Below, in pieces: positions 1 through 64,000 of a stretch of 64,000 nucleotides of DNA. Every line of letters starts with the position of its first letter. Position 1 is the first letter of the stretch. The position numbers and the translations under genes are program-made. Origin of the DNA: Actinomycetes bacterium. Lineage in GTDB: Bacteria; Planctomycetota; Phycisphaerae; JAACET01. The DNA lies in NCBI GenBank assembly GCA_030614915.1, contig JAUXAG010000011.1, positions 26,516 through 90,515 on the forward strand. Direction: 5' to 3'. The notes under the pieces are model-generated. The model had not been told where the DNA came from and did not search any database. It saw only the letters and a list, made by a program, of their open reading frames with translations.

Positions 1-142
1 AAGGGTCCTTTGGAAACCTTAACGTACCCGCTGAGGTTATTGACTTTCTGGACAGCTCGGGTTAGACTATGGCCTGGAGTTAGCCCCGGGCCAGCCGCTA
101 GTGGCTGCTCGGCCTGAAGTTTCATTACTGCAAGGTGCTTCC

Positions 143-1333
143 ATGAAGAACGAGTTGACCTACGCCCTGATAACCCCCTATTCGATTGTCAAGAGCCGGA
201 CCGGCGGTATCATTGGACGGCTGCTACGCTTGAGCAATCTCGAGCTCGTCGGAGCCCGCATGTATGTCTTCTCCGACGACTTCGTCGATACCTATGCTCG
301 CGACTTGCGGGGAACTACCGCTGATCCTGCCCTGGGCCAGGGATGGTTCGATTACATCAAGGAGAACTTCAGTCGCGGCAACCGCTTCGGCATCTTGCCC
401 CGCTGTATGCTCTTGTTGTTCCGTGGAGACGATGCTCGTCGGCATCTCAAGGACGAGGTCATCGGTTCTTTCACCCGCACACCGGTGGGCGATACTCTGC
501 GGGGAACCTATGGCGATTTGGTCTTTGATGTCTGGGGCAATGTGGACTATTTCGAGCCGGCGGCGATTAGCGCTCCCAACGACGAAGCCAATAACAGGCA
601 CTTGGCCCTGTTCGCCAAGTACGCCATGAGCGACGGCGGCCTCCTGGAAGACCAACTCACCTTTCCCGATGGCCAAAACATCGAGACTTCCCTGGTCCTG
701 CTCAAGCCGGACAACTTCGAGCGCCCCAGCGGCCAGGCCGGAAATATCATCGATGTCTTCAGCCGCACCGGCTTATTCATGGCCGGGGCAGAGGTCGTCA
801 GTATGACCGCCGGACAGGGCATCGAGTTCTACGGGCACCTCCGTGAGCTTTTCGTAGATAGACTCAAAGGATCAGTCAAGAGCCGACTCGATGAGGCCCT
901 TTCCAACACTTTTAATTTTCAAATCAGTGATGAAATCTATGAGCAGATGGCCGATGAGCTCAGGCAGCTAAATGCCCAGCACGAGTTTGAGCGCATCGTC
1001 CATTACATGACCGGCGTGGACCTTAACGAAATTACCGATCCTCAGCAGCGGCAGAGAACCTCGCACACCAAGTGCCTGGCCATCCTCTATCGTGGACCGG
1101 ATGCCATAACCAAGATTCGCACTTGGCTCGGAGCCACTAATCCCAGCGAAGCCATGCCTGGCACTGCCCGTTCGGAATTCGCTCAGGACCTCATGCGCAA
1201 CGGCGCCCACGCCTCCGATTCGCCGCAAAGCGCCATGCGCGAAAGGCAGATACTCGCTCTGGACAAGGAACGCTCGGATACTTGCCGGGTTAAGCAGATG
1301 ATCGAGGAGTATCTCGCTTCAGTGGCCAAATAG
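143..1333 (+). CDS. Tandem nucleoside-diphosphate-kinase-like domain protein. N-terminal NDK-like domain appears degenerate; C-terminal NDK domain keeps the GxTNP...PGTxR...NxxHxSDS motif.
   Basis: Protein has ELTYALITPYS...GRLL (NDK N-terminal motif) and later ETSLVLLKPDNFERP...GATNPSEAMPGTARSEFA...NGAHASDSPQSAMRE matching the NDK catalytic region. The AAGGTG SD lies 6 nt upstream of ATG 143; the ORF-track start at 101 is an upstream Met. Confidence 0.6.
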   Translation: MKNELTYALITPYSIVKSRTGGIIGRLLRLSNLELVGARMYVFSDDFVDTYARDLRGTTADPALGQGWFDYIKENFSRGNRFGILPRCMLLLFRGDDARRHLKDEVIGSFTRTPVGDTLRGTYGDLVFDVWGNVDYFEPAAISAPNDEANNRHLALFAKYAMSDGGLLEDQLTFPDGQNIETSLVLLKPDNFERPSGQAGNIIDVFSRTGLFMAGAEVVSMTAGQGIEFYGHLRELFVDRLKGSVKSRLDEALSNTFNFQISDEIYEQMADELRQLNAQHEFERIVHYMTGVDLNEITDPQQRQRTSHTKCLAILYRGPDAITKIRTWLGATNPSEAMPGTARSEFAQDLMRNGAHASDSPQSAMRERQILALDKERSDTCRVKQMIEEYLASVAK

Positions 1334-1351
1334 TTAGTGTTGCAGAAACAA

Positions 1352-1410
1352 TATTTTGTCATTCCCGCGAAGGCGGGCTCTTACCACTGCTTTAGCGGTA
1401 ATCCAGTTTT
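1352..1410. repeat. REP-like hairpin repeat, family A (GTCATYCCCGCG-AGGCGGG...GCGGTAATCC); possible terminator after the preceding gene.
   Basis: tgtcattcccgcgaaggcgggctcttaccactgctttagcggtaatccagttttt is seen directly. Near-identical copies lie at 18660, 37010, 37368 and 47478. Confidence 0.55.
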
Positions 1411-1512
1411 TAGACCGTGGGCCCCTGCTTTTGCAGGGCTGACAGAACGATGCCGGCTTTCCGCGACAGGTACTAAATAGCACTTGCCATCGGATGATTC
1501 CGGACTGGGCGT

Positions 1513-2157
1513 TTGAAAACCATGCTGATAAAAAAGTTCACCCTTGGGCAGATGGAAACTAATAGCTATGTCCTTGGCTCAGCCGGCCAGCGTAGTTGCT
1601 TGGTTATCGACGTGCCAGCCAAGCCTGCCTCCTTGCTGGACTTTCTAAGTCGCCAGAAGCTGCGCCTTGACGTTGTGGTCCTGACTCACGGCCATTACGA
1701 TCATATTGGCGGTCTCAAGGAGTTGCTCAAGGCCCAGCCACAAGCCAAACTCATTGTCGGACGCGATGCTCAGAAGGTGCTCCGCAACCCTTTGCGGAAT
1801 TACTCAGCTTTTTTTGCCCTGCCCATTTCGGGGCCCAAGGCGGATCGCTTGGTGGCTGAGCCGGAACGCATTGAGATTGACGGTCTGAGTCTGCAGGTCA
1901 TGGACCTGCCCGGTCATTCAGCCGGCTCGATCGGGCTCTATCACGCCCGGGACAAGAGCGTTTATTGCGGCGATACACTCTTCGCCGGCAGTATCGGACG
2001 AACCGATTTTCCCGGAGCTTCGCACGAACTGCTCTTGCAGTCTATCCGTAATAAATTAATGGCTCTTCCGGATGATACTAAAGTCTGGCCTGGTCACGGC
2101 GAGCAGACTACCATTGGCCTTGAGCGCCGAACCAACCCCTTTTATGGCGAGTCTTGA
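1513..2157 (+). CDS. MBL-fold metallo-hydrolase (glyoxalase II-like)
   Basis: HGHYDHIGG metal-binding motif and a PGH motif; about 214 aa, typical size. Confidence 0.8.
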   Translation: MKTMLIKKFTLGQMETNSYVLGSAGQRSCLVIDVPAKPASLLDFLSRQKLRLDVVVLTHGHYDHIGGLKELLKAQPQAKLIVGRDAQKVLRNPLRNYSAFFALPISGPKADRLVAEPERIEIDGLSLQVMDLPGHSAGSIGLYHARDKSVYCGDTLFAGSIGRTDFPGASHELLLQSIRNKLMALPDDTKVWPGHGEQTTIGLERRTNPFYGES

Positions 2158-2160
2158 GTC

Positions 2161-3810
2161 ATGGCCCAAGTTTACGTTCTTCAGGGACCGGATAAGGGCA
2201 AGACCTTCCAACTGCCCCAAGGTTATGGCCTGATCGGGCGAGACTCGCCCACCATTGCCCTGACCGACACCTCTGTGTCCCGCCGCCATGCCGAGCTTCT
2301 CGAGCAGGACGGCCGATGGCTCCTGAAAGACCTCGACAGCGTCAACGGCACCTATCTGAACGGGGTCAAAATAGACCACCCCACCGAGATTCGCATCGGC
2401 GATCAGATTCGCTGCGGCTCCACGATCTTTGTCTTCGGCAGCTCCACTGAATCGCTCTTTCGGGCCGAGCCCCAGGAGGTCCAGCTCGAACCTCACCAGC
2501 ACAAGATTGACTCGACCATCATGGAGGCTGTGCCCGGTGAGTCGGACTTGGCCGGGACCGCCCCCGCTGCTCCTGAGCAGGCTGCCAATGACCTGCGGGT
2601 TATGTACAAATTGGTCTCGGCCATCAGCTCCATCTTCGACCTCGACCAATTGCTCGAAAGGGCCATGGACCTTATCTTCGAGGTCATCTCTGCCGAGCGG
2701 GCCTTTATCCTTCTGCTCGGCGAAGACGGCACAAGTTTGATCCCCAAGGCCGTACGTACTCGTCAGGGCGAAGACCGCGAACAAATCACCGTCAGTCGCA
2801 CCATAGTCAACCACGTAATCCGCAACCGCCAAGGCGTTATTTCTTCCGATGCCCGGCGGGACGAACGCTTCAGCGGCGGCAAAAGTGTCCATGCTTTGGG
2901 CATCCGCTCGGCTATGTGCGTGCCCATCAGCGCCCGCGACAAGATACTCGGCGTGATTCACCTGGACAGCTCCGTGGCCGACGTTACCTATACCGCAGAG
3001 CACTTGAACCTTCTGCGGGCCATGGGCCATCAGGTCGGCCTGGCCATTGAGAACGCCATGCTCTACCGCTCCGGCGTCCGGGCTGAACGACTGGCCGCCA
3101 CCGGCGAGACCGTCGCCTATCTTTCCCACCACATCAAGAACATCCTGCAGGGCCTTCGCGGAGGCGGAGACGTAGTGGAAATGGCTCTCAAATCCGCCAA
3201 CACCGATACCGCCCAGAAAGGCTGGGGTATCGTCAGTCGAAACCTCGACCGCATCTACAACCTGACCATGAACATGTTGGCCTTCTCCAAGCAGCGCCAG
3301 CCTCAGCTCGAGGAAATCGACCTCGACGCTTTGATCCGAGATGTCCTCGATTTGGTCATGCCCCAGGCCCAACAGGCCAAGGTCGAGCTGGTCCACGAGC
3401 CGGGCGAGAATCTTCCCCTGCTCCTGATCGACAGTGACGGTTTCCACCAGGCTTTGCTGAACATTCTCTCCAATGCCTTGGACGCCGTCGAGCCCGGAAC
3501 CGGACGCATTGAGCTCAGCAGCGCCTTCGTCCCGGCCACTAATGCCGTGCTGGTCAGGGTCACGGACAACGGCTGCGGGATTGACCCGGAGGAGTTGCCT
3601 CGGATTTTTGAGGCCTTTCACTCCACCAAGGGACACCGCGGAACGGGTTTGGGCCTAGCCGTAGCCCGGAAGATTATCGAGGAGCACAACGGCCACATCG
3701 AAGTCGAAAGCACTCTCGGCCACGGCACCACCTTTACCATCACTCTGCCGGTTTCTTTGCAGCTTGGCTTAGCCTCCCCGGACGATTGGACGCCTGGGCC
3801 TTCACCATGA
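2161..3810 (+). CDS. FHA-domain / GAF-domain sensor histidine kinase
   Basis: N-terminal FHA signature (GR....I.L.D..VSRRHAEL......L.DL.S.NGTY.NG). Central GAF-like region. C-terminal HATPase_c motifs (DNGCGIDPEE, GTGLGLAV). Only a 4-nt gap after the MBL hydrolase gene. Confidence 0.8.
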   Translation: MAQVYVLQGPDKGKTFQLPQGYGLIGRDSPTIALTDTSVSRRHAELLEQDGRWLLKDLDSVNGTYLNGVKIDHPTEIRIGDQIRCGSTIFVFGSSTESLFRAEPQEVQLEPHQHKIDSTIMEAVPGESDLAGTAPAAPEQAANDLRVMYKLVSAISSIFDLDQLLERAMDLIFEVISAERAFILLLGEDGTSLIPKAVRTRQGEDREQITVSRTIVNHVIRNRQGVISSDARRDERFSGGKSVHALGIRSAMCVPISARDKILGVIHLDSSVADVTYTAEHLNLLRAMGHQVGLAIENAMLYRSGVRAERLAATGETVAYLSHHIKNILQGLRGGGDVVEMALKSANTDTAQKGWGIVSRNLDRIYNLTMNMLAFSKQRQPQLEEIDLDALIRDVLDLVMPQAQQAKVELVHEPGENLPLLLIDSDGFHQALLNILSNALDAVEPGTGRIELSSAFVPATNAVLVRVTDNGCGIDPEELPRIFEAFHSTKGHRGTGLGLAVARKIIEEHNGHIEVESTLGHGTTFTITLPVSLQLGLASPDDWTPGPSP

Positions 3811-3988
3811 GCCAATCACCAGCCGCCCTCTTCTAAGCCGCTCTTTTGTCGTTTGCCTGCCTCAGCGGGTATTATTTTTATTCTCCGGCCCGCCTGATCG
3901 CGCAACTCTTTTGTATAAAAGGAGATACAAAAGACTTTCTCCGGCGGATTTCGCAATTACTATGGACCCTTTCGCCTTCGAGGCATTT

Positions 3989-3998
3989 ATGGTATAAT
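3989..3998 (+). promoter_or_regulatory. Extended -10-like element (TGgTATAAT) upstream of the zinc-ribbon-FHA gene
   Basis: tggtataat is seen at 3990-3998, about 175 nt upstream of start 4173. No convincing -35. Confidence 0.2.
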
Positions 3999-4172
3999 GG
4001 GTTTGCCAAATTCTGACAGGGGCCAGGTACCGCTAAGCACTGGATCGGGGAAAATCAATTCTCTTTGTAGGTACTCGGCCGACACCTAAGACCTGCGTGA
4101 CTACCAACTGTGAAGGGACTCACCGAGATGGCTTCAGTCTTCAACTGCTTGGGCTGATTTGCGAGTAACACC

Positions 4173-5216
4173 GTGCCTATTCCAGTAACTTGCCAATGTG
4201 GTCGCCGCTTTCGAGCCAAGGACTCTGATGCCGGCAAGCGGGCCAAGTGTCCGGACTGCGGGGCTTATTTTCGCATTCCCCAGCAGGCCCCGGAGTTGAT
4301 TGCTTCCAATTCGGTTTATAGCAGCATAAAGCCCAAGTACTGTCTGACGGTTGTAAAGGGTCCCCAGAAGCTCCAGGATCACTTCCGTTTGCGACGCAGC
4401 CGGGTCACCACTGTTGGCAAGGCCTCCGACAATGCTGTGGTCCTGCCTTCGCCGACGGTTTCCCGTCACCATTGCCAGATAAGCTGGTCCCCCAAGGGTT
4501 GGTTGCTGGAGGACTTGAAGAGCACAAATGGCACCTACGTCAACGGCTCCAGAATAGACTCCAGCGCAATCCTCCATGGCAATGAGCGGATAAAGCTTGG
4601 CGATTTCGAGTTGATCTTTGAGGTCCCCAGTGTTCAACCGCCCGGACTCCAGGAGCAGCTGGAGGCTCTGCAGTCTGGTGACCCCCAAGCCAGCCGGGCA
4701 GCCGTGGAATCCCTAGCTGCTTCTGGCCGTCAAGCTGCCAATCACTTGGTTTCCAAGCTCAGCGGATTGGATACCGTATCCGGGCATCTGGCCCTGGAAG
4801 TTTTCGAGAAGCTCGGTTCTGATGCCGTCCCGGCGCTTGTCCGAGCCTTGAAGGATAAAGACAAGCTCACCCGCAGCTCTGCCGCCCGGGCCCTCGGCAA
4901 GCTGGGTTCCAAAGCTGCTTCAGCCGTGCCCAACCTTTTGCGGACCCTTGATGACCAGGACCCCACTGTTTATGCAGAGGTGGCCTGGGCCCTGGGCCAA
5001 ATCGGCTCAGCTGCCGTGCCCGGCCTGCTCGAGGCCCTGCGCTCTACCCAGCGCACGCGCCGGATAAGTGCCGCCTGGACTCTGGGACGCATCGGCCCCG
5101 AGGCCACAGAGGCCGTCCCCACCCTCAGCGAATTAGCCCGCCACCATGATCAGGAAATCAGCCGGGTTGCCACGGCTGCCCTCAAAAAAATCAATCCCTC
5201 CCAGATTAACGCCTAG
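4173..5216 (+). CDS. MJ0042-type CxxC zinc-ribbon + FHA domain + HEAT/PBS-lyase repeat protein
   Basis: CQCGRRFRAKDSDAGKRAKCPDCGAYF double CxxC. FHA motif (SRHHCQI....GWLLEDLKSTNGTYVNG). C-terminal repeated (D.VR..AA.ALG.IG) HEAT-like units. Confidence 0.7.
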   Translation: MPIPVTCQCGRRFRAKDSDAGKRAKCPDCGAYFRIPQQAPELIASNSVYSSIKPKYCLTVVKGPQKLQDHFRLRRSRVTTVGKASDNAVVLPSPTVSRHHCQISWSPKGWLLEDLKSTNGTYVNGSRIDSSAILHGNERIKLGDFELIFEVPSVQPPGLQEQLEALQSGDPQASRAAVESLAASGRQAANHLVSKLSGLDTVSGHLALEVFEKLGSDAVPALVRALKDKDKLTRSSAARALGKLGSKAASAVPNLLRTLDDQDPTVYAEVAWALGQIGSAAVPGLLEALRSTQRTRRISAAWTLGRIGPEATEAVPTLSELARHHDQEISRVATAALKKINPSQINA

Positions 5217-5227
5217 CTAGCATAACG

Positions 5228-5300
5228 CCTTCGAACCCCACGCCTTTTTTCATCTGTGGCTAATTTCTGTATTTCTTTCTGTATTATCTGCCTCAGGCCT
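5228..5300. repeat. Mosaic intergenic repeat modules (F-type ATCTGYG/TTTCTGTAT and E-type CCTCAGGCCTC)
   Basis: ttcatctgtggctaatttctgtatttctttctgtatt...cctcaggcctccagcctc resembles 18720-18810 and 20340-20420. Confidence 0.45.
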
Positions 5301-5312
5301 CCAGCCTCTTAT

Positions 5313-5705
5313 TCAGGCCACCGCCTCCAGGACCTTCTCCTCAACGAAGATTGGTACGCCCGTGCCGATTCCCAGAGCGATCGCGTCGGAAGGCCGCGAG
5401 TCAATCTGCAGAACCTTTTTACCTTGCCTGACCTGAAGCAAGGCAAAAAACGTCCTATCTCGCAGGTCGTTTATGACCACCCGTTCTACTACCCCGCCCA
5501 GCTTTTCGATGACCGAGGCCAACAGCTCATGTGTCGGTGGTCGCGGAGTGGGGTGTTTCTTCAGTCGCCGGTCGATAGCCGCAGCCTCGGTGATACCGAT
5601 GACTATGGGGAAATGTCTATCTCCGTCGATTTCCTTCAAAATGATGATTTGCCGGTCGTCGGTTTCGCTGATCACAATCCGGACCAGTTGCATTTCTACT
5701 TGCAT
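5313..5705 (-). CDS. Bifunctional nuclease (BFN/DUF151) domain protein
   Basis: 130 aa; the pattern (VRI.I.E.D...I.LKEIDGDR.FPI.IG..EA.AI...L......PRP.THEL) is typical of the DUF151 family. Confidence 0.6.
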   Translation of the reverse strand: MQVEMQLVRIVISETDDRQIIILKEIDGDRHFPIVIGITEAAAIDRRLKKHPTPRPPTHELLASVIEKLGGVVERVVINDLRDRTFFALLQVRQGKKVLQIDSRPSDAIALGIGTGVPIFVEEKVLEAVA

Positions 5706-5769
5706 GATTCAGGCCTCCCGGTGAGCGTACAACCATCATAGCCTCACCCGCCCGCCAAATCAAGTCCGC

Positions 5770-8526
5770 CTAATCAAGCTGTTCGATCTGCTGGTCCACG
5801 GCCAAGAGTTGCTTTTGATATGCCTTGAGGTTTTCCCTCTCTCTGGCCACGACTTCCGGCTTGGCTCGTTCGAGAAAATTCTCGTTGGCCAGTTTTTTCT
5901 GAGCCGAATTTATACGCCCAGCCAGTTGCTCCCGCTGTTTGTTCAGCTTGGCAAGTTCCTTGTCCGCATCCACAATCCCCGGGATAAACCCCTGCAGCGA
6001 ACCGCTCAGCACTGACGCCGCACCAGCGGGCTTCTGGCCCTCGCTCTGTACCCGAAGTTCGCTTATATGGGCCAACCGAGAGATTATCTCTCGATTAGCT
6101 TGGAGTATTTCTTTCTCCTTCCCCTCAGCTATTACCAGCAGCTCAACTTTTTTTCCAGGCGTTACCCCGTGATGGCTGCGAGTATCGCGAACGGCCCGGA
6201 TCAGCTTCTGCAGCAGACCCATAGCCTCTCCCGCTGCCGGGTCTTTCCATTCCCTCCGGGCCTTCGGCCAAGCGCTTACCGCCAGCGGTTTGTCGCCGTT
6301 GCCGAACGCCCGTTCAGGAACCACCTCGTTCAAGCGCTCCCACAGGGACTCAGTGATAAAGGGAATCAACGGATGAAACAGCCGCAGCGTATGATCCAGA
6401 ACCACAGCCAAGACCTTCCGGGCCGTCTGCCCCGAAGCTGTATCCAGGGCCGTTCTGCTCTTGATCATTTCCAGGTACCAATCGCACAGCCTGCTCCAGA
6501 AGAATTCATACAGCTTGCCGGCCGCCTCGGCAAAACGGTAGCCTTCCAGGGCTTCATCCACCTGCTCGATAGTCTCTCCCAGGCAGTGCAGTATCCAGCG
6601 GTCCTCCAACGGCAGCTCGGCCTTTTGCCAGGGCTCGGCAGGCGTGTTTTCCAGATTGCCCAGGCAAAAGCGAGCCGCGTTCCACAGTTTGTTGCAGAGG
6701 TTTCGCCCGATGTCGAATTTCTCCGAGACATTGATCAGCGTCCCGTCCGGCTGTTTTTCCTTTTTGACCGGCATGCGGACGTCCTGGGTCTCGGTAGCCA
6801 TGTAGGCCAGGCTGAAGCGCATCGCATCCGCCCCGTACTTGCTGATGATCTCCGCCGGGTCCACCCCGTTGCCCTTGGACTTGCTCATGGTCTCGCCATG
6901 TCCGTCCAGGATTTTGGAGTGGATGTACACGTGGTGGAAAGGTACCCGGCCGATATTGTGCATTCCGGTCATCACCATCCGAGCCACCCACAATGTGATA
7001 ATATCCCGGCTGGTAACCAGCACATTCGTGGGATAGAAGCTCTCCAGGGCTTGGGTTTTTTCCGGCCAGCCTAGGGTGGAGTGCGGCCAAAGGGCCGAAC
7101 TGAACCAGGTATCCAGCACATCCTCGTCCTGGCTGATATCCGCCCCGCCGCATTTCGGACAGGAACTCGGCTCGTCCATCGAGCTAAAGAAGAATCGCCG
7201 CTCGGCGAGTTCGGCATCGCTCGAGCCCACTTCGCAAGAGGCGTACTGGGCTGCATCGTAGCACTTGCGGTTCGCGCAATACCAGACGGGGATGCGATGG
7301 CCCCACCACAGTTGACGGCTGATGCACCAATCTCGGCCTTCGCCGAGCCAGTCCAGGTACGTCTTCGCATAACGCTCCGGGAAAAACTTTATGTCGCCCT
7401 TGCGGACCAGCTCGCAGGCCTGTTCGGCAAGCTCATCCAGACGAACAAACCACTGGTCGGATAGGTACGGTTCGATGGGGGTCTTGGAACGGTCCGAATG
7501 GCCGATTTCCGTCTCGTAGGGCTCGACCTTTTCTATCAGCCCCAACTTTTCGAGGTCGGCGACCACCATTTTGCGAGCCTTGAAGCGGTCCATCCCGGCG
7601 TATTTGCCGCCGTTCTCATTGATCGAGCCGTCCGGATTGAGGATGTTGATTATTTCCAGCCCGTGCCGCAAGCCCACCTGGTAGTCGTTCGGGTCGTGGG
7701 CGGGTGTAACCTTTACGCATCCACTGCCGAACTCCCGGTCAACCAGGATCGCATCGGCAATAATTGTTAGTGCCCGCTCCATCAGCGGCAAAATACATTT
7801 TTTACCGATCAGCTTTTTATAGCGATCGTCATCGGGATGCACAGCCACGCCTGTATCGCCGAGCATAGTTTCCGGCCGAGTGGTGGCCACGATAAGATGC
7901 CCCGAACCGTCGGCCAAGGGATAACGGATGTGCCAGAGATGCCCGCAAACCGTCTCGTGGAAGAGCTCGTCGTCGGCCACGGCCGTCTGCAACTGTACGT
8001 CCCAGTTGACCAGCCGTTTGCCACGATAGATCAGCCCCTCCTCGAAGAACTTCACGAAGGTAACTCGCACCGCCCGGGCGCAAACCGCGTCCAGCGTGAA
8101 GCGCTCACGCTGCCAGTCGCAGCTGCAGCCCATCAACTGCAACTGCTCGCTGATGCGCGAGCCGAATTCTTCCTTCCAGGCCCAGATGCGCTTTACCAGC
8201 TCTTCACGGCCAACGTCATGGCGACTCTTGCCCTCCTTTTCCAGCAGGCCGCGCTCGACAACGCTTTGGGTGGCAATACCCGCATGGTCCATCCCCGGCA
8301 GCCAGAGAGTATTAAAACCTCCCATCCGCTTGCGGCGGATCAGAATATCCTGAAGCGTGCAGTTCAGGGCATGCCCCAGATGCAGGGCCCCGGTAATATT
8401 TGGAGGCGGAATCACGATGCAATAAGGCTCAGCTTCTGAGCTGTCCCTAGCCCTAAAGCAGCCCTTATCCAGCCACAACTGATAGATTCCTTTTTCGACT
8501 TTTCCCGGATTGTATACTTTATCCAT
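5770..8526 (-). CDS. valS: Valine--tRNA ligase
   Basis: Class I HIGH (PPNITGALHLGHA) and KMSKS (MSKSKGN) motifs; C-terminal coiled coil; about 918 aa. The true start is probably MDKVYNPGKVE at 8526. The upstream 7 codons of the ORF-track call lie within the CGCAAT repeat module. Confidence 0.95.
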   Translation of the reverse strand: MDKVYNPGKVEKGIYQLWLDKGCFRARDSSEAEPYCIVIPPPNITGALHLGHALNCTLQDILIRRKRMGGFNTLWLPGMDHAGIATQSVVERGLLEKEGKSRHDVGREELVKRIWAWKEEFGSRISEQLQLMGCSCDWQRERFTLDAVCARAVRVTFVKFFEEGLIYRGKRLVNWDVQLQTAVADDELFHETVCGHLWHIRYPLADGSGHLIVATTRPETMLGDTGVAVHPDDDRYKKLIGKKCILPLMERALTIIADAILVDREFGSGCVKVTPAHDPNDYQVGLRHGLEIINILNPDGSINENGGKYAGMDRFKARKMVVADLEKLGLIEKVEPYETEIGHSDRSKTPIEPYLSDQWFVRLDELAEQACELVRKGDIKFFPERYAKTYLDWLGEGRDWCISRQLWWGHRIPVWYCANRKCYDAAQYASCEVGSSDAELAERRFFFSSMDEPSSCPKCGGADISQDEDVLDTWFSSALWPHSTLGWPEKTQALESFYPTNVLVTSRDIITLWVARMVMTGMHNIGRVPFHHVYIHSKILDGHGETMSKSKGNGVDPAEIISKYGADAMRFSLAYMATETQDVRMPVKKEKQPDGTLINVSEKFDIGRNLCNKLWNAARFCLGNLENTPAEPWQKAELPLEDRWILHCLGETIEQVDEALEGYRFAEAAGKLYEFFWSRLCDWYLEMIKSRTALDTASGQTARKVLAVVLDHTLRLFHPLIPFITESLWERLNEVVPERAFGNGDKPLAVSAWPKARREWKDPAAGEAMGLLQKLIRAVRDTRSHHGVTPGKKVELLVIAEGKEKEILQANREIISRLAHISELRVQSEGQKPAGAASVLSGSLQGFIPGIVDADKELAKLNKQREQLAGRINSAQKKLANENFLERAKPEVVARERENLKAYQKQLLAVDQQIEQLD

Positions 8527-8625
8527 CTCGCAATTCGCAATCCGCAATACGAGCTTCCTTTGCGTCTTTTTTTATCTACTTTGTGCCTTTGTGCCTCTGT
8601 GCCTGTGTGCCTTTGTCTTTATCCT
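8520..8625. repeat. Mosaic repeat modules: (CGCAATYCGCAAT)n F-type and (TGTGCCTY)n D-type
   Basis: gcaattcgcaatccgcaat and ctttgtgcctttgtgcctctgtgcctgtgtgcctttgtc. The same modules occur at 10348-10385, 20305-20325 and 25575-25600. The repeat also supplies the annotated C-terminal tail (KGTQAQRHKGTK) of the next gene. Confidence 0.6.
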
Positions 8626-10237
8626 CTTCCAGCAGCAGCTTGTATTCCACCGAATCGACCAAGGCCAACCAAGAGGCCTCGATGATGTTTTCGCTAACGC
8701 CTACCGTTCCCCATTGGTGCTTGTCGTCGCGGCTCTGTATGACCACACAGACCTTCGCGGCTGTACCCTCTCTGGGGTTTATGACACGAACTTTATAATC
8801 GACGAGCCTTATTTCGTTCACGATGGGGTAGTGCGGTTGTAGTCCTTTTCTGAGGGCCTGATCCAGGGCATTCACTGGGCCGTCGCCCTCGGCTACGCAG
8901 TACTCCGTGTAACCATTGACTAAAATCTTGACGATAGCCTCGGTCAATGGCTCACCCACACCTCTACGGAGAATAGACGTACGATAATGATCCAACTCGA
9001 AGAAGCGGTGCCATCGCCCAAGAGCCTTGTGCAGAAGGATCTCGAAACTGGCCTCGGCGACCTCGAACTGATAGCCCTCGTTCTCCAGGTCTTGAACCTC
9101 ATTGAGAACCTTGCGAAGAACTTTGCGGTCTTCGATCAGGGCCAATTTCTCGCTCTTGGCCAATATGGTAGCCGCGCCGGAGAGTTCCGAGATGATAATC
9201 CGCCGCGTGTTCCCTACGTCTTCGGGTCTGACGTGTTCATAGCTGGCCGTATCCCGCTGCATGGCGTGCGCGTGCATGCCTCCCTTGTGGGCAAAGGCTG
9301 CCGCCCCCACGAACGGCTGATAGTCGGGCCGAGTTTGCAGACTGATCTCTGCCACGTAGCGCGAAAGCTCGGTCAGCTTGCGCAGCGAACCGCTCCGCAG
9401 GCACTTTTTATTCATCTTCAGCACCAGGTTAGGCACCACCGCCGTCAAGTCGGCGTTGCCGCAGCGCTCACCAAGGCCGTTGATGGTCCCCTGCACGTGT
9501 ACCGCCCCCGCAGCTACGGCCGCCAGCGTCCCCGCCACCGCCAGAGACGAGTCGTTATGTACGTGAATACCCAGTGGCACATCCACGGTTTGACGGGCTT
9601 TGCGGAATAGTTCCCCAATGTCTTCCGGCAGCGTTCCGCCGTTGGTGTCGCACAGGCAGATCAAATCAGCCCCCGCTCCGGCTGCTCTCCTCAAGGTTTC
9701 CAGAGCATATTCGGGATTGTGCTTGTAACCGTCGAAAAAATGTTCGGCGTCGAAGATTACCTCCCGCCGGCTCCGGCGGAAAAAATCCAGCGAATCTGAG
9801 ATCATATTCAGGTTCTCTTCCAGCGAGGTCCGCAGCACCTTGCGCACGTGCAGGTCCCAGCTCTTACCCACGATGGTTACCACCGCCGCCGGGCAGGACT
9901 TCAGGGCTTTTAGCGAGCTGTCACTTTGCGGGCGGGTTTTTGGCTTACGGGTCATGCCGAAAGCGGCAATCCGCCCATGGCCCAGCTTGAGCTTCTTGAC
10001 CTCACGGAAGAAGGCCCGGTCCTTCGGATTGCTCAGCGGATACCCGCCCTCGATGTAGTCCACCCCGATATCATCCAGCCGGGCGGCAATGGAGAGCTTG
10101 TCCTTGAGGCTCCAAGACACACCCAGGGCCTGGGCCCCGTCACGCAGGGTGGTATCGTAAATGGCGATTCGTTTGGGCAATTTAGGCTTATTCTTACCCA
10201 CGTGGTACTCACTTTTCTTGACGTTGCACTGGCCCAC
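8576..10237 (-). CDS. Citramalate synthase / 2-isopropylmalate synthase family (HMGL-like + LeuA dimerisation domain)
   Basis: IAIYDTTLRDGAQ N-terminal motif, 553 aa with C-terminal regulatory domain. Cannot choose cimA versus leuA from sequence alone. Confidence 0.85.
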   Translation of the reverse strand: MGQCNVKKSEYHVGKNKPKLPKRIAIYDTTLRDGAQALGVSWSLKDKLSIAARLDDIGVDYIEGGYPLSNPKDRAFFREVKKLKLGHGRIAAFGMTRKPKTRPQSDSSLKALKSCPAAVVTIVGKSWDLHVRKVLRTSLEENLNMISDSLDFFRRSRREVIFDAEHFFDGYKHNPEYALETLRRAAGAGADLICLCDTNGGTLPEDIGELFRKARQTVDVPLGIHVHNDSSLAVAGTLAAVAAGAVHVQGTINGLGERCGNADLTAVVPNLVLKMNKKCLRSGSLRKLTELSRYVAEISLQTRPDYQPFVGAAAFAHKGGMHAHAMQRDTASYEHVRPEDVGNTRRIIISELSGAATILAKSEKLALIEDRKVLRKVLNEVQDLENEGYQFEVAEASFEILLHKALGRWHRFFELDHYRTSILRRGVGEPLTEAIVKILVNGYTEYCVAEGDGPVNALDQALRKGLQPHYPIVNEIRLVDYKVRVINPREGTAAKVCVVIQSRDDKHQWGTVGVSENIIEASWLALVDSVEYKLLLEEDKDKGTQAQRHKGTK

Positions 10238-10247
10238 ATCGTTGTTT

Positions 10248-10385
10248 AGCCCCCAGGTTTATCCTGGGGGTTTCTTTGTTTAATCCATATATCGCCCATA
10301 AGCCCCCCAAAGACAAGTGCAAAATTCGTCCCTCATCACCTCCTCGTCGCCCTCGCTTTGTGCCTTTGTGCCTCTGTGCCTCACT
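10248..10385. repeat. Mosaic repeats: family B palindrome (AGCCCCCAGGTTTATCCTGGGGGTTTCTTT) plus D-type TGTGCCTY module
   Basis: Seen directly; family B copies at 25540, 37045 and 37215. Confidence 0.6.
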
Positions 10386-10448
10386 TATTTGTTAGCAATT
10401 GACATCTCGGCCAAAATGCCGTACCAGTAGGATATATTCGCCTCATCT

Positions 10449-11870
10449 TTGCCGGACCTTGTTATGCTGCGTCACTTCGAACTCTTCTTGGCCTGTCGCT
10501 ACTTGAAGAAGAAACGGCTGGCCTTTTTCTCCATCGCCGCCGTCGCTTTATCCGTTGCCATGCTCATCGTGGTCTCCAGCGTAACCGGCGGCTTCGTGAA
10601 GCAGTACCGCGTTGCCTGCCACAGCTCTTATGGCGACATTATCATCAGTGCCGACAGTTTGATGGGCTTTCCTTACTACGATGAACTTGTCACTCAGGCC
10701 CGCAAGCTCGACGGTCTCCGGGAGGCTACTGCCGTCATCAAGCTCCCCGGCCTTCTACGCATTGACCAGCCCGGAAGATTCAAGCTCTTCGTCAAGGGCG
10801 TTCAAGTTCTGGGCATCGAACCCAAAAGCTATTCACAAATCACCAACTTCAAAGCCGGGCTTTGGAAGCAATCCAAACTGGATGCTCCGCCCAGCCTGGC
10901 CCTTCCCGATAAGCTTCCCGACAATCCCTATCTCAAGGGAGTCAAACTCAGGGGGGCCTGCATCGTCGGCGTGGAGGTCGTCTGCAACCGTTCCTCCGAT
11001 GCCAGCTATCACCGCAAAAAAGATTTATACAACTCGCCGGTCATTATCAGCGTCATGGCCCTCAAACGCACTGGCCTGATCGACGTCGATGCGACCGTCA
11101 GATATCCCTTCCTGCTCATCGACGACTTCGAAGCCTCTGTCCCCCTGATCACAGAACCGACTGTCTACATTCCTTTTGCCTTGGCCCAGAAAATGTCCCG
11201 GATGCTCGAATATCACGACGACGATGCCGCACGCACCAAACCAGCTCGGGCCTCCCAAGTCCAGATCCTCGCCGAGCCCGACGCAGACCTGCAGGAACTT
11301 AAAAAACGTCTGCGGGAGATCTGGGATAAAATCGCCTGGGACAACGCCTATCTCGGCGGGGCAATGGTCTTCGAAACCTGGGACGAGCAGGAGGGCATTG
11401 CCAGTTTCATTGCCCAGTTTGAGCGGGAACGCACTCTAATGACCATTCTTTTTGGCATTATGGGAGTAGTGAGTGTATTCCTTATCTTTTGTATCTTTTT
11501 CGTGATCGTCACCGAGAAGATTCCGGACATCGGCATCATCAAGAGCGTGGGCGGCTCCAGTGCGGCAGTGGGGCGCATCTTCTTCGTCTATGCCGGGGCC
11601 GTCGGAGTGGTCGGCGCCTTTCTGGGCTTGGCCATGGGTTGGCCGTTTGTGGTACACATTAATGCTATTCACGACTGGGTGGCCCAAACCTTTGACTGGA
11701 GAGTTTATGATGCCGCCGTTTTGCTCTTTCCCTACATTCCCAACGAGGTGGATTGGTATGCTACTACGATTATTATGATTGCCGCCCTCGTGGGATCTCT
11801 GATTGGTTCAATGATCCCCGCTGCTCGGGCGGCCCTGATGAAGCCGATACAGGCCTTGCGCTATGAATAA
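10449..11870 (+). CDS. ABC transporter permease, FtsX/LolC-LolE family
   Basis: N-terminal TM, large periplasmic loop, C-terminal three TMs. Overlaps the downstream ATPase gene. Confidence 0.8.
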   Translation: MPDLVMLRHFELFLACRYLKKKRLAFFSIAAVALSVAMLIVVSSVTGGFVKQYRVACHSSYGDIIISADSLMGFPYYDELVTQARKLDGLREATAVIKLPGLLRIDQPGRFKLFVKGVQVLGIEPKSYSQITNFKAGLWKQSKLDAPPSLALPDKLPDNPYLKGVKLRGACIVGVEVVCNRSSDASYHRKKDLYNSPVIISVMALKRTGLIDVDATVRYPFLLIDDFEASVPLITEPTVYIPFALAQKMSRMLEYHDDDAARTKPARASQVQILAEPDADLQELKKRLREIWDKIAWDNAYLGGAMVFETWDEQEGIASFIAQFERERTLMTILFGIMGVVSVFLIFCIFFVIVTEKIPDIGIIKSVGGSSAAVGRIFFVYAGAVGVVGAFLGLAMGWPFVVHINAIHDWVAQTFDWRVYDAAVLLFPYIPNEVDWYATTIIMIAALVGSLIGSMIPAARAALMKPIQALRYE

Positions 11871-12564
11871 CACGATTATCCGAGCAGAGAATCTCGTCAA
11901 GACCTACACCACCGGTCCGGAAGTCCTGCGGATCCTCCGCGGCCTGGAGCTGTCCGTCCGCCCAGGCGAATTCCTGGCCGTCACCGGTGTCAGCGGCTCG
12001 GGCAAGAGCACTCTACTGCACCTCCTGGGCCTGCTCGATGAATGCGATTCCGGCCGTATCTACTTCGACGAACAGGACGTCTCGGCGCTTTCCAGGGCCC
12101 AACGCGACCGGCTCCGCAACCGCCAGATCGGCTTCGTCTTTCAGTTTTACCATCTGCTCCCGGAGCTGACCGTGCTGGAGAACACTATGCTGCCGGCCAT
12201 GGTAACTAATTCCACCTTCTCTTGGTTAGGCAGCCGAGCTAAGTTGCGCAAACAAGCTTTGGAAATTCTAAACCAACTCTCTTTGGCTGATAGGGCTAAG
12301 CACCGACCCGCTCAGCTCTCCGGCGGAGAGCAGCAGCGGACGGCCATCGCCCGAGCCCTGATAAACAAACCACGCCTGTTGCTGGCCGACGAGCCCACCG
12401 GGAACCTCGACCTGGACACCGGGGCCCGCATTCTCGATTTGCTCGAAACACTCAATTCCCAGCACAACCAGACCATCGTGATGGTTAGCCACGACCCGGA
12501 CACCGCCAACCGGGCCCATCGATGCCTGCACCTGGAGCAAGGTCAAATTCACAACTGCTCCTGA
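11863..12564 (+). CDS. ABC transporter ATP-binding protein, LolD/MacB-type
   Basis: Walker A (GVSGSGKST), signature (LSGGEQQRTAIARAL), Walker B (LLLADEPTGNLD). Confidence 0.9.
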   Translation: MNNTIIRAENLVKTYTTGPEVLRILRGLELSVRPGEFLAVTGVSGSGKSTLLHLLGLLDECDSGRIYFDEQDVSALSRAQRDRLRNRQIGFVFQFYHLLPELTVLENTMLPAMVTNSTFSWLGSRAKLRKQALEILNQLSLADRAKHRPAQLSGGEQQRTAIARALINKPRLLLADEPTGNLDLDTGARILDLLETLNSQHNQTIVMVSHDPDTANRAHRCLHLEQGQIHNCS

Positions 12565-12765
12565 ACTTACCAGATAGATAACAACTACAATATCGGACCA
12601 GGCTTTCCACGGCCCGTGCCCGCGTTTATTACCGCCAATACGGGCGCACAGGCCCTTAAGTACGACCCCTAACAAGCCGACAAGACTATGAGAAAAGTGT
12701 CCGATTGACCCGGAAAATCCCTCGGTCGGGCTCTGTGGCTGGCCGGGCTAAGCCGACAAAAAAGG

Positions 12766-15093
12766 ATGCCCATGACTTCCAATAAAACCAAGCCGAACGG
12801 CCAAAGTAAGCCCGGTTCGACACATCAGAAGCCCCCCGAGCTTGCCAACCGTACCTTCTGGTTACTGATTTTGACCGGATTGCTGCCTTCGCTGGTGGCT
12901 GCCCTGGTCAGCGTTCAAACTCAGCAGTCGCTGCTGACAAAGCGGGCCAGGAATCTGCAGACCTCAGCCAACCAGTTAGCCCAATCATTTAGCAGCCGTC
13001 TGCAGAATGCCGCGGCCGAACTGTACCCGCTGGCCCAGGACAAGCTCATGGCCGATCCGCGAGTCTCAACCGACCAGAAGCTCGCCCGGATGCGTCGGCT
13101 TCAAGCCTCTTCTGAGATTTTCGACGAGCTATTTCTGCTCAGCTCAAAGGGACAGGTGTTGGCCTCAACCGATCCGGCGGCGCCGCCGTCTGTGCTGCAG
13201 CGGGATTGGTTGGCGGATGCTCGGCAAGGTATAGCCAGCGTTCACGGCCCAGTTACCCTGGAACAGGGCCAGCCCCAAGGCCTGTTCTTGTCGTGGCTCG
13301 TAGAGCAAAAGCCCGATGGGGCTCCTGTGGTGCTGGTCGGCTTTGCCGCCTTGGACGCCCTGGCCGCCGACATGGAATCATTCGTGCAGGGCCAAAGCGG
13401 TGTAGCCATGCTCGCTGCCGGGGACGGGCAGATATTGGCTGGCAGCACACCTGGCCTGGTGGGCAAGCGCATCGCCGTCCCCTCGTCTGATTCTGGAAAG
13501 GCCATGGATTCCAGTTGGCGGGTCGCCCACTTGCTCAACACCGACGATGCGTACTTCACTGCCGACAGCGCCTTGGCCTATCCGGGATTACTAAGCGACG
13601 GTTCCTGGCAGGTCTTGGTCGCTCAGAGCCGCACCGAAATCTTACAGTCCACCCGTCAGTCCGCCACCTGGTCTTTGATTACCGTGGTTGTGGTTACCCC
13701 CGCGGTGCTGATCCTGGGCTTGATGTTCAGCCATTCCATGCGGAAAGGTTTGGGCACCTTGATTACCGCCACCAGGAACATAGCCCAGGGCGATCTTAGA
13801 CCTATGCCCCCGGTCAAGTCATACCATGAGATTGCCGTACTCGCTGAGACCTTCAACCAGATGACCGCCAGTTTGGCCAAGAGCCGCGATGAGGTCAAAC
13901 GCTATCAGCAACACCTGGAGAACCTCGTGGACGAGCGGACAAAGCAGCTTCAAGAAAAGAGCCAAGCCTTGGCTGTTTCCAACGATGAACTAAAGCTCCA
14001 GGCCCAGCACCTCGAGCAAGCCCGCCAGGAGGCGGTCAAGGCCCACGAGGTGCTCAAGGCCGCCCAGACCGAAATCGTGCAGATGGAAAAAATGTCCAGT
14101 TTGGGACAATTGGTCGCCGGCGTTGCCCATGAGATAAATACACCCGTCGGAGCGGTCTTTAACTGCATGGACCAGATGCATCATCGACTCAGCGATCTGC
14201 CCGGATACTTGGAGCTGATCCGCTCTATCTCCGACCAGCAGCTCCAGGACCTCCGCCAGCTGTTTACTAGAGCTCTGGAAACCCCTGCCGCTGCTGCCCT
14301 GATAGTCTCTGCCGCTGGGCGTAACGAGCTGATCGGCCAGGTCCGACAGATGGGCATAACCGAGCACACCAGAGAAGTTGCCGATCTGCTTGGCCGCTTC
14401 GGTTTGACCGACCAGCAGGACCTTGAGGCTGTGGGCCGCCTGGCCCGGAAGTACGATATCCTCGAATTCCTCCGAACCTTCGGTGACTTGTGCCAGTGCT
14501 CCAAGATTACTAAGCAAAGCGCCGAGAAAATCGCCGACATCGTCCAGGCTTTGCGATACTACTCCCACTCGGACGCTGATGCTGTAACTCCCATTGACAT
14601 CCGCGAGAGCCTCTCCAACACCCTGGTTATCATGCACAACAGGATTAAGTCCCTCGCCCAGCTCGAGTTGAAAGCACCCGATGACTTGCCCACTGTCCTG
14701 GGCAATGGTTCCCTCAGCCAGGTCTGGACCAACCTTATCAGTAATGCCCTCGGTGCCATCGAGGAGCGCGGCGAGGACTTCAGTGAGGGACGCTTGCTGA
14801 TTACTGCCGAGCACAGCGACCAGGATGAGGTGACGGTCACTGTAGGCGGCAATGGTCGGCCCATACCCCCCGAGGCACGTTCGAAGATATTCGATCCGTT
14901 TTTCACCACCAAAGGCGTTGGCCGGGGCTGCGGCCTGGGTTTGTCCGTAGTCACCGGAATCGTCAAGCAGCACCGCGGCAAAATCAGTTTCCAAACCAAT
15001 GACGATTGGACCAGTTTTACCGTAGTTATTCCTACTAAGGGAGCAGATGAACACCAGCCCGTCAAAACAGAAGTACTATGTAATATGCGTTGA
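12766..15093 (+). CDS. Sensor histidine kinase with periplasmic sensor domain, HAMP, coiled coil, HisKA and HATPase
   Basis: Two TM segments flank a periplasmic region of about 250 aa. HAMP, H-box (AGVAHEINTP) and G-box (GCGLGLSV) are present. Confidence 0.85.
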   Translation: MPMTSNKTKPNGQSKPGSTHQKPPELANRTFWLLILTGLLPSLVAALVSVQTQQSLLTKRARNLQTSANQLAQSFSSRLQNAAAELYPLAQDKLMADPRVSTDQKLARMRRLQASSEIFDELFLLSSKGQVLASTDPAAPPSVLQRDWLADARQGIASVHGPVTLEQGQPQGLFLSWLVEQKPDGAPVVLVGFAALDALAADMESFVQGQSGVAMLAAGDGQILAGSTPGLVGKRIAVPSSDSGKAMDSSWRVAHLLNTDDAYFTADSALAYPGLLSDGSWQVLVAQSRTEILQSTRQSATWSLITVVVVTPAVLILGLMFSHSMRKGLGTLITATRNIAQGDLRPMPPVKSYHEIAVLAETFNQMTASLAKSRDEVKRYQQHLENLVDERTKQLQEKSQALAVSNDELKLQAQHLEQARQEAVKAHEVLKAAQTEIVQMEKMSSLGQLVAGVAHEINTPVGAVFNCMDQMHHRLSDLPGYLELIRSISDQQLQDLRQLFTRALETPAAAALIVSAAGRNELIGQVRQMGITEHTREVADLLGRFGLTDQQDLEAVGRLARKYDILEFLRTFGDLCQCSKITKQSAEKIADIVQALRYYSHSDADAVTPIDIRESLSNTLVIMHNRIKSLAQLELKAPDDLPTVLGNGSLSQVWTNLISNALGAIEERGEDFSEGRLLITAEHSDQDEVTVTVGGNGRPIPPEARSKIFDPFFTTKGVGRGCGLGLSVVTGIVKQHRGKISFQTNDDWTSFTVVIPTKGADEHQPVKTEVLCNMR

Positions 15094-16654
15094 CGACGAC
15101 GCCGATTTTTTGGCATCTTTGACCGATCCGCTCCGCAGGGCCCTGGATCGGCTCGGAGCCGACATCCGCTGTGATTGCGAGTTTGTCGACAGCGCTGACT
15201 CTGCCGTGGCTCTGTGCCGGCAAATCGCCGCCCAGGGCGAAGAATGTGCTCTGATCATAACCGACCAGAGGATGCCCGACACCAGTGGGCTCGAGTTGCT
15301 TGAGCAGCTCCGCGAGATTTTCCCCCATGCCGCCAGGGTCTTGCTGACCGGATACGCCGGCCTTGATTCCGCCAGGCTGGCCATCAATAAGCGACTGCTC
15401 CACCGCTACATCAGCAAACCCATCTCGGACCTTACCGAGTTTTCAACCTCCATCGTCGGATTGGTCAACGAGTTTCACCTCCAACGCCTGACCAGACGCC
15501 AGCAGCAGGACCTCCAGCAGCAGGTCGTACTCCTCCAGCAGGCCAACGACCGGGTTACCAGGCTCAAGCTGGCCGCCGAGCAGGTGGCTTATTTCACTCA
15601 GGGCCTGGGCACCCTTGACCTGCAGGAAATCCTCTACCTCACGGTCAACAACGTTCCCCGGTTATTTGGGGCTGTTCATGCCATGCTGGTGGAGGTTGAT
15701 GACCAGGGAAAGCTTCGTTTACTGCGGCGTCTGGGGCACAGCTGCTGCGATTCCTTGCCTTGCGCACAAGTTCTGCCCGAACTTCTGGTCGATTTATTTG
15801 AACCGAATCGGCCCTGCCTGATTAGGCAATTGCCTGCCGATACTGACGCCGGTCTCCACGATCAGCGGGCTTTGCAGGTTATCATCCCCATCGATACCTC
15901 CCCCTGCCGGTCGGAGTCTTCATTTACTCAAGCAGCTCCAAGTGGCAGTGAATCTGTCCGTGCCTCCGGGCTGGTGCGCCCGACCCTCTTGTGCCTTTGC
16001 TGCCCGCGGGAGGATAATCAGCCCCAGCAGACCGAAGAGATAGAATACAAGGCAGCCTTGGTCCGGGACATTATCAAAACCAACCTCACCCACGCAGCCG
16101 TTTATGCCGAAAGTCAGCGGCTCAGCCGTTACGACAGCATGACTGGCCTTCTTGTTCGTCGAGTTTTCGAGGACCGCCTCGTCCAGGCCTGTCAAGAGAG
16201 CGATCGCTACGGTCGGCCGCTGAGCATGATCATGATGGACCTCGATAACTTTAAAGAGGTTAATGATACCTACGGCCATCTCAGCGGAGATTTTGTCCTG
16301 GAGGAAGTTGGCCAGTTGATCCGCAAGAACTTGCGATCCTGTGACATCGCTGCCCGCTACGGCGGAGACGAGTTTACCGCTTTACTTCCCGGAACTTCTG
16401 CCCACGGGGCCCAGAAACTCGCCGAACGCTTCCGCCGGAAGATTACCCAGCACGTTTTTGCTTACGAGCATTTGAAAATAACAGTGAGTATTGGCATAGC
16501 CACCTATGATCCACAGATTGATCAAAGCGCCCTGAGTTTGGTCCATCGAGCCGACGAGGCCATGTACCAGGCCAAGAGTACTGGCGGAGATTCGATCAGC
16601 TGGACCCAGACCTCTCGGCCACAGTTGCAGGATCAGCATGTAGCGGGGGTATGA
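15047..16654 (+). CDS. Response regulator receiver + GGDEF diguanylate cyclase
   Basis: REC domain with the phospho-accepting Asp context (LIITDQRMPD); C-terminal RYGGDEF active site. Confidence 0.85.
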   Translation: MNTSPSKQKYYVICVDDDADFLASLTDPLRRALDRLGADIRCDCEFVDSADSAVALCRQIAAQGEECALIITDQRMPDTSGLELLEQLREIFPHAARVLLTGYAGLDSARLAINKRLLHRYISKPISDLTEFSTSIVGLVNEFHLQRLTRRQQQDLQQQVVLLQQANDRVTRLKLAAEQVAYFTQGLGTLDLQEILYLTVNNVPRLFGAVHAMLVEVDDQGKLRLLRRLGHSCCDSLPCAQVLPELLVDLFEPNRPCLIRQLPADTDAGLHDQRALQVIIPIDTSPCRSESSFTQAAPSGSESVRASGLVRPTLLCLCCPREDNQPQQTEEIEYKAALVRDIIKTNLTHAAVYAESQRLSRYDSMTGLLVRRVFEDRLVQACQESDRYGRPLSMIMMDLDNFKEVNDTYGHLSGDFVLEEVGQLIRKNLRSCDIAARYGGDEFTALLPGTSAHGAQKLAERFRRKITQHVFAYEHLKITVSIGIATYDPQIDQSALSLVHRADEAMYQAKSTGGDSISWTQTSRPQLQDQHVAGV

Positions 16655-16658
16655 GAAT

Positions 16659-18650
16659 ATGGATTGGCCTATTCTAGTTGTCTGGCTTGACGGTCAGGCG
16701 GATTCGCAATTGCTCGAGATGCTCAGCTCCAAGGGCTGGGCCTTGGAGTCCGTCGCTTCGCTCCAAGAGACTCTGCACAGAGCCAGCCGGGCCGAGTATT
16801 TGGCCATTGTCATTCAAGTCTCTCAAGCCCCCGCCCCGGAACAACTCGAAGGGCTCTTTCGGCTCAGAAAATTGCAGCCCTTGGCCCCGGTCTTTCTCCT
16901 GGGCCGGGCCGAGATCGACACCGCCCAAATCCTGACCAAACTGGGCCTGAATAGCGCTTCTTGGCTGCAATCTACTAGCGAGCTTCACCAGATCCTCTCG
17001 GATGTGCTCAGTGCTGAGTGTGATCAAGGCTTGAGCGATACGGTTATCCTCTGTGTCGATGACGACCCCGATTTTCTGCTGTCTATGCAGCAGTGGCTTG
17101 AGCCTCGTTTGGCCGAGTGCTTCGGCGATCGTGGCCGACCACAATTAGAGTTTGCTTCCTCACCGGCCCAGGCCTTGGAGTTTGCCGCCCAGATGAGCCG
17201 CCAAGCCCCTGACTCTCCCACGCATGCCCAGAGTCCTGCTCAAGACCAGTCCGAGCAATACGGCCAGGCTCGACAGTTGGGTTTGGTTTTGACCGACCAG
17301 AAGATGCCCAAAACCAGCGGTACTGAGCTTTTGACCCAGGTCAAAGCAATGCTCCCCAAGGCCCGTCGGGCCCTGCTGACCGGACATGCCGGGCTCGATT
17401 CGGCCGTTACCGCCATCAATAAGCAACTCGTCGACAGGTATTTTACCAAGCCCATTACCGACCACGTTGATTTTGCCAACGGCATAGTCCATCTGCTCAA
17501 CGAGTACCTCCTCGGCGAACGCCAGGAATGGTACATTGCCCGCCTCCGTGCCCAGTATGAATTCGCCAGGGATTTATCCACTCAGGCCAGCCTCAGGGAT
17601 GTGCTCGATTTGACGGTCAGCTTTATCGCTGAAAATCTTCAGTGCAGCCGGGTTTCCATAATGCTCATCGAGGATAACTGCCTGGTGGTCAAGGCTTACT
17701 GCGGACTGCCCGAACAGCTGGACGTGGAGAATATCCGCATTCCCATTGGCCGGGGCGTGGCCGGAAACGTCTTCCAAAGTGCCCTGCCTAATTACCACAA
17801 TGATAGGAATCCGAACTATTGGCAGGAGGATGACTCGCCGGTCGAGTCCAGCTTTCGCGTCTTCGCTTCCGTACCCTTGATGTTGGCCCCCCTGCGCGTG
17901 CACGATATGCCTCTGGGCGTGATCAACGTTACCGAGCGGATGGATGATAAGCCCTTCACCCGTGATGAGGCCGCCCTGTTGGCCTACATTGCCGACACCG
18001 TTTCCATCGCTATTAACAATCAGCTCAGCCGGCGTGAGGTCGAGAACCTTTATTACCAGACCATCACCAGCCTGGCCCTGGCCATGGAATCGAAGGACCC
18101 CTACACTGCCGGCCACAGCCAACGAGTGCACGAATACTCCGTGGGCATTGCCCGGCAGTTGAACTTATCCGCCGAGGATGTCGAGCAGATCGGTAGAGCT
18201 GCCTTGCTCCACGATCTGGGCAAGATCGGCGTCCCTGAACAGATCGTGGACAAGCCCGGACCGATGACCGAAGGCGAGTTCCATCAGATGGCCCGCCATC
18301 CTTCCGAGGGGGCCCGGATTATTCAGGCCCTGAGCTTCTTGAAGCACTTGGCCCCCATTGTTCGCAGTCATCACGAGCGGCTGGACGGCCAGGGATATCC
18401 GGACCATGTCAAGGCCCAGGATATACCGTTGGCCGCTCGCATAATAGCCGTCGCTGATACCGTCGACGCCATGACCTCAGACCGGCCCTACCGAAAGGGC
18501 CTGCCCGTCGAAGATATGCTCGCCGAACTCCAGAAGGTCAGCGGCTCCCAACTCGACGTCCAATGCGTCCAGGCCTTTATTGCCTTCTGGAACGATCGTC
18601 AGGGCGACAAGGCCCATGCTGAGGCATTGGCCCAGGCCGTCACCGACTAA
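16659..18650 (+). CDS. Response regulator receiver + GAF + HD-GYP phosphodiesterase
   Basis: Second REC (LVLTDQKMPKTSG), a GAF-like region, and HD...HHERLDGQGYP HD-GYP motifs. Confidence 0.85.
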   Translation: MDWPILVVWLDGQADSQLLEMLSSKGWALESVASLQETLHRASRAEYLAIVIQVSQAPAPEQLEGLFRLRKLQPLAPVFLLGRAEIDTAQILTKLGLNSASWLQSTSELHQILSDVLSAECDQGLSDTVILCVDDDPDFLLSMQQWLEPRLAECFGDRGRPQLEFASSPAQALEFAAQMSRQAPDSPTHAQSPAQDQSEQYGQARQLGLVLTDQKMPKTSGTELLTQVKAMLPKARRALLTGHAGLDSAVTAINKQLVDRYFTKPITDHVDFANGIVHLLNEYLLGERQEWYIARLRAQYEFARDLSTQASLRDVLDLTVSFIAENLQCSRVSIMLIEDNCLVVKAYCGLPEQLDVENIRIPIGRGVAGNVFQSALPNYHNDRNPNYWQEDDSPVESSFRVFASVPLMLAPLRVHDMPLGVINVTERMDDKPFTRDEAALLAYIADTVSIAINNQLSRREVENLYYQTITSLALAMESKDPYTAGHSQRVHEYSVGIARQLNLSAEDVEQIGRAALLHDLGKIGVPEQIVDKPGPMTEGEFHQMARHPSEGARIIQALSFLKHLAPIVRSHHERLDGQGYPDHVKAQDIPLAARIIAVADTVDAMTSDRPYRKGLPVEDMLAELQKVSGSQLDVQCVQAFIAFWNDRQGDKAHAEALAQAVTD

Positions 18651-18654
18651 TCCC

Positions 18655-18950
18655 CGCGCACCTCTGTCATCCCTACGCACCCCTGTCATCCCCGCGCAGG
18701 CGGGGATCCATCTTTCTCTATTTTCTGCGCAATCTGCGAAATCTGCGTCTAATGGTAATCTGTATTTCTTTCTGTATTTTCCCCCTCAAGCCTCAGGCCT
18801 CAAGCCTTTCTTACGCCGGGGGTCTCTTAACTGGAGCAGACACTTTTTGTCACCTTGCTGCGTCTCTGGGCCAAAATCGGCGTTCCCCCGAAAAAAGCCT
18901 AAAACTTTTGAAGAAAGCAAATTTCTTGCTTGACTAGCTAAGTCGTTTGT
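18655..18950. repeat. Intergenic mosaic of repeat modules (family A hairpin, F-type ATCTGCG 9-mers, E-type CCTCAAGCCTCAGGCC)
   Basis: tgtcatccccgcgcaggcgggg, ttctgcgcaatctgcgaaatctgcgtctaat, cctcaagcctcaggcctcaagcctttctt. Confidence 0.55.
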
Positions 18951-19169
18951 GCTATAAAGATTGTGGTCGCGAGGGGGCTATTTTCGTGCCCTTCTTGGTG
19001 AACCTGAAAACTTTTGGCAGGTGGAGCAGACACTTCGTGTCTTTGCTAATCGGCCTTGCCAGCGTCGTACGTTCAAACCGATCGGCGAAGGCTTCAATAA
19101 CTCTTAGGAATGGGGCGAATGCCCCCGTGTCGTTTTTGTTTGTTGTCAAGTTTAGAAAGAGAGAAAAAA

Positions 19170-20198
19170 ATGAAATGTAAGCGTATCTTTTCGATAATGC
19201 TGGCTCTGCTGATCTTCGGATTCCTGGCCGGCAATTCAGCCCACGCTACCACCTGGACCGTCACCCAACTGACCAACAACAGCTACGGCGACGAATATAC
19301 CCGGATCTACGGCTCCAACGTGGTCTGGTGGGGCTACGACGGCAGCGACAGAGAGATATTCCTCTACGACGCCAACACCACTATCACCACCCAAATCACC
19401 AACAACAGCTACGTCGACAAGGGTCCCCAGGTCTACGGCTCCAACGTGGTCTGGTTCAGCTACGACGGCTACGACAGCAGCACCAGAGAGATATTCCTCT
19501 ACGACGGCAACGGCACCACCCAACTGACCAACAACAGCTACAGCGACGAGTATCCCAAGATCTACGGCTCCAACGTGGTCTGGTACGGCTACGACGGCAG
19601 CGACAACGAGATCTTCCTCTACGACGGCAGCGGCACTACTCAACTGACCAACGACAGCTACGACGACTACAATCCCCAGATCTACGGCTCCAACGTGGTC
19701 TGGTACGGCTCCGACGGCAACGACTATGAGATATTCCTCTACGACGGCAATACCACGGTCACCACCCAAATCACCGACAACAGCTACAGCGACGAGTATC
19801 CCAAGATCTACGGCTCCAACGTGGTCTGGTACGGCTACGACGGCAGCGATTATGAGATCTTCCTCTACGACACCAACACCACGCTCACCACCCAACTGAC
19901 CAACGACAGCTACGACGACTACAATCCCCAGATCTACGGCTCCAACGTGGTCTGGCGGGGCTCCGACGGCAGCGACTATGAAATCTTCTTCTACGACGGC
20001 AACACCACCACCCAACTGACCAACAACAGCTACTACGACAGTTCTCCCCAGATCTACGGCTCCAACGTGGTCTGGTACGGCAACGGCCCTGACGGCAGCG
20101 ACTCTGAGATCTTCCTGGCAACCCCCGAACCCGCCACCCTGGCCCTGCTGCTTCTGGGCGGCTTGCTCCTGCTGGATCGCAGGCACAGATCGGCCTGA
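19170..20198 (+). CDS. PEP-CTERM-anchored PD40 (TolB-like WD40-like) beta-propeller repeat protein, 8 repeats
   Basis: Signal peptide; 8 x 40-aa repeats (TQLTNNSY.DEYP.IYGSNVVWYGYDGSD.EIFLYDGN) resembling PD40. C-terminal PEPATLALLLLGGLLLL-DRRHR exosortase sorting signal. ATG at 19170 with purine-rich SD preferred over the ORF-track start 19110. Confidence 0.75.
   Translation: MKCKRIFSIMLALLIFGFLAGNSAHATTWTVTQLTNNSYGDEYTRIYGSNVVWWGYDGSDREIFLYDANTTITTQITNNSYVDKGPQVYGSNVVWFSYDGYDSSTREIFLYDGNGTTQLTNNSYSDEYPKIYGSNVVWYGYDGSDNEIFLYDGSGTTQLTNDSYDDYNPQIYGSNVVWYGSDGNDYEIFLYDGNTTVTTQITDNSYSDEYPKIYGSNVVWYGYDGSDYEIFLYDTNTTLTTQLTNDSYDDYNPQIYGSNVVWRGSDGSDYEIFFYDGNTTTQLTNNSYYDSSPQIYGSNVVWYGNGPDGSDSEIFLATPEPATLALLLLGGLLLLDRRHRSA
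19260..20110 (+). repeat. Eight tandem ~120-bp coding repeats with near-identical DNA cores
   Basis: tctacggctccaacgtggtctggtacggctacgacggcagcgac recurs at 120-bp spacing. Confidence 0.8.
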
Positions 20199-20214
20199 AC
20201 TGCCTAAAAAACAT

Positions 20215-20420
20215 TGCTATAATTCTTTTCTTTCTGCGCAATCTGCGAAGCTTGTACCTGCGGAGGCAGGTATCAGCGTCTAATAATCTTTCCGTATCTT
20301 TCTTCCCCTCTTCCTCTGTGCCTCTGAGCCTTTTCTTATCAGCGTTCATCTGTGAAATCTGTGGCTAATTCCTGTTTTCCTTCTTTGAATCAGCGTCTAA
20401 TAATCTGAATTTGCATAATC
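20215..20420. repeat. Intergenic mosaic repeats (F-type ctgcgcaatctgcgaa, D-type ctctgtgcctctgagcc, F-type tctgtggctaattcctg / cagcgtctaataatctg)
   Basis: Seen directly; paralogous to 18718-18780 and 5228-5290. Confidence 0.5.
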
Positions 20421-20540
20421 CACCCCGGATAGCCTGGGAATTCCCCACCATCAGGGCAAAAAAATGGCTTTTTATGGGCTGGTCCCATAAAAAACGTCAA
20501 GTCATTACTGGGATAATGACGATTTCTATATCAATCAGAT

Positions 20541-21815
20541 ATGCGAACCATAGCCATAATCAACCAGAAGGGTGGTTGCGGCAAGACCACCATCAGCATC
20601 AACCTCGCAGCCACGTTGGCCGAGACCGGCCGGAAAGTCCTTCTGGCCGATATGGACCCCCAAGGCCATTGCGCCCTCGGACTGGCCGTGCCTGGCGGGC
20701 AGATCGAACGCAGCATTTATGATGTCCTCTGTGAGCCCGACCAGCAGGATTTGGCCAGGAGCTTGCGACAGGTTACCTGGCAGATTGCCACAAACTTCGA
20801 CTTGGCACCTTCGACCATTAGCCTGGCCGCCTTTGAGCAGAGATTCGCCGCAACCCCAGGACGTGAGGATCGTCTGCGGCGGGTCCTTTTGGCCGCTGCC
20901 GACCAGTATGACCTGACCATTATTGATTGCCCACCGAGCGTTGGACTCTTGACCTTTAATGCCCTCCGCAGTGCAGATGAGGTCCTCGTGCCCGTGGAGA
21001 CCGGATACTTTTGCCTCCAGAGCCTCGGCCAGCAGCTCGAGACTCTCGAAGTATTACGCAAAAAATGCGGACAGGGCTTTCGGGTCCGTGTGGTCCCCAG
21101 TTTGTATGACGTGCGGACCAGGTTGGGCAGGGAGGTCTTGGCTCACCTGCAGGCCAGGTATGACCGCATACTGGCCAAGGCCTGCATAAACTTCAACACC
21201 AAGCTTAAGGAGGCCGCCAGCCTCGGTCAGCCGATCACCGAGTACGATACCGCCAGTATCGGCTACCGAGATTTCCGGACCCTGGCTGAAGAACTTCTTT
21301 CCGGCCGTCCGGCCGAGCTCTCGGTCGATGCACTCGAAAAACCGTCCGCTGCTAACGATACAATAACCGAACATGCCCCCTTCAGCACCGCCGAGCAAGT
21401 CCTGGCCCAGGCCCAGCGGATCGACAAAAACGCCCAAGACCTCCTCCAACGCGCCGACAAAATGATGCCCGGAGGATTAAACGCTCCAGCCAAGAAGGAC
21501 AAACCGCAGACCACCGAGCAACGCTTGGCCAAGTTCTATGGAGTTAGCCAGACCGAACAGGGAATCATCTTTCGAGCCCACTATCCGCATGCAGAGCAGG
21601 TCTGCTTGGCCGGCGACTTCAACGGCTGGAACCCCGCTCAAACGCCGATGGCCCGTCACCAGCACGACAATGTCTGGCAGGTGGTTTTACCGCTGATGTC
21701 CGGCTGTTACCGTTACCGACTAGTGGTCGACAATCGTTGGCAGCGAGACCCCTTCAATGACCGGGTCGAAGCCAATCCCTTTGGTGAGCTCAACTCGGTC
21801 GTCGAGGTAAAGTAA
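20541..21815 (+). CDS. ParA/MinD-family ATPase fused to a C-terminal AMPK-beta-like glycogen-binding domain (CBM48)
   Basis: Deviant Walker A (INQKGGCGKTT), DMDPQGH and IIDCPPS motifs. The C-terminus (IFRAHYPHAEQVCLAGDFNGWNP....HQHDNVWQVVLPL..GCYRYRLVVDNRWQRDPFN) aligns with the AMPK beta GBD consensus (VFRW..G.KEVYLSGSFNNW......R..NNF..IL.LP.G.H.YKF.VDG.W..DP). Confidence 0.8.
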   Translation: MRTIAIINQKGGCGKTTISINLAATLAETGRKVLLADMDPQGHCALGLAVPGGQIERSIYDVLCEPDQQDLARSLRQVTWQIATNFDLAPSTISLAAFEQRFAATPGREDRLRRVLLAAADQYDLTIIDCPPSVGLLTFNALRSADEVLVPVETGYFCLQSLGQQLETLEVLRKKCGQGFRVRVVPSLYDVRTRLGREVLAHLQARYDRILAKACINFNTKLKEAASLGQPITEYDTASIGYRDFRTLAEELLSGRPAELSVDALEKPSAANDTITEHAPFSTAEQVLAQAQRIDKNAQDLLQRADKMMPGGLNAPAKKDKPQTTEQRLAKFYGVSQTEQGIIFRAHYPHAEQVCLAGDFNGWNPAQTPMARHQHDNVWQVVLPLMSGCYRYRLVVDNRWQRDPFNDRVEANPFGELNSVVEVK

Positions 21816-21908
21816 GCAGGATATATACCGCTGGGCAAGGGGGACCGTTTTTTTTGGGGCTAGAGGCGGCCTCCGTTTTGTAGCAGTCTTCTACGAGGCC
21901 ATTATGCC

Positions 21909-22574
21909 ATGCAGGATGAGCTGAGCCGGATTGCTCATCTGTTCCTTTCCAGTGCGGACTCGCCTGCCGGGCAGATTACGGTTCGGGCCCTCTTGGCTGA
22001 ACACTTGCCCGATCCCCCTGCGGCAAGCAAACGCATAGCCGCCCACTTCGCCCGCCAGCTCGGCAGCGCAGCTCTGCTGCAGTTCGACAACGGCGGGGCA
22101 CTCCTGCGTTTGTTTAGTACCGCTCAGATTGGCCCCAAACGCCGTTCGTCCCGTAGCCGTGCTGCCCATGTAAACGACTTCTCCCGGGCCGTGGCTGATT
22201 TACCCAAACGCACCAGTCTGCTCCTGGTGGACTTGGACCTTAATAGTGAGTTGTTAGCTCAATGCCCCCAAATTTCCGTAGTAACCTGCCCGGAATCAAA
22301 AATAGTCGTGGATGTTTATAGTCAACTCAAACGGCTGGCCCCCAGCTCGCCCCAAGCCCTGGGCCTGACCATGATCGATTGTCTAAGTGTTGTTCAGGGA
22401 CAGCGCCTGGCCGAGAGGCTTTGCCAGGCAGCCAAGGAATTCCTGGGATTGATCTTGCGACTGGACGCCGTGATCCTGCGCAGCTCGCGATTGCATCAGA
22501 GCACACTCGCCCGGGCAGCTTCAATGGACCAATGCACACTCACCCGGAGCATCGATTCACTTCGCTCAACTTGA
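21909..22574 (+). CDS. Degenerate ParA/MinD-fold protein lacking Walker A lysines (pseudo-ATPase paralogue)
   Basis: LFLSSADSPAGQITVRALLA aligns to IAITNQKGGVGKTTTSVNLA with the lysines replaced. LLLVDLD...ISVVTCPESKIVVDVYSQLKRL matches the ParA Walker B / cargo region. LGLTMIDC matches GVLLTMLDA. Confidence 0.55.
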   Translation: MQDELSRIAHLFLSSADSPAGQITVRALLAEHLPDPPAASKRIAAHFARQLGSAALLQFDNGGALLRLFSTAQIGPKRRSSRSRAAHVNDFSRAVADLPKRTSLLLVDLDLNSELLAQCPQISVVTCPESKIVVDVYSQLKRLAPSSPQALGLTMIDCLSVVQGQRLAERLCQAAKEFLGLILRLDAVILRSSRLHQSTLARAASMDQCTLTRSIDSLRST

Positions 22575-22656
22575 GATGAATCAGGGGCTATCCTGGCCTT
22601 TTGCATGCCAGCAGCGGTCAACGCTTACGATTTCTCGAAGCCCTTGACGCCTTGGA

Positions 22657-22770
22657 CTACGTCTGTCTGCGGCGATACCAGTAGTAGGCCACCAGGATAA
22701 CGACGATGCAGAGGACCAGAACCGTTTGCCACGGGCTCCAAGCCAAAAGACTCCCATTCAAATCAAACAT
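22657..22770 (-). CDS. Small (37 aa) single-TM hydrophobic peptide with canonical Shine-Dalgarno
   Basis: Minus-strand AGGAGG sits 6 nt upstream of ATG (22770). Translation MFDLNGSLLAWSPWQTVLVLCIVVILVAYYWYRRRQT* ends at TAG. Below the 60-aa cut-off of the ORF track. Confidence 0.4.
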   Translation of the reverse strand: MFDLNGSLLAWSPWQTVLVLCIVVILVAYYWYRRRQT

Positions 22771-22899
22771 CAGTGACCTCCTAATCACGATAGTCCAATC
22801 CACGTTTCCAACTCAATATCCAAATATCCTAACCTCCGCCGGGACCGCAAGTCAAGCCCAATTTACCAAAAGATATCAGCCGCAATCTAGTATTTTTGG

Positions 22900-23115
22900 C
22901 TAGAACAATCTGGCGCATCGCGGCAGTTCGCCGACCAGGGGCCTGACGTAGTCAACAAAGGCCTCTTTGATTACTCCAGGCCTGTCGCAGTACTCAGCCG
23001 GCATGGTCTTGGTCTTGCCAGCCACCGAAGACAAGGGCGTCAAAAAGGTTTCCATTTTGTATTTAGCGCCACTCCCGCTCAGCCGGCGAATGGCACCGAG
23101 CCGTCCATTGCCCAA
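22900..23115 (-). pseudogene. Probable frameshifted 3' portion of the phosphofructokinase gene (C-terminal extension in a different frame)
   Basis: The ORF overlaps the pfk stop by 37 nt in another frame. It encodes ...RLSGSGAKYKMETFLTPLSSVAGKTKTMPAEYCDRPGVIKEAFVDYVRPLVGE, which resembles C-terminal extensions of long PPi-PFKs (from memory). Confidence 0.35.
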
Positions 23116-24098
23116 TCCGTTGCGTAACGCACTGCCTCCTGTCCCACCGTGTACGCCTCCTGGGCATCAATCTGAGAAACCACCGTCGGAAAGCAGCGCT
23201 GAAGGTAGCCGAAGGTATCCCCGCGCATACGTTTAATCTCTGGCTTAGCCCGGCGAAGTTCAGAGATTAGCAAGTCCGCCAGCAGCCCCGTCCCCGAGAG
23301 CGTTACATTCCCGTGGGCGTCCTCTTCCATCACCGCTTGGGCCTTCTTGGCCCAGAGTTCTCCCTCTCCGTCGGCAATGCCCTCGGAAACAGCCACTAGG
23401 CAGCGACCCTGAGCCTTGTAGACCCGCTCCACGTCTTCGATGAACTGCGACATCTCCATAGCTACTTCCGGCACATAAATCAGATGCGGGCCGTCGTCCG
23501 CTTCTTGACGAGCCAGCACCCCCGCCGCGGTCAGCCAACCGGTGTGCCGACCCATGATTACATCAATCTTCACGCCTGGTATCGCTGTGTTATCCAGATT
23601 ATCTCCCATCAGGGCCAAGGCCACGAACTTCGCCGCCGAGCCGTATCCCGGGCAATGGTCCGTAACCGGCAGATCGTTGTCGATGGTTTTGGGTATGTGG
23701 ATCGCCCGTAGGTCGTAGCCCACCTTTTCCGACAAGTTGTTGAGAATGTAGGCCGTCGAGGCCGAATCGTTGCCCCCGATGTAAAAGAAATAGTGAATCT
23801 CATTCCTGCGGAAGACCTCGAATATTTCCTTACAGTATTCCTCGTCGGGTTTGTCGCGAGTGCTGCCCAGGGCCGACGAAGGCGTATTGGCCACGGCTTC
23901 CAGCTGCTCCGCCCGAAGGTCTTGCAGCTCAATGAAGTTCTCTTCCTTCATGCCCCGCACCCCGTTCCGGGCCCCGTAGATCTTGCCTATCTCGTCTCGT
24001 TCCTGCCCAGCCTTGACGACGCCTACCAGAGATTGGTTGATTACCACGGTAGGCCCACCCGACTGGCCGACCACGGCATTTCCCTTTATCTTGGCCAT
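23079..24098 (-). CDS. pfk: 6-phosphofructokinase (PFK-A family; possibly PPi-dependent), apparently truncated/frameshifted at the 3' end
   Basis: GQSGGPTVVIN N-terminal nucleotide-binding motif; PKTIDNDL and MGRHTGW catalytic motifs. Confidence 0.85.
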   Translation of the reverse strand: MAKIKGNAVVGQSGGPTVVINQSLVGVVKAGQERDEIGKIYGARNGVRGMKEENFIELQDLRAEQLEAVANTPSSALGSTRDKPDEEYCKEIFEVFRRNEIHYFFYIGGNDSASTAYILNNLSEKVGYDLRAIHIPKTIDNDLPVTDHCPGYGSAAKFVALALMGDNLDNTAIPGVKIDVIMGRHTGWLTAAGVLARQEADDGPHLIYVPEVAMEMSQFIEDVERVYKAQGRCLVAVSEGIADGEGELWAKKAQAVMEEDAHGNVTLSGTGLLADLLISELRRAKPEIKRMRGDTFGYLQRCFPTVVSQIDAQEAYTVGQEAVRYATDWAMDGSVPFAG

Positions 24099-24113
24099 TC
24101 TTTCAACTCCGCT

Positions 24114-25448
24114 CTAAAAACTCCGCTCGATAAATTCAGTGTCCACTTTACCTCTAATGAAATCCCGGTGACGGAATATCTGCTTGAGCAGAGGGATCGT
24201 GGTTTTGACCGGCTCGATATGAAACTCATCCAGGGCCCGACGCATACAGGCGATAGCCTCGCTGCGGCTGGGCTGATGGACGATAACCTTGCCGATGCAG
24301 GAATCGTAATACGGGGAAATACGATATCCGCAGTACACGTGAGAGTCAAATCTCACGCCCGGCCCACCCGGCGACCGAAATTCCTCGATGGTCCCGGCAC
24401 AGGGCCTGAAATCATTGGCCGGGTCTTCGGCGTTTATCCGGCATTCCACAGCCACCCCCCGAGGTTTAATATTGCTTTGTTTTAGAGTAAGCGGCTCGCC
24501 CGAGGCAATCCGAATCTGCCACTTGAGAAGATCAACGCCGGTGGCCAGTTCGGTTACCGGATGCTCCACCTGTATTCGGGTATTCACTTCCAGAAAAGAG
24601 AACGAACCTTTTTGATCCACCAGAAATTCTACCGTGGCCGCGCTGAAGTATTTCGCTTTCTTCATCAGCCGCACCGCTGCTTTACAGAGTTTCTTTCGGG
24701 TGTCATCCGAAATAGCCGGTGAAGGTGTTTCTTCCACCAGTTTTTGATACCTTCTTTGTAGAGAGCAGTCACGTTCGCCAAGGTGTATGACATTGCCCTG
24801 CATATCTGCCAGGATTTGGACCTCCACGTGCCGGGCCCGCTCGATAAGCTTCTCGATAAACAGATCCGAATTATTGAAGGCCGCTTGGGCCTCGGCCCGG
24901 GCAGCGTTTAGACCGGCCTGCAGCGAAATCTCGTTGTGAGCCTGACGCATCCCTCTGCCCCCCCCTCCCCCGGAGGCCTTGATCATCACCGGATAGCCGA
25001 TTTGCCGGGCAATCTTGACCGCCTCTTTGTCGCTCACCGCTGAGTCCGAGCCCTGCTTAACCGCAACTTCAGCGGCCTTGGCTAGTTTGCGGGCCTCCAC
25101 CTTATCCCCCAGAAGATTCATGCTCTGGGCCGAGGGACCGATGAACTCTATCTTGCACGACCGGCAAATCTCCGCGAAGTGGGCGTTCTCCGCCAGAAAC
25201 CCGTAACCCGGATGGATAGCCTGCACGTCGGCAATCTCTGCCGCCGAAATGATCCGCGGGATGTTCAAATAGCTTTCCGTGGCCGGGCCCGGACCTATGC
25301 AGATGGCATCGTCCGCCATTTCTAGGTATGCCGCATCCGCGTCCTCCTGGGAATAAACCACCACCGTCTGAACCCCAAGCTCCCGGCAGGCACGCATGAT
25401 CCGCAGTGCTATTTCTCCCCGGTTGGCTACCAAAATTCTCGAGAACAT
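24114..25448 (-). CDS. accC: Acetyl-CoA carboxylase biotin carboxylase subunit
   Basis: [15 protein letters not shown]-terminus; ATP-grasp motifs; 444 aa; adjacent to accB. Confidence 0.95.
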
Positions 25449-25454
25449 CTACCT

Positions 25455-25635
25455 CGTTCCTCATTTATATTTAGCCCCCGGGTTCCGACCACAGGTCCCT
25501 ACGGGAAGGACGCTACGCGTTACCGGGGGTCTCTTTGTTTAGCCCCCAGGTTTATCCTGGGGGTTGCTTTTCTTACTTTGTGCCTCTGTGCCTTTCTTGT
25601 TCTTCCTCCCTCAAGCCTCAGGCCTTTCTTCTGTT
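25455..25635. repeat. Intergenic mosaic: family C (CCGACCACAGGTCCCTACGGGAAGGACGCTACGCGT) + family B palindrome + D-type TGTGCCTC + E-type CCTCAAGCCTCAGGCC
   Basis: Seen directly; the same module order is partly reproduced at 36960-37260. Confidence 0.65.
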
Positions 25636-25638
25636 TAG

Positions 25639-26106
25639 CTAAGCAGGACGCACCTGGAATATCGGCTGACCGAACTCCACCGCCTCACCGTTGCTGACCA
25701 ATACTCTCTCGACGGTGCCGGACAGGCCGGCCTTGATCTCGTTCATCACTTTCATAGCCTCGATGATGCAGACCACGGTATCTGCTGTAACCGTATCGCC
25801 AGCCTGCACAAAGGGCTCGCTTTCCGGATTCGCGGCCTGGTAAAACGTGCCCACCATGGGCGAGACGATACTCTTAAGTTCTTCCCCCACCGCTGATGCC
25901 TGTGTCTGTTCTGTGGGGCTGTTTCCCTTAGTCGGCTGGACTGCTGCCAGGCTCACCGGTTGGACCTGACCGAGAGTCACCGCCGGAACCCCTTCGCCGG
26001 GACCACGCTTCAGGGATACCCGGCAATCTCCGTCGCGTATCTCCAGTTCACGCAGGTCGTTTTTCACCATCAGGTCTATGAGTTTTTTTATCTCTTTTAC
26101 ATCCAT
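25639..26106 (-). CDS. accB: Acetyl-CoA carboxylase biotin carboxyl carrier protein
   Basis: EAMKVMNEI biotinyl-lysine motif, 155 aa. Confidence 0.9.
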   Translation of the reverse strand: MDVKEIKKLIDLMVKNDLRELEIRDGDCRVSLKRGPGEGVPAVTLGQVQPVSLAAVQPTKGNSPTEQTQASAVGEELKSIVSPMVGTFYQAANPESEPFVQAGDTVTADTVVCIIEAMKVMNEIKAGLSGTVERVLVSNGEAVEFGQPIFQVRPA

Positions 26107-26107
26107 G

Positions 26108-27259
26108 TTATATCCTTTTTTTTACCCGCCCTTCTCGGGAGCATTTTGTCTTCCGCGTCGCCCAGGCTGGATCGTCCGGCAGATCGCTGAGAAGGCGGCA
26201 TCCTTTGCTGCTGACCAGCACGTCGTTCTCGATCCGAATGCCACCGCGCCCCGGCAGATAGATACCCGGCTCAACAGTAAAGACCATCCCCTCTTCGAGT
26301 ATATCACGGCTCCTTGGGCCGATTACAGGTCCTTCATGTACCTCTTTGCCGATTCCGTGGCCCAGCCCGTGCCCGAAATACTTACCATATCCGCCCTGCC
26401 GGATGACCGTACGTGCTGCCGCATCCACTTTTCTTGCGGCCACGCCGGGTTTGATCCTCGCCAGAGCAGCGTCAGCGGCCTGGCGGACACTGACATAGGC
26501 CCTCTGCAAAGAGGGGCAAATGTTATCTAGGAATATCACTCGTGTCAAGTCGCTCTTGTATCCGTCGACATTAGCACCCCAGTCGAACAGAATCGGCTTA
26601 CCCGGCTTGATTCGGCCGGAGCCCGCTTGGACATGGGGCATGGAAGTCCTTGTCCCGCAAGCAACTATGGTGGGAAAGGCCGGCTGAGAAGACCCGCGGA
26701 TCTTCATCTCCAGCTCCAGCCTCGCGGCCACTGCCAGCTCGCTCATCCCCGCTTTGAGCTGGCGCAGCACCGCCAGAAAAGAGTCCTGGGCTACCCTGAT
26801 TGACCGGCGGATGGCGGACAATTCGCGCCCATCCTTGCACATCCTGGCCCGCCGGATAAGCCCCTTCGCCCCCACCAATCGTCTGGCTCCCAGGGCCCGC
26901 CGAAGCTGTTTATACCCCTCCACGCTGATAGCTGCTGGCTCAAAGCCGATTCGCCCCAGCCGGCCCGCACGGGCCTGCTTGGCTATAGCAGTAGTTATCG
27001 GACCTTTCCTCTCGAAAACCCGCAGCCCCGGGCACTCCCGCATGGCCTGCTCGCTATAGCGTGAATCGCTGATCAGAACCGCACTGCGACGAGTAACCAG
27101 CAAGTAGCTATCGTCGCCGCTGAAGTCGCTCAGATAGCTCACATCCGCGCCGGACGTGGCCAAAAAGCCCTCCAGTTGCCTCGCTCGCATCGCCAAACGC
27201 AGCCGCTCCAGGCGGCTCTTAATGTGACCAGGCGAGCTTTTCGATGATTTAGCAGCCAT
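26108..27259 (-). CDS. pepP: M24-family Xaa-Pro aminopeptidase (creatinase_N + M24 domains)
   Basis: HGLGHGIG and other M24 metal-ligand motifs. Start chosen at MAAKSSK (ATG 27259); the ORF-track 5' extension is likely non-coding. Confidence 0.8.
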   Translation of the reverse strand: MAAKSSKSSPGHIKSRLERLRLAMRARQLEGFLATSGADVSYLSDFSGDDSYLLVTRRSAVLISDSRYSEQAMRECPGLRVFERKGPITTAIAKQARAGRLGRIGFEPAAISVEGYKQLRRALGARRLVGAKGLIRRARMCKDGRELSAIRRSIRVAQDSFLAVLRQLKAGMSELAVAARLELEMKIRGSSQPAFPTIVACGTRTSMPHVQAGSGRIKPGKPILFDWGANVDGYKSDLTRVIFLDNICPSLQRAYVSVRQAADAALARIKPGVAARKVDAAARTVIRQGGYGKYFGHGLGHGIGKEVHEGPVIGPRSRDILEEGMVFTVEPGIYLPGRGGIRIENDVLVSSKGCRLLSDLPDDPAWATRKTKCSREGRVKKRI

Positions 27260-27350
27260 AAACGCACACTCCGGCCGGAACTTTTGCCCCGACCTAATTT
27301 TACCTGCCCCACAGCCGCAGCTCAACTGTTCATTCTCTGTCCAAATAATC

Positions 27351-27379
27351 TTGAAAAAATGGTTTTCTGCTAGTATGAT
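27351..27379 (+). promoter_or_regulatory. Sigma70-like promoter (TTGAAA-17 nt-TATGAT) upstream of the giant protein gene
   Basis: ttgaaa at 27351-27356 and tatgat at 27374-27379 with 17-nt spacer. About 59 nt upstream of ATG 27438, which has a GAGGT SD. Confidence 0.35.
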
Positions 27380-27437
27380 AACAGTTGCCACTTTCTTGCC
27401 GGGCTTTCTCCCGTATGGGCCTTATGCGAGGTTGCAG

Positions 27438-30400
27438 ATGGCTATCCGTTTCAAATGCACCAAGTGCTCCCATTCCTTGCAGGTCCCCGACGAACATGCC
27501 GGGCGCAAGGCAAAGTGTCCAAACTGCGGCCAGATTCTCCCAATACCCGCACCCGCTCAGGCCCAACCCCCAGCAAAGCCCCCAATCAAGCCTGCAGTTC
27601 CTGCTGTGCCCAGTCCTCTCGGGCCCAGCACCGCCGGACCAATCCCCTCTCTGACTAAAAAGCAAAAGCCGGGCAAGGCCAAACCGAAGCGGCCTTCGAA
27701 GCAGACACAGCCCCCGAAGGACCAGGGCCGACCACCAGAGTTGCGCTCTGGGAAAAAAGCCGTTATCTTCGGCCTCATCCTCGTGGCTGTGTTGGTCTTG
27801 GTTGTAGTCGTTTGGCAGACGGATTGGTTCAGTTCCAAGAAGGAGCCTTCCAGGCCGCAGCCTCACACGACGCCCACGACCCCTGCCACGACCAGAGCCC
27901 CGATCGAGAAAAAGCCCGCCATTACCGCCGAGATACTCCGGGAGCAAACCGATCAGCTGGAGTTGCAGTTGGCCACTTTGGAGAAGCTTTTGGCCGTAGA
28001 GACGACTGTCCCAGGCCTGGACCAGGGCTTGGTTGGGGCCTTCAAGGCCCTTGACGAGTTCTCTCGCCAAATACAAGGTCAACCACTTGCCCGCACGAAT
28101 CTCAGCCTCTTGCTGAGCCAGAACAGAAAATGGTTGTATGAAAAAGTGCTCGACCGGGCCCAGACTTTGGTTGGCCAATACCGTTTTACCTCTGCCAAGA
28201 CGTTGCTGGAGCAGATCTTGCCTGCCGGGGCAGTCGCCGCAAAGCCTGACACTGGTCCCCCGACACCGGCAAGGTTCCCTCGAAGAGTCGCCAGGTCCTT
28301 GGGCGGTGCTGGCTGGCAGGGCGCTCAGCAGGCCTGCAGGGATTTTGCCAATGGCGAGTTGATCAAGCGTGGCCTGCAGGGAGAGATCTGCTTATGGCTC
28401 CGCGAGGAATCCGACGAATTTGGCCAAACCAGCATAATTCTCAGCCTGGACGCTCCATCCGAACCCTTGAGCTCATTCCGCCGCCAGAACCAATCCCCGC
28501 AAAAATTCCAGCAAAAATGGGCACCTGCCAGTGAGCATTTATCCTTTATTCGCCAACTCCAGAGCGGGGCTGAAGCTGAGTGGGACATACCCACTGCCGG
28601 TCTCATGTATGCCACGATTCGAGAGTTGGAAAGAAGGTGTATGACCTTTGAGACACCGGCCAAGGCCGATTCGGAACTGATGAAGCGCTTGGCCCGACGA
28701 AAAGCTGACTACAAAGTGCACCAGCAAATACTCGCCTTGATTGCCCGTTGTCGTTACGCCCAAGCCTTGCAGTTGGCCCAACGGCTGCTAAAGGATGACC
28801 CGGTAAATCCTGACAACTATCGCTGGCTCCTGCGCTGCTATCTCGAAAGCTACAATACCAAGCCGTTAATCATAGATGCAACTTTGCTATTACGCTATAC
28901 CCGGAAGATAGCTGAGCTGTGCAAGTATGACGTGCCCAACAATTTGTTGGCTCTGAATCTGGCCCCCAGTGCTCTGCCACAAGGACCCGGTGCTTCCGTG
29001 CACCGTGAATTCATCCACAATCGGACATCTCTATTGAAACGCCTCAACGAGTATGCCGGACGCTACAAACCGGTAATCGACTGGATGCAAGGCGAGAGTG
29101 TGGATTTGGTTCTGCGAGATTTTGAGTATAACCCTTTCCTCGCTGGCGAGCCCGTGGACTTACTGGATGCCCAGGGCCTGCTTTACACCCTGTATAGCCG
29201 GGGGGCACCGCCCGGCCGGGCTGCACTCATCTTGGTCAGGCTTCGGCCGGATCAACAGGAGCAGGGACTAAGTTTGCATATGCCCAATGGCCAGCGCTAC
29301 CGCTTGTGGAACATTTATCCGCCCGCTGACTCGTCCGATCTCGATGCCGGCTTATCTGCCAGCCTGCCAGAGCCGCTCATCAGACCCCTGCTGGACTTGA
29401 GCCGCATCAACCCTTCAGAGCTCACTGGGCAGACGACTATACCGGTAGTTAACAGTTTGACTATACTGCGATGCCAGCTGGACAACGGCCAAAGCCGTGG
29501 CGGTTGGAGACTGCGGATTCCCCGTGCTGCTGTGGACAGAGAACAACTCGGACCGAAAGAATCTCGCTCCACTCGCAGGGCAACCCCCTCGCGTGGCTTG
29601 CCCTATCTTGGCCCAGACAGACCCACCACTCGGCGGAGCTCTTCGCGTACCCCTGCCGCAGAGGCGGACAAATACATATGGATCAGCTTCCCTACTAGCG
29701 CTGCCGGCGGACGTAGAGCTACTGTTAGTAGAGCTACGGTTAATGGTCGGAATCAGCCTATAACTTGTCTGGTACGCAGCGGCCGGGGCAAAATTGCATA
29801 CTTTAGCGACGCCAAAGGTAACTACGTAATCGGCTTGGATGGCAAGCGCCTCTACGCCGAAAAAACTGAACTGCTTCGGACGCTTAACGAGGAAGGTCCC
29901 GACTGGTATCTCGCCCTGGATACCAAGGCCTATCCTCCTGAACTGCGGGAGAAGCTGGAAGAGTATGATCGATCCGCTGCCCAGGAGCGTTCCCCTGGCC
30001 GTCCCAGCTTCGGACCTGGAGCTATTCTCCCCGGTCCCGGCATCGGCCCGGTCCCCGGCAGGCCCAGAACTTCCCGACCCCCTCGCCGTGGGCCGTTCAC
30101 TGTGGCCCAAGCTGCATCCTGGCTGAGCGACTTGGCCGCTCAGCCATCGGCGCCGCTTGGGCGACGCAGCTTTGCCGGCAGAAGAGCTCGGACCACCGAT
30201 TCGGGTCCCGTTGTGGGCAGGTGGTTGAACTGGCAGGGAGCAATCATAGCTCAACTGGACGGACGCATCAGACAGTTGGGTCGCGATGATTTTGCCGAGC
30301 CGATGTTTTATTCTCCTCAGGCCGCGGACGATTTGCTCAACACCGCCGACACCTATTACCAGACCAGCCTGCAGGCTTGGCCGACCTTGGCCGGGGAAGT

Positions 30401-32075
30401 CTACAGACAGGCTAATAAGTCCAGGCTTTCTCGCCTGATGGGCCTCGACGCCTCCGCTTCGGCTCGCCGCTCGGCGCGGACCCAGCGACTGACGGGCATA
30501 GACATGGATAAGGTCTCTTTGCGTGCGGAGGCTCTTCTGGCTTCGGGCGATTCCAACCAGGCCATAGCTATATATGCTGACCTGATCGGGTTCTTATCGC
30601 TTCAGCTGCAGCAGGCTATAACTCAGGACCTGTTATCGACCGGCGAACGGCCATTACGCGGCACTGGCGGACCTTCGGATCAGCCCCAACCTGGCCTGTT
30701 TCCAGGGCAGGATCTGAGTTCATTGGTCGATCGGCGAGCCCGGCAGGCGATTGGAGCCGGCCCCGGCCCTGCACGAGACTGGCGAACGGGCCGGACAACA
30801 ACTCCGGACAGCCGAAGGTTCTCGCCCCAGGAGCAGTTCTTCGCCGACGCGGATTTGCTGCTTGAGTCCTGTGCTGGAAGGGCCGCTGCGCTGGAGCAGG
30901 CCGGTTTGCTCGCCCAGGCCCGACAGAGTCTTCGCCAGAGTTCGGGCCGAATCCGGGCTTACCTCTTGACCGAACTTACCGAGTTCATCGAACGCAGCCG
31001 AGCCCGGCAAACGCCCGTATCTCCACAGCTCAAGCAAATCAGGCAAAGGTGGCAGGCAATCTCCCAGGAAAAAATCGCTGCCGCTCTGAGCCGCACCTTA
31101 CAGGCCGCCCGGGGCCAAGCCATTACCGTGCCCTCGCCCTCGAGTTCGCAAGAACCCTCGGCTCCACCAGTTGTTTCGACAGAACCAAGCAAGCCTCCCA
31201 TGAGCCTGGCCGCCTGGTTGGACAGCGAGAATACCGACCTCTCGCCGCTGGAGCCTGAACGCTTGATGGTCGCCGCCCAGTTCAGTTGGATTCGCGACTC
31301 GATTGACCTTGACCAGACCGAGCCCTTAGCCCCTGCCCAGCGCGCCCAGCGAATAATCGAACTGGCCCAAGCATATCAGAGTGGTGCACCAGCCGAGGCT
31401 GCCACTGCCGAGGCCCTGTGGCAGTTGGGCTCGTTCATGGCTGCTATGGGCTACCAAGCTGAGGCTTGGGATTGCCTTGGCCAGGCTGGGGCCCTATATA
31501 GCCAATTAGCCCTGGCCCTTCTTCCTGAGGCTATCGAACCTCGGGGCCGCTCCGAGCTCAGCCAACAGCAGCACTACTACGCTTACCGTGCAGCCGCCCT
31601 GGCTGCCCTGGCTGAAGCTGCCGCCATCCCCGCGGATGAACCTGTCTCTGCAAAGTGTTCTGCGATGTTCGCCGCTGAGATTCGCGCCAAGCTCTTGCAG
31701 CTCCAAAGAGGTTGGTCCGGACTGGCCCTCGCTGAAGAACCGCCCGCGATATTGACCACTGCCGGCCATGCCTTGCGGATTGTGCAGGACTTGGCCGAAG
31801 CAAAGGCCTATGCCCAACCAAGGATGCGCTTCTGGTGGTGGTATTATCCGCCGGAACTTTCTCAACGACAGCTTTCCGCTCCAGGGCGAGGACCCGCACG
31901 TCCGCCCACAAGCTCACCCAGGTCCAGGGACTCTTCGCGGCGGCTCAAGCTTGAATACATCGAGACTCAACAGCAAACCACGCCTGGCCGGCGTTCCCAG
32001 CCCCGCCGCCCTGCTCCGACCGGGCCTATTGACCACATCCTGCCCCCAACCCCCGGTGGTAGGCTCGGATTGTAG
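27438..32075 (+). CDS. Giant (1546 aa) membrane-anchored protein with N-terminal MJ0042-type zinc ribbon, Pro-rich linker, single TM, and a large C-terminal region with no recognisable domains
   Basis: FKCTKCSHSLQVPDEHAGRKAKCPNCGQIL double CxxC is paralogous to the N-terminus of the 4173 gene. TM helix AVIFGLILVAVLVLVVVVW. The rest is low-complexity (Ala/Arg/Gln/Pro-rich). ORF-track start 27351 is a TTG inside the predicted promoter. Confidence 0.7.
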   Translation: MAIRFKCTKCSHSLQVPDEHAGRKAKCPNCGQILPIPAPAQAQPPAKPPIKPAVPAVPSPLGPSTAGPIPSLTKKQKPGKAKPKRPSKQTQPPKDQGRPPELRSGKKAVIFGLILVAVLVLVVVVWQTDWFSSKKEPSRPQPHTTPTTPATTRAPIEKKPAITAEILREQTDQLELQLATLEKLLAVETTVPGLDQGLVGAFKALDEFSRQIQGQPLARTNLSLLLSQNRKWLYEKVLDRAQTLVGQYRFTSAKTLLEQILPAGAVAAKPDTGPPTPARFPRRVARSLGGAGWQGAQQACRDFANGELIKRGLQGEICLWLREESDEFGQTSIILSLDAPSEPLSSFRRQNQSPQKFQQKWAPASEHLSFIRQLQSGAEAEWDIPTAGLMYATIRELERRCMTFETPAKADSELMKRLARRKADYKVHQQILALIARCRYAQALQLAQRLLKDDPVNPDNYRWLLRCYLESYNTKPLIIDATLLLRYTRKIAELCKYDVPNNLLALNLAPSALPQGPGASVHREFIHNRTSLLKRLNEYAGRYKPVIDWMQGESVDLVLRDFEYNPFLAGEPVDLLDAQGLLYTLYSRGAPPGRAALILVRLRPDQQEQGLSLHMPNGQRYRLWNIYPPADSSDLDAGLSASLPEPLIRPLLDLSRINPSELTGQTTIPVVNSLTILRCQLDNGQSRGGWRLRIPRAAVDREQLGPKESRSTRRATPSRGLPYLGPDRPTTRRSSSRTPAAEADKYIWISFPTSAAGGRRATVSRATVNGRNQPITCLVRSGRGKIAYFSDAKGNYVIGLDGKRLYAEKTELLRTLNEEGPDWYLALDTKAYPPELREKLEEYDRSAAQERSPGRPSFGPGAILPGPGIGPVPGRPRTSRPPRRGPFTVAQAASWLSDLAAQPSAPLGRRSFAGRRARTTDSGPVVGRWLNWQGAIIAQLDGRIRQLGRDDFAEPMFYSPQAADDLLNTADTYYQTSLQAWPTLAGEVYRQANKSRLSRLMGLDASASARRSARTQRLTGIDMDKVSLRAEALLASGDSNQAIAIYADLIGFLSLQLQQAITQDLLSTGERPLRGTGGPSDQPQPGLFPGQDLSSLVDRRARQAIGAGPGPARDWRTGRTTTPDSRRFSPQEQFFADADLLLESCAGRAAALEQAGLLAQARQSLRQSSGRIRAYLLTELTEFIERSRARQTPVSPQLKQIRQRWQAISQEKIAAALSRTLQAARGQAITVPSPSSSQEPSAPPVVSTEPSKPPMSLAAWLDSENTDLSPLEPERLMVAAQFSWIRDSIDLDQTEPLAPAQRAQRIIELAQAYQSGAPAEAATAEALWQLGSFMAAMGYQAEAWDCLGQAGALYSQLALALLPEAIEPRGRSELSQQQHYYAYRAAALAALAEAAAIPADEPVSAKCSAMFAAEIRAKLLQLQRGWSGLALAEEPPAILTTAGHALRIVQDLAEAKAYAQPRMRFWWWYYPPELSQRQLSAPGRGPARPPTSSPRSRDSSRRLKLEYIETQQQTTPGRRSQPRRPAPTGPIDHILPPTPGGRLGL

Positions 32076-32204
32076 TAATCCCCCGCTCAAAAGCCGCAAA
32101 TATCTTGTCCCGGCAATCTGTGGGCTGGATTATGCCTGCCCAAAGCAGTATTCTTATCTACCTTGATACAATCTCAGACACACGCCGAAGCTCGGAGTCT
32201 TGCC

Positions 32205-33080
32205 ATGGACCAAGCCATCGCCAAAGCTCAGGCCCTGATTGAGGCCTTGAATTACATCCGCAAGTTCCGCGGGCGAATCGTAGTGCTCAAGATCGGCGGA
32301 GCGGTAATGGATACCCCGGCCGCCTTGGATGGTCTCTTGGCCGACGTGGTCTTCATGGCTACGGTGGGTATGCAGCCCATCGTGGTCCACGGCGGGGGCA
32401 AGGCCATATCGGCGGCCATGGCCGAGGCCGGCCTGGAAGTCAACTTCGTCCAGGGCCAGCGATACACCGACGAGCGGGCCCTGAGCGTGGCTGAGCACGT
32501 CCTGGTCAACCAGATCAACGCCCATATCGTCCAGACCATCGTGCAGTCCGGAACCTCGGCCATTGGTATGCACTCGCTGGCCAGTTGCGTATTGCTGGCC
32601 GAGCGACTCTTTCTCGAAGGCGACCACGGCCAGCGCATCGACATCGGCCTGGTCGGCCAGGTTACCAACGTCCAGAGCCAGGTCCTTTGCGCCCTCTGTC
32701 AGGCCGGTACCATTCCGGTGATCGCCCCCATTGCTCGCGACCGCTCCGGTGGAAAGCTAAACATCAACGCCGACCTGGCAGCCGGAAAAGTTGCTGCCGC
32801 CGTCAAGGCCGAGAAGCTGGTCATGGTTTCCGACACTCACGGCGTGCGCACCGTCGCCGATGACCCCGATTCGCTCACCCCCAGCCTGACTGAGCAGCAG
32901 TTGCGCGACTTGGCCGATCGCGGCGTCATCTCCGCCGGAATGAAGCCCAAGGTCCAGGCCTGCCTGGATGCCCTCGACGCCGGCGTGGGCAAGGCCCACA
33001 TCATCGACGGCCGCCTGGACCATTCCTTGCTCCTGGAGATATACACCGACAAAGGCGTCGGCACGCAAATACTCAAGTAG
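32205..33080 (+). CDS. argB: Acetylglutamate kinase
   Basis: LIEALNYIRKFRGRIVVLKIGG amino-acid kinase N-terminal motif. Start at MDQAIAK preferred; the ORF-track start 32163 is also possible. Confidence 0.9.
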   Translation: MDQAIAKAQALIEALNYIRKFRGRIVVLKIGGAVMDTPAALDGLLADVVFMATVGMQPIVVHGGGKAISAAMAEAGLEVNFVQGQRYTDERALSVAEHVLVNQINAHIVQTIVQSGTSAIGMHSLASCVLLAERLFLEGDHGQRIDIGLVGQVTNVQSQVLCALCQAGTIPVIAPIARDRSGGKLNINADLAAGKVAAAVKAEKLVMVSDTHGVRTVADDPDSLTPSLTEQQLRDLADRGVISAGMKPKVQACLDALDAGVGKAHIIDGRLDHSLLLEIYTDKGVGTQILK

Positions 33081-33119
33081 TGGTCTTGACGCTCTAGTTT
33101 TTGGGAGTGAACCAGCACA

Positions 33120-34364
33120 GTGAAAGAAGAAAAAATAGATACCAAGAAGGTTATCAAACAATACGACAAGTATGTGATCGGCAACTACGGCCGATTGCCG
33201 TTGGTCCTCGTACGCGGCCAAGGCAGTTATGTCTGGGACGCCGACGGCAAGCGTTATCTGGACATGTTCCCCGGATGGGCGGTCAGCGGCCTGGGGCATT
33301 GTCCCGAGCCGGTGGTCGAGGCCATTCGCAAGCAGGCCGGCCAGCTGATCCACATGGACAACACCTTCTACACCGTCCCCCAGGGCCGCTTGGCTCGGCT
33401 GATCTCCAAAAAATCTTTTGGCGGCAAGTGTTTCTTCTGCAACAGCGGGGCCGAGGCCGTCGAGGCCGCCCTCAAACTAGCCCGCCTCTACACATCCGAA
33501 AACAAGTACCGCTATATCACCGCTCTGAACAGCTTTCATGGGCGGACCTTTGCAGCCGTTACAGCCACCGCTCAGCCAAAGTACCACGAGGGATTCTCTC
33601 CGCTCGTGCCCGGATTCAGCTATGTGCCCTTCAACGATGTGCCTGCCCTGGAAGAGGCCTTTGACGACGAAGTAGCCGCCGTCTTGATCGAGCCCATCCA
33701 GGGTGAAGGTGGCATCAATATCGCCAGTGATGAATTCCTGATCAAGGCCGCCGAGCTTTGCCGGCAACACAACGCCGTGCTCATCCTCGACGAGGTCCAA
33801 AGCGGTATGGGCCGAACCGGAAAATGGTTCGCATATCAGCACACCCCGATCGAGCCGGATATTATTACTATGGCCAAGTCCCTGGGCGGAGGCGTGGCTA
33901 TCGGCGGAATCTGTGCCAGCCCTCAGGTCGCCCAGGCTCTCAAACCCGGCACTCATGCCTCTACTTTTGGGGGCAACCCCTTGGCCGCCGCCGCTGCCGT
34001 GGCCGCCATAGAAATGATCGACAGCGAGGGCCTCTTAGCCCGGGCCGCCGAGTTGGGCCGACACATTATGAGCCGCCTGGCCGCCACCAAAGAGAAGTTC
34101 GATTGTATCAGCGATCTCCGCGGTCGTGGTCTGATGATCGGCATAGAACTGGACATCCCCGGAGCCGAGCTGGTCAGCGCCTGCCTCCAGAAAGGTCTGC
34201 GGATTAATTGCACTCACGAGACGGTCCTGCGTTTCATGCCACCCCTGACCGCCACCGAAGAGCAGATTGACCAGGCCCTGGATATCCTGGAAACTGTCAT
34301 GACCGAAAGCGTCCCGGCCATTCGTTCTGCCGCCGGCGCTGAGCCTTCTGCCGGAGCTGACTGA
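33120..34364 (+). CDS. argD: Acetylornithine aminotransferase (class III PLP aminotransferase)
   Basis: PLP-lysine context (DEVQSGMGRTGKWFA); follows argB; GTG start. Confidence 0.9.
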   Translation: MKEEKIDTKKVIKQYDKYVIGNYGRLPLVLVRGQGSYVWDADGKRYLDMFPGWAVSGLGHCPEPVVEAIRKQAGQLIHMDNTFYTVPQGRLARLISKKSFGGKCFFCNSGAEAVEAALKLARLYTSENKYRYITALNSFHGRTFAAVTATAQPKYHEGFSPLVPGFSYVPFNDVPALEEAFDDEVAAVLIEPIQGEGGINIASDEFLIKAAELCRQHNAVLILDEVQSGMGRTGKWFAYQHTPIEPDIITMAKSLGGGVAIGGICASPQVAQALKPGTHASTFGGNPLAAAAAVAAIEMIDSEGLLARAAELGRHIMSRLAATKEKFDCISDLRGRGLMIGIELDIPGAELVSACLQKGLRINCTHETVLRFMPPLTATEEQIDQALDILETVMTESVPAIRSAAGAEPSAGAD

Positions 34365-35104
34365 TGAGCCGACGGGACGCTCGCCGAGCCGACCAATTGC
34401 GTCCGACCAAAATTACTAGAGGCTTTACGGACTTGGCCCCCGGCTCGGTCTTGATTTGCCAGGGCAGAACCCGCGTTTTGTGTACTGCCTGCTGGGAGCC
34501 GGGCGTGCCCGAGTTCCTGCAGGGCAGCGGGCGAGGCTGGCTAACTGCCCAGTATGACATGCTGCCCTCGGCCACGCCCCAGCGCCGGCGGCGCAGCGGG
34601 CGCAGCGGCAAAATCGACGGACGAAGCCAGGAAATCCAAAGGCTCATCGGTCGAACCATGCGCTGCGTAGTTGATATGCCCCGCCTGGGAGAAAACACCG
34701 TCTGGCTGGACTGCGACGTACTCCAGGCCGACGGTGGCACACGAACTACAGCCATAACCGGAGCCTACGTCGCCTTGGCCGACGCCCTCTCCTGGGCTCG
34801 CCGCAACAAATTTCTGCTCGAAGATGCCTTGACCGTTGCCGTAGCTGCCGTTAGCGTGGGCATCGTTGGCGGCAAGGTTTTGATGGATCTGGACTATGCC
34901 GAGGATTCCGCCGCCCAGGTGGATATGAACATTGCCATGACCTCGGCTGGTGAGTTTGTCGAAGTGCAGGCCTCTGCCGAGGCCGCTGCCTTTAGCCGCG
35001 AGCAACTCGACAAGATGCTCCGCTCCGCAGCCAAGGGAATCCGCCGCTTGTTGGCTTCTCAGCAAACTGCTCTAGCTCAAAGGCTCAAGCGAAAAACCAA
35101 ATGA
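34364..35104 (+). CDS. rph: Ribonuclease PH
   Basis: RADQLRPTKITRGFTDLAPGSVLICQGRTRVLCTA N-terminal RNase PH signature; 246 aa. Its ATG overlaps the argD stop (ATGA). Confidence 0.9.
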   Translation: MSRRDARRADQLRPTKITRGFTDLAPGSVLICQGRTRVLCTACWEPGVPEFLQGSGRGWLTAQYDMLPSATPQRRRRSGRSGKIDGRSQEIQRLIGRTMRCVVDMPRLGENTVWLDCDVLQADGGTRTTAITGAYVALADALSWARRNKFLLEDALTVAVAAVSVGIVGGKVLMDLDYAEDSAAQVDMNIAMTSAGEFVEVQASAEAAAFSREQLDKMLRSAAKGIRRLLASQQTALAQRLKRKTK

Positions 35105-35979
35105 CTGATAAGACTAAATACTTCTCTAAACTTGTTCTAGTTGGCGTTAGCGCCTGTCTTTTGTTTGCAGTTGTCGGCTGCATCTTTGGAACTCCCGGTA
35201 GCCCCAGACCCTCTGCAGTTGTGCCGGGGCAAGTTCCAGGACCTCCCGATTGGGCCAACTTCACCATAAGCCTGCAAAGGGTTCAAGACATTACAGATCA
35301 GAGCCTGGCCGGGGCTCGCCAAAGTTTGCAGCGAATACGAAAGCAAACTGGCTGGCGGGATCTGCACGTCCTCCAAACCGATTATGCCAGCGTTGTTTGT
35401 CGGGGTTATTTCAGAAGTTTTACCGACAAGAAAGCCCAACGAATGCTGGATCAGATCCGCAGCTACAAAGACTCCCAGGGCCGCCAGCCCTTCCGGAAAG
35501 CCTCTTTTGCCGCACTGCCCCGCGAAAGAAAGCAGATAACCGCCGGGCCTCCCCAATGGGATCTTCGCCGGGCTCCAGGCAATGCCAGTTTGTGTATCGG
35601 TTTTTTCATTAACGATGAGCTCTGTAAGGATCGGCTGACCGCCGCCGTAAAAAAGGTCAAAGACTTGCGAAACCAGGGCATCGAGGCCTGGTACTACCAT
35701 GGCCAAGACCGTTCCGGCGTCTACGTTGGCCACTTCGATGCCGGCTGGGAGTTGGTCACCACCGGTAAAACAAGGGACGGGAACTTAATCAGGCGGCTGA
35801 AGTTCGTGACCCATGATCCTCAGTTCGCTATCCTGCGCAAGAAGTTTCCCAAGTATGAGGAAAACGGCCAGGTCCAGAGCTACATGGTCGGCAAAGGCCG
35901 GGTTTACGAGGCCTCCATGCTGGCAAGTATTCCAAGCTTCGGACAGGAAGTCACCGACGCGGAGGTTGGACTTCACTGA
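35101..35979 (+). CDS. Hypothetical lipoprotein
   Basis: Signal peptide with lipobox-like AVVGC; no recognised domain. Confidence 0.55.
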   Translation: MTDKTKYFSKLVLVGVSACLLFAVVGCIFGTPGSPRPSAVVPGQVPGPPDWANFTISLQRVQDITDQSLAGARQSLQRIRKQTGWRDLHVLQTDYASVVCRGYFRSFTDKKAQRMLDQIRSYKDSQGRQPFRKASFAALPRERKQITAGPPQWDLRRAPGNASLCIGFFINDELCKDRLTAAVKKVKDLRNQGIEAWYYHGQDRSGVYVGHFDAGWELVTTGKTRDGNLIRRLKFVTHDPQFAILRKKFPKYEENGQVQSYMVGKGRVYEASMLASIPSFGQEVTDAEVGLH

Positions 35980-36009
35980 AAGTTTCGGCCTGGCCGAACG
36001 GTATCGCTA

Positions 36010-36621
36010 TTGAAACAAGTGCCCAGAATACTCCTGGCTACTAAAAACCGCGGCAAGTTACGGGAGATCCAGGCGGAGTTGGCCGACCTGGCTCTTGAGT
36101 TCGTTTGCTTGGCCGACCTGGACCCTTTGCCCGGGGCCGTTGAATCCGGGCCAACCTTTGCCGACAACGCCGACCTCAAGGCCCTGCACTACTCGACGCT
36201 TACCGGCCTGTGGACCCTGGCCGACGATTCCGGCCTGGAGGTCGACGCCCTCGACTCTAGGCCCGGCATCTTCTCTGCCCGCTACGCCGGGCCCGATGCC
36301 GACGATGATCGTAATAATGCCAAACTCCTGGACGAGCTTACAGACGTTCCCGACGAAAAACGAAGCGCGAGGTTTCGATGTGCCATGAGCTTAGCTGTGG
36401 GGGGTGAGATTATCGCCCGCAGTGAGGGCACGATCGAGGGGCGAATCACTTTCAGCCTGCAGGGACAGAATGGCTTTGGTTATGACCCCTTGTTTTACGT
36501 GGCCGAAAAGGGCTGCACCACCGCCCAGATGCCGCCCGAGCAGAAAAACGCCATCAGCCATCGCGGCCAAGCCATCCGGGCCATGAAACAAATCTTACTT
36601 CAGGAGAAGTTTAGATCATGA
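36010..36621 (+). CDS. rdgB: dITP/XTP pyrophosphatase (Ham1/RdgB family)
   Basis: ILLATKNRGKLREI N-terminal motif and FGYDP motif. Confidence 0.85.
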   Translation: MKQVPRILLATKNRGKLREIQAELADLALEFVCLADLDPLPGAVESGPTFADNADLKALHYSTLTGLWTLADDSGLEVDALDSRPGIFSARYAGPDADDDRNNAKLLDELTDVPDEKRSARFRCAMSLAVGGEIIARSEGTIEGRITFSLQGQNGFGYDPLFYVAEKGCTTAQMPPEQKNAISHRGQAIRAMKQILLQEKFRS

Positions 36622-36941
36622 TTACCACTCTTGCTTCGATCCTAGCTGCCACTGACATCGGCTTTAGTATCTTCGAGTTCGGTATGTTGGCCTGCTTCGG
36701 ACTCTGTTGGCCGGTCTCCGTTTACACCTCCGTCAAGACCAAGAGGACCGAAGGCAAGAGCCTGCTTTTCATGCTCATCGTCTTTGTCGGATACATTTCT
36801 GGCGTCATACACAAGGTCTACTACAACTTTGATTTTGTTATTATTTTGTACATATCCAACCTGCTTCTTGTTTTGGTGGACATCGTGCTCTACTTAAAAT
36901 ACTCTCGCCGCATCGCCCCGCCACCAGCCACACTCAATTAG
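36618..36941 (+). CDS. Small 3-TM membrane protein, translationally coupled to rdgB (ATGA overlap)
   Basis: Hydrophobic helices; noticeably AT-richer than neighbours; no homolog recognised. Confidence 0.4.
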   Translation: MITTLASILAATDIGFSIFEFGMLACFGLCWPVSVYTSVKTKRTEGKSLLFMLIVFVGYISGVIHKVYYNFDFVIILYISNLLLVLVDIVLYLKYSRRIAPPPATLN

Positions 36942-36949
36942 CTTTTTCA

Positions 36950-37265
36950 GCGGATGCATTAGGGTTTCCGACCACAGGTCCCTACGGGAAGGACGCTACG
37001 CGTTATCCTTGCTGTCATCCCTGCGCAGGCAGGGATCCATCTTATATTTAGCCCCCAGGTTTATCCTGGGGGTTTCTTTAGTATTTAGCCCCCAGGTTCC
37101 GACCACAGGTCCCTACGGGAAGGACGCTACGCGTCACCTGGGGTCTCTTTGTTTAGCCCCCAGGTTCCGACCACAGGTCCCTACGGGAAGGACGCTACGC
37201 GTTACCTGGGGTCTCTTTGTTTAGCCCCCAGGTTTATCCTGGGGGTTTCTTTAGTATTTAGCCCC
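36950..37265. repeat. Repeat hotspot: alternating family C (about 70 bp) and family B palindromes, plus a family A hairpin
   Basis: ccgaccacaggtccctacgggaaggacgctacgcgt appears at 36966, 37098 and 37163. agcccccaggtttatcctgggggtttcttt appears at 37050 and 37221. gtcatccctgcgcaggcagggatcc is at 37013. Confidence 0.75.
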
Positions 37266-37273
37266 CGGTTTTA

Positions 37274-37350
37274 GGGCCCCCCAATCGAGGGTCCCATCCG
37301 CCCATAAATCGGCGGATGGGTGCCCGCGATATTTCGCGATTGGGGGGCCC
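37274..37350. repeat. 77-bp nested palindromic element: 14-bp perfect inverted termini GGGCCCCCCAATCG/CGATTGGGGGGCCC enclosing two internal hairpins
   Basis: gggccccccaatcg...cccatccgcccataaatcggcggatggg...cgcgatatttcgcg...cgattggggggccc is seen directly. Could be a MITE or a structured RNA. Confidence 0.45.
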
Positions 37351-37367
37351 ACCGGGGGTCTCTTTAT

Positions 37368-37425
37368 CTGTCATCCCCGCGCAGGCGGGCTTATCATCGC
37401 CTTAGCGATAATCCAGTTTTTCATG
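37368..37425. repeat. REP-like hairpin repeat, family A
   Basis: ctgtcatccccgcgcaggcgggcttatcatcgccttagcgataatccagttttt. Confidence 0.55.
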
Positions 37426-37532
37426 AATCAAGTATTGATTTGACTGGCCGCCCTATTTAGCTATAATATACCTTGCCCCGCCTCGTTGTACGTGGCGGCC
37501 GTTGATTTGGCGGTATTGTCCTTTGGTGATTT

Positions 37533-37763
37533 ATGCCCATTTACGAATACATCTGCAACGATTGTGGACAGGCTTTTGACAAGCTTCTATTTAGCGCCGC
37601 AACCACGGCCAAGGTCGCCTGCCCTCATTGCGGCTCCAAGAAAACCACCAAGCAGCTCTCGACCATAAACGTCGGGTCATCCACCCCCGAGCCCTGCAAG
37701 GCCTGCCCGGCTCCGGGCCCAACTGGAACCTGCCCCGCCGGCGGTATGTGTAGCCAATTCTGA
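37533..37763 (+). CDS. FmdB-family zinc-ribbon regulatory protein (CxxC-x-CxxC)
   Basis: MPIYEYICNDCGQAF...CPHCGS matches the FmdB family N-terminal consensus MPIYEY.C..CG..FE. Confidence 0.7.
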   Translation: MPIYEYICNDCGQAFDKLLFSAATTAKVACPHCGSKKTTKQLSTINVGSSTPEPCKACPAPGPTGTCPAGGMCSQF

Positions 37764-37779
37764 ACAGACCAACAAATGT

Positions 37780-39075
37780 TTATTCCGTTACGCGCTGGAT
37801 TCGCGCCCCCAGGGCGTTGAGTTTCTCCTCGATGCGTTGATAGCCGCGGTCTATGTGATATACTCGGCGGACCTCGGTAGTGCCCTCGGCTACCAACCCA
37901 GCCAACACCAACGCGGCGCTGGCTCGTAAGTCCGAGGCCATCACCGGTGCCCCCACCAGTTTTTTGACTCCGCAAACCACCACGGCTGGGCCCTGCTTGC
38001 GCAACTGGGCTCCCATTCGCCCCAGCTCGCCCACGTGCATGAAGCGGTCTGGAAACACCTTGTCGGTCACTACGCTGTTGCCGTCAGCCAAGCAGAGCAT
38101 AGCCAGCAATTGGGCCTGCAAATCCGTCGGAAACCCCGGATACGGCTGCGTCGTCACATCTATCGCCCTGAGCTTGCGACCCGTCTTGACTACCACCGCA
38201 CCAGCTTTCCCATGTCCGCCGCCGCTGATCTTTTCCACCGTAACCCCGACCAGCCGCAGATTAGCCGTTACCGCCATCATATGATCCAGCTGACAATTCT
38301 TGATCGTAACCTCACCTCTGGTCATACCCGCGGCAATCATAAACGTCCCCGCTTCTATCCGATCCGGGATCAGCGTATGCTCAGCCCCGCCCAGCCGCCT
38401 GACACCTTCGATCCTGATCCTTGGCGAGCCCTGCCCGCTGATCCTCGCGCCCATCTTGTTAAGAAAATCAGCCAAATCCACGATCTCCGGCTCACAGGCA
38501 GCCGACTCGATCACCGTTACCTCCTTAGCCAGACAAGCTGCGCTCATCACGTTAGCCGTGGCCAGCACGCTTGAGCCGAACGGCCCGCCCAGGAACAGCT
38601 CCCGCCCTTTCAATCGTCCAGCTCGCAGAGAGATATTCCCCCCCCTGGTCAGTCTGTACTGGGCACCCATAGCTCGCAGTCCTTGAAGGTGCAGGTCGAT
38701 TGGCCGATCCCCTATGGCGCAGCCGCCCGGCTGAGAGATCAAGGCCTTGCCTCGCTTGGCTACCAGAGGACCCATCACACAGATGCTGGCTCGCATCTGA
38801 CGCACCAGGTCATACCGGGCCAAGTGTTTCGATTCATCCTCCACCTGGACCCGCAAAGTGAACGGATCATTCTCATCCCGTTGGACCTTCACCCCCAGCT
38901 CGCCCAGCAGTCTGCTCAGCCGGATGATATCCACCAATCTGGGCACGCCGTGGATCACCGACTCTTCATTGGTCATCAGGCACGCTGCCAGGATCGGCAA
39001 ACAGGCGTTCTTTGAGCCGCTGACTGTAACCTCTCCCCTGAGCTTCGTTCCGCCTTCGACTATCAGTTTATCCAT
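37780..39075 (-). CDS. murA: UDP-N-acetylglucosamine 1-carboxyvinyltransferase
   Basis: MDKLIVEGGTKLRGEVTVSGSKNA N-terminus; 431 aa EPSP-synthase fold. Confidence 0.95.
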   Translation of the reverse strand: MDKLIVEGGTKLRGEVTVSGSKNACLPILAACLMTNEESVIHGVPRLVDIIRLSRLLGELGVKVQRDENDPFTLRVQVEDESKHLARYDLVRQMRASICVMGPLVAKRGKALISQPGGCAIGDRPIDLHLQGLRAMGAQYRLTRGGNISLRAGRLKGRELFLGGPFGSSVLATANVMSAACLAKEVTVIESAACEPEIVDLADFLNKMGARISGQGSPRIRIEGVRRLGGAEHTLIPDRIEAGTFMIAAGMTRGEVTIKNCQLDHMMAVTANLRLVGVTVEKISGGGHGKAGAVVVKTGRKLRAIDVTTQPYPGFPTDLQAQLLAMLCLADGNSVVTDKVFPDRFMHVGELGRMGAQLRKQGPAVVVCGVKKLVGAPVMASDLRASAALVLAGLVAEGTTEVRRVYHIDRGYQRIEEKLNALGARIQRVTE

Positions 39076-39169
39076 CCGTCTTACTCCCGCTTTACTCAGA
39101 CCTCTCGCATCACGCCTCAGACCTTACTACTCTGCGAAGCGGCGCTTCGCTGCGAAGCACGAGCAGGCC

Positions 39170-40072
39170 TCAAGCCTTTTTCTCCCCGATTACCACTCGT
39201 TCGTGTCCTTGCAAGTCCCGCACCGTCCGCACTTCGCTCAGATAGCCGGATTGCTCCAGCAGCCCTCGCGCCGCCTGGGCCTGTTCGTGTCCCAGTTCCA
39301 TTAGCAGCTTGCCCCGCTCTGCCAGATAGCCCTCGGCTCCATCGACAATTCTTCGATGCACCGCCAGGGCCTCGTCCCTCCCCAGCAGCGCCACTCGAGG
39401 CTCGTACTCGCGAACCTCGCGGGGCAAGTCCGGTATTTCTTCGGGCGATATGTACGGCGGATTGGAAACGATAAAGTCAAAACCGCCCGGACGCTTGCCC
39501 TCCTCGCTCAGGGCTTCAAACAGATCTCCTTGGACGAATCTAATACGTTCGCCAAGTTTGTGCTTCTGGGCATTGTCTTTAGCCACCGCCAGGGCCGACC
39601 CGGATATGTCCGTAGCCACCACCTCGGCGTGGGGCAAATTCTTAGCCAAGGCAATAGCTACGCAGCCCGAGCCTGTGCCTATTTCCAGTATCCCCGGATT
39701 GGCAAAGTGGCTGGTTCGGCAGATATTGATCATCTGTTCTACCAGCAGTTCCGTTTCCGGCCGGGGTATCAGAACGTCCGGGTTCACCGAAAATTCCAGC
39801 GAGTAGAAATAGGCCTTGCCCGTCAGATAGCCCACCGGAACCTGCTCGGCTCTAAGTTTTACCAGTTCCCGAAAGCGGGCCACCACCAGCTCCGGCACCG
39901 GCTGCTCGAAGCTGGTATAGAGTTGAATTCGCTCGCACCCCAGGGCATGGGACAGCAGCAACTCAACCGACAAACGGGCTCCCTCTACGCCTTTGTCCTC
40001 CAGATAGCCCCGCGACTTCTCCAGAAGCCGCCCCACAGTCCAGACCTGCTTTAGCTTGCGTTGGCCCGACAC
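39170..40072 (-). CDS. prmC: Release factor glutamine N5-methyltransferase (HemK/PrmC)
   Basis: VSNPPY catalytic motif; SAM-binding LEIGTGSGC. Confidence 0.85.
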   Translation of the reverse strand: MSGQRKLKQVWTVGRLLEKSRGYLEDKGVEGARLSVELLLSHALGCERIQLYTSFEQPVPELVVARFRELVKLRAEQVPVGYLTGKAYFYSLEFSVNPDVLIPRPETELLVEQMINICRTSHFANPGILEIGTGSGCVAIALAKNLPHAEVVATDISGSALAVAKDNAQKHKLGERIRFVQGDLFEALSEEGKRPGGFDFIVSNPPYISPEEIPDLPREVREYEPRVALLGRDEALAVHRRIVDGAEGYLAERGKLLMELGHEQAQAARGLLEQSGYLSEVRTVRDLQGHERVVIGEKKA

Positions 40073-40259
40073 ACCGCACCTGTCCCGTCAAAAAGTGTGT
40101 ATGACATACCTCGCCCCCTCGCTACTATCAGATAACATATTAGCTGGCCAATGGCAAGGCAAAGCCGTGTCCAGCCCTCGGGCCAATCCCGCTCCGACCA
40201 GTCTTCATTCCTCCTCAAGACCGGCGCCGTCCCTGGCAGTGGCGTCTAACAAGGCCCAT

Positions 40260-42077
40260 TCAAAACGGCAGTTTCGCCCTTGGAAAACTAATCTCCTCGC
40301 CAACGGCCGGCGGAACGAACGGCTCGAAATGATCGTCCTTCCATCTTAGCCAGCGCAATGAAGGGTCTTCCAAAGAAACCCCAAACCGGAAACTAGCCTC
40401 CATTACTCGGCCATCATCGCTCAATTCCGTTACTTCAACAGTCATCCCGCTTAGCTCGATCCGTTCGCCCAGGGCCAGGGGGTGATCTGTACTTCGGAAC
40501 ATTTTATCGAACCACCGCCCTAAATATCCCCTCTTCAGACGTACAAGCAGTGTTTGGGCGTCTGGCCGACGGATTGTCTGTCTGGATAAAGCCGATGCAA
40601 GGGTCCTCATTCGGCGAGGAAGCGGTTGTTCGTTCACCGCTCTGGCGCTCAACATGTACAGCAGATGGCCGGGCGCAGGATGGTTCAGAAAAATCAGGTC
40701 CTGTTTCTCAATCGAAGAATCCATCTTGCCGAGCCCATGACAACTCTCCAGGAAGTACTGCGGGCCCATCGGCCACTTCGCACGCACATACAGCAGTACC
40801 GGCGAGCCCAGCACGTGGATTACTACAAGTACTATCGCCAGCAGGACCGTCGGGACCCGTCGGCTCAGTGCGTAATTATCCCGCAGCTGCACGCTTTTAA
40901 ACACCCAGCTCAGATACTCGCTCAGCAAGCCCATCGCACCGATACCGACGAAGAAGAGCTGCCGATCCTGCGGACTGCTCGCACATGGGGCAATGCTGGC
41001 CAGGATCATTCCCAACACCCAGAAACGAGCTACTCGGCTTGCCTTGAGCAGAGGACGAAACAGCACTGCCAATAGTACTAGTACCATCACGCCGATTAGC
41101 CAAACCCAGTGCAGGTTCTGCGGAGAAAAAATACTGAATTCCCCCGGAGGAATTGCCCACTGTCCCAGCAGCAAAATCGGCACGCGCACAGGCAGCACAA
41201 ACAAGAAGCCAAGCGGATCCGCCAGCGGATCCGTATAGATGCCCACCCCTTCGACCCCGTAGCCTTGGTACCACCAGAGTACTCGCCAGACACACACCAC
41301 CAGCACATACGGCATCAGCCCCTTGAGTCTTTGCCCGGCAGGCCCACGATCCAGCACAAGCGCATAACCCAGCAGATAGGCGCAAATGCCGATACCGGCC
41401 TCAGCCGACAGCAAACTCATGCCTAAAAGAATCGGCCCCAACGCCGCACCGGCTCGCCAATTATCTCGCCGCCAGCGATCCTGAGCGAGCAGGGCAAGAA
41501 CCCCAAACAACGTGGCCAATAGTGCGTTGCGGTTAGCCAAAAAACCCACCGCCGTGCCGTGCGAATCATCAAGGGCGTAGAGCAGCCCCGCCAATCCAGC
41601 TGCCGCAGCCACGCCCATGAATCGCCGGTATAGCACTGTTGTGCAGCCTATCAGTGCTCCAAACCATAGCAGGCTCTGAGCGTGCATCAGTCCCGCCCGA
41701 TTAGGCCAGAGCCAATAGTCCAACACATGTGTCATAGCAGCCAAGGGCCGCCAGAATGCCCATCGAATTTTCGGATACGTCCACCACGGAATCCAGCCGG
41801 CGTCCATCATCCGTTCGGTCCGTGCTGCATCCCCATCGAAGAATCGCCATATATCCGGCGGGACGGGTAGCAGCTCACCATACTCGCTCGAACCCATCAT
41901 CGCCCAGCGTTGCAGGTGATCTTCCAGGATCCACCCCACCCCCAGCGACGGCAGGGCAAGGCCCATTGCCAGTATTGCCAGTACAATCGGCAAATACCGC
42001 CAAGTCAACACCGCATCCAGCAACCCCGCCAGACCACCGTCAAGCCCTGTTGCCTGAACCTCTGCCTTCATTTGCAT
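40260..42077 (-). CDS. Polytopic membrane protein (>=10 TM) with C-terminal soluble domain; possible GT-C-fold glycosyltransferase; paralogue A
   Basis: About 50-55% identical to the adjacent gene. Conserved YA(L/I)DD(S/A)HG acidic motif in the first predicted extracytoplasmic loop, as in GT-C enzymes. Family not identified. Confidence 0.55.
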   Translation of the reverse strand: MQMKAEVQATGLDGGLAGLLDAVLTWRYLPIVLAILAMGLALPSLGVGWILEDHLQRWAMMGSSEYGELLPVPPDIWRFFDGDAARTERMMDAGWIPWWTYPKIRWAFWRPLAAMTHVLDYWLWPNRAGLMHAQSLLWFGALIGCTTVLYRRFMGVAAAAGLAGLLYALDDSHGTAVGFLANRNALLATLFGVLALLAQDRWRRDNWRAGAALGPILLGMSLLSAEAGIGICAYLLGYALVLDRGPAGQRLKGLMPYVLVVCVWRVLWWYQGYGVEGVGIYTDPLADPLGFLFVLPVRVPILLLGQWAIPPGEFSIFSPQNLHWVWLIGVMVLVLLAVLFRPLLKASRVARFWVLGMILASIAPCASSPQDRQLFFVGIGAMGLLSEYLSWVFKSVQLRDNYALSRRVPTVLLAIVLVVIHVLGSPVLLYVRAKWPMGPQYFLESCHGLGKMDSSIEKQDLIFLNHPAPGHLLYMLSARAVNEQPLPRRMRTLASALSRQTIRRPDAQTLLVRLKRGYLGRWFDKMFRSTDHPLALGERIELSGMTVEVTELSDDGRVMEASFRFGVSLEDPSLRWLRWKDDHFEPFVPPAVGEEISFPRAKLPF

Positions 42078-42133
42078 TTCCCGGACAAATCGGGCTGATA
42101 CCCAAGAAAGTTTAATTCACAACAGCTAGATTA

Positions 42134-43951
42134 TCAGTGCTGAAGCTCTATCGTTTCTCCAATGGCCGGTGGGACGAATGGCTTGAACTGGTGATCCTCC
42201 CAGTAGATCCAGCGCAACGAAGAATCTTCTAAAGGAACCGCAAATCGAAAGGTAGCCTCCGCCGGTCGGCCATCATCCGTCAATTCTGTTACCGTAACGG
42301 TCATCCCTGTCAGTTTGACCTGCTCTCCCAGGGCCATGGGGTGGTTTTTGCCTCGGAAGAGTTGGTCGCACCAGCCTAGATATCCGCCTAGATATCCGTA
42401 TTTGGGACGGATGGTGAGTGTTTGGACATCAGGACGGTGTATTAGCACTGATGGTATCGCTGGGGCGAGAACTCTCATATGGCGTGGCACCGGCTGGTCA
42501 TTCAACTCCCTCATGCAAAGCAGAAAAATAGTGGCTAACGCTGCGGGCTGATTGACGATGACCACGTCCTGCTCTTCAACCGCCCCACCGGCCATGCACT
42601 GAGCGTAGTAATCTTTATCAGGAGTCCATGGACCAAAAGAGTACGCTGCGCGAAGTGGCAGAAGAATTGGGGCCGCGATCATATGAACAAGCACCAGGAC
42701 TAGTGCAAAGGAGACAGTAGCGAAACGCCGAATTAGATTACGTGGCTTGAGAGCTGATGCGCCAAACAGATCGGCCAATAATTGTGCCAGTAATCCCATC
42801 GCCCCGATGCCCACGAAGAACAGAAGACGATCCCAGGCCAACGTCGCGCAGGCAGGAACCACAGCCAGTAGCATTGCCAATGCCCAAAAGCGTGCCAGCC
42901 GACTGCGTCGAAGTAAGGGGACTAATATGGTGCCGATCAACAGGACAATAGCCAGAGCATACAACCACATAGTCGTTGCGTGTCTGGATGTGAGAGTTAT
43001 TAGACTGCCGATTTCCGCGGGAGGCAAAAACCATTGGCCCATCAACAGAAGAGGAGCATATTTGAGAGCTGATCCTGCAAAACGGGTTGGGTCATTTATG
43101 GGATCGATATACCAGCCCATACCCTCGACGCCATAACCCAATTGTGTCCAGCTAATCCGCCAGACGAGGACAACGGCAACGTACGGGACCAGCGTTGCTA
43201 ATCGCCGGCTCCAAGAGCCGCGATCCAGAATAAGCGCATAAGCCACCAAGTACGCGCAGATTCCAACGCCGATTTCAGCCGAGAGCAGGGCTGCCGTCAG
43301 AAGAATTGGGCCCAGAATCGCACCGGCTCGCCAACCGTCCCGCCGCCATCGATCGTGAGCGACCAGGGCAAGAACCCCAAACAACGTGGCCAATACTGCG
43401 TTGCGATTGGCCAAGAAACCTACCGGGATGCCATGGGCGTCATCAATGGCGTAGAGAAGCCCCGCTAATCCCGCTATCCATGTGAAACCCATAAATCTTC
43501 GATACAACAACGCCACAGCCGTTACCAGTAGACCGAACCACACAATGCTTTGAGCATGCATCAAAGCAGGGCTCTCAGGCCAAATTTGGTAGTCCAGCCA
43601 GTGAGTTATCGCTGTCAAAGGACGCCAGAATGCTCCTTTTATCTCTTTGAAAGTCCACCAGGGCAGGAAGCCGTGGTCCATCATATGAGCAGTATGTTCT
43701 GGATTACCGTCAATGAATCGAAAGATGTCCAGGGGGGAGTGTACAAACTCGCTGACGCTGCCCCCGCCAAGTATTACGCTACGATGGAGATAGTCGTCCA
43801 TGAACCACCCCACATTCAGCGACGGAAGGACAAGGGCCATCGCCAGTATGGCCAGCCCAATCGGCAAATACCGCCAAGTCAACACCGCGCGCAAAAACCT
43901 CGCCAGAGCACCGCTAGGCCCCGTTTTCTGAACGTCTGCTCTCATTTGCAT
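42134..43951 (-). CDS. Polytopic membrane protein, paralogue B of 40260..42077
   Basis: Same length (605 aa); collinear N-termini MQMRADVQKTG / MQMKAEVQATG. Confidence 0.55.
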   Translation of the reverse strand: MQMRADVQKTGPSGALARFLRAVLTWRYLPIGLAILAMALVLPSLNVGWFMDDYLHRSVILGGGSVSEFVHSPLDIFRFIDGNPEHTAHMMDHGFLPWWTFKEIKGAFWRPLTAITHWLDYQIWPESPALMHAQSIVWFGLLVTAVALLYRRFMGFTWIAGLAGLLYAIDDAHGIPVGFLANRNAVLATLFGVLALVAHDRWRRDGWRAGAILGPILLTAALLSAEIGVGICAYLVAYALILDRGSWSRRLATLVPYVAVVLVWRISWTQLGYGVEGMGWYIDPINDPTRFAGSALKYAPLLLMGQWFLPPAEIGSLITLTSRHATTMWLYALAIVLLIGTILVPLLRRSRLARFWALAMLLAVVPACATLAWDRLLFFVGIGAMGLLAQLLADLFGASALKPRNLIRRFATVSFALVLVLVHMIAAPILLPLRAAYSFGPWTPDKDYYAQCMAGGAVEEQDVVIVNQPAALATIFLLCMRELNDQPVPRHMRVLAPAIPSVLIHRPDVQTLTIRPKYGYLGGYLGWCDQLFRGKNHPMALGEQVKLTGMTVTVTELTDDGRPAEATFRFAVPLEDSSLRWIYWEDHQFKPFVPPAIGETIELQH

Positions 43952-44156
43952 TTCCTGGATGAATTACACAGCAGCGTGCTCTTCCCACTGCAGTTAATGA
44001 TAGCAGTCGCCACCTTTCCCGTCAACGAGCCATTCATCTGGCGTGCTGTGTGTTGCCGTTTTGCACACCTATCAGGATTATTGCTGGAAAACGAGGCAAG
44101 ATCAGGCTATTCTATGGCCTCCAAGATGAGGCAATATTCGCAGAGTCGAGGCATCC

Positions 44157-47100
44157 ATGTTTGAGAAAGTAAAATCCCCTTGCGATTTCATCGCCGCCGA
44201 GCACCAGGTTCTGAAGTTCTGGCAGGAGACGGACGCCTTCGAGAAGCTCCGCGCCAAGAACCGCGGCAAAGAGCCCTGGTCCTTCCTGGACGGCCCCATC
44301 ACCGCCAACAACCCCATGGGCGTGCACCATGCCTGGGGCCGAACCCTCAAGGACGTCTTCCAACGCTACTTCGCCATGACCGGCCACGAGCTCCGCTACC
44401 AGAACGGCTTCGACTGCCAGGGCCTCTGGGTCGAGGTCGAAGTCGAAAAGGAGCTCGGCTTCACGTCCAAGAAAGATATCGAAGCCTACGGCCTGGACCG
44501 CTTCGTCGAAAAATGCAAGCAGCGGGTCCGAAAATTCTCCCAGGTCCAGACCGACCAATCCGTCCGCATGGGCTACTGGATGGACTGGTCCGACTCCTAT
44601 TTCACCATGAGCGACGAGAACAACTACACCATCTGGGCCTTCCTCAAGAAGTGCCACGATCGCAACCTCATCTACAAGGGCACTGACGTCATGCCCTGGT
44701 GTCCGCGCTGCGGCGTCGGCCTGAGCCAGATGGAAATGCACGAGGGCTACAAATTCATCCCTCACCGCGCGGTTTTCATCCGTCTGCCCTTGCGCAACCT
44801 CGGCCCCGGCAAGCAAATCCCCACCGGCCAAAAACATTACCTGCTCGTCTGGACCACCACCTCCTGGACCCTGACCGCCAATGTGGCTTGTGCCGTGGCT
44901 AAGGATTTGACCTATCTGAAAGTCCGCGGCCCCGACGATGCCATCTACTATTTCGCCGAGGGCTGCCTCGACTATCAGCGCCTCACCGAGGACTTCAAAA
45001 GCAAGGATTGGCCTAGCAACGTCCCCAAACTCTCAACCATCAAGCACATCTTCGAGCAGCAAGGCCGCTGTGAGATCCTCGCCAAGCTGAAAGGCTCCGA
45101 GCTCCTCGGCTGGGAGTACGACGGCCCCTTCGATGAGCTGCCCGCTCAGCAAAAACCAGGCGGCCTGCCCTTCATCGACAAATCATTTGCCGAAAAAGGC
45201 GCAACCGCCGCCAATACCCATCGTATTATCCATTGGGATTCCGTCCAGGCTGGCGAAGGCAGTGGAATCGTCCACATCGCACCCGGCTGCGGACGAGAGG
45301 ACCACCAATTGGCCGTCGAGCATTCCCTGCCCTGCCTCGCACCACTGGACGAATCCGGTATTTATATCGAAGGCTTCGATTGGCTCACCGGACGAGACGC
45401 CGCCGACCATCAGCTCACCACCGAGATCATCGAAAACCTCAAAGCCAAAGGAATGATGGTTGAGCTCGAGCGCTATCCCCACCGCTATCCGCACTGCTGG
45501 CGGTGCAACACCGAGCTGCTCTACCGGCTCGTTGACGAGTGGTTCATCAGCATGAGCTGGCGCGACGAAATCATGAAAGTCGTCGACGATGTCCGCTGGA
45601 TCCCCTCCTATGGCCGGGACCGCGAAATGGATTGGCTGGCCAACATGCGCGACTGGATGATCTCCAAGAAGCGCTACTGGGGCCTGGCCCTGCCCATCTT
45701 CGAATGCACCTGTGGCCATTTCGAAGTCGTCGGCTCTCGCCAGGAACTCCAGGACCGCGCCGTCGATGGCTGGAAAGAATTCGACGGCAATTCCCCACAT
45801 CGCCCCTGGATAGACGCCGTAAAGATTCGCTGCGAAAAGTGCGGCCAAACCGTCAGCCGAATCCCCGATGTCGGCAATCCCTGGCTCGACGCCGGCATCG
45901 TCCCCTATTCCACCGTCAAGTACCATAGCGACCGCGATTACTGGAGCAAGTGGATCCCCGCCGATCTCGTCCTGGAATGTTTCCCCGGACAATTCCGCAA
46001 CTGGTTCTACGCCCTATTGGCCATGTCGGTGATGATGGAAGGCAAAGCCCCTTTCAAAACCCTCCTCGGCCACGCCCTGGTCCGTGACGAGCAAGGCCAG
46101 GAAATGCACAAGTCCCTCGGCAACTCCATCGCCTTTGAAGAAGCTGCCGAGAAGATGGGCGTTGACGTGATGCGCTGGAGTTTCTGCCGCCAAAATCCAA
46201 GTACCAATCTGAACTTCGGCTACCAGGCCGGCAACCAGATTCGCAACAAGGTCTTCAACACCTTCTGGAACGTCTACACCTTCTTTGCCAACTACGCCCG
46301 CCTGGACGGTTTTGATCCTGCCACTGCCCCAGTCCCCATCGACAAGCGTCAGGACATCGACCGCTGGCTGCTCTCTCGCCTCCACGATTTGACCGCCCTG
46401 GCCAACCGCTGCCTGGCTGATTTCGATACCTTCACTTTTCTCCGCCGGGCTGAGGTCTTCTTCGAGGACCTTTCCAATTGGTACGTACGCCGAAATCGCC
46501 GGCGCTTCTGGCGGCCACGCTCTTCGGACGACACCGACAAACTCGCCGCCTACCAGACCCTCTATCAAACTCTGACCACTCTGGCTAAGCTCCTGGCTCC
46601 GATTACCCCCTTTGTCTGCGAAACCATGTATCAGAACCTGGTCCGCTCCTTTGATTCCAGTGCCCCAGCCAGCATCCATCATTGCAATTATCCCCGCCCC
46701 CAGGACATCCCCCACGACGACACTGTCTGCCATGAAATGGACGCAGCTATCGCCGTCGTCTCCCGGGCCCTGAGTCTGCGGGAAAAGCACAGCCTGCGTG
46801 TCCGCCAGCCGCTGAAGGAGCTCATCGTAAACTCCGACGACCAGCGCACCGCCAGAGCCCTCAGTAATTTCCGCGATCATATCCTCGATGAGCTCAACGT
46901 CAAGACCCTTACCGTTACCAGCGATTTGGCCCAGCGGCAAAAGCTCAGTATCAAGGCGAATTTCAAGACCCTCGGCCCAAAGTACCACCAGGACCTCAAG
47001 GCCATCTCCGCTTGTTTAGCTCAGGCCGACCCCGCCGCCATCGCCGCCGGGGCCGAGGCCGGCCAACAGATCACCCTCGCTGCTGACGCCGGCCAATCTT

Positions 47101-47468
47101 GGACGCTCACCCCCGAGGACATCCTTATAGAAAAATCCTGGCCCGAAGGTCTAGCCGTCGCCGAGCCGCCAGGCCCCATGATTGCCCTGGACATCCAGAT
47201 CACCCCCGAACTCTTCCGCGAGGGCTTGGCTCGCGATCTGGTCCGGCACATCCAGCAGATTCGCAAGGAGATCGACCTGGAAATTCAGGACCACATCACC
47301 GTTACCTACGCCACCGACAGCCCAGAAGTCAGCCGGGCCGTCGCCGAGCACGGCCAATACATCTGCAGCGAAACCCTCTGCGACAACCTCACCCCCGGCC
47401 CCACCGACGACGGCAAGGCAATCACCATTGCTGGCCAATCCGTAACCCTCAAGGTCGGCCGAGTGTGA
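44157..47468 (+). CDS. ileS: Isoleucine--tRNA ligase (type 2 / eukaryote-like, 1103 aa)
   Basis: HIGH-region PMGVHHAWGRTLKD, KMSKS variant MHKSLGN, editing domain, zinc-binding C-terminus. Confidence 0.95.
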   Translation: MFEKVKSPCDFIAAEHQVLKFWQETDAFEKLRAKNRGKEPWSFLDGPITANNPMGVHHAWGRTLKDVFQRYFAMTGHELRYQNGFDCQGLWVEVEVEKELGFTSKKDIEAYGLDRFVEKCKQRVRKFSQVQTDQSVRMGYWMDWSDSYFTMSDENNYTIWAFLKKCHDRNLIYKGTDVMPWCPRCGVGLSQMEMHEGYKFIPHRAVFIRLPLRNLGPGKQIPTGQKHYLLVWTTTSWTLTANVACAVAKDLTYLKVRGPDDAIYYFAEGCLDYQRLTEDFKSKDWPSNVPKLSTIKHIFEQQGRCEILAKLKGSELLGWEYDGPFDELPAQQKPGGLPFIDKSFAEKGATAANTHRIIHWDSVQAGEGSGIVHIAPGCGREDHQLAVEHSLPCLAPLDESGIYIEGFDWLTGRDAADHQLTTEIIENLKAKGMMVELERYPHRYPHCWRCNTELLYRLVDEWFISMSWRDEIMKVVDDVRWIPSYGRDREMDWLANMRDWMISKKRYWGLALPIFECTCGHFEVVGSRQELQDRAVDGWKEFDGNSPHRPWIDAVKIRCEKCGQTVSRIPDVGNPWLDAGIVPYSTVKYHSDRDYWSKWIPADLVLECFPGQFRNWFYALLAMSVMMEGKAPFKTLLGHALVRDEQGQEMHKSLGNSIAFEEAAEKMGVDVMRWSFCRQNPSTNLNFGYQAGNQIRNKVFNTFWNVYTFFANYARLDGFDPATAPVPIDKRQDIDRWLLSRLHDLTALANRCLADFDTFTFLRRAEVFFEDLSNWYVRRNRRRFWRPRSSDDTDKLAAYQTLYQTLTTLAKLLAPITPFVCETMYQNLVRSFDSSAPASIHHCNYPRPQDIPHDDTVCHEMDAAIAVVSRALSLREKHSLRVRQPLKELIVNSDDQRTARALSNFRDHILDELNVKTLTVTSDLAQRQKLSIKANFKTLGPKYHQDLKAISACLAQADPAAIAAGAEAGQQITLAADAGQSWTLTPEDILIEKSWPEGLAVAEPPGPMIALDIQITPELFREGLARDLVRHIQQIRKEIDLEIQDHITVTYATDSPEVSRAVAEHGQYICSETLCDNLTPGPTDDGKAITIAGQSVTLKVGRV

Positions 47469-47477
47469 GATACTACA

Positions 47478-47535
47478 GTCTGTCATTCCCGCGCAGGCGG
47501 GCTTATCACTGCTTTGGCGGTAATCCATCTTTGTT
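47478..47535. repeat. REP-like hairpin repeat family A followed by T-rich tract (likely ileS terminator)
   Basis: tctgtcattcccgcgcaggcgggcttatcactgctttggcggtaatccatctttgtttgttattttttgt. Confidence 0.55.
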
Positions 47536-47610
47536 TGTTATTTTTTGTCTGTTTTCTTCCTTCGTGTTCTTCGTGCTTATCAGAATCGATCAGTTTGAGG
47601 AATTAGAAAA

Positions 47611-48249
47611 ATGGCTGATATCAAACCGATACGTTTGGGCGTGTTGCTTTCCGGTTCCGGCCGAACCTTAGCCAACATCCTCAAGCTCACTGCCGCCGGA
47701 GAACTTTCCGCCCAGGTAGTCACCGTCATCAGTTCACGTTCCACCGTAAAAGGCGTGCAGATTGCCCGCGATGCCGATTTACCCTGTCATATTATTCGTA
47801 CCAAGGACCACCCGGATGTGGACCAGTTCAGTGCTGGCATTGTCGAGCTGCTCGATGCCGCCAACGTGGACCTTATCATCCAGGCCGGTTGGCTGTGTTA
47901 TTGGAAAATCCCCGACCGCTATCTGGCTCAAGTTATGAACATTCATCCCGCTTTGCTGCCTTCGTTTGGCGGCAAAGGCATGTGGGGCCATCACGTCCAC
48001 GAGGCCGTCCTGGCCGCCGGCTGCAAGGTCTCCGGCTGCACCGTTCATTTCGTCAACAACGAATACGACAAAGGCCCCATCATCCTCCAGCGAACTTGCG
48101 AAGTTGCCGAGGACGACAACGCCGACTCTCTTGCCGCCCGCGTCTTCGAGCAGGAGTGCATCGCCTACCCAGCCGCAATCCAGCTCTTCGCCGAAAACCG
48201 CCTGCAAATCATCCGCAATCGTGTCAAAGTCTTGGCCTCATTAGGCTAA
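47611..48249 (+). CDS. purN: Phosphoribosylglycinamide formyltransferase
   Basis: IRLGVLLSGSGRTLANIL N-terminus; SGCTVHFV formyltransferase motif. Confidence 0.9.
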   Translation: MADIKPIRLGVLLSGSGRTLANILKLTAAGELSAQVVTVISSRSTVKGVQIARDADLPCHIIRTKDHPDVDQFSAGIVELLDAANVDLIIQAGWLCYWKIPDRYLAQVMNIHPALLPSFGGKGMWGHHVHEAVLAAGCKVSGCTVHFVNNEYDKGPIILQRTCEVAEDDNADSLAARVFEQECIAYPAAIQLFAENRLQIIRNRVKVLASLG

Positions 48250-48295
48250 CCAATGATGACCTAGCCGAACCACCAGCCTCGTCCGAACCGCGATC

Positions 48296-48309
48296 GTAAG
48301 GGAGCGGAA
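48296..48309. repeat. Left 14-bp direct repeat (GTAAGGGAGCGGAA) flanking the low-GC cassette
   Basis: Matches 13/14 with GTTAGGGAGCGGAA at 49357-49370. Confidence 0.4.
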
Positions 48310-48413
48310 AATCGACGTCAGATTAACGGTACGGACGCGGAAATTGATAGACCGGTGTATGCCGTGTAAAATCTGACGGATGAGAAAACCCTATTAATGG
48401 AAGGACCAAACGT

Positions 48414-49361
48414 ATGAGCAAACGTAACAAAGCTATCGGAGACAAGCTACCGGACGCCCTAGTCCCACCAGCCAGCGAAAATCGGAGCATTGTGGGTGAT
48501 CTAATTAACTTCCGAGGAATGGTTTACGCGCCCATTAACGAGCAAGGCGTGGTGTTCCTCTTCGGGAAGGTCATGGAAGATCTCAATATGTACGTTGAAG
48601 AAATAAAGTCGGGCTTTCCAGATTGCATAGCCAGACGGTTCGTGGGAACGGGCTGGAGACGGGTGAGACTGGAGTTTGAGTTCAGTTCGAAGAACTTCAA
48701 AGATCATGGACACGATCCCACCGCCTGTGACATTGTTATCTGCTGGAGCCACGACTGGACCGATTGCCCCTTGGAAGTCATCGAGCTTCGAGAAATCATA
48801 AAGGGATTGGAAAACTGGTCAATAGAACGTCCGGGGGCAGGCAAGACCGATGCGAAGGAATCTCTAACGGCCAAGGAATGGTTTCAGAAACACCGAGTTA
48901 GGGAAGGAATCGAAAATCTTTTTGAAAAGATGGTCGAACAATTACAGAGCCTCAACGAGGAGGTGTTCTATAAGGTCGGGTCTTCCGCCGTGAGTATATA
49001 CTGTCCCGAACGGGTGATGATATATGTCTATCCAAGAAAGGCTGGTATACGCCTTGAACTTTTCACTGGAAATGAACCTCTGGGTGAGGTGAAAACGCTG
49101 AATAGCGAAGGTAAACCGACCAAATGGGGAGCCCTGACCCTCCAAAACCAGCACGACGTCGCGCGAGTGTTGCCTTGGCTTTCTGAGTCAATGAAGAGGA
49201 TCAAGGACGCAATATCGCGAAATGAGAATACCTCTTGGATGACCAAGATCGAGAATGACGTGACCGGCGCTGTTGCGAAGCTGGAGAAGGACAACGGTAA
49301 GCCCTTGCCAAAACGCAAGCGTAATCCGAACCACAACTGCAAGCCGAACGGTGACCGTTAG
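48414..49361 (+). CDS. Orphan hypothetical protein on a lower-GC cassette; possible PD-(D/E)xK-like nuclease core
   Basis: GC visibly lower than surroundings. Motif ...VVFLFGKV...GFPDCIA...RVRLEFEFSSK... is compatible with a PD-(D/E)xK beta-sheet core. No confident family assignment. Confidence 0.55.
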   Translation: MSKRNKAIGDKLPDALVPPASENRSIVGDLINFRGMVYAPINEQGVVFLFGKVMEDLNMYVEEIKSGFPDCIARRFVGTGWRRVRLEFEFSSKNFKDHGHDPTACDIVICWSHDWTDCPLEVIELREIIKGLENWSIERPGAGKTDAKESLTAKEWFQKHRVREGIENLFEKMVEQLQSLNEEVFYKVGSSAVSIYCPERVMIYVYPRKAGIRLELFTGNEPLGEVKTLNSEGKPTKWGALTLQNQHDVARVLPWLSESMKRIKDAISRNENTSWMTKIENDVTGAVAKLEKDNGKPLPKRKRNPNHNCKPNGDR

Positions 49362-49370
49362 GGAGCGGAA
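49357..49370. repeat. Right 14-bp direct repeat (GTTAGGGAGCGGAA) overlapping the cassette gene stop codon
   Basis: See the left repeat. Confidence 0.4.
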
Positions 49371-49627
49371 GCTATGGCCTCCGGGACGGATGCTGGCGCC
49401 TCGTCTGCAAATGCTCCCGGCCCGAATGTCGGGGGCGTTAGAAGTGAAGAAACCCCCGGTGAAACCGGGGGATAAATATAGCATGATCCACAGAACCTTT
49501 ATGCACCTGCCATAAAGTGTGGCGTTGCCTCTCTGCGCAAAAGCTGCTAGCATATCTGTCCAGTCGGCTCGCGTGTAGCCTAAAGCGATGTAACGGACCC
49601 TCTTTCTCTGCGCCCGGGTTTACAGGC

Positions 49628-52600
49628 ATGAACGATTCTGATACATCTTCAACCTCACAGCCTCAGCAGGAGCTTAGCCGAGCCCCTAAGCGTCGCCGCA
49701 GACGCCGTTGGCTATATCTTGTTGTTTTGCTCGTGCTGGCCCTGGCGGTCCTCGCTTATGCCCTGCTGCCTTGGCTGATCCCCACGGATTGGCTCAGAAG
49801 CCGGATCGTCGCTGGAATCCAGGACCAGTTCGGCCGATCCGCCTCGATATCCTCAATCGAAATATCCTGGTCCCGCGGCATCATCGTCCGCGACATCACC
49901 ATTGATCGCCTGGAGCAATTCGGCCCGGGCTTTTTTCTAAAGGCCTCCCGCCTCCAGTTGGACTTTCGCCCTTTGCGCCTGCTCTTGCAGCACCGCCTGG
50001 GCAGCGTACGCGTGGATCAGCCGCAGTTATGGATCGTCGCCGACGCCGCCGGCAGATTGAACCTGACCTCCCTGCCACCACTCGACACCCAGGAGGACGC
50101 ATTTGAGCAAATTACCATAACCAATGCGAATCTGCAGTTTGTCGATCAGATTCACGCCCGCGAAACTCACCTGGCTATACCGCAGATCAACATTGCACGT
50201 GATGCTCGCAGCGGCCAATATACTTTTATCGCCCAGGGCGCCCCGGCCAAAACTACCGGCCAACCTCTCTTCAGCCTGCGGGCTAATTTCACCCCGCCCG
50301 GCAGCGGACCCGATCTGCAGGATATTCCGGTCAGAGGATCGGCGGAGTTGCTTTGGTCGGATTTTGATTTGGCCGCCGTACCACTGCCGCGATTGTCCAA
50401 AGTGGACTGCCAGGTCCTCAGCGGAACCACCAGCGGCCGGGCCAGATTGGAGCTTTACTCACAGGGCCGCGTCGAACTCTCCGAGTGCACCGCGGGAATA
50501 GATAAGCTCCGTCTGCAAGTAGCTCAAGTTTCCGAGCTGCCTCAAGCCACGCAGCAGCCCTCCGCCCCGGCCCAGATATCCATCCCTCAGGCCCGCTTCG
50601 AGCTCCACGGCTCCTACGAGTTTGTCTCCGGTGAGCTGACCGTCCAGACCCTCAGCGGGACGCTTGCCGGCCTGGATTTTAGCTCATCGTTACAGGGCCG
50701 ATTCTTCCCAGCCGAGCGAACCTTTGCTCCCAGCGACGCTTCACTTGCCCTTACGCTCCAACCCAGCAGACTCCGGGAGCAGTTTCCCTTTTTGGATGAG
50801 TTACTTTCTGAACATAATTTGACAATCACCGGCTCCAGCAGTCTGGCGGTGGATTTCAATCAGAACGCCAGGATCGATCATCTGAGTTTTTCGATTGACG
50901 CTTCCGACACCGGCCTCCATGTGCCGGCTCTACTGCACAAATCAGCCGGTTTGCCTTGCCGAATGAAACTCTCCGCTCTCATTGACCACAACACCGCCAG
51001 CTTGACCCTGGATGAGCCCTTGGAAATTGAGTTGGCCTCCGGCCGTTTTTCACTGGATATGAACTTGGCCCAGCCGCTGCGGATGGCATCTTTTCTGGAC
51101 CTCCTTATTCGGCCCACGGAGATTATCGAACTTGGCGCCCGGCAGTGGCCCCAGGCGCAGATCGACACCAGCTTGGAGATTGCCCAACTCAGCGACCTTA
51201 TGCCCGTCTTTCCAGTGCTGGCCGGCGTGCTCTCGGGCAACGGATTCACCTTGGCTGGGCCCCTACATGCCGAGTTGCACTTAGTGCCTCTGCCGGCTGA
51301 TGACCCAGACTCCCCGAGCCAGCTGACCGCTGCCGTTTCTCTACCCGCTCAGAGTTCTCTACAATGCTTGCCCTATTTTAGCAAGCCGCCTGGTGAGCCC
51401 CTGGATCTTTCATTTGCCGCTCGCTTGGGCCCGGGCAGTTCACGCTTGGATGACCTGCACCTCTCCTGCAAGATCGGCCAAGCCACCCTCTCCGTAACCG
51501 ATGCTTTTTGTGCCCTCCAGTTTTCACCTGGGGACTGGGCCGATTTTACTCCTTCGCTGTCAACTGCCGGCCGGTTTCGCCTTGAAAACTCCGCAGTCTT
51601 GGCCCAAGCCCTGCCCGCACTGCAAGGGCTTAGCTTGGCCGGTGATTTAGTCGGCCGATTTGATCTCGCCTTTGACCCCCTGGTAAGTTTGCGTCTGGCC
51701 TTGGCCTTGGATGCTACCGACTTGGCCTTGCGTGTACCTGCAAACCTCGATATGGCGGCCGGAGATCGTTCTGAGCCTGCTGTTTTATTTCAGAAGTCCG
51801 CCCTTACCCCGGCCATGCTAGACCTGCAGTTCCAGCTCGACTTGCCGGCCGACAACAACCCCCAGGCCAAGCCTCTATCCTGGCTCGAATTCACTGCCGG
51901 CAATGCAGCCACTGCTGCCTTCCAGGCCAAGTTGAACTGGACGCTTGGCGACTCGCTCGGCTCGATTGAGCTCAATCACCGACAGCTCCCAAGCAAGGAT
52001 GGTTTCGGTTTTGATCTAGCCCTTTCAAAAATTGACTTGGACAGCTTGGATGAAAACTTCCCTTTGTTGGCCTCGGCTTGTGAGCCTTATCAACTTGCCG
52101 GCAGTGTCGCTCTGAAGCTCAGCGGTCGGCTCAGCCCCGAACTGTCGCTCGAAAGCCTGGATTTCGCTGGGGATTTCACCGCTGCCCAGTGCGTCCTGCC
52201 GATCGCAACTGGCCAATCCAGCCTGTCCAATCCACCCGTTATTATGCGAAAATCAGCCCAACTGTCCCTCACTCTGCAAGCTCGCCTCAGCGCCGAAGAT
52301 TATGATGAGCAAGGCCGCCGACGCCTCAAAATCGAATCCGCCCAGTTGAACTTTGTCGGCTCGCAATTGAATCTTGCCGGCAGTGCCCTCTTGGCCGGCC
52401 CCCTCGAGAGCCCCAGCCATAGTCTTATGCAATCCGTTTTGCGATTTGAGCCATTTATCTCGGCCCAGTTCGACGCCGACGGCACTGTCGTTTTTGATGC
52501 AGATCTTTTCACTTTGTTTCCACCTCTGGAGGCGGTCCATCGTCGAATGGCATTGACTGGCCTTGTGAATTACAGCTTCCAATTTAGAGCTGAGCCCGGC

Positions 52601-53914
52601 CAGACTTACTTGGCAGCTAAACTCAGGAGCGGTTCGGAGCCCCTGAAGGTGGGCCCATTTGAGTTTGTCAAGGCAGAGAATCATCTGCGGTTATTCTTCA
52701 AGCCAGACACCGATGAGTTGGCTGTATCTGGCGCTTCGCTGGAATTGAACGTGCTGGAGTTGAATCTTTTCGACGAACCGCTGCGATTATCAGCTGAGTT
52801 GGCCCTAAGCCAAAGTCAGCTCGACGTCTCGGATTTGTTTATTACCCTGGGAGATTCCTCCGGACATTTCACCGCCCATCTGGAGGGCATCGCCACCGCC
52901 CCGGCCGGATATGTCAGCTTCTACAGTCCCCTGATTGACCAATCTCGCTTGGGGGATTTTGCTGCTAAGTTATCTTCCTTTGTGCAGCAGCAAATCGGCG
53001 GGCAGAGCTGGGCCCCTGATGATCAAGCATCGTCGGCCGCGGATGAATCGCCTGCTCGCGAGCAAGCCCCCCCCGTCCTGCAATTACCCCCTATGGATAT
53101 TACTTTCCGGGCCGAGTGTGATAAGTTTCTCGTTAGCCTTCCGGATGTTTCGGCAAAGTTTATCCTCCAGCACCTAACCTTTGATTCCCAGCTGACTTCT
53201 GCGTCCCTGACGGGCCGGTTCGCCATGGCTGTCAACGGCGGACGTCTCGGCGGCGAACTCAGCATCCTCTTTGACAAGCCCGGTTTACCCCTCTCTTGTC
53301 GCTACGAGGCCCTGGACCTGATGGCCGACGAAAACATTGTTCCTTTGGTCTCACAGGTCTTTCCAAACATGACCGTTCAGGGAACAATAACCGAGTCCCG
53401 CAGTATCACAGATTATTATATTCTCAGGGGCAAAGATCTGCCCCCCTTCCCCCAGGAGCGGGGCCTAACCATCCTGCACGACGGAATGGTTGTAGGGCCT
53501 ACCGCGCCCCGCTGGGTTATCTATTGGTTTCCAAAGCTTTCGCTTACTGAATATCCTTTCGAGGTGGCCCACAATGTTTTCAGCAGAGACCCCAAGAGCG
53601 GACGCATGAGAAACGACATGGTTTTCCTCGGCAAGGGCAAATACAACATTTATATCACCGGCAAGACCATGGCTGATAACACCACCGATTACACCTTGGG
53701 TGTGGATATGTCTCCGGGCTTCGTGGGCCTTGAACAGCGACACACCTGGAGGCAGTCGCGAGTGCCTTTACTCAGCTACACAGGACAGATTGTTGACCAC
53801 AAGTGGACCAGCCAAACAGCGAACTTCACCTGGCCTACGCGGGCTGCCTGGGATATTCTTATCAAGAATAATGCCCTGAGAACTCTCATTGAGCAGCGCC
53901 GCCAGGCCGAGTAG
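49628..53914 (+). CDS. AsmA/TamB-like giant envelope protein (1428 aa)
   Basis: N-terminal Arg-rich segment + TM + AsmA-like (LIPTDWLRSRIVAGIQDQFGRSASISSIEISWSRGIIVRDITI) region. Start at MNDSD (ATG 49628) preferred. Confidence 0.65.
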   Translation: MNDSDTSSTSQPQQELSRAPKRRRRRRWLYLVVLLVLALAVLAYALLPWLIPTDWLRSRIVAGIQDQFGRSASISSIEISWSRGIIVRDITIDRLEQFGPGFFLKASRLQLDFRPLRLLLQHRLGSVRVDQPQLWIVADAAGRLNLTSLPPLDTQEDAFEQITITNANLQFVDQIHARETHLAIPQINIARDARSGQYTFIAQGAPAKTTGQPLFSLRANFTPPGSGPDLQDIPVRGSAELLWSDFDLAAVPLPRLSKVDCQVLSGTTSGRARLELYSQGRVELSECTAGIDKLRLQVAQVSELPQATQQPSAPAQISIPQARFELHGSYEFVSGELTVQTLSGTLAGLDFSSSLQGRFFPAERTFAPSDASLALTLQPSRLREQFPFLDELLSEHNLTITGSSSLAVDFNQNARIDHLSFSIDASDTGLHVPALLHKSAGLPCRMKLSALIDHNTASLTLDEPLEIELASGRFSLDMNLAQPLRMASFLDLLIRPTEIIELGARQWPQAQIDTSLEIAQLSDLMPVFPVLAGVLSGNGFTLAGPLHAELHLVPLPADDPDSPSQLTAAVSLPAQSSLQCLPYFSKPPGEPLDLSFAARLGPGSSRLDDLHLSCKIGQATLSVTDAFCALQFSPGDWADFTPSLSTAGRFRLENSAVLAQALPALQGLSLAGDLVGRFDLAFDPLVSLRLALALDATDLALRVPANLDMAAGDRSEPAVLFQKSALTPAMLDLQFQLDLPADNNPQAKPLSWLEFTAGNAATAAFQAKLNWTLGDSLGSIELNHRQLPSKDGFGFDLALSKIDLDSLDENFPLLASACEPYQLAGSVALKLSGRLSPELSLESLDFAGDFTAAQCVLPIATGQSSLSNPPVIMRKSAQLSLTLQARLSAEDYDEQGRRRLKIESAQLNFVGSQLNLAGSALLAGPLESPSHSLMQSVLRFEPFISAQFDADGTVVFDADLFTLFPPLEAVHRRMALTGLVNYSFQFRAEPGQTYLAAKLRSGSEPLKVGPFEFVKAENHLRLFFKPDTDELAVSGASLELNVLELNLFDEPLRLSAELALSQSQLDVSDLFITLGDSSGHFTAHLEGIATAPAGYVSFYSPLIDQSRLGDFAAKLSSFVQQQIGGQSWAPDDQASSAADESPAREQAPPVLQLPPMDITFRAECDKFLVSLPDVSAKFILQHLTFDSQLTSASLTGRFAMAVNGGRLGGELSILFDKPGLPLSCRYEALDLMADENIVPLVSQVFPNMTVQGTITESRSITDYYILRGKDLPPFPQERGLTILHDGMVVGPTAPRWVIYWFPKLSLTEYPFEVAHNVFSRDPKSGRMRNDMVFLGKGKYNIYITGKTMADNTTDYTLGVDMSPGFVGLEQRHTWRQSRVPLLSYTGQIVDHKWTSQTANFTWPTRAAWDILIKNNALRTLIEQRRQAE

Positions 53915-53952
53915 TCGGCTGATATGACCACCGCTCTGGCTCCGAGATACAT

Positions 53953-56094
53953 ATGTTTGCCGTTGGAACCCAGGCACAATCTACCTTACCACCGGACCGC
54001 CGCCCGACTAAACCACCCGCGCCCCTGGCCCCATTACGGGCCGTTAGCGGGCCCTTCTGGCGAGGAAGAAATCTCCGCAGATTCCTGCTCGTTCTCGTTC
54101 CCTTCGCTTTGGCCTGCGCCCTGATCTACAAGATACTTTCCGGGCAATGGCTTGATTTTTATCCGTCCACTTACGCCCCCTGGTCGCTCGGTGGATCATT
54201 TCTGTTTCCGTTGAGCATTTTCCAGACACCCCACCAGGTCCTGATCCTGGGCCTGCTCTTGAGTTTGCTGATCATCCTGCCCATCTTCGCCGCTCAAATA
54301 TTCGGCGTAGCCCCGGCGGCTTTTTTCATCGCTTGTGTGTTTTGGCTGGGCCACCTTCCCATCCTGGCCCTGTTCTTGGCCGGGGCTGTTCTTCTGGCGG
54401 GCACCACGCCGCTGCTCAAACGCTCCAGGTTTTATGCCGGGCTTTTGGCCTTGCTGCCTTTGGTGATTTACCTCTTCTTCACCGTGCAGATCGTCCAGGC
54501 CTGGGCCGGCGCCGCTTATACCCCAGCCGCTGGTCCTACCCAAAGCTTATTGCCCCATTTGCTGACCTATCTGGTCGGTCCGACGGCCCTTTACATCTTG
54601 GGCCCGCTCTTTATGTTACTGGTATTCTTGGCCGGCCTACCCGCGGTACTGCGGCGAACTCGTTTCTATTCGCTTGTCCTGGTTGCTGTGGTTATCGCAG
54701 CTTACCTGGCCCTCAGCGCGTTTGTCTTGGCTCAACCGGGCAGATATCCCTCTGCCGCTCCGGTCTGCTCGGCTGCCGAGCTTGTTTGGCCGGAGATGAC
54801 CTTTGCCGCCCGCGACTCCAGAGCGGCCTTGGTCAACCTCAGTCCGATTCAGCAGAGCTGGTTATACGCCCCGGCTCTGCTGGCCGTCTGCCTGGCATTA
54901 CTTTTACTGCCGCTGCTGCTTTTGGCGGCTCGCTGGAGCAAACGGCCCAGTGCAGTATTGGCCTCGGCAACTACGGCCATTATTCTCCTTTCACTCTTGC
55001 TCTTTTATCCGTTGGTCGGTCCCGAGACGCTCGACTACGCTATTCTCAAGGCTCGTTTTGAGCCCGCTTCCGCTCTGTTGCGCGATTTTCCGGAGCTACC
55101 CAAATACAATCGTTATCTGGAGCAATATCGTCAGCCCAGCCCTTCCCCTACTTTGCAACAGTTGATCCGCAGGACTTTCAAGCGCATCATCGACGAATTT
55201 GACGAACGAGTCGTCCTTGCTAAAAGAGCCTGTGGACATTTCCTCGAGGATTACCCGCGTTCACGGCACAAGCCCCACGTATTGTATATGAAGGCCCTGA
55301 TCCAGGACGCCCGCCTCGACCGCCAACGTCTGGCCCGTCACGGCCGGATCTGGGTTTACTATAACTGTCCCTCCCCTCAGAGCAAAGCCGTCTTGCAGCA
55401 GTTGCTCGAGGAGTTTCCTGATAATGTCTTGGCATGTCCCGGCGGTTTGCAGTTGGGACGCTTGTTAGCTCGCGAAGGCCGTTTTGACGCTGCCTTAGTG
55501 GTTCTGGACCAGGCCCAGCGGGCCGGACGCACCTTCCTTGATGCCCAATCCACCCCGAATTCAGCCAAAACCTTCTCCAGCCGGATCGGCTTACCGCCGG
55601 CTGAGCTGATTTCCAGCGAACAAATCTCCACCTCGCTTCTCCGGACGGCTCAGTTGATCGAGCTGATCAGGACCAGTTACCACGACGCTCTCTACGGCTC
55701 TGAACCCTTGCGGAGATTTTGCACCAAGGACCCGCTGAGCCCTGATTACGTCGAGCAGATCGAAGCTATCCTCGCCGAGTTCCCCGACGCCTTAGTAGCC
55801 GATCATATCCGTTTGCAGATCATTCTTTCTCAGCCGCCCGCTCAGCAACTTTCTCTGCTCGAATCTGCCATCGCCCAGTTTACCGCCGGCTCAGCCGCTA
55901 AGGATGCTCTCTTTCACTTAGCTCAATTGGAGATGACTCTAGCCGGCTCGGACCCGCAGAAGGCCCAGCTTCGCCGTCGGGCCGCCGAGCATTTTCGCCG
56001 GTTCCTGGACAAATACCCCCAGGCTTATCAGCTGCAGTTGGTCAAGGATCAGCTCGACCGTCTGGATTTACTGACCCTCCCTAGCCACGAATAA
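53953..56094 (+). CDS. Polytopic membrane protein (about 10 TM) with C-terminal TPR-like helical domain
   Basis: Hydrophobic N-terminal 350 aa; helical Leu/Ala-rich C-terminus. Architecture reminiscent of GT-C/TPR (DUF2723-like) proteins, but not verified. Confidence 0.55.
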   Translation: MFAVGTQAQSTLPPDRRPTKPPAPLAPLRAVSGPFWRGRNLRRFLLVLVPFALACALIYKILSGQWLDFYPSTYAPWSLGGSFLFPLSIFQTPHQVLILGLLLSLLIILPIFAAQIFGVAPAAFFIACVFWLGHLPILALFLAGAVLLAGTTPLLKRSRFYAGLLALLPLVIYLFFTVQIVQAWAGAAYTPAAGPTQSLLPHLLTYLVGPTALYILGPLFMLLVFLAGLPAVLRRTRFYSLVLVAVVIAAYLALSAFVLAQPGRYPSAAPVCSAAELVWPEMTFAARDSRAALVNLSPIQQSWLYAPALLAVCLALLLLPLLLLAARWSKRPSAVLASATTAIILLSLLLFYPLVGPETLDYAILKARFEPASALLRDFPELPKYNRYLEQYRQPSPSPTLQQLIRRTFKRIIDEFDERVVLAKRACGHFLEDYPRSRHKPHVLYMKALIQDARLDRQRLARHGRIWVYYNCPSPQSKAVLQQLLEEFPDNVLACPGGLQLGRLLAREGRFDAALVVLDQAQRAGRTFLDAQSTPNSAKTFSSRIGLPPAELISSEQISTSLLRTAQLIELIRTSYHDALYGSEPLRRFCTKDPLSPDYVEQIEAILAEFPDALVADHIRLQIILSQPPAQQLSLLESAIAQFTAGSAAKDALFHLAQLEMTLAGSDPQKAQLRRRAAEHFRRFLDKYPQAYQLQLVKDQLDRLDLLTLPSHE

Positions 56095-56211
56095 GAGCAA
56101 AAACCTTCAATTTTCAAGACTGACTTGATATCATACTAGAAATGAGCCTTAGCGGCGTAGCTAAGCAAGGATATATGTTACATGGAAAATCCCAGCTAAG
56201 GAGTCTTGAAA

Positions 56212-58035
56212 ATGACAAGGACACATGAACAGCGCAATAGGAAAGGTTCATGGACCAAAACCCTCGCGATTCTGGTCTTCGGTTGCTTGCTGATTCCGCC
56301 CGTCGCCGCGTCTGCCGAATCCGTTCTGCAGGGGGGACCCCATTCCAGCCTCCAAGTCGAGCCAACATTCAAATTTGTCGTTATCGGGGATACCCGCACG
56401 GGGGTCTCTGTGTTTGAGCGATGCATAGCTGAAATCAATCTCCTGGCCCCCGACCTGGTGTTGGACGTTGGAGATCTAATCCCGGGCTACAGGGAAGATA
56501 TACGACAAATCATAGCTATGTGGGATGAATTTGACGAAAGAGTCAAGAGATTCCGGGTACCCTTTGTAATGGTAGCCGGTAACCACGATATCTGGGGGCG
56601 AGACTCCAGGAAGATTTACGAGCAGCGCTACGGCAAAACCTACTTTTCGTTTGATCATAAAGGTGTACATTTTGTTGTGCTAGACTCAGAGGCCTTCGAT
56701 GATAACGACAATATTCTTAATCGCATAGATGAGGAACAACTCAAGTGGCTGCAAAACGACTTGGCTTTACACCACAACGCCCGGCTGACGTTTGTTTTCC
56801 TTCATAAACCCTTCTGGCAAGGCCCGCGCTTTGATCAAGACGCTATAGAACACTGGTTCAAACGTGTCCATCCCATCCTTGCAAAGCATGGCGTTTCTGC
56901 CGTATTCGCCGGCCACTACCACATTTATGCGAAATTCCCTCCAGTCGACGGCGTGCATTACTATATAACCGGCGGTGGCGGCGCAGGGATTGGACCGGAT
57001 CCCACCATGGGTGATTTTCACCATTATTGTTTGCTGACCGTAAGTGGCAACGATTGGAAACTCGCCGTTATTAAACTTGGCTCGATCGAACCCGACATAA
57101 TCGTAACGGCTGATCCTGATCTTCAGGCACTAAGAGACAGTGTGACTGTCCCTGAAATCGTAGTTCCCGAATCCGCCGGTACTCTACCCATTGAGCTAAC
57201 CTTTGCTAATAGGAAGCCAAGAAGTCTCGATATAACGGTACGACCGAGCGACAGCCCTTCCTCACACTTTCGCATCACTCCGGATCACCTGACGGCCTCT
57301 GCAAAGGGCAACGAGGAGGTACATTTCAAATTCACGACCGCCATCGATCCTGAACATGCCTACCCCGTGCCGCAGTTCACTTTTGAAGTACGCGACCAAG
57401 GCAAGAAACCCCTACTATTTACCTGCGCAGTTCCCGTCAAAGCACATCGTACGACGACTTGTCGCAAAACATTGGCCCCGCCGCATGTCGACGGCAAGCT
57501 TGATGACACCGCCTGGGCAACCACTGCGCCCCTCTCAGCCTTCTTCACCCCACGTGGCGATCGCGAGACCAGCTTTCCCACCCAGGTTCAGTCAAGCTAC
57601 GACTCTAACAATCTCTACCTCGCTTTCCGTTGCCAGGAACCTAATCTTGCAGGTCTGGTCACCAAGGTCTCATCCCGCGACGGCCCGGTTTGGGCGGATG
57701 ACTCAGTCGAAATCTTCATCGACACCAATCTCGACCGCAAAACCTATTACCAGTTCGCGTTCAATGCCAAGGGTGTTGCCTACGACAGCTCGGGTACGGA
57801 TGAAAGGTGGAATGGCCAACATGAAGTAAGAGCCAGCCGCACAGCGGATGCATGGACCCTGGAGGTCGCCATCCCCTGGCGGACAATTGGCCTGAAAGCT
57901 CCAGAACCAGGCACAAAACTGGGCCTGGAAATTGTCCGAAACCGTGCACAAGGCCCCCCCGAGCTCACGCAGTGGTCCCCGACCTTTGCTTCAAACCACG
58001 TTCCCACGCAATTCGGAACGATGATTTTCAAGTAA
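56212..58035 (+). CDS. Secreted calcineurin-like metallophosphoesterase with C-terminal CBM9-like carbohydrate-binding domain
   Basis: Signal peptide. VIGDTRTG...GDLI...GNHD...GHYH metallophosphatase motifs. C-terminal DGKLDDTAWATTAPLSAFF....SNNLYLAFRCQEP typical of CBM9. AAGGAG SD 8 nt upstream of ATG 56212; the ORF-track start is TTG 56206. Confidence 0.75.
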   Translation: MTRTHEQRNRKGSWTKTLAILVFGCLLIPPVAASAESVLQGGPHSSLQVEPTFKFVVIGDTRTGVSVFERCIAEINLLAPDLVLDVGDLIPGYREDIRQIIAMWDEFDERVKRFRVPFVMVAGNHDIWGRDSRKIYEQRYGKTYFSFDHKGVHFVVLDSEAFDDNDNILNRIDEEQLKWLQNDLALHHNARLTFVFLHKPFWQGPRFDQDAIEHWFKRVHPILAKHGVSAVFAGHYHIYAKFPPVDGVHYYITGGGGAGIGPDPTMGDFHHYCLLTVSGNDWKLAVIKLGSIEPDIIVTADPDLQALRDSVTVPEIVVPESAGTLPIELTFANRKPRSLDITVRPSDSPSSHFRITPDHLTASAKGNEEVHFKFTTAIDPEHAYPVPQFTFEVRDQGKKPLLFTCAVPVKAHRTTTCRKTLAPPHVDGKLDDTAWATTAPLSAFFTPRGDRETSFPTQVQSSYDSNNLYLAFRCQEPNLAGLVTKVSSRDGPVWADDSVEIFIDTNLDRKTYYQFAFNAKGVAYDSSGTDERWNGQHEVRASRTADAWTLEVAIPWRTIGLKAPEPGTKLGLEIVRNRAQGPPELTQWSPTFASNHVPTQFGTMIFK

Positions 58036-58123
58036 CTAGAAGTCATCCCAAAACCTGCTTTCGCAGCAGAAATTGGGGGTTTGGGACGGCTTCTAAGTGC
58101 TTTCTTGTTAATCAACTCACTTC

Positions 58124-58185
58124 CTCAGGCTCGGCCCGTGGAAGGCGAAGCTGGCGGGGGGTAGAATGTAGGGCGTGGCACAGTT
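58124..58185. repeat. Left imperfect direct repeat flanking the lower-GC islet (core AGGCGAAGSTGGCGGGG..TAGAAT.TAG)
   Basis: ctcaggctcggcccgtggaaggcgaagctggcggggggtagaatgtagggcgtggcacag pairs with ctcaggccccctggcaggcgaaggtggcggggcatagaatctagccctacagacacc at 60353-60407. Confidence 0.45.
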
Positions 58186-58244
58186 ATAGTGCTGGCTGAG
58201 CTTGGTACATAAAATGGGGGACAGGTCAATACGGAGAATAGATT

Positions 58245-58751
58245 ATGGTATTTGCAAAGAACAGATCGAGGAAAGCAAAATGGGTAATTGTTCCGGTCAC
58301 TGTTCTGGTATTTGTTCTGTTTGTTGGGGTGGGGCTGGGTTTGGTGCATTATATTGGCCATCGGGGCCTTCGCGAGATGAACAGCCTGGGTGGCATGACA
58401 TGTGCCATTGGCGCCTATATTTGCACGCACGAAGGTGCCTTTCCCGGGTCTTTTCAGGATCTGGTGGACTCAGATATAGTCAGGCCCAAAGGTGAAGGCT
58501 GGTTCTATGCGTGGAAAGGGGCAATGGTAAATTTGCCTGACTTAGATGCGCACTATTATGATGGACCGCGATTTCGGCCTGAGAATATAATTGTGGCGTG
58601 GGGATACGAATACCGTGAAGCGGATACCATGCCGCTTGTGATCCATAAGAAAATTCGTGTCACAGGTGAGGGGATGGCGATGACTAGTACAAAAAGGTTG
58701 CGTAGCTTTATGAAGCAATATAGGAAAGATAAAAAGCTTCGGCCAGAATAG
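58245..58751 (+). CDS. Small N-terminally membrane-anchored protein (168 aa), copy 1 of a tandem pair
   Basis: Basic N-terminus + TM (KWVIVPVTVLVFVLFVGVGLGLV), then soluble domain. About 85% identical to 58990..59499. No family recognised. Confidence 0.6.
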   Translation: MVFAKNRSRKAKWVIVPVTVLVFVLFVGVGLGLVHYIGHRGLREMNSLGGMTCAIGAYICTHEGAFPGSFQDLVDSDIVRPKGEGWFYAWKGAMVNLPDLDAHYYDGPRFRPENIIVAWGYEYREADTMPLVIHKKIRVTGEGMAMTSTKRLRSFMKQYRKDKKLRPE

Positions 58752-58989
58752 GCTATTACTTCCTGCGCTGGTGCACAGCGGTGAGCGAACCTGCACTCTA
58801 CATGTTCGAAATGCAGGCAAGTTAGTTGGCCCATTTGATTTCAACACTATGAGTGGTGTAGTGGGCCTGGTGAATCTCGACAGAGCTAATCCTCCATGGT
58901 ATATTCTTAAGGTCCAGGATTGCTGGTGGTATGTACGAAAGGTAAAAAGCTATATAAAAGATTCTGGACCCTACTACGGAAAATAGATT

Positions 58990-59499
58990 ATGGCACTTGC
59001 AAAGAACAGATCGAGGAAAGCAAAATGGGTAATTGTTCCGGTCACTGTTCTGGTATTTGTTCTGTTTGTTTGGGTGTGTCTGGGTTTGGTGCATTATTGT
59101 GGCCATTGGGGCTTTCGCGAGTCCCAAGGCATGATTGGTATGACAAATGCAATTGGCGTCTATATTTGCACGCACGAAGGTGCCTTTCCCGGGTCTTTTC
59201 AGGATCTGGTGGACTCAGATATAGTCAGGCCCAAAGGCGAAGGCTGGTTCTATACGTGGCGAGGCGCAATGGGAAATTTGCCTGAAGCACATGGGCACTG
59301 GCTCTCTGATGGACCGCGATTTCGGCCTGAAAATATGATTGTGGCGTGGGGATACGAATACCGTGAAGCGGATACCATGCCGCTTATGATCCATAAGAAA
59401 ATTCGTGTCACAGGTGAGGGGATGGCGATGACTAGTACAAAAATGTTGCGTCGCTATATGAAGCAATATAAGAAAAATAAAAAGCTTCGGCCAGAATAG
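58990..59499 (+). CDS. Small membrane-anchored protein (169 aa), copy 2 of the tandem pair
   Basis: About 85% identical to copy 1. Confidence 0.6.
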   Translation: MALAKNRSRKAKWVIVPVTVLVFVLFVWVCLGLVHYCGHWGFRESQGMIGMTNAIGVYICTHEGAFPGSFQDLVDSDIVRPKGEGWFYTWRGAMGNLPEAHGHWLSDGPRFRPENMIVAWGYEYREADTMPLMIHKKIRVTGEGMAMTSTKMLRRYMKQYKKNKKLRPE

Positions 59500-59640
59500 A
59501 CCATTACTTGCTGTGCTGGTGCACAGCGGCGAGCGAACCTGCACTCTACATGTTCGAAATGCAGGCAAGGCTTAGTGGTTCATGACACTAGATTCTTGAA
59601 TAGACGGAACTCTGCCTAACGCACTGACATAGAGAGGATT

Positions 59641-60216
59641 ATGCCGATAGAAGTCACAAATTTCAAAAGTCATGAACCACTAATCAGGGATGATAATATG
59701 AGCGAACAAGGTCGTCCTATGCGCGTAACCCTTATCGGCCTGGCCTGGGTCATTCTTGGCGGGGTCATGTGTTTTACCGCACTCCGAGCTCTCCTTCTCT
59801 CCGCTTTGACTCAATCACAGGCACGGACTTATTGGGGAATATCAGAAGTCTTCGAGTTCGTCCCCGCGTTCCTTCCGTTTCGGCTGGCCAGTGGTTTTGG
59901 TTTCTCCCCTGTGCTCCTTCCGATTCAGCTGGGCATTGGTATCCTTGGCGTAAACTCCGGTGCCAATTTTCTGAAACTCAAGAAACGGGCCCGCAACGTT
60001 CTGGAAGTCTTGACGTGGCTACTTCTCATTTTCGTCGTCGCTCATAGTATCTTTTGGACCTCTAGCTACTTGTCCGATATTCCGCGATACGAATCTCCGG
60101 TATTCGCTGTCATGGGCATAGTTATGGGTCTATTGGGCATTGTAATCTATGGAGTCCCCCTTGGAATCATGGTTATGTACCTAAGGGGGAATAAAGTCCG
60201 GGACGCAATGCAATGA
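59641..60216 (+). CDS. Hypothetical 4-TM membrane protein on the lower-GC islet
   Basis: Four hydrophobic helices; start could instead be MSEQGRPM at 59698. Confidence 0.5.
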   Translation: MPIEVTNFKSHEPLIRDDNMSEQGRPMRVTLIGLAWVILGGVMCFTALRALLLSALTQSQARTYWGISEVFEFVPAFLPFRLASGFGFSPVLLPIQLGIGILGVNSGANFLKLKKRARNVLEVLTWLLLIFVVAHSIFWTSSYLSDIPRYESPVFAVMGIVMGLLGIVIYGVPLGIMVMYLRGNKVRDAMQ

Positions 60217-60352
60217 TCGGCTATGCTGGATTAACGGGCGGACAAGCCTCTTGAGAGTAAGGGTTTTAGAGAATTAGGTTCATAAATATATTCTTGCGGA
60301 AGAAGAAACAATGTCTTTTTCTCCCGCCAAAAAAACAGCCCTCCCCCACTGT

Positions 60353-60407
60353 CTCAGGCCCCCTGGCAGGCGAAGGTGGCGGGGCATAGAATCTAGCCCT
60401 ACAGACA
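60353..60407. repeat. Right imperfect direct repeat flanking the lower-GC islet
   Basis: See the left repeat at 58124-58185. Confidence 0.45.
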
Positions 60408-60427
60408 CCATCTAGCTTTTGTGAGTT

Positions 60428-61156
60428 TTAGCTGGTTTTTTCTTGGGCGTTTTCTTCGGCAGTGTCGCAGGGACCGTCATCCTCAGCCGCGAGAATCTCT
60501 TCAGTCGGCTCGTCCTCTTTGGGCGCACTTTCTGTTTGTGGACGAAGCTCCGCGACCTTGGGCAAATCCAGCAGGCTGTTGAGCCCAAAAACCTCCAGGA
60601 ATTTTCGCGTCGTGCTGTAGAGCAACGGTCTGCCAAGCTCCTGGGCTCGGCCGACGATCTTGACCAACCCTTTTTCCATCAGGTTGCGCATCATGTCGCC
60701 CGCGGCCACTCCGCGGATGGCCTCCACCGTTACCCGCATGACCGGCTGCTTGTAAGCCACGATGGCCAGCGTCTCCAGCGCAGCCTGTGAGAGCTTGCTT
60801 TCCTGCCGGGTTCGTAGCAGCTGTTTGAGCCAATCGTTGTATTCCGGCAGAGTTAGCATTACATACCCCCCGGCGATTTGCTCGATGTGATAAGCCGAGC
60901 CTCGCTTACTGTACTCGCTGTTGAGTTCCTCGATCAGCTTGCGGACTTGCTTCGCATTACCCGCACCGGCTACCTTGGCGATCTTGGAAGCCTCCAACGG
61001 CTCATCGCTGGCAAAGAGGATCGCTTCAACCACCGATCGCAGCGTTATTTCCTGCTGCAGATCGTCGGCCACCAATTCGACCTCAGCCCGTTCAAGACCT
61101 GCTTCGGTTATGCCTTCTGTGCTCTGGTCCTGCTGTGTATCCTGTTCCTGACTCAT
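60428..61156 (-). CDS. scpB: Segregation and condensation protein B
   Basis: SVVEAILFASDEPL and LSQAALETLAIVAYKQPVMRVTVEAIRGV winged-helix ScpB signatures. Confidence 0.85.
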   Translation of the reverse strand: MSQEQDTQQDQSTEGITEAGLERAEVELVADDLQQEITLRSVVEAILFASDEPLEASKIAKVAGAGNAKQVRKLIEELNSEYSKRGSAYHIEQIAGGYVMLTLPEYNDWLKQLLRTRQESKLSQAALETLAIVAYKQPVMRVTVEAIRGVAAGDMMRNLMEKGLVKIVGRAQELGRPLLYSTTRKFLEVFGLNSLLDLPKVAELRPQTESAPKEDEPTEEILAAEDDGPCDTAEENAQEKTS

Positions 61157-61285
61157 ACCGTCTAGCTTACCCTTTCAGAGCTCTTTCGTCCACCACAAAT
61201 TCCATTTTTGAATTTCCACAGGATGCTACGCATTGATTTGTCATTTCCGAAGGACGCTTCGCGTTGATTTTTGCATTTTGCTCTT

Positions 61286-62572
61286 TTATTTACCTCGTGA
61301 TTTGGCCCGGGTGAGCCAATCAATCAAGGGCGTAAGAGTGTTCATCACCAGCAGGGCACTGTAGGCTCCCAGCGGAGCCATCGCCCAACCGCCGTATATC
61401 CGAGCCACGATGGTCAGTACACCGGCGCCCACGCCGAAGATAATCTGCCCGCCCAGTCGTATCGGCCGAGTCGCCATATCGCCTGCCAGGAAGAAGGCCG
61501 CCAGCATCAGTCCACCGCTGCACAGATGGAAGCTCACGTAACTCAGTCCCACAGCCAGCAGACGCCACCAATCGTCAAACCCGTTGGCCGCCCCGGCCCG
61601 GCTCATCCCCGACAACGCCGGAAGCCACACCAATTCACCGCTCGGGCCCACCGGCAAAGGCAGCACTGCTGCACTGACCGCCGCCGCTGCCAGGAAGCTC
61701 ACCGGCAATTGCCAGCGGACGTAGCCCCGGTAGATCAGAAAGAGCCCGCCCAGCAAGATAGCCACCACCGACGTCTCACCTAGGCCCCCTCCGGTGCAGC
61801 CGACCACGGCGTCGGCCAATGGCGGCAGGGCCAAATATACAACCTGTTCCACTGCCGATGGACCCGTCCCCGACGCGGAGTTTCTAATCTGTCCCTTGCC
61901 TAATTCCTGCAGTATCTGCACCGGGCGATACAACTGCCAGGCCTGGGCAGGCTCTACCGGAACTGAAACGCACCAGCCGCTGTAGTCGTTTGGCTGGAGT
62001 AGCTTACTGCGATCTTGGCCGAACTGATAAAATCGAGGCTCTTGATTCCTGGATAGATCTCCTACCAACAGAGCGTTATTGCTCAGCAGCAGATACTTTT
62101 CCCGGCGATCACCGCCCAGGTATTTATCTTTCCCAACCATCCCCACCTCAGCTTGAAACAGAAAATGCACCGCCAATATACCCACCAGTGCCGGATGCCA
62201 GATATAGTGCCCCATGCCTCCGAATATCCACTTGCCCAGCAGGCTGGCTATTATTGCTCCGAGCACCGCGATCCGCAGCATTAGCCCCATCTCGCTCATC
62301 ACCGGCAGGCTCAGCCCCAGCAGCAGCCCGGTCAACACCGCATGAGGCAGCGAGGCCGGATTGCGCGAACCGGCCAATCGACTCAGGGCCAAGTCTATAG
62401 CCACACAGGTTCCCACCGACCCAGCCAATACCATCAGGCTCGACCAGCCGAAAAACGCCGCACTCACTACCACCACCAGCCACAGGGTCCCCACCTGCGT
62501 CCAGACAATCCTCCGCCCGCTCTCGCCGCTGTAAAGATGCGGCCCGGATTTGATTTTCATTCTATTTCGCAA
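61286..62572 (-). CDS. rnfD: RnfD/NqrB-family membrane subunit of an ion-translocating oxidoreductase
   Basis: N-terminal SGPHLYSGESGRRIVW (cf. RnfD SSPH..S.....IM). C-terminal GGWAMAPLGAYSALLVMNTLTPLIDWLTR matches the RnfD C-terminus ([26 protein letters not shown]). Confidence 0.8.
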   Translation of the reverse strand: MRNRMKIKSGPHLYSGESGRRIVWTQVGTLWLVVVVSAAFFGWSSLMVLAGSVGTCVAIDLALSRLAGSRNPASLPHAVLTGLLLGLSLPVMSEMGLMLRIAVLGAIIASLLGKWIFGGMGHYIWHPALVGILAVHFLFQAEVGMVGKDKYLGGDRREKYLLLSNNALLVGDLSRNQEPRFYQFGQDRSKLLQPNDYSGWCVSVPVEPAQAWQLYRPVQILQELGKGQIRNSASGTGPSAVEQVVYLALPPLADAVVGCTGGGLGETSVVAILLGGLFLIYRGYVRWQLPVSFLAAAAVSAAVLPLPVGPSGELVWLPALSGMSRAGAANGFDDWWRLLAVGLSYVSFHLCSGGLMLAAFFLAGDMATRPIRLGGQIIFGVGAGVLTIVARIYGGWAMAPLGAYSALLVMNTLTPLIDWLTRAKSRGK

Positions 62573-62619
62573 TAACTTTCCGCCTCAAATATCAGGCTTA
62601 AGGCCTGAGGCTTGAGAAA

Positions 62620-62985
62620 TCAAGAAGCCAGCCCCGTATGTAGCGATTTTACAAGACCCGCCAGAACACGCGCAGTTTGCTCGTAAAGATTCTTGAGGTC
62701 CGAGTTCTTTTGCTGCGGGAGGTAGCTGAGCCGACCAGACAACTCGATGTAGTAGCCAAGCTCGCGCAGGGAACCAAAAGAAATGCTCAAGAAGTTGCGG
62801 TATTCTTTCAAGGTTTGCCGGGCACAACCTTCAACGATGTTGGCTGCCACGGAGACCGCCGCCCGTCGCATTTGAGAAGTCAAGCCGAATATTTCTTCGT
62901 TTGGAAAAGCTCGAGTGGCTTTATAAACCGCAAAGACCAGATCATTAGCCAGTTCAAAGGCCTTTAACTTCCTATGGTCTCTCAT
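62620..62985 (-). CDS. Four-helix-bundle protein (23S rRNA-intervening-sequence protein family, TIGR02436-like), inserted between rnfC and rnfD
   Basis: KLKAFELANDLVFAVYKATRAFPNEEIFGLTSQMRRAAVSVAANIVEG...SLRELGYYIELS is typical of this family. Confidence 0.75.
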   Translation of the reverse strand: MRDHRKLKAFELANDLVFAVYKATRAFPNEEIFGLTSQMRRAAVSVAANIVEGCARQTLKEYRNFLSISFGSLRELGYYIELSGRLSYLPQQKNSDLKNLYEQTARVLAGLVKSLHTGLAS

Positions 62986-63061
62986 AAAGGGTAATGCTAA
63001 GCGAATCCACAGGCAAACTCAAGCCTTAGGCCTTTCTGCCCCACGCCTCAAGCCTCAAGCC

Positions 63062-64000
63062 TCAAGCCTTTCTTCCTTCCTTCCTCAGGGACCACTTGCC
63101 CAGGCGTATCTTCTCCAGCAACGGCAAATGGCTCGGGCACACGTAGGAACACAGCCCACACTCGATGCAGTCTTCCAGGAAGGCCTTTTGGGCCTTGTCT
63201 ACTCGGCCCGCTTCGATTAGTTGGTAGAGCCTTGCCGGCTCGAGTTCTGCTGGGCAGTCGTCGCTGCACCACCCGCACCTGATACAGGCCACCGGGCGCT
63301 GTCTGTCGACCTTGCTGAGTATAGTCAATCCCGTAATGTTTTTGGTGATTACGCCCTGGGGTTTTTCTCTGCCCCAGCCTCTAAACGGTCCGCCCAGGAT
63401 ATACACAGACGCCTCCGGCAAAAGCCCCACATGCTCGGCGATATCCTGCACCCTGGTCCCGATTCGCACCCGATAGTTGCCTATTCGTTCAGTTCCGTCC
63501 CCGCTGACGGTGATGACCCGTTCGGTTAGTGGTTTTCCCTGGTACCAGGCCTGGCTCAGAGCCCAGACGGAACTGGCGTTTATGACCAGCACTCCCGCCT
63601 CGGCTGGATCGCTTCCGGCCCGCAGTCCGGCATTGGTCAAAGTGTTAGCCAAAAGTGCTTCTTCATCCTGCGGATATACATCCGCCAACGCTGCCAAGCG
63701 AAACCGTCCACCCTGCAGGGCCTTGCCCATCGCCCCCAAGGCCTGACGCCGACCGCCGCAAAGTGCTAGAATACCCCTGGGCCCGGCAGATTTTTCCCCC
63801 CCCCCGGCTAAAGCAAATACCTCTGCCAGAAGCTCACAGCCTTGGGCGATCTCACTGGAGCACTCGCTCATCAAGCGGCTTTCGCAGGTTATCAGAGGTT
63901 CGCTTTCTACACCGTTGATTATTACCCAGCGCAGTCCTGCCTTGGTGGCCTTGCGGACCTCTGCCACCAGCGAGCCGCCCCCCAACTGCATCTGGGTTAT
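63062..64000 (-). CDS. rnfC: RnfC-like electron-transport subunit; 5' end beyond the window
   Basis: Two 4Fe-4S ferredoxin motifs (CIRCGWCSDDCP, CIECGLCSYVCP) at the C-terminus. N-terminal part runs off the window end. Confidence 0.8.
   Translation of the reverse strand: MTQMQLGGGSLVAEVRKATKAGLRWVIINGVESEPLITCESRLMSECSSEIAQGCELLAEVFALAGGGEKSAGPRGILALCGGRRQALGAMGKALQGGRFRLAALADVYPQDEEALLANTLTNAGLRAGSDPAEAGVLVINASSVWALSQAWYQGKPLTERVITVSGDGTERIGNYRVRIGTRVQDIAEHVGLLPEASVYILGGPFRGWGREKPQGVITKNITGLTILSKVDRQRPVACIRCGWCSDDCPAELEPARLYQLIEAGRVDKAQKAFLEDCIECGLCSYVCPSHLPLLEKIRLGKWSLRKEGRKA

Follow-up and report, generated by a model that had tools for sequence, protein, structure and literature searches.

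We describe a two-gene module in which a ParA-type ATPase fused to an AMPK-beta-type glycogen-binding domain (CBM48) is followed by an FlhG-derived pseudo-ATPase that lacks a Walker A motif. Our best reading, to which we give a probability of about 40%, is that the module is an orphan ParA/MinD-type system that would position glycogen granules on the nucleoid. ParA/MinD ATPases are the general means by which bacteria put large objects in place when no cytoskeletal motor is at hand; DNA, carboxysomes and other microcompartments, chemoreceptor arrays, flagella and the divisome are all known to be placed in this way. To our knowledge, the mechanism by which glycogen, the main bacterial carbon store, is distributed is essentially unknown. 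We found no publication on a ParA-CBM48 fusion or on ParA-driven glycogen positioning, in agreement with an earlier sequence-only reading of this DNA, which had called the architecture undescribed.

The ATPase domain of ORF1

Both genes lie on the forward strand of the window (the whole 64-kb stretch of DNA analysed here), with the boundaries that the sequence-only reading gave them: ORF1 at 20541-21815 (424 aa) and ORF2 at 21909-22574 (221 aa). The ORF1 product exceeds the cut-offs of AAA_31, CbiA, CBM_48 and AMPK1_CBM. Residues 1-178 match Pfam AAA_31 (3.5e-46, 157.8 bits, cut-off 27), and the protein also matches CbiA (2.4e-17, 63.5 bits, cut-off 25.4) and, in the family HMM search, CBP_BcsQ (3.8e-10). 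Chromosomal ParA/Soj proteins are the solved structures nearest to its ATPase domain (8ray, 2.2e-43; 1wcv, 9.8e-39). ORF1 shares around 34-40% identity with Soj and M. xanthus ParA at a TM of 0.9 (Foldseek), and both BcsQ and McdA are found among its structural matches. Based on these solved relatives, Foldseek and the invariant motifs, the Soj-like ParA ATPase domain is assigned to residues 1-254 (20541-21302, + strand).

All ParA motifs had been placed in this N-terminal part, and they are indeed present and invariant (ATPase motif invariance was scored in 31 to 120 homologues). Every one of 120 homologues has the deviant Walker A K10-G-G-C-G-K-T-T17 (nt 20568-20591, + strand) with its signature lysine, while D37/D39 of Walker A' and D129 of Walker B show no variation. 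R192, within YDVRTRL, aligns to the DxRT motif of Soj and is likewise invariant. We take it to correspond to R189 of B. subtilis Soj, the nsDNA-binding arginine. Judged by these motifs, ORF1 appears to be a catalytically intact Soj-like ParA with R192 as a putative nsDNA-binding residue. The family also has invariant residues of its own, C13 in the P-loop and H43-C44 after DPQG, which together with the added linker and CBM48 and the lack of an adjacent ParB set it apart from ParABS systems. Neither a signal peptide nor a membrane segment is found in ORF1.

A C-terminal CBM48 on a flexible linker

Pfam and the solved structure 1z0n identify residues 333-424 (21537-21812, + strand) as an AMPK-beta-type CBM48, a putative glycogen-binding module. 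CBM_48 matches residues 333-404 (7.8e-13, 49 bits, cut-off 22.4) and AMPK1_CBM residues 350-424 (3e-11, 43.8 bits, cut-off 26.8); among solved structures, the C-terminal 102 aa are closest to the CBMs of AMPK beta1/beta2 (1z0n, E 2.7e-8). This bears out the earlier assignment, and even its wording that the region aligns with the AMPK module residue by residue is fair, since 74 residues align with only two small gaps.

In AMPK, carbohydrate is contacted by W100, K126, W133, L146 and T148 (rat beta1 numbering, PMC2642990). ORF1 residues W363, R393, W400, F414 and N418 correspond to AMPK W100, K126, W133, L146 and N150. Among 120 homologues, W363, R393 and W400 are invariant in all, position 414 holds F or Y, and N418 hardly varies. 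Thus W100 and W133 are kept, K126 is replaced by R393 and L146 by F414; four of the five contact positions are kept or conservatively replaced. The fifth, T148, is not conserved in the ORF1 family, because its counterpart E416 is an invariant Glu. From this alignment, the sugar-stacking tryptophans appear intact. CBM48 and AMPK CBMs bind alpha-1,4/1,6-glucan.

The two domains are joined by a linker at residues 255-332 (21303-21536, + strand), delimited by AF2 pLDDT, secondary structure and column conservation. The AF2 model has disorder at residues 256-281 and 310-320 and a conserved helix at residues 284-308 (nt 21390-21464, + strand); column conservation is around 0.7 at residues 291-310 and 0 to 0.3 in the flanks. 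As modelled, the CBM48 would hang on a flexible linker of around 80 residues.

AMPK uses its CBM as a glycogen sensor (PMC2642990), and the same module in ORF1 could play such a role. CBM48 would then report glycogen load and switch a Soj-like ParA whose targets are processes on DNA: chromosome segregation, replication initiation or the control of the cell cycle. ORF2 would act as a regulator, and glycogen would be the signal and not the cargo. The proximity of the ATPase to chromosomal ParA/Soj, the conservation of R192 and the lack of linked glycogen genes all agree with such a sensor. Nonetheless we consider it unlikely: none of the 85 loci described below has a nearby ParB or parS-type partner, and the long flexible linker has the look of a tether, not that of a module packed against the ATPase for allosteric control.

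Conservation and genomic context

A scan of species genomes gave 344 matches, of which the best 80 span the full length of ORF1 including the CBM48. Planctomycetota is the label of almost all of these best 80, with a few MAG labels at odds. The full-length ParA-CBM48 architecture is also found in all 120 best protein matches, from independent assemblies, and at least 80 species-level genomes keep it, including complete ones such as Fontivita pretiosa. We regard the two-gene module as characteristic of Planctomycetota. A separate protein search for other architectures, with the linker and CBM48 as query against a word index, gave just 12 candidates and 9 fragments and was thus uninformative.

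The sequence-only reading had considered that the fusion might be an artefact, a frameshift or mis-assembly that fused separate ParA and CBM48 genes. One apparent frameshift does occur nearby, in a PFK gene at around 23094 of the window. Because the same full-length architecture recurs across independent assemblies (the 120 best protein matches and the best 80 of the 344 genome matches, complete genomes included), an artefact is refuted and its probability is negligible.

The partner gene is located directly downstream of ParA-CBM48 on the same strand in 66 out of 85 loci. Seventeen of the 85, from Pirellulales, Planctomycetales, Kuenenia and some Sedimentisphaerales, have no partner within 5 kb. 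The partner is therefore either not obligatory or encoded elsewhere. In the window, the two genes are separated by a 93-nt spacer (21816-21908, + strand) in which sequence inspection and a consensus scan reveal a run of T and a weak hairpin resembling a terminator (21856-21873). The hairpin is not decisive as a terminator, since the scan gives 7 terminator-like sites compared to 3.0 +/- 1.9 in shuffles. The spacer is only 28 nt long in L001, a relative with 86% identity.

We found no ParB-box motif (GERRxRA) in the 64-kb window and, within around 5 kb of the 85 loci, none except one chance match (L052, on the strand opposite to the partner). Clustering the neighbours of the 85 loci gave no ParB-like conserved family either. 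With no nearby ParB in 85 loci, ORF1 is an orphan ParA. Glycogen-metabolism genes are absent from the 64-kb window, and no glycogen gene is found among the annotated conserved neighbour families of the 85 loci.

Among annotated families, the neighbour census of the 85 loci reveals synteny within sub-clades only. For example, a Polysacc_synt_2 gene is found upstream in 23 loci, a UDP-glucose dehydrogenase gene in 7 and a gene of metallo-beta-lactamase fold near ParA-CBM48 in 15. The window and L001 both have a c-di-GMP module (HK, RR-GGDEF, RR-GAF-HD-GYP) upstream. We dropped it as a candidate part of the system because it is shared with this close relative only and is absent from L006 and L007.

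Some of these neighbours raise the question of a role like that of BcsQ for cellulose synthase, in which the ATPase would localise or regulate an envelope or exopolysaccharide synthesis complex and its CBM48 would recognise a non-glycogen glucan or a protein. The CBP_BcsQ match, BcsQ among the structural matches, the upstream Polysacc_synt_2 and UDP-glucose dehydrogenase genes and the c-di-GMP module of the window and L001 are consistent with it. We regard it as very unlikely, as such neighbours are limited to sub-clades, with the c-di-GMP genes missing from L006 and L007, and the Soj-type matches are far stronger than those to BcsQ. The alpha-1,4/1,6-glucan binding of CBM48/AMPK CBMs and the lack of a signal peptide or membrane segment in ORF1 also argue against it.

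ORF2 is an FlhG-derived pseudo-ATPase

Pfam and NCBIfam searches with ORF2 gave no match. A profile of its family searched against 1.84 billion proteins reaches genuine FlhG-type ATPases at E of around 1e-5, and hhalign aligns the ORF2 family to these ATPases over residues 86-219 with a probability of 98.4% (E 5.4e-15). The Foldseek TM to FlhG-type proteins is only 0.4-0.53. ORF2 is modelled as a compact alpha/beta domain of the MinD/ParA (SIMIBI) fold, with which it also has sequence homology; this degenerate MinD/FlhG-like domain covers residues 24-220 (21978-22568, + strand).

No GK[ST] motif is present anywhere in ORF2, and the missing Walker A was thus rightly noted. The equivalent of the P-loop had been sought in SSADSPAGQITV (residues 14-25), a segment that precedes beta1 in the model; its true place is the beta1-alpha1 loop at residues around 30-35 (AEHLPDPPAA), which has neither a G-rich loop nor lysines. 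Similarly, the Walker B equivalent is not LTMIDC, as proposed, and corresponds to TSLLLVDLD (102-110), in which D108 varies within the family. ORF2 is accordingly a pseudo-ATPase of the FlhG/MinD branch without Walker A. It differs from FlhG/FleN in this, in the lack of a conserved Walker B aspartate and in scoring below Pfam thresholds.

The ParA-fold similarity claimed for ORF2 therefore holds with regard to FlhG-type proteins and fails with regard to the adjacent ORF1, with which it had been said to align well. We rejected ORF2 as an inactive duplicate of ORF1 because BLASTP between the two gives E 0.41 and hhalign of the two families a probability of 0.9%.

The N-terminus of ORF2, MQDELSRIAHLFLS (21909-21950, + strand), is a conserved helix peptide and a candidate ParA-contact or activator motif. 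S6, I8, A9, H10, L11, F12, L13 and S14 are nearly invariant. Residues 2-13 are modelled as a helix of low pLDDT, and because of this low pLDDT we take the helix as not docked. The motif LSxI[AS]HLFLS is common to short partners and to partners of around 500 aa, at whose head it reads LSEISHLFLS and variants; FlhG/FleN have a DQAxxLR activator helix at the corresponding end. At its other end, ORF2 stops at a helix aligned with the part of FlhG that immediately precedes its C-terminal tail, and the amphipathic membrane helix of FlhG is absent.

ORF2, with 221 aa, is a clade-specific short version of the protein of around 500 aa. The long partners carry a further conserved C-terminal domain of around 130 aa whose fold was not recognised: a search against PDB sequences gave nothing significant (best E 0.24), and Pfam gave no match for the Fontivita partner. 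This domain could hold a cargo such as an enzyme complex or envelope structure, with ParA-CBM48 binding the glycogen surface instead of, or besides, the nucleoid and the partner moving the cargo to or from granules. Such use of glycogen as a matrix would fit the position of the CBM48 at the C-terminus, the place of the MinD membrane-targeting helix, as well as the extra domain itself. We hold it to be quite unlikely, given that the arginine for Soj-type DNA binding still shows no variation, that ORF2 does not have the domain and that the 64-kb window contains no separate copy of it.

A proposed model for glycogen-granule positioning

Granule positioning on the nucleoid is in our view the best reading of the ORF1 features: the invariant ParA motifs and R192, chromosomal ParA/Soj as the closest structures, and a widely kept fusion to a CBM48 in which the counterparts of AMPK W100/W133 are invariant. 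It also agrees with the lack of a nearby ParB and with an FlhG-homologous downstream partner that has a shared N-terminal peptide. Against it count the lack of linked glycogen genes, the replacement of AMPK T148 by Glu and the 17 loci without a nearby partner.

In the proposed mechanism, ATP-bound ORF1 dimers would bind the nucleoid non-specifically via the Soj-type R192 and display two CBM48 modules each. With two modules per dimer, ATP-dependent dimerisation should raise the avidity for alpha-glucan particles, much as it does for the avidity of MinD for the membrane, by way of the C-terminal helix of MinD. Glycogen granules would thereby be tethered to the nucleoid and spread over it. The N-terminal peptide of the partner would contact ParA and trigger ATP hydrolysis and release, and this turnover would serve even granule distribution and inheritance. 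We infer the interaction between ORF1 and ORF2 from synteny. ParB, MinE, PomX and the FlhG N-terminus each trigger hydrolysis in their own NTPase. In canonical ParA systems the ATPase activator sits on the cargo and not on the ATPase, and a ParA that itself binds the cargo would consequently need a different kinetic scheme.

If true, polysaccharide is a new class of cargo for ParA/MinD, placing the cargo-binding domain on the ATPase instead of the partner is a new design, and an FlhG-derived pseudo-ATPase has evolved into the partner of a different NTPase. Tentatively, this may be the first ParA/MinD-family system with a polysaccharide storage granule as cargo, bound by the ATPase itself via CBM48, with the nucleoid as track, an FlhG-derived pseudo-ATPase as activator and a phylum-wide role in granule spacing and inheritance in Planctomycetota. 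The positioning hypothesis is directly testable, since cultured carriers such as Fontivita pretiosa exist and it is plain which residues should take part in binding.

Comparison with known systems

The arrangement of an orphan ParA with a small family-specific partner directly downstream is the one found in McdA/McdB, PomXYZ, ParC/ParP and PpfA/TlpT, and the predicted cargo is, as in these systems, likely cytoplasmic and not DNA. In those systems it is the partner that binds the cargo, and not the ATPase. As a folded pseudo-ATPase, ORF2 differs from the disordered/coiled-coil McdB, and the cargo here would be a polysaccharide and not a protein assembly. Of the McdB hallmarks, ORF2 has neither the disordered basic N-terminus, the coiled coil nor the invariant C-terminal Trp, the last of which is missing in short and long partner forms.

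Like MinD, ORF1 would be a dimerising deviant-Walker-A ATPase that ends in a surface-binding module, and dimerisation would double the valency of the module. Unlike in MinD, the module is a predicted glucan-binding domain of around 90 aa on a long linker and not an amphipathic helix, and the ATPase core belongs to the Soj type and not to the MinD type. The CBM48 of ORF1 shares its type and both stacking tryptophans with the AMPK beta CBM; it differs in being bacterial, in its fusion to a P-loop positioning ATPase and in the change of T148 to Glu, and is a putative glucan binder. Plant PTST proteins combine a coiled coil with a CBM48 and target proteins to starch. The helical segment that precedes the CBM48 of ORF1 is presumably comparable to the one in PTST.

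A Soj-like ATPase with a predicted glycogen-binding module

ORF1 (20541-21815, + strand, 424 aa) combines a ParA ATPase with an AMPK-beta-type glycogen-binding module (CBM48), as proposed in the sequence-only reading. Pfam matches AAA_31 (3.5e-46, residues 1-178), CbiA (2.4e-17), CBM_48 (7.8e-13, 333-404) and AMPK1_CBM (3e-11, 350-424) all exceed the curated cut-offs. The structures nearest to the ATPase domain are those of chromosomal ParA (Soj), with 8ray at 2.2e-43, T. thermophilus Soj at 9.8e-39 and H. pylori Soj at 2.3e-34, and Foldseek comparison with ParA/Soj gives target-normalised TM-scores of 0.86-0.90. The signature lysine and P-loop (K10GGCGKTT17), D37, D39, D129 and R192, which we take to correspond to the DNA-binding arginine of Soj, are invariant across homologues. 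ORF1 thus shows every sequence feature used to define ParA/MinD membership, and we predict it to be an intact Soj-like ATPase.

Two further features are invariant in the ParA-CBM48 family: a cysteine inside the P-loop (KGGCGKT; C13, 20577-20579) and a His-Cys pair after DPQG (H43-C44, 20667-20672), where Soj has N-A/S. These residues could make up a dimer-interface site that is sensitive to redox state or metals.

For the C-terminal 102 residues, the carbohydrate-binding modules of AMPK beta1/beta2 rank first among solved structures (1z0n, E 2.7e-8), and the alignment noticed earlier from the sequence extends over 74 residues with two short gaps. Mutation of the AMPK beta1 glycogen contacts W100, K126, W133, L146 and T148 abolishes binding (McBride et al., PMC2642990). 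The first three correspond to W363, R393 and W400 in ORF1, each found in 120/120 homologues, and L146 to F414 (F or Y in the homologues). The T148 position is changed, since E416 is an invariant Glu there, while N418 (AMPK N150) is retained in 117/120. In the AF2 model (pLDDT 80), a ParA core (1-254) is followed by a linker and a confident beta-sandwich (334-423); according to the model and homologue conservation, the linker is mostly disordered with a single conserved helix (284-308). Sequence and model together argue for an AMPK-type predicted glucan-binding module on a flexible tether.

Conservation and spread of the fusion

Both domains are present in all 120 best protein matches (48-95 % identity), drawn from ENA, JGI, NCBI and Logan assemblies that are independent of one another. 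With one genome scanned per species, 344 stretches encoding ParA-CBM48 matches turned up. The best 80 of these span residues 1 to at least 419 and belong to Phycisphaerae, Tepidisphaerales, Sedimentisphaerales, Pirellulales, Planctomycetales and Kuenenia; Fontivita pretiosa, with its complete genome, is among the carriers. The occurrence of both domains across independent assemblies and in a complete genome rules out an assembly artefact.

The closest MAGs disagree in label, some records giving Actinomycetes or Actinomycetota and others Phycisphaerae (loci L006 and L007; protein match P0143 against P0002). Some of this taxonomy is probably wrong because the gene content fits Planctomycetota.

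A conserved downstream partner of FlhG descent

ORF2 (21909-22574, + strand, 221 aa) follows on the same strand and in the same frame after 93 nt, and has no match in Pfam or NCBIfam. It had been described as a ParA-fold protein lacking Walker A, with SSADSPAGQITV as P-loop and LTMIDC as Walker B. The fold class and the missing Walker A stand, because no GK[ST] motif is present, the beta1-alpha1 loop at the expected P-loop site reads AEHLPDPPAA and the Asp at the Walker B position (TSLLLVDLD) is not conserved in the family; the proposed register does not. Nor is ORF2 a dead paralogue of the adjacent ParA: similarity to ORF1 is not significant (BLASTP E 0.41; family-against-family hhalign 0.9 %), and the profile points to FlhG-type proteins instead. 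The ORF2 family is small and well conserved (32 clusters), with an N-terminus conserved from Met1. Against the PDB, its profile ranks FleN and FlhG, MinD-type ATPases of flagellar number control, on top, weakly (E 0.023). Searched exhaustively with HMMER, 1.84 billion representatives yielded 220 proteins, among them the partner family and bona fide MinD/FlhG-type ATPases (E about 1e-5) whose consensus bears the FlhG N-terminal DQAxxLR motif. These profiles identify ORF2 as a pseudo-ATPase of FlhG descent.

In more distant carriers, the gene immediately 3' of ParA-CBM48 codes for a protein of 480-650 aa that has no Pfam domain. Its N-terminus carries the peptide that also opens ORF2, reading (K/R)xLSEISHLFLS and variants, compared to MQDELSRIAHLFLS in ORF2. 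These long partners contain an ORF2-like domain, matched by the ORF2 profile at 30-60 bits, and the long-partner HMM matches ORF2 at 2.1e-20. We therefore consider ORF2 the short form of a conserved ParA-CBM48 partner. Among 85 ParA-CBM48 loci, the partner lies directly downstream on the same strand in 66; 17 lack it within 5 kb, and 2 are not assessable as the contig ends at the ParA stop. The 215-225-aa form is restricted to the window's clade (L001, L006, L007), where PFK and then AccC follow in conserved order.

In long partners, a linker rich in Pro follows the ORF2-like domain and leads to a conserved ~130-aa domain at the C-terminus (...ECPxxPPMCPxAxLAVxRD...YRKLRWGGRxGLLLEAA; locus L025 6370-7971 and other loci), with no Pfam or PDB sequence match. 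Glycogen might serve as the matrix while the partner carries a different cargo, a reading we judge quite unlikely; this domain is missing in the window's clade, and the window holds neither a separate copy of it nor a second ParA.

Neighbourhood and proposed function

A ParB-box protein is absent from the window and from the surroundings of all 85 loci. For lack of ParB, ORF1 does not form a ParABS system and is an orphan ParA. A glycogen-state sensor governing a DNA-directed ParA would suit the Soj-like ATPase; we hold it to be unlikely. Clustering of all neighbouring ORFs of the 85 loci gave no phylum-wide neighbour besides the partner. Annotated families show synteny at sub-clade level only, for example Polysacc_synt_2 in 23 loci, and include no glycogen genes; that ORF1 is a BcsQ-like regulator of polysaccharide machinery is, in our estimate, very improbable. 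The c-di-GMP cluster directly upstream (12766-18650: Cache-HAMP histidine kinase, RR-GGDEF, RR-GAF-HD-GYP) is common to the window and its 86 %-identical relative L001 only, and missing in L006 and L007.

Our preferred reading, with a probability of roughly 0.4, is that the module positions glycogen granules. ATP-dimerised ORF1 would bind the nucleoid and hold glycogen particles through the dimer's two CBM48 modules; the partner's conserved, undocked N-terminal helix or peptide would set off hydrolysis and release, in parallel to ParB, MinE, PomX and the FlhG N-terminus on FlhF, resulting in diffusion-ratchet-like spreading of granules. Functionally the module is comparable to McdAB and other orphan ParA systems, except that the ATPase itself bears the predicted cargo-binding domain, its partner is a pseudo-ATPase and a polysaccharide is the putative cargo. 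Neither the architecture, which had been called undescribed, nor a ParA-glycogen link was found in the literature searched, and the word glycogen is absent from the 2023 and 2024 ParA/MinD papers that came top in one search.

Other features of the window

The window, from a metagenome-assembled NCBI contig of 99.7 kb, is ordinary chromosomal DNA, with 52-62 % GC nearly throughout (one 2-kb stretch has 48 %) and housekeeping genes (ValRS, IleRS, LeuA, EPSP synthase, PrmC, AccB/AccC, ArgB/ArgD-like, Rnf). Between the HD-GYP gene and ParA, 19110-20198 encodes a 362-aa protein with about eight YGSNVVW-type repeats and a PEP-CTERM-like tail, without a Pfam match; the gene is missing in syntenic L001. 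A 1574-aa ORF (27351-32075) has no Pfam match at E <= 1e-5, and a tandem pair of 605-aa paralogues (40260-43951, - strand, 53 % identical), belonging to no Pfam family, look like membrane proteins.

A frameshift near 23094 divides the PFK gene (22906-24098, - strand): one frame matches the L001 orthologue over residues 1-335 and another over 336-398; this is either an assembly indel or a pseudogene. The ORF1-ORF2 spacer contains a run of eight T and a weak terminator-like site of the hairpin-plus-T type (21840-21880), which could attenuate partner expression in the window's lineage. In L001 the spacer measures 28 nt, and at several other loci the partner ORF's first possible start overlaps the ParA stop codon.

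Follow-up and report, generated by a model that had tools for sequence, protein, structure and literature searches.

The intergenic regions of the window, by which we mean the whole 64,000-nt stretch of DNA that was analysed and that derives from a Phycisphaerae/Sedimentisphaerales-like MAG (Planctomycetota), carry short repeat modules which are densest in the hotspot at 36950-37480. We think that the hotspot, together with no fewer than 13 further intergenic regions, probably belongs to a lineage-wide mosaic of small non-coding repeats, organized in three layers, which would grow by copying into hairpin loops and would be mostly selfish or neutral. The modules have a defined anatomy with covarying stems, they are present or absent at orthologous sites, and they are spread across related genomes. 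In Planctomycetota the mosaic would be the equivalent of the BIMEs of E. coli and the NIMEs of Neisseria, a new local form of these repeats and not a novel kind of system.

Repeat content of the window

Repeated 16-mers made up 13.4% of the intergenic bases of the window and 0.17% of the coding bases, the coding figure being obtained after three internal gene duplications were left out. All module matches were intergenic bar one weak match, and the pattern of B-type arms around a cargo had 6 matches in the window against 0 in 100 shuffles. The first-pass annotation had proposed at least six module types (A to F listed) recurring in more than ten intergenic regions in different combinations. 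All six were present where it had placed them, 14 intergenic regions of the window carry modules in differing combinations, and 31 clusters were counted across 9 genomes. Its list of modules had to be revised: module C consists of B-type arms with a 36-nt cargo in the loop, module A has two forms (A1 and A2), and a further B-armed unit at 37257-37365 had been missed. Modules G, H, J and K were added within the window, and I, P and R in relatives.

The hotspot is bounded by a 107-aa ORF (ending at 36941) and a Zn_ribbon_8/FmdB-type gene (37533-37763). Modules occupy 438 of the 591 bases of this intergenic region and 91% of 36950-37430, which is matched with the hotspot described before upstream of an fmdB-like gene, and they follow the order C, A, B, C, C, B, X, A (Table 1). 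The 36-nt core of C is 100% identical among four window copies, and the 68-nt C unit was reported by TRF as 2.2 copies with 98% identity. The left flank of the orphan C-long cargo, GCATTAGGKTTTCCGA, is common to L154. The stem of A1 at 37012 carries a compensated C>T/G>A change. The first empty B1 hairpin folds with -19.7 kcal/mol (z -5.0) and is terminator-like in a consensus scan, while the nested hairpin at 37257 reaches -81.3 kcal/mol (z -8.6). The last A2 copy lies directly upstream of the fmdB promoter, which is not a module, forms the right edge of the mosaic and is kept in L004.

Table 1. Repeat modules and associated features in the window, in order of position.
Feature	Position	Strand	Remark
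A2 copy	1357..1410	+	25 nt past stop of NDK-domain gene
H + f + E-like modules	5252..5300	+	
(TCGCAAT)3 + D array CTTTGTGC x4.8	8528..8616	+	
B1 hairpin (10245-10277) + D array (10356-10381)	10245..10382	+	divergent promoter region
Two A half-sites to A1, F, G', f, E array to B right-arm remnant	18650..18830	+	
F, small hairpin, G, D-like, H, G	20232..20406	+	
C unit (25470-25536), B1 (25538-25570), D x2, E x2	25470..25630	+	antisense, inside accB-accC operon
Orphan C-long cargo, degenerate arms	36963..37005	+	core 36968-37003 100% identical to three other copies
A1, intact GTCAT-tagged hairpin, NTS/SRM type	37012..37043	+	stem 37017-37024 / 37029-37036
B1 hairpin, empty, TTTAGCCCCCAGG-TTTAT-CCTGGGGGTTTCTTT	37047..37079	+	fold and consensus scan
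C unit 1, 36-nt C cargo in loop of B-type arms	37084..37150	+	
C unit 2, tandem copy of C unit 1	37152..37218	+	68-nt period, 98% identity
B1 hairpin, second empty copy	37220..37252	+	
Three-level nested hairpin	37257..37365	+	B2 arms 37257-37272 / 37351-37365 outermost
Palindrome P, inside B2 arms	37273-37287 / 37325-37350	+	
Hairpin Q, inside palindrome P	37288-37324	+	
A2, A hairpin with 20-nt second hairpin between GCGGG and AATCC	37368..37421	+	
Sigma-70-type promoter TTGACT-16-TATAAT, fmdB-like gene	37440..37467	+	11/12 consensus matches
J palindrome (39127-39164) + E units	39127..39179	+	overlapping prmC stop codon
A2 copy, then T-rich K repeat (CTTCGTGY)	47479..47578	+	14 nt past ileS stop
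Diverged B-like hairpin	49446..49476	-	opposite orientation
C-short-like 31-nt unit, 2.4 copies (…AGGAYGCTWCGCRTTGATTT)	61204..61278	+	
E-armed cassette between rnfD and rnfC	62594..63069	-	inverted E arrays and PF05635 gene

Among the other window sites, the D array within 8528..8616 forms the 3' tail of a leuA-like ORF on the minus strand. The J palindrome was found again within a D array of L141, and the stretch at 39127..39179 is without counterpart in the shorter intergenic regions of L001, L004 and L006.

Rfam gave 0 matches in the whole window at gathering thresholds and only sub-threshold hairpin look-alikes in the hotspot (e.g. anti-hemB, FtrB), and the tRNA search found none. A CRISPR array was ruled out, as the sequences between the hairpins are themselves repeat families and the spacing is irregular. 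The domain scan covered 40 ORFs of the window, some large ones such as 27351-32075 and 49517-53914 excepted, and brought up no domain of cas type. The duplicated 168/169-aa ORFs at 58-59.5 kb were considered as transposases and set aside, since they were without Pfam match and look membrane-anchored.

Module A

Judged from its tag and stem, module A appears to be the GTCAT-tagged dRS3/NTS hairpin of Neisseria, a CGTC-type REP or 'Ssn-related motif', and is not specific to this lineage. Such hairpins were already described in Neisseria and in many other bacteria (PMC1797815, PMC3733652, PMC11893778), and Ssn, a small GIY-YIG nuclease of other bacteria, binds and cuts the NTS/SRM hairpin as ssDNA (PMC11893778). 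Module A shows the structure of the NTS/SRM class, in which an unpaired 5' tag, (C)GTCAT, precedes a GC-rich stem of ~8 bp capped by a short loop, and a C immediately 3' of the palindrome is conserved (…ATCC). The arrangement TGTCAT + 8 bp + 4 nt + 8 bp + CCA(G/T) was found in A1 at 18683 and 37012 and in 6 lineage copies. The left half of A agrees in all its 20 nt with the Neisseria NIME hairpin in L020, and A-type hairpins recur in over 120 viral or proviral contigs, whose GC ranges from 41 to 72%. Since the dRS3/NTS hairpin is nearly unchanged in this Planctomycetota clade, it appears to be a pan-bacterial element.

The short form A1 lies at 18683 and 37012, and the long form A2, with a second hairpin of 20-22 nt, at 1357, 37368 and 47479. 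The A1 fold, measured on the 18683 copy, has -16.1 kcal/mol (z -3.6). In 8 lineage copies every position of the A stem is paired, and two of its eight pairs vary, solely by compensatory C-G to U-A swaps; this pairing and compensation was reached by 0 of 500 shuffles. The second hairpin of A2 also covaries between copies (ACTGC/GCGGT vs ATCGC/GCGAT). The published SRM pattern fits one A copy (18684-18711) against 0.46 expected by chance, and the strict NTS pattern CGTCATTCCCGCGMAVGCGGGAATCYRG with at most one mismatch fits 0 copies, the best having 4 mismatches. The 37012 copy misses the published patterns because of its compensated C>T change, and the three A2 copies because of the 20-nt insert.

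Ssn-like GIY-YIG ORFs adjoin A-type hairpins at 7 loci in unrelated contigs, in agreement with PMC11893778, and in L064 a 96-aa Ssn-like ORF lies between two A-type copies. The ssn genes (cd10448, GIY-YIG) are typically flanked by the motif; an HMM built from the 7 Ssn ORFs had no match either in the window or in the ~270 kb of lineage loci searched. A general trailing of NTS hairpins by short tandem repeats was rejected, as they were found downstream in 3 and upstream in 5 of 167 cases in unrelated contigs.

Module A was present in 5 of the 14 module-bearing intergenic regions of the window and absent from 9. It had been described as sitting mostly after convergent or terminal genes and as a possible terminator. 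All five window copies do lie 14-72 nt past the stop codon of a co-oriented gene, but in codirectional intergenic regions and never in a convergent one (0/5), and across the lineage 13 of 17 copies are downstream of a co-oriented gene. This position hints at a terminator role; on the other side, no U-tract directly follows the stem, and the published function of this hairpin class, ssDNA recognition by a nuclease, counts against it.

Module B and its cargo

Module B, a hairpin specific to the clade, holds interchangeable cargo (C, P, R, I) in its loop. Its GC-rich stem of 10 bp with 7 GC runs into a T-rich tail, the flanks being asymmetric (TTTA…TTTCTTT), and its arms form inverted repeats of 11-13 nt around variable cargo. 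The kit recurs in relatives, B arms with cargo being found in 8 MAG species and on 17 contigs from metagenomes. This answers in part, through relatives rather than the same genome, the earlier doubt on whether the modules occur beyond the window. At least five cargo classes in B arms were recognised, with differing flanks, and C-short, C-long, P, Q, R and I are carried either in the apical loop of B or between its stem and tail. Nesting is up to three levels deep, as at 37257-37365, and B with P was found at 4 metagenome loci. The C cargo alone has no stable fold (z +0.14). The T-rich tail is kept in 8 of 8 species, even with module I inserted ahead of it.

B is the most terminator-like of the modules in the consensus scan: it has the structure of an intrinsic terminator and lacks the consistent sense orientation. 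Its orientation was compatible with transcription in 19 contexts and incompatible in 19, and the flanking genes were +|+ in 7, +|- in 12, -|- in 14 and -|+ in 5. Copies also occur in the divergent promoter region at 10245, antisense within the accB-accC operon and in the prmC-murA gap, and the reverse strand of B is without a U-tract.

Tandem repeats and the E-armed cassette

Modules D, E and F are microsatellites of 8-9 nt by TRF, and their number and order vary between orthologous sites. They are therefore of STRR type, that is, tandem intergenic units of 7-9 nt with copy number variable among relatives. In the accC-accB intergenic region of L133, for example, D forms several blocks and E two blocks with more units, against D x2 and E x2 in the window.

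Inside the rnf operon, a 121-aa gene for a PF05635 four-helix-bundle protein (62620-62985) lies between inverted E arrays (62594-62616 and 63018-63069), and the RNA fold predicts a 24-bp closing stem for this cassette. The same architecture of E arms and four-helix-bundle gene was found in five other genomic contexts. The intervening sequences of 23S rRNA encode a four-helix-bundle protein of the same PF05635 'S23p' family. The use of E arrays as inverted arms of a gene cassette of this 23S-rRNA-IVS type is new for E. The cassette resembles the rRNA sequences in the inverted repeats around the gene, which are predicted to form a long closing stem in RNA. Unlike the rRNA sequences, the E-armed cassette lies in protein-coding operons and intergenic DNA, and its arms are 8-nt microsatellite arrays which are also solitary in other intergenic regions.

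Orthologous sites in related genomes

Modules present at a site in one genome can be missing from the orthologous site in another. The comparisons of empty and filled sites are pairwise, and insertion and deletion look alike in them. The accC-accB region of L133 has an empty B2 hairpin (TTTAGCCCCCGG-TTTTA-CCGGGGG), where in the window the C cargo sits between the same arms. B2 with P but without Q lies at L154:5960-6029, against B2+P+Q in the window, and L004 has an uninterrupted A1 at the site of A2 (37368). Two intergenic regions of 94 and 142 nt with modules in the window are 16 and 9 nt in L001, the latter being the one that matches 47479..47578. L004 has a 100-aa membrane-protein gene between two A-type hairpins; at the same positions in the window, B, C and X modules lie between the A hairpins of 37012 and 37368. 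No target-site duplications were recognised at the empty/filled pairs.

The 31 clusters show many different orders. D and E alternate both ways (2:3), and Br->A was seen as well as A->Bl. A rough polarity, hairpins and then CT-rich repeats, was also found (Br->D 5:0, f->E 5:0, A->Bl 4:0). Fixed junctions recur, namely A-TCTTATA-B, B-AGTA-B and B-TCTTAC-D. It means that some composites travel together, and the modules are therefore not always independent.

The module-bearing regions of the window share the C-rich + strand in 12 of 14 cases, regardless of gene strand, and this is not accounted for by the mosaic explanation. A link of orientation with replication was unsupported: the clusters of relatives against GC skew gave 14:9 (p = 0.40), and B orientation is mixed in 28 loci.

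Origin of the mosaic

In the mosaic that we propose, module A, of the GTCAT/CGTC-tagged REP class, would form a first layer sitting after co-oriented genes and could delimit swappable segments. Module B would be the carrier in the second layer, with short, mostly palindromic cargo in its loop or in the gap between stem and tail. In the third layer, slippage and unequal exchange would lengthen, shorten and interleave D, E, F and K, all microsatellites of 8-9 nt, and inverted E arrays would supply the arms of the four-helix-bundle gene cassette. We infer that the growth proceeds by hairpin-loop-directed copy-in on ssDNA, by an enzyme or by template switching between copies sharing arms, and that tandem duplication of units contributes. 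The DNA would be mostly selfish or neutral. As side effects, transcription might be attenuated or mRNA 3' ends stabilised by the hairpins, and recombination might use those of A as break points.

A more specific and, in our opinion, doubtful idea is an undescribed mobilisation directed at hairpin loops, in which palindromic modules would be copied into resident apical loops and E arrays would act as arms carrying the four-helix-bundle gene into operons; the enzyme might be an Ssn-type GIY-YIG ssDNA nuclease working as a transposase. Ssn, RAYT and other transposase genes were not found in the window or in the ~270 kb of lineage loci, and phmmer with E. coli RayT gave 0 matches in any locus, even at E up to 10, so no mobilising enzyme is tied to any module.

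The hairpins could instead be selected RNA elements, terminators or stabilisers of mRNA 3' ends, and their likeness would then come from shared function and local duplication rather than from mobility. The terminator-like stem and T-rich tail of B, the keeping of this tail behind module I, the place of A past co-oriented stop codons (5/5 and 13/17) and the A hairpin kept directly upstream of the fmdB promoter in a relative would all suit such a role. We regard it as unlikely, because B is oriented at random relative to the flanking genes, lies also in divergent and antisense positions and in the prmC-murA gap, and has no U-tract on its reverse strand; moreover, the C cargo is unstable alone yet 100% identical in four copies, and stacked hairpins in one intergenic region are superfluous for a terminator.

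The first-pass annotation had itself raised the possibility that the kit was one longer repeat over-segmented by eye. In its general form, the modules would be decayed pieces of one or a few longer composites (MITEs of ~150-300 bp with internal deletion). Near-uniform module orientation within a cluster, the rough polarity, the recurring junctions and the make-up of C (B arms plus cargo) and A2 (A1 plus insert) point in this direction. It is contradicted by the 31 clusters, which lack the common order that it requires, D and E running in both directions and Br->A standing beside A->Bl, and by the hotspot order itself; the cargo classes lie in B arms with unrelated flanks, and the orthologous site is an empty hairpin and not a truncated composite. 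We thus consider it quite unlikely. Very unlikely is a reading of the arrays as recombination cassettes in the NIME sense. The exchange of the L004 membrane-protein gene for B, C and X modules between the same two A positions argues for it, as do the 'NTS-gene-NTS' architecture and the recombination effects documented in Neisseria (PMC11893778, PMC1797815). This is, however, one locus; A is in just 5 of the 14 module-bearing regions, most arrays are not bounded by A, and no recombinase or Ssn gene was found.

Comparison with known repeat systems

The first-pass annotation took the repeats for a combinatorial MITE/REP system. Modules in changing combinations, and their presence or absence at orthologous sites, bear out its combinatorial nature. 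The kind of system is already known: module A corresponds to the described dRS3/NTS/SRM hairpin, and such mosaics are the BIMEs and NIMEs. MITEs are marked by terminal inverted repeats, target-site duplications and a related autonomous IS; here the B arms are inverted repeats, no duplication was recognised at the empty/filled pairs, and no transposase was found in the window or lineage loci. Like the NTS of Neisseria, A has a 5' GTCAT tag, an 8-bp stem, a 4-nt loop and a 3' ATCC(A/G) tail (PMC1797815; PMC11893778), and, as in NIMEs, many families of short repeats are mixed in intergenic arrays whose composition varies at syntenic sites between relatives. They differ in that A is a minority component here and most arrays are without A on both sides: only the hotspot has modules between two A hairpins, whereas NIMEs consist of RS units of 50-150 bp flanked by dRS3. 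Departures from the strict NTS consensus are seen in the stem variant ATCCCC/GGGGAT and in A2 with its insert, a search of the window and the lineage loci yielded no ssn gene, and the host belongs to Planctomycetota and is not a proteobacterium.

With the REP/BIME and REPIN-RAYT systems of E. coli (PMC3116915; PMC3733652) the modules share short GC-rich extragenic palindromes with an unpaired tag, mosaic clusters, and positions between codirectional or convergent genes and within operons. REP loops are known insertion targets of IS elements (PMC3116915; PMC3733652); the loop inserts here are instead repeats of 18-40 nt. The tags are GTCAT (A, CGTC-type) and TTTAG (B) and not GTAG, the copies are mostly direct and not inverted doublets, with one inverted B pair only (L152), and no RAYT was found. 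On account of the tags, the co-oriented clusters and the missing RAYT match, the modules were not assigned to the REP/REPIN-RAYT family.

The D, E and F arrays resemble the heptamer arrays (STRR) of cyanobacteria in being tandem intergenic repeats of 7-9 nt with variable copy number. The SDR modules of cyanobacteria, of ~20-40 nt, are reportedly inserted precisely in palindromes and repeats, without obvious target duplications. The present modules are from another phylum, have other sequences, and differ from the SDRs by a dedicated hairpin carrier, B, and by three-level nesting. Precise SDR insertion into HIP1 is cited in PMC4390886.

Mosaic intergenic repeats were once described as special to enterobacteria and Neisseria, and the same design is now seen in a poorly known uncultured Planctomycetota clade. 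The pairs of empty and filled hairpins give a concrete test case for the entry of tiny repeats into hairpin loops, a question that goes back to the cyanobacterial SDRs. The E-armed cassette suggests that genes of 23S-IVS type spread as stem-enclosed cassettes beyond rRNA, and if Ssn did act as a transposase, a newly described nuclease family would gain a role in spreading repeats. The repeats described here also break metagenome assemblies, extend gene ends and yield spurious ORFs, such as those with VIPAKAGIQ and SFPRRRES peptides, and annotating them therefore improves MAG quality.

Repeat modules in the intergenic DNA

The repeat modules of the window form a real and well-delimited system, whose general kind is known (BIME/NIME/REP-MITE). 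What is new is that one hairpin family serves as a dedicated carrier, that its cargo can be nested three deep and that gene cassettes have microsatellite arms, all in an uncultured Planctomycetota clade. Every module listed in the first-pass annotation was seen on reading the intergenic regions cited there. The GC content of the window is about 57%. Repeated 16-mers covered 13.4% of intergenic bases versus 0.17% of coding bases, the latter figure leaving out three internal gene duplications, and a fuzzy census of the window placed all module copies in intergenic DNA except for a single weak match. In the spacer upstream of the fmdB-like gene, 438 of the 591 bases were modules. The four copies of the 36-nt core of module C were all identical, and a pattern search for B arms with free interior gave 6 matches in the window versus none in 100 shuffles.

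The anatomy of the kit is hierarchical. The hairpin of module B has 10 bp, and its flanks are asymmetric (TTTAGCCCCCAGG-TTTAT-CCTGGGGGTTTCTTT; predicted fold -19.7 kcal/mol, z -5.0). Module C, proposed before as a 70-bp unit, consists of B-type arms with the 36-nt cargo in the loop, and this cargo on its own has no stable fold (z +0.14). The tandem C-C repeat has a 68-nt period. A third B-armed unit, at 37257-37365 (predicted fold -81.3 kcal/mol, z -8.6), showed three nesting levels, with B2 arms around palindrome P and P around hairpin Q. The GTCAT-tagged hairpin A has a short form (A1, stem 8 bp, loop 4 nt) and a long form (A2), in which a second hairpin of 20-22 nt lies between GCGGG and AATCC, and covariation among copies was found in this second stem. 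The tandem arrays D, E and F have units of 8-9 nt. Arrays run into gene 3' ends at 8579-8616, 39164-39179 and 63046-63074; a D array supplies the final ~13 codons of a leuA-like ORF, and the stop codons of prmC and of an rnfC-like gene fall within E units, whose reverse complement contains TGA.

Features of the window and of comparison loci (L numbers; MurA identity to the window in brackets)
Feature	Location	Strand	Description
MurA protein	37780-39075	minus	Best named relatives in Phycisphaerae and Sedimentisphaerales MAGs
Flagged spacer	Between 107-aa membrane ORF (36618-36941) and 76-aa Zn_ribbon_8/FmdB-type gene (37533-37763)		591 nt
Promoter TTGACT-16-TATAAT	37440-37467		Near-consensus
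prmC-murA spacer	L001 (86%)		16 nt; window 94 nt with modules
ileS-purN spacer	L001 (86%)		9 nt; window 142 nt with modules
Hairpin ahead of conserved fmdB promoter	L004 (87%)		Uninterrupted A1; A2 in window
accC-accB spacer	L133 (same MAG as L005; 87%)		Same flanks; empty hairpin TTTAGCCCCCGG-TTTTA-CCGGGGG
accC-accB spacer	Window		Arms as in L133, with C cargo inside and one extra B
B2-armed unit	L154		B2 + P; window B2 + P + Q
121-aa PF05635 gene	62620-62985	minus	Between rnfD and rnfC; "23S rRNA intervening sequence protein"/four-helix-bundle annotation
E-armed cassette	62594-63069		Inverted E arrays either side of PF05635 gene
Homologue context 1			Beside ECF sigma factor gene
Homologue contexts 2 and 3	L174/L175, L176/L177		After aminotransferase gene, two related contig sets
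Homologue context 4			Between two ketoacyl-synthase genes
Homologue context 5			After radical-SAM gene
Cassettes elsewhere	L173:578-1044, L174:764-1260, L176:2824-3305, L178:1408-1908, L180:1401-2009		

Orthologous sites and spread across the clade

Modules differed in presence or absence at orthologous sites of relatives, and the window and L133 also had D and E arrays of unlike number and order between accC and accB. From such pairs it is clear that resident hairpins gain or lose cargo, but not in which direction the change went. In L004 (6800-7400; MurA identity 87%), two A-type hairpins enclose a gene for a 100-aa membrane protein, and in the region compared with it (window 36941-37440) only B, C and X (the B2 + P + Q unit) lie between the two matching hairpin positions. 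This looks like a cassette-type swap with A hairpins as borders.

The modules were present in related genomes as well. The B-arm pattern scan of GTDB species genomes found 27 stretches in 8 MAG assemblies, which appear to be one Phycisphaerae-like clade from their common modules and, for DAOVKO, its MurA. The metagenome scan, which demanded 9-69 nt of cargo, found 17 stretches with C-short variants, P, R and I-type hairpins, and B within B; P occurred at four loci and R (ATCCTGAGTAAGTCGAAGGGTTTTA) at three loci with differing flanks. MAGs tagged "Actinomycetes", "Actinomycetota" or "Pirellulales" (L131-L154: DAOVKO01 = GCA_030631725.1; JAACET01; CAYNDE01; CAZMLE01) bear Phycisphaerae-type modules, the DAOVKO MurA being 87% identical to that of the window, and these labels look wrong. 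At L158:1647-1690 another CGTC-tagged hairpin family (CGTCATTGCGAGAAGGCCGAAGGCCGACGCGGCC) follows a B+P unit directly, so the clade may have more than one tagged REP family.

Hairpin A and its known relatives

The A-type hairpin corresponds to dRS3 of NIMEs (PMC1797815), the CGTC-tagged REP (PMC3733652), the REP of Neisseria REPINs (bioRxiv 10.1101/2021.07.10.451892) and, in the most recent description, the NTS or Ssn-related motif; Ssn GIY-YIG nucleases bind and cut solely its ssDNA form (PMC11893778). Its left 20 nt occurred in more than 120 viral/proviral contigs (GC 41-72%), including classic Neisseria NIME arrays. Ssn-like ORFs adjoined the hairpin in seven of the contigs examined, one ORF having copies on both sides, which reproduces the published Ssn-hairpin association. 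Constraint on the hairpin was evident in eight intact lineage copies, whose 100% stem pairing was kept at two positions by compensatory replacement of C-G with U-A. The published SRM pattern fitted one window copy only and the strict NTS consensus none, and searches of the window and ~270 kb of lineage DNA gave neither an Ssn nor a RAYT gene. Membership of A in this pan-bacterial element is therefore well supported by its stem and tag anatomy and unproven for a protein partner. At viral loci such as L058 and L064, six-frame translation of the A/NTS hairpin gives recurrent spurious ORF peptides (VIPAKAGIQ, MPAFAGMT, LDSRLRGND, SFPRRRES), which are likely to enter annotations as false "hypothetical proteins".

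E-armed PF05635 cassettes

The E arms around the PF05635 gene were 17-23 nt and 91-94% complementary, and formed a 24-bp closing stem in both minimum-energy and centroid predicted RNA folds. Homologues with 64-83% identity were found in five other contexts, the nearest on very short contigs, as typical of repeats. All five were bracketed likewise by (GGCYTGRGG)n and (CCYCARGCC)n, with arms of 17-62 nt, 78-100% complementary and spaced 400-480 nt. We found no published description of such cassettes in the literature. E arrays that stand alone at other places in the window are perhaps relics or derivatives of the cassettes. The last 5' E unit gives a TTGAGT -35-like box, 17 nt ahead of a TAGCAT-/TAGTAT-like box.

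Mechanism and alternative explanations

Module strings varied widely (31 clusters, 9 genomes) and D and E alternated both ways, which rejects one long repeat fragmented by segmentation. Recurrent junctions (A-TCTTATA-B, B-AGTA-B, B-TCTTAC-D) and co-orientation of modules inside a cluster indicate that some composites propagate together. The data establish that the hairpins are constrained and nested, that orthologous sites have or lack modules, that the microsatellites are dynamic and that the kit extends over the clade. The mode of spread is inferred to be copy-in at loops of hairpins that single-stranded DNA exposes, either enzymatically, by an Ssn-like or other nuclease/transposase, or by template switching among copies with common arms; further growth would come from tandem duplication, as in the 68-nt C-C repeat, and slippage.

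The terminator role suggested for A agreed with its place after co-oriented genes (5/5 window copies, 13/17 lineage copies), but no U-tract was seen adjoining its stem. B was positive in the consensus terminator scan; its orientation to flanking genes was random (+|+ 7, +|- 12, -|- 14, -|+ 5), and copies also lay in a divergent promoter region and antisense within accB-accC. Termination is at most a side effect of some copies. Orientation tied to replication was also considered: 12 of the 14 window clusters lay on the + strand, with flanking genes on either strand, and GC skew was negative over nearly the entire window. In relatives, cluster strand did not follow skew consistently (14:9), which gave the idea no support.

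Other features of the window

ORF 19110-20198, with module-rich intergenic DNA on either side, contains about seven tandem 126-nt (42-aa) repeats (…YGSNVVWYGYDGSDYEIFLYDG…), and 40260-42077 and 42134-43951 are a tandem paralogous pair of 605-aa genes (DNA identity 73-80% in blocks); none of them had a Pfam match. A low-GC (48%) segment of ~2.2 kb (58120-60402) holds tandem duplicate 168/169-aa membrane-anchored ORFs (58245-58751 and 58990-59499), which matched no Pfam family, together with a weak DctQ-like ORF. Direct repeats of ~50 nt with 80% identity (58120-58172 and 60343-60402) border the segment, which may be an inserted island.

What the first reader, a model, noticed from the sequence alone, without database searches (positions are those of the whole stretch)
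48296..49370. Lower-GC 1.07-kb cassette flanked by 14-bp direct repeats carrying an orphan, possibly nuclease-like gene
The 48414..49361 gene is visibly AT-richer than its neighbours. It lies between purN and the AsmA-like gene, and is bracketed by GTAAGGGAGCGGAA (48296) and GTTAGGGAGCGGAA (49357), the second overlapping its stop codon.

The protein has no obvious family, but shows a hydrophobic strand, a PD motif and an E-x-E...K strand compatible with a PD-(D/E)xK core.

Taken together this suggests an inserted selfish or defence-type single-gene cassette, or a homing-endonuclease-like element.
Basis: partly seen in the sequence, partly recalled or inferred. Interest (0 to 1): 0.6.

Follow-up and report, generated by a model that had tools for sequence, protein, structure and literature searches.

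The report
Acquired nuclease-like gene with flanking repeats
A single horizontally acquired gene sits in a fast-changing slot between two housekeeping genes; it encodes an uncharacterised but widespread protein that most likely pairs a restriction-enzyme-like DNA-cutting domain with a DNA-binding domain, and its relatives often sit beside anti-phage restriction systems.

Summary
The sequence features are real. Gene X (48414..49361) has GC 0.50 against 0.566 for the window, a modest deviation (about the 4th percentile). The 14-bp repeat belongs to a 27-nt (23/27) and, with gaps, 45-nt direct repeat: 48265-48309 and 49326-49370. No shuffle reproduces it.

X is not an orphan. It has more than 1000 homologs, mostly about 270 aa. 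Its N-terminal domain matches 2462 representative clusters and has no Pfam, NCBIfam, PHROG or PADLOC model.

That domain has a predicted alpha-beta-beta-beta-alpha-beta core with conserved E43, P69-D70 and E87-x-E89. Its best fold hits are restriction enzymes, BamHI first, but none is significant. Elsewhere it is fused to homing-endonuclease repeats, HARE-HTH and Mrr_N. The C-terminal domain is DUF5655, a YjbR/MotA-like double-wing fold.

Five relatives carry SAM-methyltransferase genes or remnants after purN or before asmA, never X. So X is a lineage-specific acquisition in a variable slot. No clean empty site was found.

Homologs are enriched next to RM and other defence genes, and several are also flanked by direct repeats.

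Best reading: a mobile, solitary restriction-type nuclease gene. The defence role is inferred, not shown. It is a new member of a known kind, of moderate interest.

The parts
47611..48249 (+). purN (phosphoribosylglycinamide formyltransferase). This is the left conserved flank; homology with relatives ends at its stop codon.
   Evidence: ORF. Its 90% cluster mate P0130 carries PF00551. Alignment with L167, L169 and L001 breaks right after the stop codon.
48250..49520 (.). Window-specific variable segment of 1.27 kb. Relatives that show this side have SAM-methyltransferase genes or remnants downstream of purN and/or upstream of asmA.
   Evidence: blastn and tblastn of L001, L167, L168, L169 and L170 find nothing between 48250 and about 49520. 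GC is 0.509.
48265..48309 (+). Left copy of the 45-nt imperfect direct repeat. Its core GTAAGGGAGCGGAA is at 48296-48309, and it contains two CCGAAC hexamers 18 nt apart.
   Evidence: GC is 0.64, which is host-like. No secondary structure. Read in the frame of the right copy it gives PNHQPRPNRDRK, against the X tail PNHNCKPNGDR*.
48316..48378 (.). Perfect 9-bp inverted repeat, CGTCAGATT (48316-48324) and AATCTGACG (48370-48378). It brackets the X promoter and overlaps its -10 box. It may be an operator or may be chance.
   Evidence: My own estimate of the chance expectation is about 0.02.
48344..48372 (+). Sigma-70-type promoter of X: TTGATA, 17 nt, TAAAAT.
   Evidence: 10 of 12 matches.
48399..48405 (+). 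Ribosome-binding site GGAAGGA, 8 nt before the ATG. The same GGAAGGA motif precedes many homologs.
48414..49361 (+). Gene X, 315 aa, a two-domain protein.
48486..48818 (+). N-terminal domain (residues 25-135), a predicted restriction-endonuclease-like (PD-(D/E)xK-type) module. Conserved residues are E43, P69-D70, E87-x-E89, H98, H100, C105-D106, C110-W111, H113-D114-W115 and C118.
   Evidence: AF2 pLDDT is above 90 here, with helix 43-53, strands 59-64, 71-76 and 81-91, helix 92-97 and strand 107-112. Conservation. Foldseek. 2462 representative clusters. Fusion partners. pN/pS is 0.09 against the nearest relative.
48870..49217 (+). C-terminal domain (about residues 153-268), DUF5655 with a YjbR/YdhG/MotA-CTD-like double-wing fold. 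It is predicted to bind DNA.
   Evidence: PF18899 in 81 of 120 homologs. Foldseek hits 8q8o, 9t2w, 1kaf, 2fki, 2od0 and 2oc6, with probability up to 0.98. Literature on the fold: PMC7641849.
49245..49358 (+). Basic C-terminal tail (residues 278-315) that no homolog shares. It has host-like GC (0.547) and low model confidence, and it runs into the right repeat.
49326..49370 (+). Right copy of the direct repeat. Its core GTTAGGGAGCGGAA is at 49357-49370, and it contains the TAG stop codon of X.
49453..49471 (.). G+C-rich hairpin CCCCCGGTGAAACCGGGGG. It scores as a terminator only on the minus strand. It may end X transcription and lies outside the repeat-bounded unit.
49523..49627 (+). Conserved promoter and leader of the AsmA-like gene (TTGCCT, 17 nt, TAGCAT at 49525-49553). 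Homology with relatives resumes here.
   Evidence: Alignment A6. blastn of L170 matches 49538-49568.
49628..53914 (+). AsmA-like (DUF748/YhdP) gene, the right conserved flank.

Best explanation
**What it is.** Gene X is a self-contained, horizontally acquired single-gene module with its own promoter, RBS and ORF. It occupies a rapidly turning-over slot between purN and the AsmA-like gene. Related genomes carry SAM-methyltransferase genes there instead.

**What it encodes.**
- The N-terminal domain is an undescribed family of restriction-endonuclease-like nuclease domain. It has a PD-(D/E)xK-type core. The predicted metal-binding residues are E43, D70, E87 and E89, a D...ExE variant like that of BamHI.

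**Proposed mechanism (inferred).** The double-wing domain selects the DNA and the N-terminal domain cuts it. The gene has no partner methyltransferase here or in most loci. It would therefore have to spare host DNA, either by recognising a feature of foreign DNA (type IV-like, modification- or structure-dependent restriction) or by being tightly regulated.

**How it got there (inferred).** The 45-nt imperfect direct repeats mark the recombination junctions of the acquisition and resemble attL/attR. X's non-homologous C-terminal tail reads into the right-hand copy.

**Shown versus inferred.**
- Shown: real repeat, lineage-specific presence, large family, domain architecture, purifying selection, enrichment next to RM and defence genes.
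- Inferred: nuclease activity, DNA binding, defence role, mode of insertion.
For: **Acquisition**
- Five relatives with the same flanking genes lack X.
  - L001: ileS 92%, purN 88%.
  - L170: purN in the same 90% cluster.
  - L167: asmA 77%, plus a purN 3' fragment.
  - L168.
  - L169: ileS-purN, a methyltransferase remnant, then asmA.
- All five carry methyltransferase genes or remnants after purN or before asmA.
- GC, GC3 and GC skew are atypical.
- The nearest relative, P0133/L171, is 88% identical over residues 25-133. It is truncated and sits in an unrelated genome of 0.60 GC.
- X has its own promoter.

**Repeat**
-.
- Flanking direct repeats well above shuffles also occur around homologs in L150, L094, L099 and L126.

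**Nuclease reading**
- Topology and pLDDT.
- E-x-E is invariant, and E(alpha1), PD, H, H, CD, CW and W are near-invariant over 150 diverse representatives.
- Best Foldseek hits in PDB are BamHI (seven of the top twelve rows), PaqCI, Bax1, BsmI, FokI, MspJI and HinP1I.
- Named hits near the top in BFVD include Mrr-like, MmcB-like, VRR-NUC, PD-(D/E)XK and Cas4.
- From my own knowledge of the BamHI literature, its active site is E77, D94, E111 and E113. It has the same 17-residue D-to-E spacing as D70 to E87.
- The domain is fused to HNH_repeat (47 of 150), HARE-HTH (3), Mrr_N, DUF1016_N and ParB-HTH.

**DNA-binding reading**
-.
- PMC7641849 describes YjbR as a double-wing DNA binder fused to nucleases in defence contexts.

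**Defence context**
- Among 85 immediate neighbours in 48 loci: N6_Mtase 5, Eco57I 4, ResIII 2, plus Type ISP, BrxL and PIN-TPR. PADLOC gives mad2 8, MTase_I 5 and type IIG 4.
- X homologs lie directly downstream of a type I RM plus YgjP (L085), a type ISP enzyme (L099) and a ResIII helicase (L152).
- The L094 island also holds an Eco57I methyltransferase, a NucS_C protein and an Mrr_cat protein.
- A control of 66 neighbours of random genes gave no RM hits apart from one mad2.
- Only 1 hit in 2.9 million viral contigs.

**Function retained**
- pN/pS is 0.09 with synonymous sites saturated.
Against: - No fold hit for the N-domain is significant. The best E-values are 0.26 (PDB) and 0.08 (BFVD).
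- Profile searches against PDB sequences found nothing. hhalign against a NucS-like family found no N-domain relation and only a weak C-domain alignment (E 0.068).
- The canonical Lys of (D/E)xK is Glu, so catalysis is unproven.
- X itself does not reach any Pfam threshold, DUF5655 included.
- There is no PADLOC, PHROG or NCBIfam match.
- In this window X is not in a defence island; its neighbours are housekeeping genes.
- Most homolog loci, roughly 75-80%, show no defence neighbour.
- The control set is small and comes from housekeeping neighbourhoods.
- Compositional deviation is modest, and GC3 is partly ameliorated.
- No empty site was found, and no recombinase gene was looked for, so the repeats cannot be tied to a mechanism.
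- The repeat's GC is host-like, and 81 nt of host-like sequence separate the X core from the right copy. A simple target duplication does not predict this.
Confidence: 0.5

Rival explanations
1. X is a free-standing homing-endonuclease-like selfish gene. It cuts X-less alleles of the purN-asmA region, or some other target, and is copied in by repair. The direct repeats are scars of that event.
For: - The N-domain is fused to Pfam 'Homing endonuclease associated repeat' in 47 of 150 representatives.
- It is a single gene with its own promoter in an intergenic slot.
- Presence and absence differ among relatives.
- It occurs in variable contexts, and the conserved block ends exactly at the stop codon in the group A loci.
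- A decayed, truncated copy exists in L171, as expected for the homing cycle.
Against: - Relatives do not show an intact X-less target; they carry different genes.
- The family is almost absent from viral contigs, and no intron or intein context was seen.
- Partial synteny over several kb among L131, L119 and L145 suggests vertical inheritance.
- Homing does not predict the operon-like placement behind RM genes.
- Homing by repair does not produce 45-nt direct repeats.
Confidence: 0.15
2. X is an accessory DNA-repair or DNA-metabolism nuclease, or a catalytically dead DNA-binding regulator. It has no conflict role, and the repeats are incidental junction debris.
For: - The YjbR/MmcQ and MmcB-like families carry DNA-repair annotations.
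- Most loci have no defence neighbour.
- The window context is housekeeping.
- The catalytic Lys is replaced by Glu.
- Purifying selection is strong.
Against: - Distribution is patchy and lineage-specific, and relatives lack X.
- RM and defence neighbours are enriched relative to the control.
- The acidic triad is the most conserved feature of the family, which argues for catalysis.
- The fusion partners (HARE-HTH, Mrr_N, HNH_repeat) are typical of restriction or homing nucleases.
Confidence: 0.17
3. X is an integron-type or similar site-specific gene cassette. The repeats are recombination sites used by a recombinase encoded elsewhere.
For: - The unit is a single gene bounded by direct repeats.
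- The right boundary, GTTAGGG, matches 6 of 7 positions of the integron core GTTRRRY (sequence; consensus from my own knowledge).
- Homologs sit in arrays of co-directional single-gene units. These are separated by a conserved motif, CCACGGCGGCTGGCCAATAAAATAG, with 5 copies in L094.
- L150 has 77-nt flanking repeats.
Against: - The repeat has no attC-like hairpin on either strand. z-scores are +1.87, -0.26, +1.20 and +0.03.
- X has its own promoter, unlike typical cassettes.
- The window holds no array, and the repeat occurs only twice.
- There are no Rfam matches and no tRNA genes.
- The repeat is not found in any of 1.7 Mb of related loci.
- The boundary motif of the other loci also lacks inverted symmetry.
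Confidence: 0.08
4. X is ancestral at this locus and was lost or replaced in the relatives. The lower GC reflects amino-acid composition, and the repeat is a local duplication unrelated to mobility.
For: - Compositional deviation is modest: 3.9th percentile for GC and 7.6th for tetranucleotides.
- The slot is rearranged in every relative, so the direction of change is not strictly determined.
- The repeat has host-like GC.
Against: - Methyltransferase genes or remnants are present in all five relatives, so a methyltransferase is the more parsimonious ancestral cargo.
  - A homologous pair links L001 and L169 (MT290 and its remnant).
  - A weakly similar pair links L167 and L168 (MT254 and MT234).
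- X's best full-length homologs are only 58% identical and come from scattered lineages.
- The 88% relative is in a genome of 0.60 GC with different flanks.
- No trace of X was found in any relative's slot.
Confidence: 0.1

Closest known systems
BamHI-type PD-(D/E)xK restriction endonucleases (D...E-x-E active-site variant)
   Same: - The predicted alpha-beta-beta-beta-alpha-beta core is the same.
- The conserved residues fall in the same places: an acid on helix 1, PD at the start of strand 2 and E-x-E on strand 3.
- The D-to-E spacing is 17 residues in both (my own knowledge of BamHI).
- BamHI chains are the best PDB fold hits.
   Different: - There is no significant sequence or fold score.
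- X carries an extra conserved H-x-H...CD....CW.HDW..C block that could bind a metal.
- X has a separate double-wing domain.
- X has no partner methyltransferase.
- The domain is about 110 aa, against 213 aa for BamHI.
NucS-like nuclease + DUF5655 proteins (the architecture often mis-annotated 'predicted transport protein')
   Same: - Both pair a nuclease-type N-terminal domain with a DUF5655-like C-terminal domain.
- Both occur in the same islands. Examples are the L094 neighbour with NucS_C and the L032 cassette.
   Different: - The N-domains are not detectably related, and the C-domains align only weakly at E 0.068 (hhalign).
- X's N-domain has ExE where the L032 protein has ELK (read from its sequence).
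MmcQ/YjbR-containing nuclease fusions in defence contexts (Bell, Wolf and Koonin 2020, PMC7641849)
   Same: A double-wing DNA-binding domain is combined with a nuclease domain and is associated with RM or defence islands and variable hot spots.
   Different: - Those proteins carry an EVE modified-base reader and GIY-YIG or PLD nucleases.
- X has no EVE or PUA-like domain and has a different nuclease module.
- X's C-terminal domain belongs to DUF5655, not to PF04237.
Type IV (modification-dependent) solitary restriction enzymes such as Mrr and MspJI
   Same: - Both are solitary nuclease-plus-DNA-reader proteins without a methyltransferase.
- Both reside in defence islands.
- MspJI and Mrr-like proteins are among the fold hits.
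- The domain is fused to Mrr_N in one relative.
   Different: No recognised modified-base reader is present. Modification dependence is purely inferred.
Free-standing homing endonuclease genes (for example the T4 seg and mob genes)
   Same: - Both are single-gene intergenic insertions with their own promoter.
- Both show presence/absence polymorphism.
- X's domain relatives carry homing-endonuclease-associated repeats.
   Different: X is not phage-borne. No target or empty allele has been identified. X is flanked by direct repeats.

Membership tests
PD-(D/E)xK nuclease superfamily | Core alpha-beta-beta-beta-alpha-beta fold | tested here: inconclusive
PD-(D/E)xK nuclease superfamily | Catalytic motif D...(D/E)-x-K on strands 2 and 3 | tested here: inconclusive
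   P69-D70 and E87-x-E89 lie at the expected positions. ExE is invariant in 150 representatives. The Lys is replaced by Glu, a variant known from BamHI (my own knowledge).
PD-(D/E)xK nuclease superfamily | Metal-dependent phosphodiester cleavage | not testable with these tools
   This needs biochemistry.
DUF5655 (PF18899) / YjbR-YdhG-MotA-CTD double-wing fold | Match to the Pfam model | tested here: inconclusive
   X itself has no Pfam hit at E <= 1. Of its homologs, aligned end to end, 81 of 120 match PF18899 with a best E of 3.4e-9.
DUF5655 (PF18899) / YjbR-YdhG-MotA-CTD double-wing fold | Fold similarity to solved double-wing proteins | tested here: met
   Foldseek against PDB: 8q8o (E 4.8e-3, probability 0.98), 9t2w, 1kaf (MotA C-terminal domain), 2fki (YjbR), 2od0 and 2oc6. 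TM-scores normalised to the target are 0.5-0.58 for all but 8q8o (0.38).
Integron gene cassette | attC site: an imperfect palindrome that folds as a hairpin with R''/L''/L'/R' boxes at the 3' end of the cassette | tested here: not met
   Neither repeat copy folds better than shuffles on either strand. There is no Rfam hit.
Integron gene cassette | Promoterless ORF in an array next to intI and attI | tested here: not met
   X has its own strong promoter-like site. The repeat occurs only twice in 64 kb. No array is present.
Insertion sequence / transposon | Transposase gene, terminal inverted repeats and a short target duplication | tested here: not met
   The only ORF product is X, with no transposase family hit. 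The repeats are direct, 45 nt long and imperfect.
Free-standing homing endonuclease gene | Closely related genomes with an intact, X-less cognate site | tested here: inconclusive
   All five relatives lack X, but other genes fill the slot. No clean empty site was found.
Free-standing homing endonuclease gene | Nuclease of a recognised homing family, with phage, intron or intein association | tested here: not met
   Only 1 hit in 2.9 million viral contigs. No intron or intein context was seen. Only the DNA-binding repeats of homing enzymes are shared, and they occur in other architectures.
Known anti-phage defence systems (PADLOC-DB v2) | Match to a system protein model | tested here: not met
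   0 families at E <= 1.
Type IV restriction enzyme | Cleavage dependent on DNA modification; a modified-base reader domain | not testable with these tools
   No PUA, SRA, EVE or YTH domain was detected. Dependence on modification needs experiments.

The most novel reading that the evidence does not exclude
**Reading.** X belongs to a previously undescribed class of mobile single-gene 'nuclease cassettes'. The gene would be a new one-gene anti-phage (type IV-like) defence system built on an uncatalogued nuclease domain. It would move between genomes as a repeat-bounded unit by a site-specific mechanism that is neither integron attC recombination nor transposition.

**What points this way.**
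- In the window, the unit is bounded by 45-nt repeats.
- In other loci, the units are bounded by the conserved CCACGGCGGCTGGCCAATAAAATAG motif. That motif separates consecutive co-directional single-gene units in defence islands.
Probability: 0.15. Interest if true: 0.7.

Novelty: new member of a known kind. Interest (0 to 1): 0.42.

Why it matters
- **An uncatalogued domain.** If the prediction holds, a nuclease domain present in about 2,500 representative protein clusters is missing from Pfam, NCBIfam, PHROGs and PADLOC. It would be a new restriction or homing-type catalytic module. With DUF5655 it would form a new solitary defence-island nuclease, which also gives DUF5655 a testable role as the DNA-selecting domain.
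- **A hot spot for gene turnover.** The locus shows an intergenic slot downstream of purN turning over among close relatives, with a methyltransferase exchanged for a nuclease gene.
- **Possible cassette mobility.** The repeat-bounded homologs hint at a way of moving defence genes that has not been described.
- **Caveat.** None of this overturns current understanding. It mainly adds an entry to a known category.

Tried and rejected
**Family searches on X**
- Pfam, NCBIfam, PADLOC and PHROGs gave nothing usable.

**Searches against solved structures**
- phmmer and profile searches against PDB sequences, for the whole protein and for the N-domain, gave nothing.
- Foldseek with the whole model only reports the C-terminal domain.
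- I used the second structure job for an N-domain-only model (pLDDT 72). Its hits are suggestive but not significant.
- phmmer of the unknown N-terminal extensions of P0148 and P0152, suspected reader domains, found nothing.

**Profile comparison**
- hhalign of the X family against a NucS-like + DUF5655-like family built from L032 showed no N-domain relation. The C-domain scored only E 0.068.

**Search for an empty site**
- Scans via purN (genome contigs), AsmA homologs and the purN 90% cluster found five relatives.
- None is a clean empty site, and none contains the repeat, even allowing 7 substitutions.
- An exact look-up of X's own contig is not on record.

**Structure of the repeat**
- The attC or hairpin hypothesis was rejected by folding both strands.
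- Rfam gave no matches on the window region or on four homolog loci.
- There are no tRNA integration targets in the window.
- Similarity between the two flanks beyond the 45 nt is not significant.

**The boundary motif**
- A viral-contig scan for GCYGGCCAATAAAATA returned 25 stretches. Only one (L182) shows the extended motif.

**Other**
- Only 1 viral contig encodes a homolog.
- 'TAAAATCTG' is shared between the window's -10 region and the group A leader. I judged this coincidental because the positions differ.
Full report
**1. What the sequence shows**

- The ORF 48414..49361 (+, 315 aa) lies between a purN gene (47611..48249) and a 1428-aa AsmA-like gene (49628..53914).
- purN is assigned because its 90%-identity cluster mate carries PF00551.
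- The downstream gene's homologs carry DUF748 and YhdP domains.
- They are the 3' ends of a longer direct repeat.
  - It is 27 nt with 23/27 identity (48283-48309 / 49344-49370).
  - With two small gaps it is 45 nt (48265-48309 / 49326-49370). Each copy carries two CCGAAC hexamers 18 nt apart.
- The local alignment scores 35, against 16.8 +/- 2.3 (maximum 31) in 500 shuffles.
- None of 20 Markov-shuffled windows contains a 23/27 pair at 300-3000 nt. All the other such pairs in the real window come from paralogous genes or repeat domains.
- The repeat occurs nowhere else in the window.

**2. Composition**

- X has GC 0.500 against 0.566 for the window. This is 2.2 SD low and at the 3.9th percentile.
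- GC3 is 0.59 against 0.64-0.77 in the four neighbouring genes.
- GC skew is +0.118 against a window mean of -0.094.
- Two other parts of the window are as GC-poor.
- The tetranucleotide distance of the segment is only at the 7.6th percentile.
- The deviation is therefore real but modest.
- The low-GC part is the promoter region plus the conserved core of X (0.45-0.49).
- The repeat copies (0.60-0.64), X's C-terminal tail (0.55) and the 150 nt after the right repeat (0.56) are host-like.

**3. X is not an orphan**

- A search of 5.8 billion proteins gave 1071 homologs at E <= 1e-3. The top listed hits are 43-58% identical and about 260-290 aa long.
- The few named hits come from Planctomycetota, a Thermoplasmatota archaeon and Elusimicrobiota.
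- The family aligns from residue about 25 to about 280 of X.
- X's last 38 or so residues (…KPLPKRKRNPNHNCKPNGDR) are unique to it, where homologs have short acidic tails.
- The C-terminal half is DUF5655 (PF18899) in 81 of 120 homologs, although X itself scores nothing in Pfam.
- An AlphaFold model (pLDDT 79; above 90 in both domain cores) was searched against the PDB.
  - It matches YdhG-like proteins, E. coli YjbR, the MotA C-terminal domain and DUF1801 proteins.
  - Probability reaches 0.98 and the best E-value is 4.8e-3.
- This fold is the 'double-wing' DNA-binding fold. Bell, Wolf and Koonin (PMC7641849) describe it fused to nucleases and EVE domains in defence contexts.

**4. The N-terminal domain**

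- Residues 25-135 are the most conserved part of the protein and have no model in Pfam, NCBIfam, PHROGs or PADLOC.
- The predicted order of elements is helix 43-53, strands 59-64, 71-76 and 81-91, helix 92-97, strand 107-112. This is the alpha-beta-beta-beta-alpha-beta core of PD-(D/E)xK nucleases.
- The conserved residues sit at the canonical places:
  - E43 at the start of the first helix;
  - P69-D70 at the start of strand 2;
  - E87-x-E89 on strand 3.
- A profile of this domain found 2462 proteins (E <= 1e-3) among 1.84 billion cluster representatives.
- Across the best 150, E-x-E is invariant. E(helix 1), PD, two His, CD, CW and W are at least 90% conserved.
- Glu in place of the Lys of (D/E)xK is the BamHI variant. 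From my own knowledge, the BamHI active site is E77, D94, E111 and E113, with the same 17-residue D-to-E spacing.
- Foldseek with an N-domain-only model gave these results.
  - BamHI chains took seven of the top twelve PDB rows, followed by PaqCI, Bax1, BsmI, FokI, MspJI and HinP1I.
  - Named BFVD hits near the top include Mrr-like, MmcB-like, VRR-NUC, 'PD-(D/E)XK nuclease' and Cas4 proteins.
  - No single hit is significant (E >= 0.08).
- The fold assignment is therefore well motivated but not proven.
- Independent support comes from domain architecture.
  - In most representatives the domain is C-terminal to other modules.
  - Those modules are HNH_repeat ('homing endonuclease associated repeat') in 47 of 150 and HARE-HTH in 3.
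  - Mrr_N, DUF1016_N and ParB-HTH occur once each, along with winged-helix domains.
  - These are the DNA-binding partners normally attached to nuclease catalytic domains.
- The domain is under strong purifying selection. Against its nearest relative, pN/pS is 0.09 with synonymous sites saturated.

**5. Is it an insertion?**

Relatives were found through purN, the AsmA-like protein and the purN 90% cluster.

| Locus | Similarity to the window | Arrangement |
|---|---|---|
| L001 | ileS 92%, purN 88% | ileS-purN-MT290, an excisionase-like small ORF (my reading of its sequence; no family search), and others |
| L170 | purN in the same 90% cluster; ileS 84.5% nt | ileS-purN-MT254, an asmA-promoter-like stretch, a 122-aa gene, asmA |
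| L167 | AsmA 77% | purN 3' fragment, MT254', MT250, asmA |
| L168 | AsmA 63% | MT234, asmA |
| L169 | ileS 81%, AsmA 48% | ileS-purN, remnant of MT290, asmA |

- None of these relatives has X.
- Homology with the window stops at the purN stop codon. It resumes at the conserved asmA promoter at about 49523 (TTGCCT, 17 nt, TAGCAT).
- The window-specific segment is therefore 48250-49520 (1.27 kb). The slot is a hot spot whose usual cargo is a SAM-methyltransferase.
- X is a lineage-specific acquisition or replacement.
- The repeat is absent from every relative's locus (up to 7 substitutions allowed). Its 11-nt core is absent from all 1.7 Mb of fetched loci.
- Both repeat copies lie inside the variable segment.
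- X's closest relative, P0133/L171, is 88% identical over residues 25-133.
  - It is truncated right after the N-domain.
  - It is convergent with a response-regulator-like gene (my reading of its translation; no family search).
  - It sits in a genome of 0.60 GC with unrelated flanks.
  - This is direct evidence of horizontal spread and decay.

**6. What the repeat is**

- It does not fold. z-scores are +1.87, -0.26, +1.20 and +0.03 for the two copies on both strands.
- It has no Rfam match, and the window has no tRNA genes.
- The integron attC and tRNA-targeted island models therefore fail.
- The repeats are direct, and the only protein is X, so an IS or transposon model fails too.
- Read in the frame of X's tail, the left copy gives PNHQPRPNRDRK and the right copy PNHNCKPNGDR*. 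The left copy could be a relic of the same 3' end.
- That would fit a unit integrated with terminal redundancy, or attL/attR-like hybrid sites.
- I regard the repeats as junction marks of the acquisition, with the mechanism unresolved.
- X has its own promoter (TTGATA, 17 nt, TAAAAT at 48344-48372) and the family's GGAAGGA ribosome-binding site.
- A perfect 9-bp inverted repeat brackets the promoter.

**7. Context of homologs**

- Eighty metagenomic loci and several contigs were fetched.
- Among 85 immediate neighbours in 48 loci, Pfam finds N6_Mtase 5, Eco57I 4, ResIII 2, MmeI_Mtase 2, and Type_ISP_C, BrxL and N6_N4_Mtase once each.
- PADLOC finds mad2 8, type I MTase 5 and type IIG RM 4.
- Seven of the ten largest neighbours scanned are RM or defence-type proteins, and six of these seven lie directly upstream on the same strand.
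  - They include a PLD-helicase, a type ISP enzyme, a SNF2 helicase, a ResIII helicase, two Eco57I/N6_Mtase proteins and a PIN-TPR protein.
  - Some are only 11-54 nt from the X homolog.
- In L085 the homolog overlaps the stop codon of a YgjP-like gene that follows a complete type I RM system.
- L094 is an island with an Eco57I-type methyltransferase, a NucS_C protein and an Mrr_cat protein.
- A control of 66 neighbours of random 200-350-aa genes in the Phycisphaerae purN loci gave no RM hits apart from one mad2.
- Only one of 2.9 million viral contigs encodes a homolog.
- The family therefore behaves like a host defence-island resident, though most copies are solitary, as in this window.

**8. 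Repeat-bounded homologs elsewhere**

- I scanned 53 homolog loci, comparing the 400 nt upstream with the 400 nt downstream of the gene.
- Flanking direct repeats far above shuffles appear in L150 (77 nt), L094 (21/21), L099 (20/21) and L126, as well as in the window.
- L094, L099 and L126 share one motif, CCACGGCGGCTGGCCAATAAAATAG.
  - It is always on the gene strand and lies 16-35 nt before the next start codon.
  - L094 has five copies, which delimit three consecutive single-gene units that include the X homolog.
  - Single copies abut homologs in L088, L090, L127 and L152.
  - In L032, downstream of a purN gene, one copy truncates what I read as an RM-like ORF. That copy precedes a NucS-like + DUF5655-like gene.

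- The motif is not palindromic. Only one viral contig (L182) carries its extended form.
- It may be a cassette boundary or a mobile promoter. I could not decide between these.
- Its sequence is unrelated to the window's repeat.

**9. Verdict**

- *Observation:* partly confirmed. The repeat is real and longer than reported, the GC deviation is modest, and the gene is not an orphan.
- *Interpretation:* partly supported. The gene is acquired, nuclease-like and defence-associated. Neither the selfish-element mechanism nor the fold is proven.
- *Most likely:* X is a solitary restriction-type nuclease made of a new PD-(D/E)xK-like domain and a double-wing DNA binder. It was acquired into a variable slot.
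- *Confidence:* about 0.85 that it is an acquired module, about 0.7 that it is a nuclease plus DNA binder, and about 0.45 that it has a defence role.
- *Rivals:* a homing-endonuclease-like selfish gene, a repair or regulatory protein, a site-specific cassette, or an ancestral gene lost elsewhere.
- *Novelty:* a new member of a known kind, of moderate interest.

Noticed in passing
L094:3054, 3655, 4152, 5050, 8737; L099:4740 (plus a one-mismatch downstream copy near 5604); L126:5969, 6853, 6952; L088:384; L090:841; L127:1231; L152:5605; L032:7799, 9885: A conserved motif of about 25 nt, CCACGGCGGCTGGCCAATAAAATAG. It is always on the gene strand, 16-35 nt before a start codon. It separates consecutive co-directional single-gene units in defence-island-like arrays and flanks X homologs on both sides in three loci. 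One 99-nt unit without an ORF lies in L126. In L032 one copy truncates an ORF that I read as RM-like. It is not palindromic and has no Rfam hit. It may be a cassette boundary or a mobile promoter.
   Followed up: partly
L114, L119, L121, L123, L124, L125, L128, L131, L138, L139, L143, L145, L149: about 165 nt upstream of the X homolog: A conserved promoter and leader block (TTGCAA, N16, TATCAT, then two hairpins, the second covering the GGAAGGA ribosome-binding site). It travels with the gene. The shared block starts about 165 nt before the ATG and ends at the stop codon, even where the flanks differ.
   Followed up: partly
L150:1484-1552; L157:3208-3267; L164:314-383: A three-way-junction element directly upstream of X homologs. 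The sequence differs between loci but the same stems are kept, which looks like covariation. As DNA the L150 copy folds with z = -4.6. A 77-nt partial second copy lies downstream of the L150 gene.
   Followed up: partly
window 48316-48324 and 48370-48378: A perfect 9-bp inverted repeat (CGTCAGATT / AATCTGACG) brackets the X promoter and overlaps its -10 box. It may be an operator.
   Followed up: no
window 58245-58751 and 58990-59499 (also low GC at about 55.9-57.5 kb and 57.9-60.5 kb): Two tandem paralogous genes of 168 and 169 aa for small proteins with an apparent N-terminal hydrophobic stretch (read from the translations), offset by 745 nt. They lie in the most compositionally deviant part of the window (GC at or below 0.50, with the highest tetranucleotide distance apart from the repeat protein at 18.7-19.4 kb).
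   Followed up: no
window 19255-20330: Many internal direct repeats at offsets of 372-747 nt inside a coding region, apparently a protein with tandem repeat domains. This is the strongest tetranucleotide outlier in the window.
   Followed up: no
window 40406-42080 versus 42265-43950: Two adjacent regions related at a constant offset of about 1874 nt, suggesting tandem paralogous genes. A similar pair lies at 15258 and 17290 (offset 2032). The second GAF-HD-like gene in the window (15230-15475) is 54% identical to the one at 17262-18647.
   Followed up: no
L167:3379-3492: In the relative with the closest AsmA-like gene, only the last 38 codons of purN survive. They lie next to a dockerin gene and a GAF-HD gene whose ortholog is 30 kb away in the window (17262-18647). 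This shows a rearrangement breakpoint exactly at the purN 3' end.
   Followed up: yes
L032:7832-8869; L094:5069-5881: A second, separate family of about 345 aa (827 homologs, no precomputed Pfam domain). By my reading of the L032 sequence it has a NucS-like D...ExK nuclease part and a DUF5655-like C-terminus. The 270-aa L094 neighbour with a NucS_C hit has a similar architecture and sits in the same island as the X homolog.
   Followed up: partly
P0148, P0152, P0134, P0181 (representatives with the X N-domain at the C-terminus): Their N-terminal extensions of 130-280 aa have no informative Pfam or PDB sequence match. P0148 and P0152 look to me like PUA/EVE/ASCH-type reader domains. If that is confirmed, it would tie the nuclease domain to modification-dependent restriction.
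   Followed up: partly
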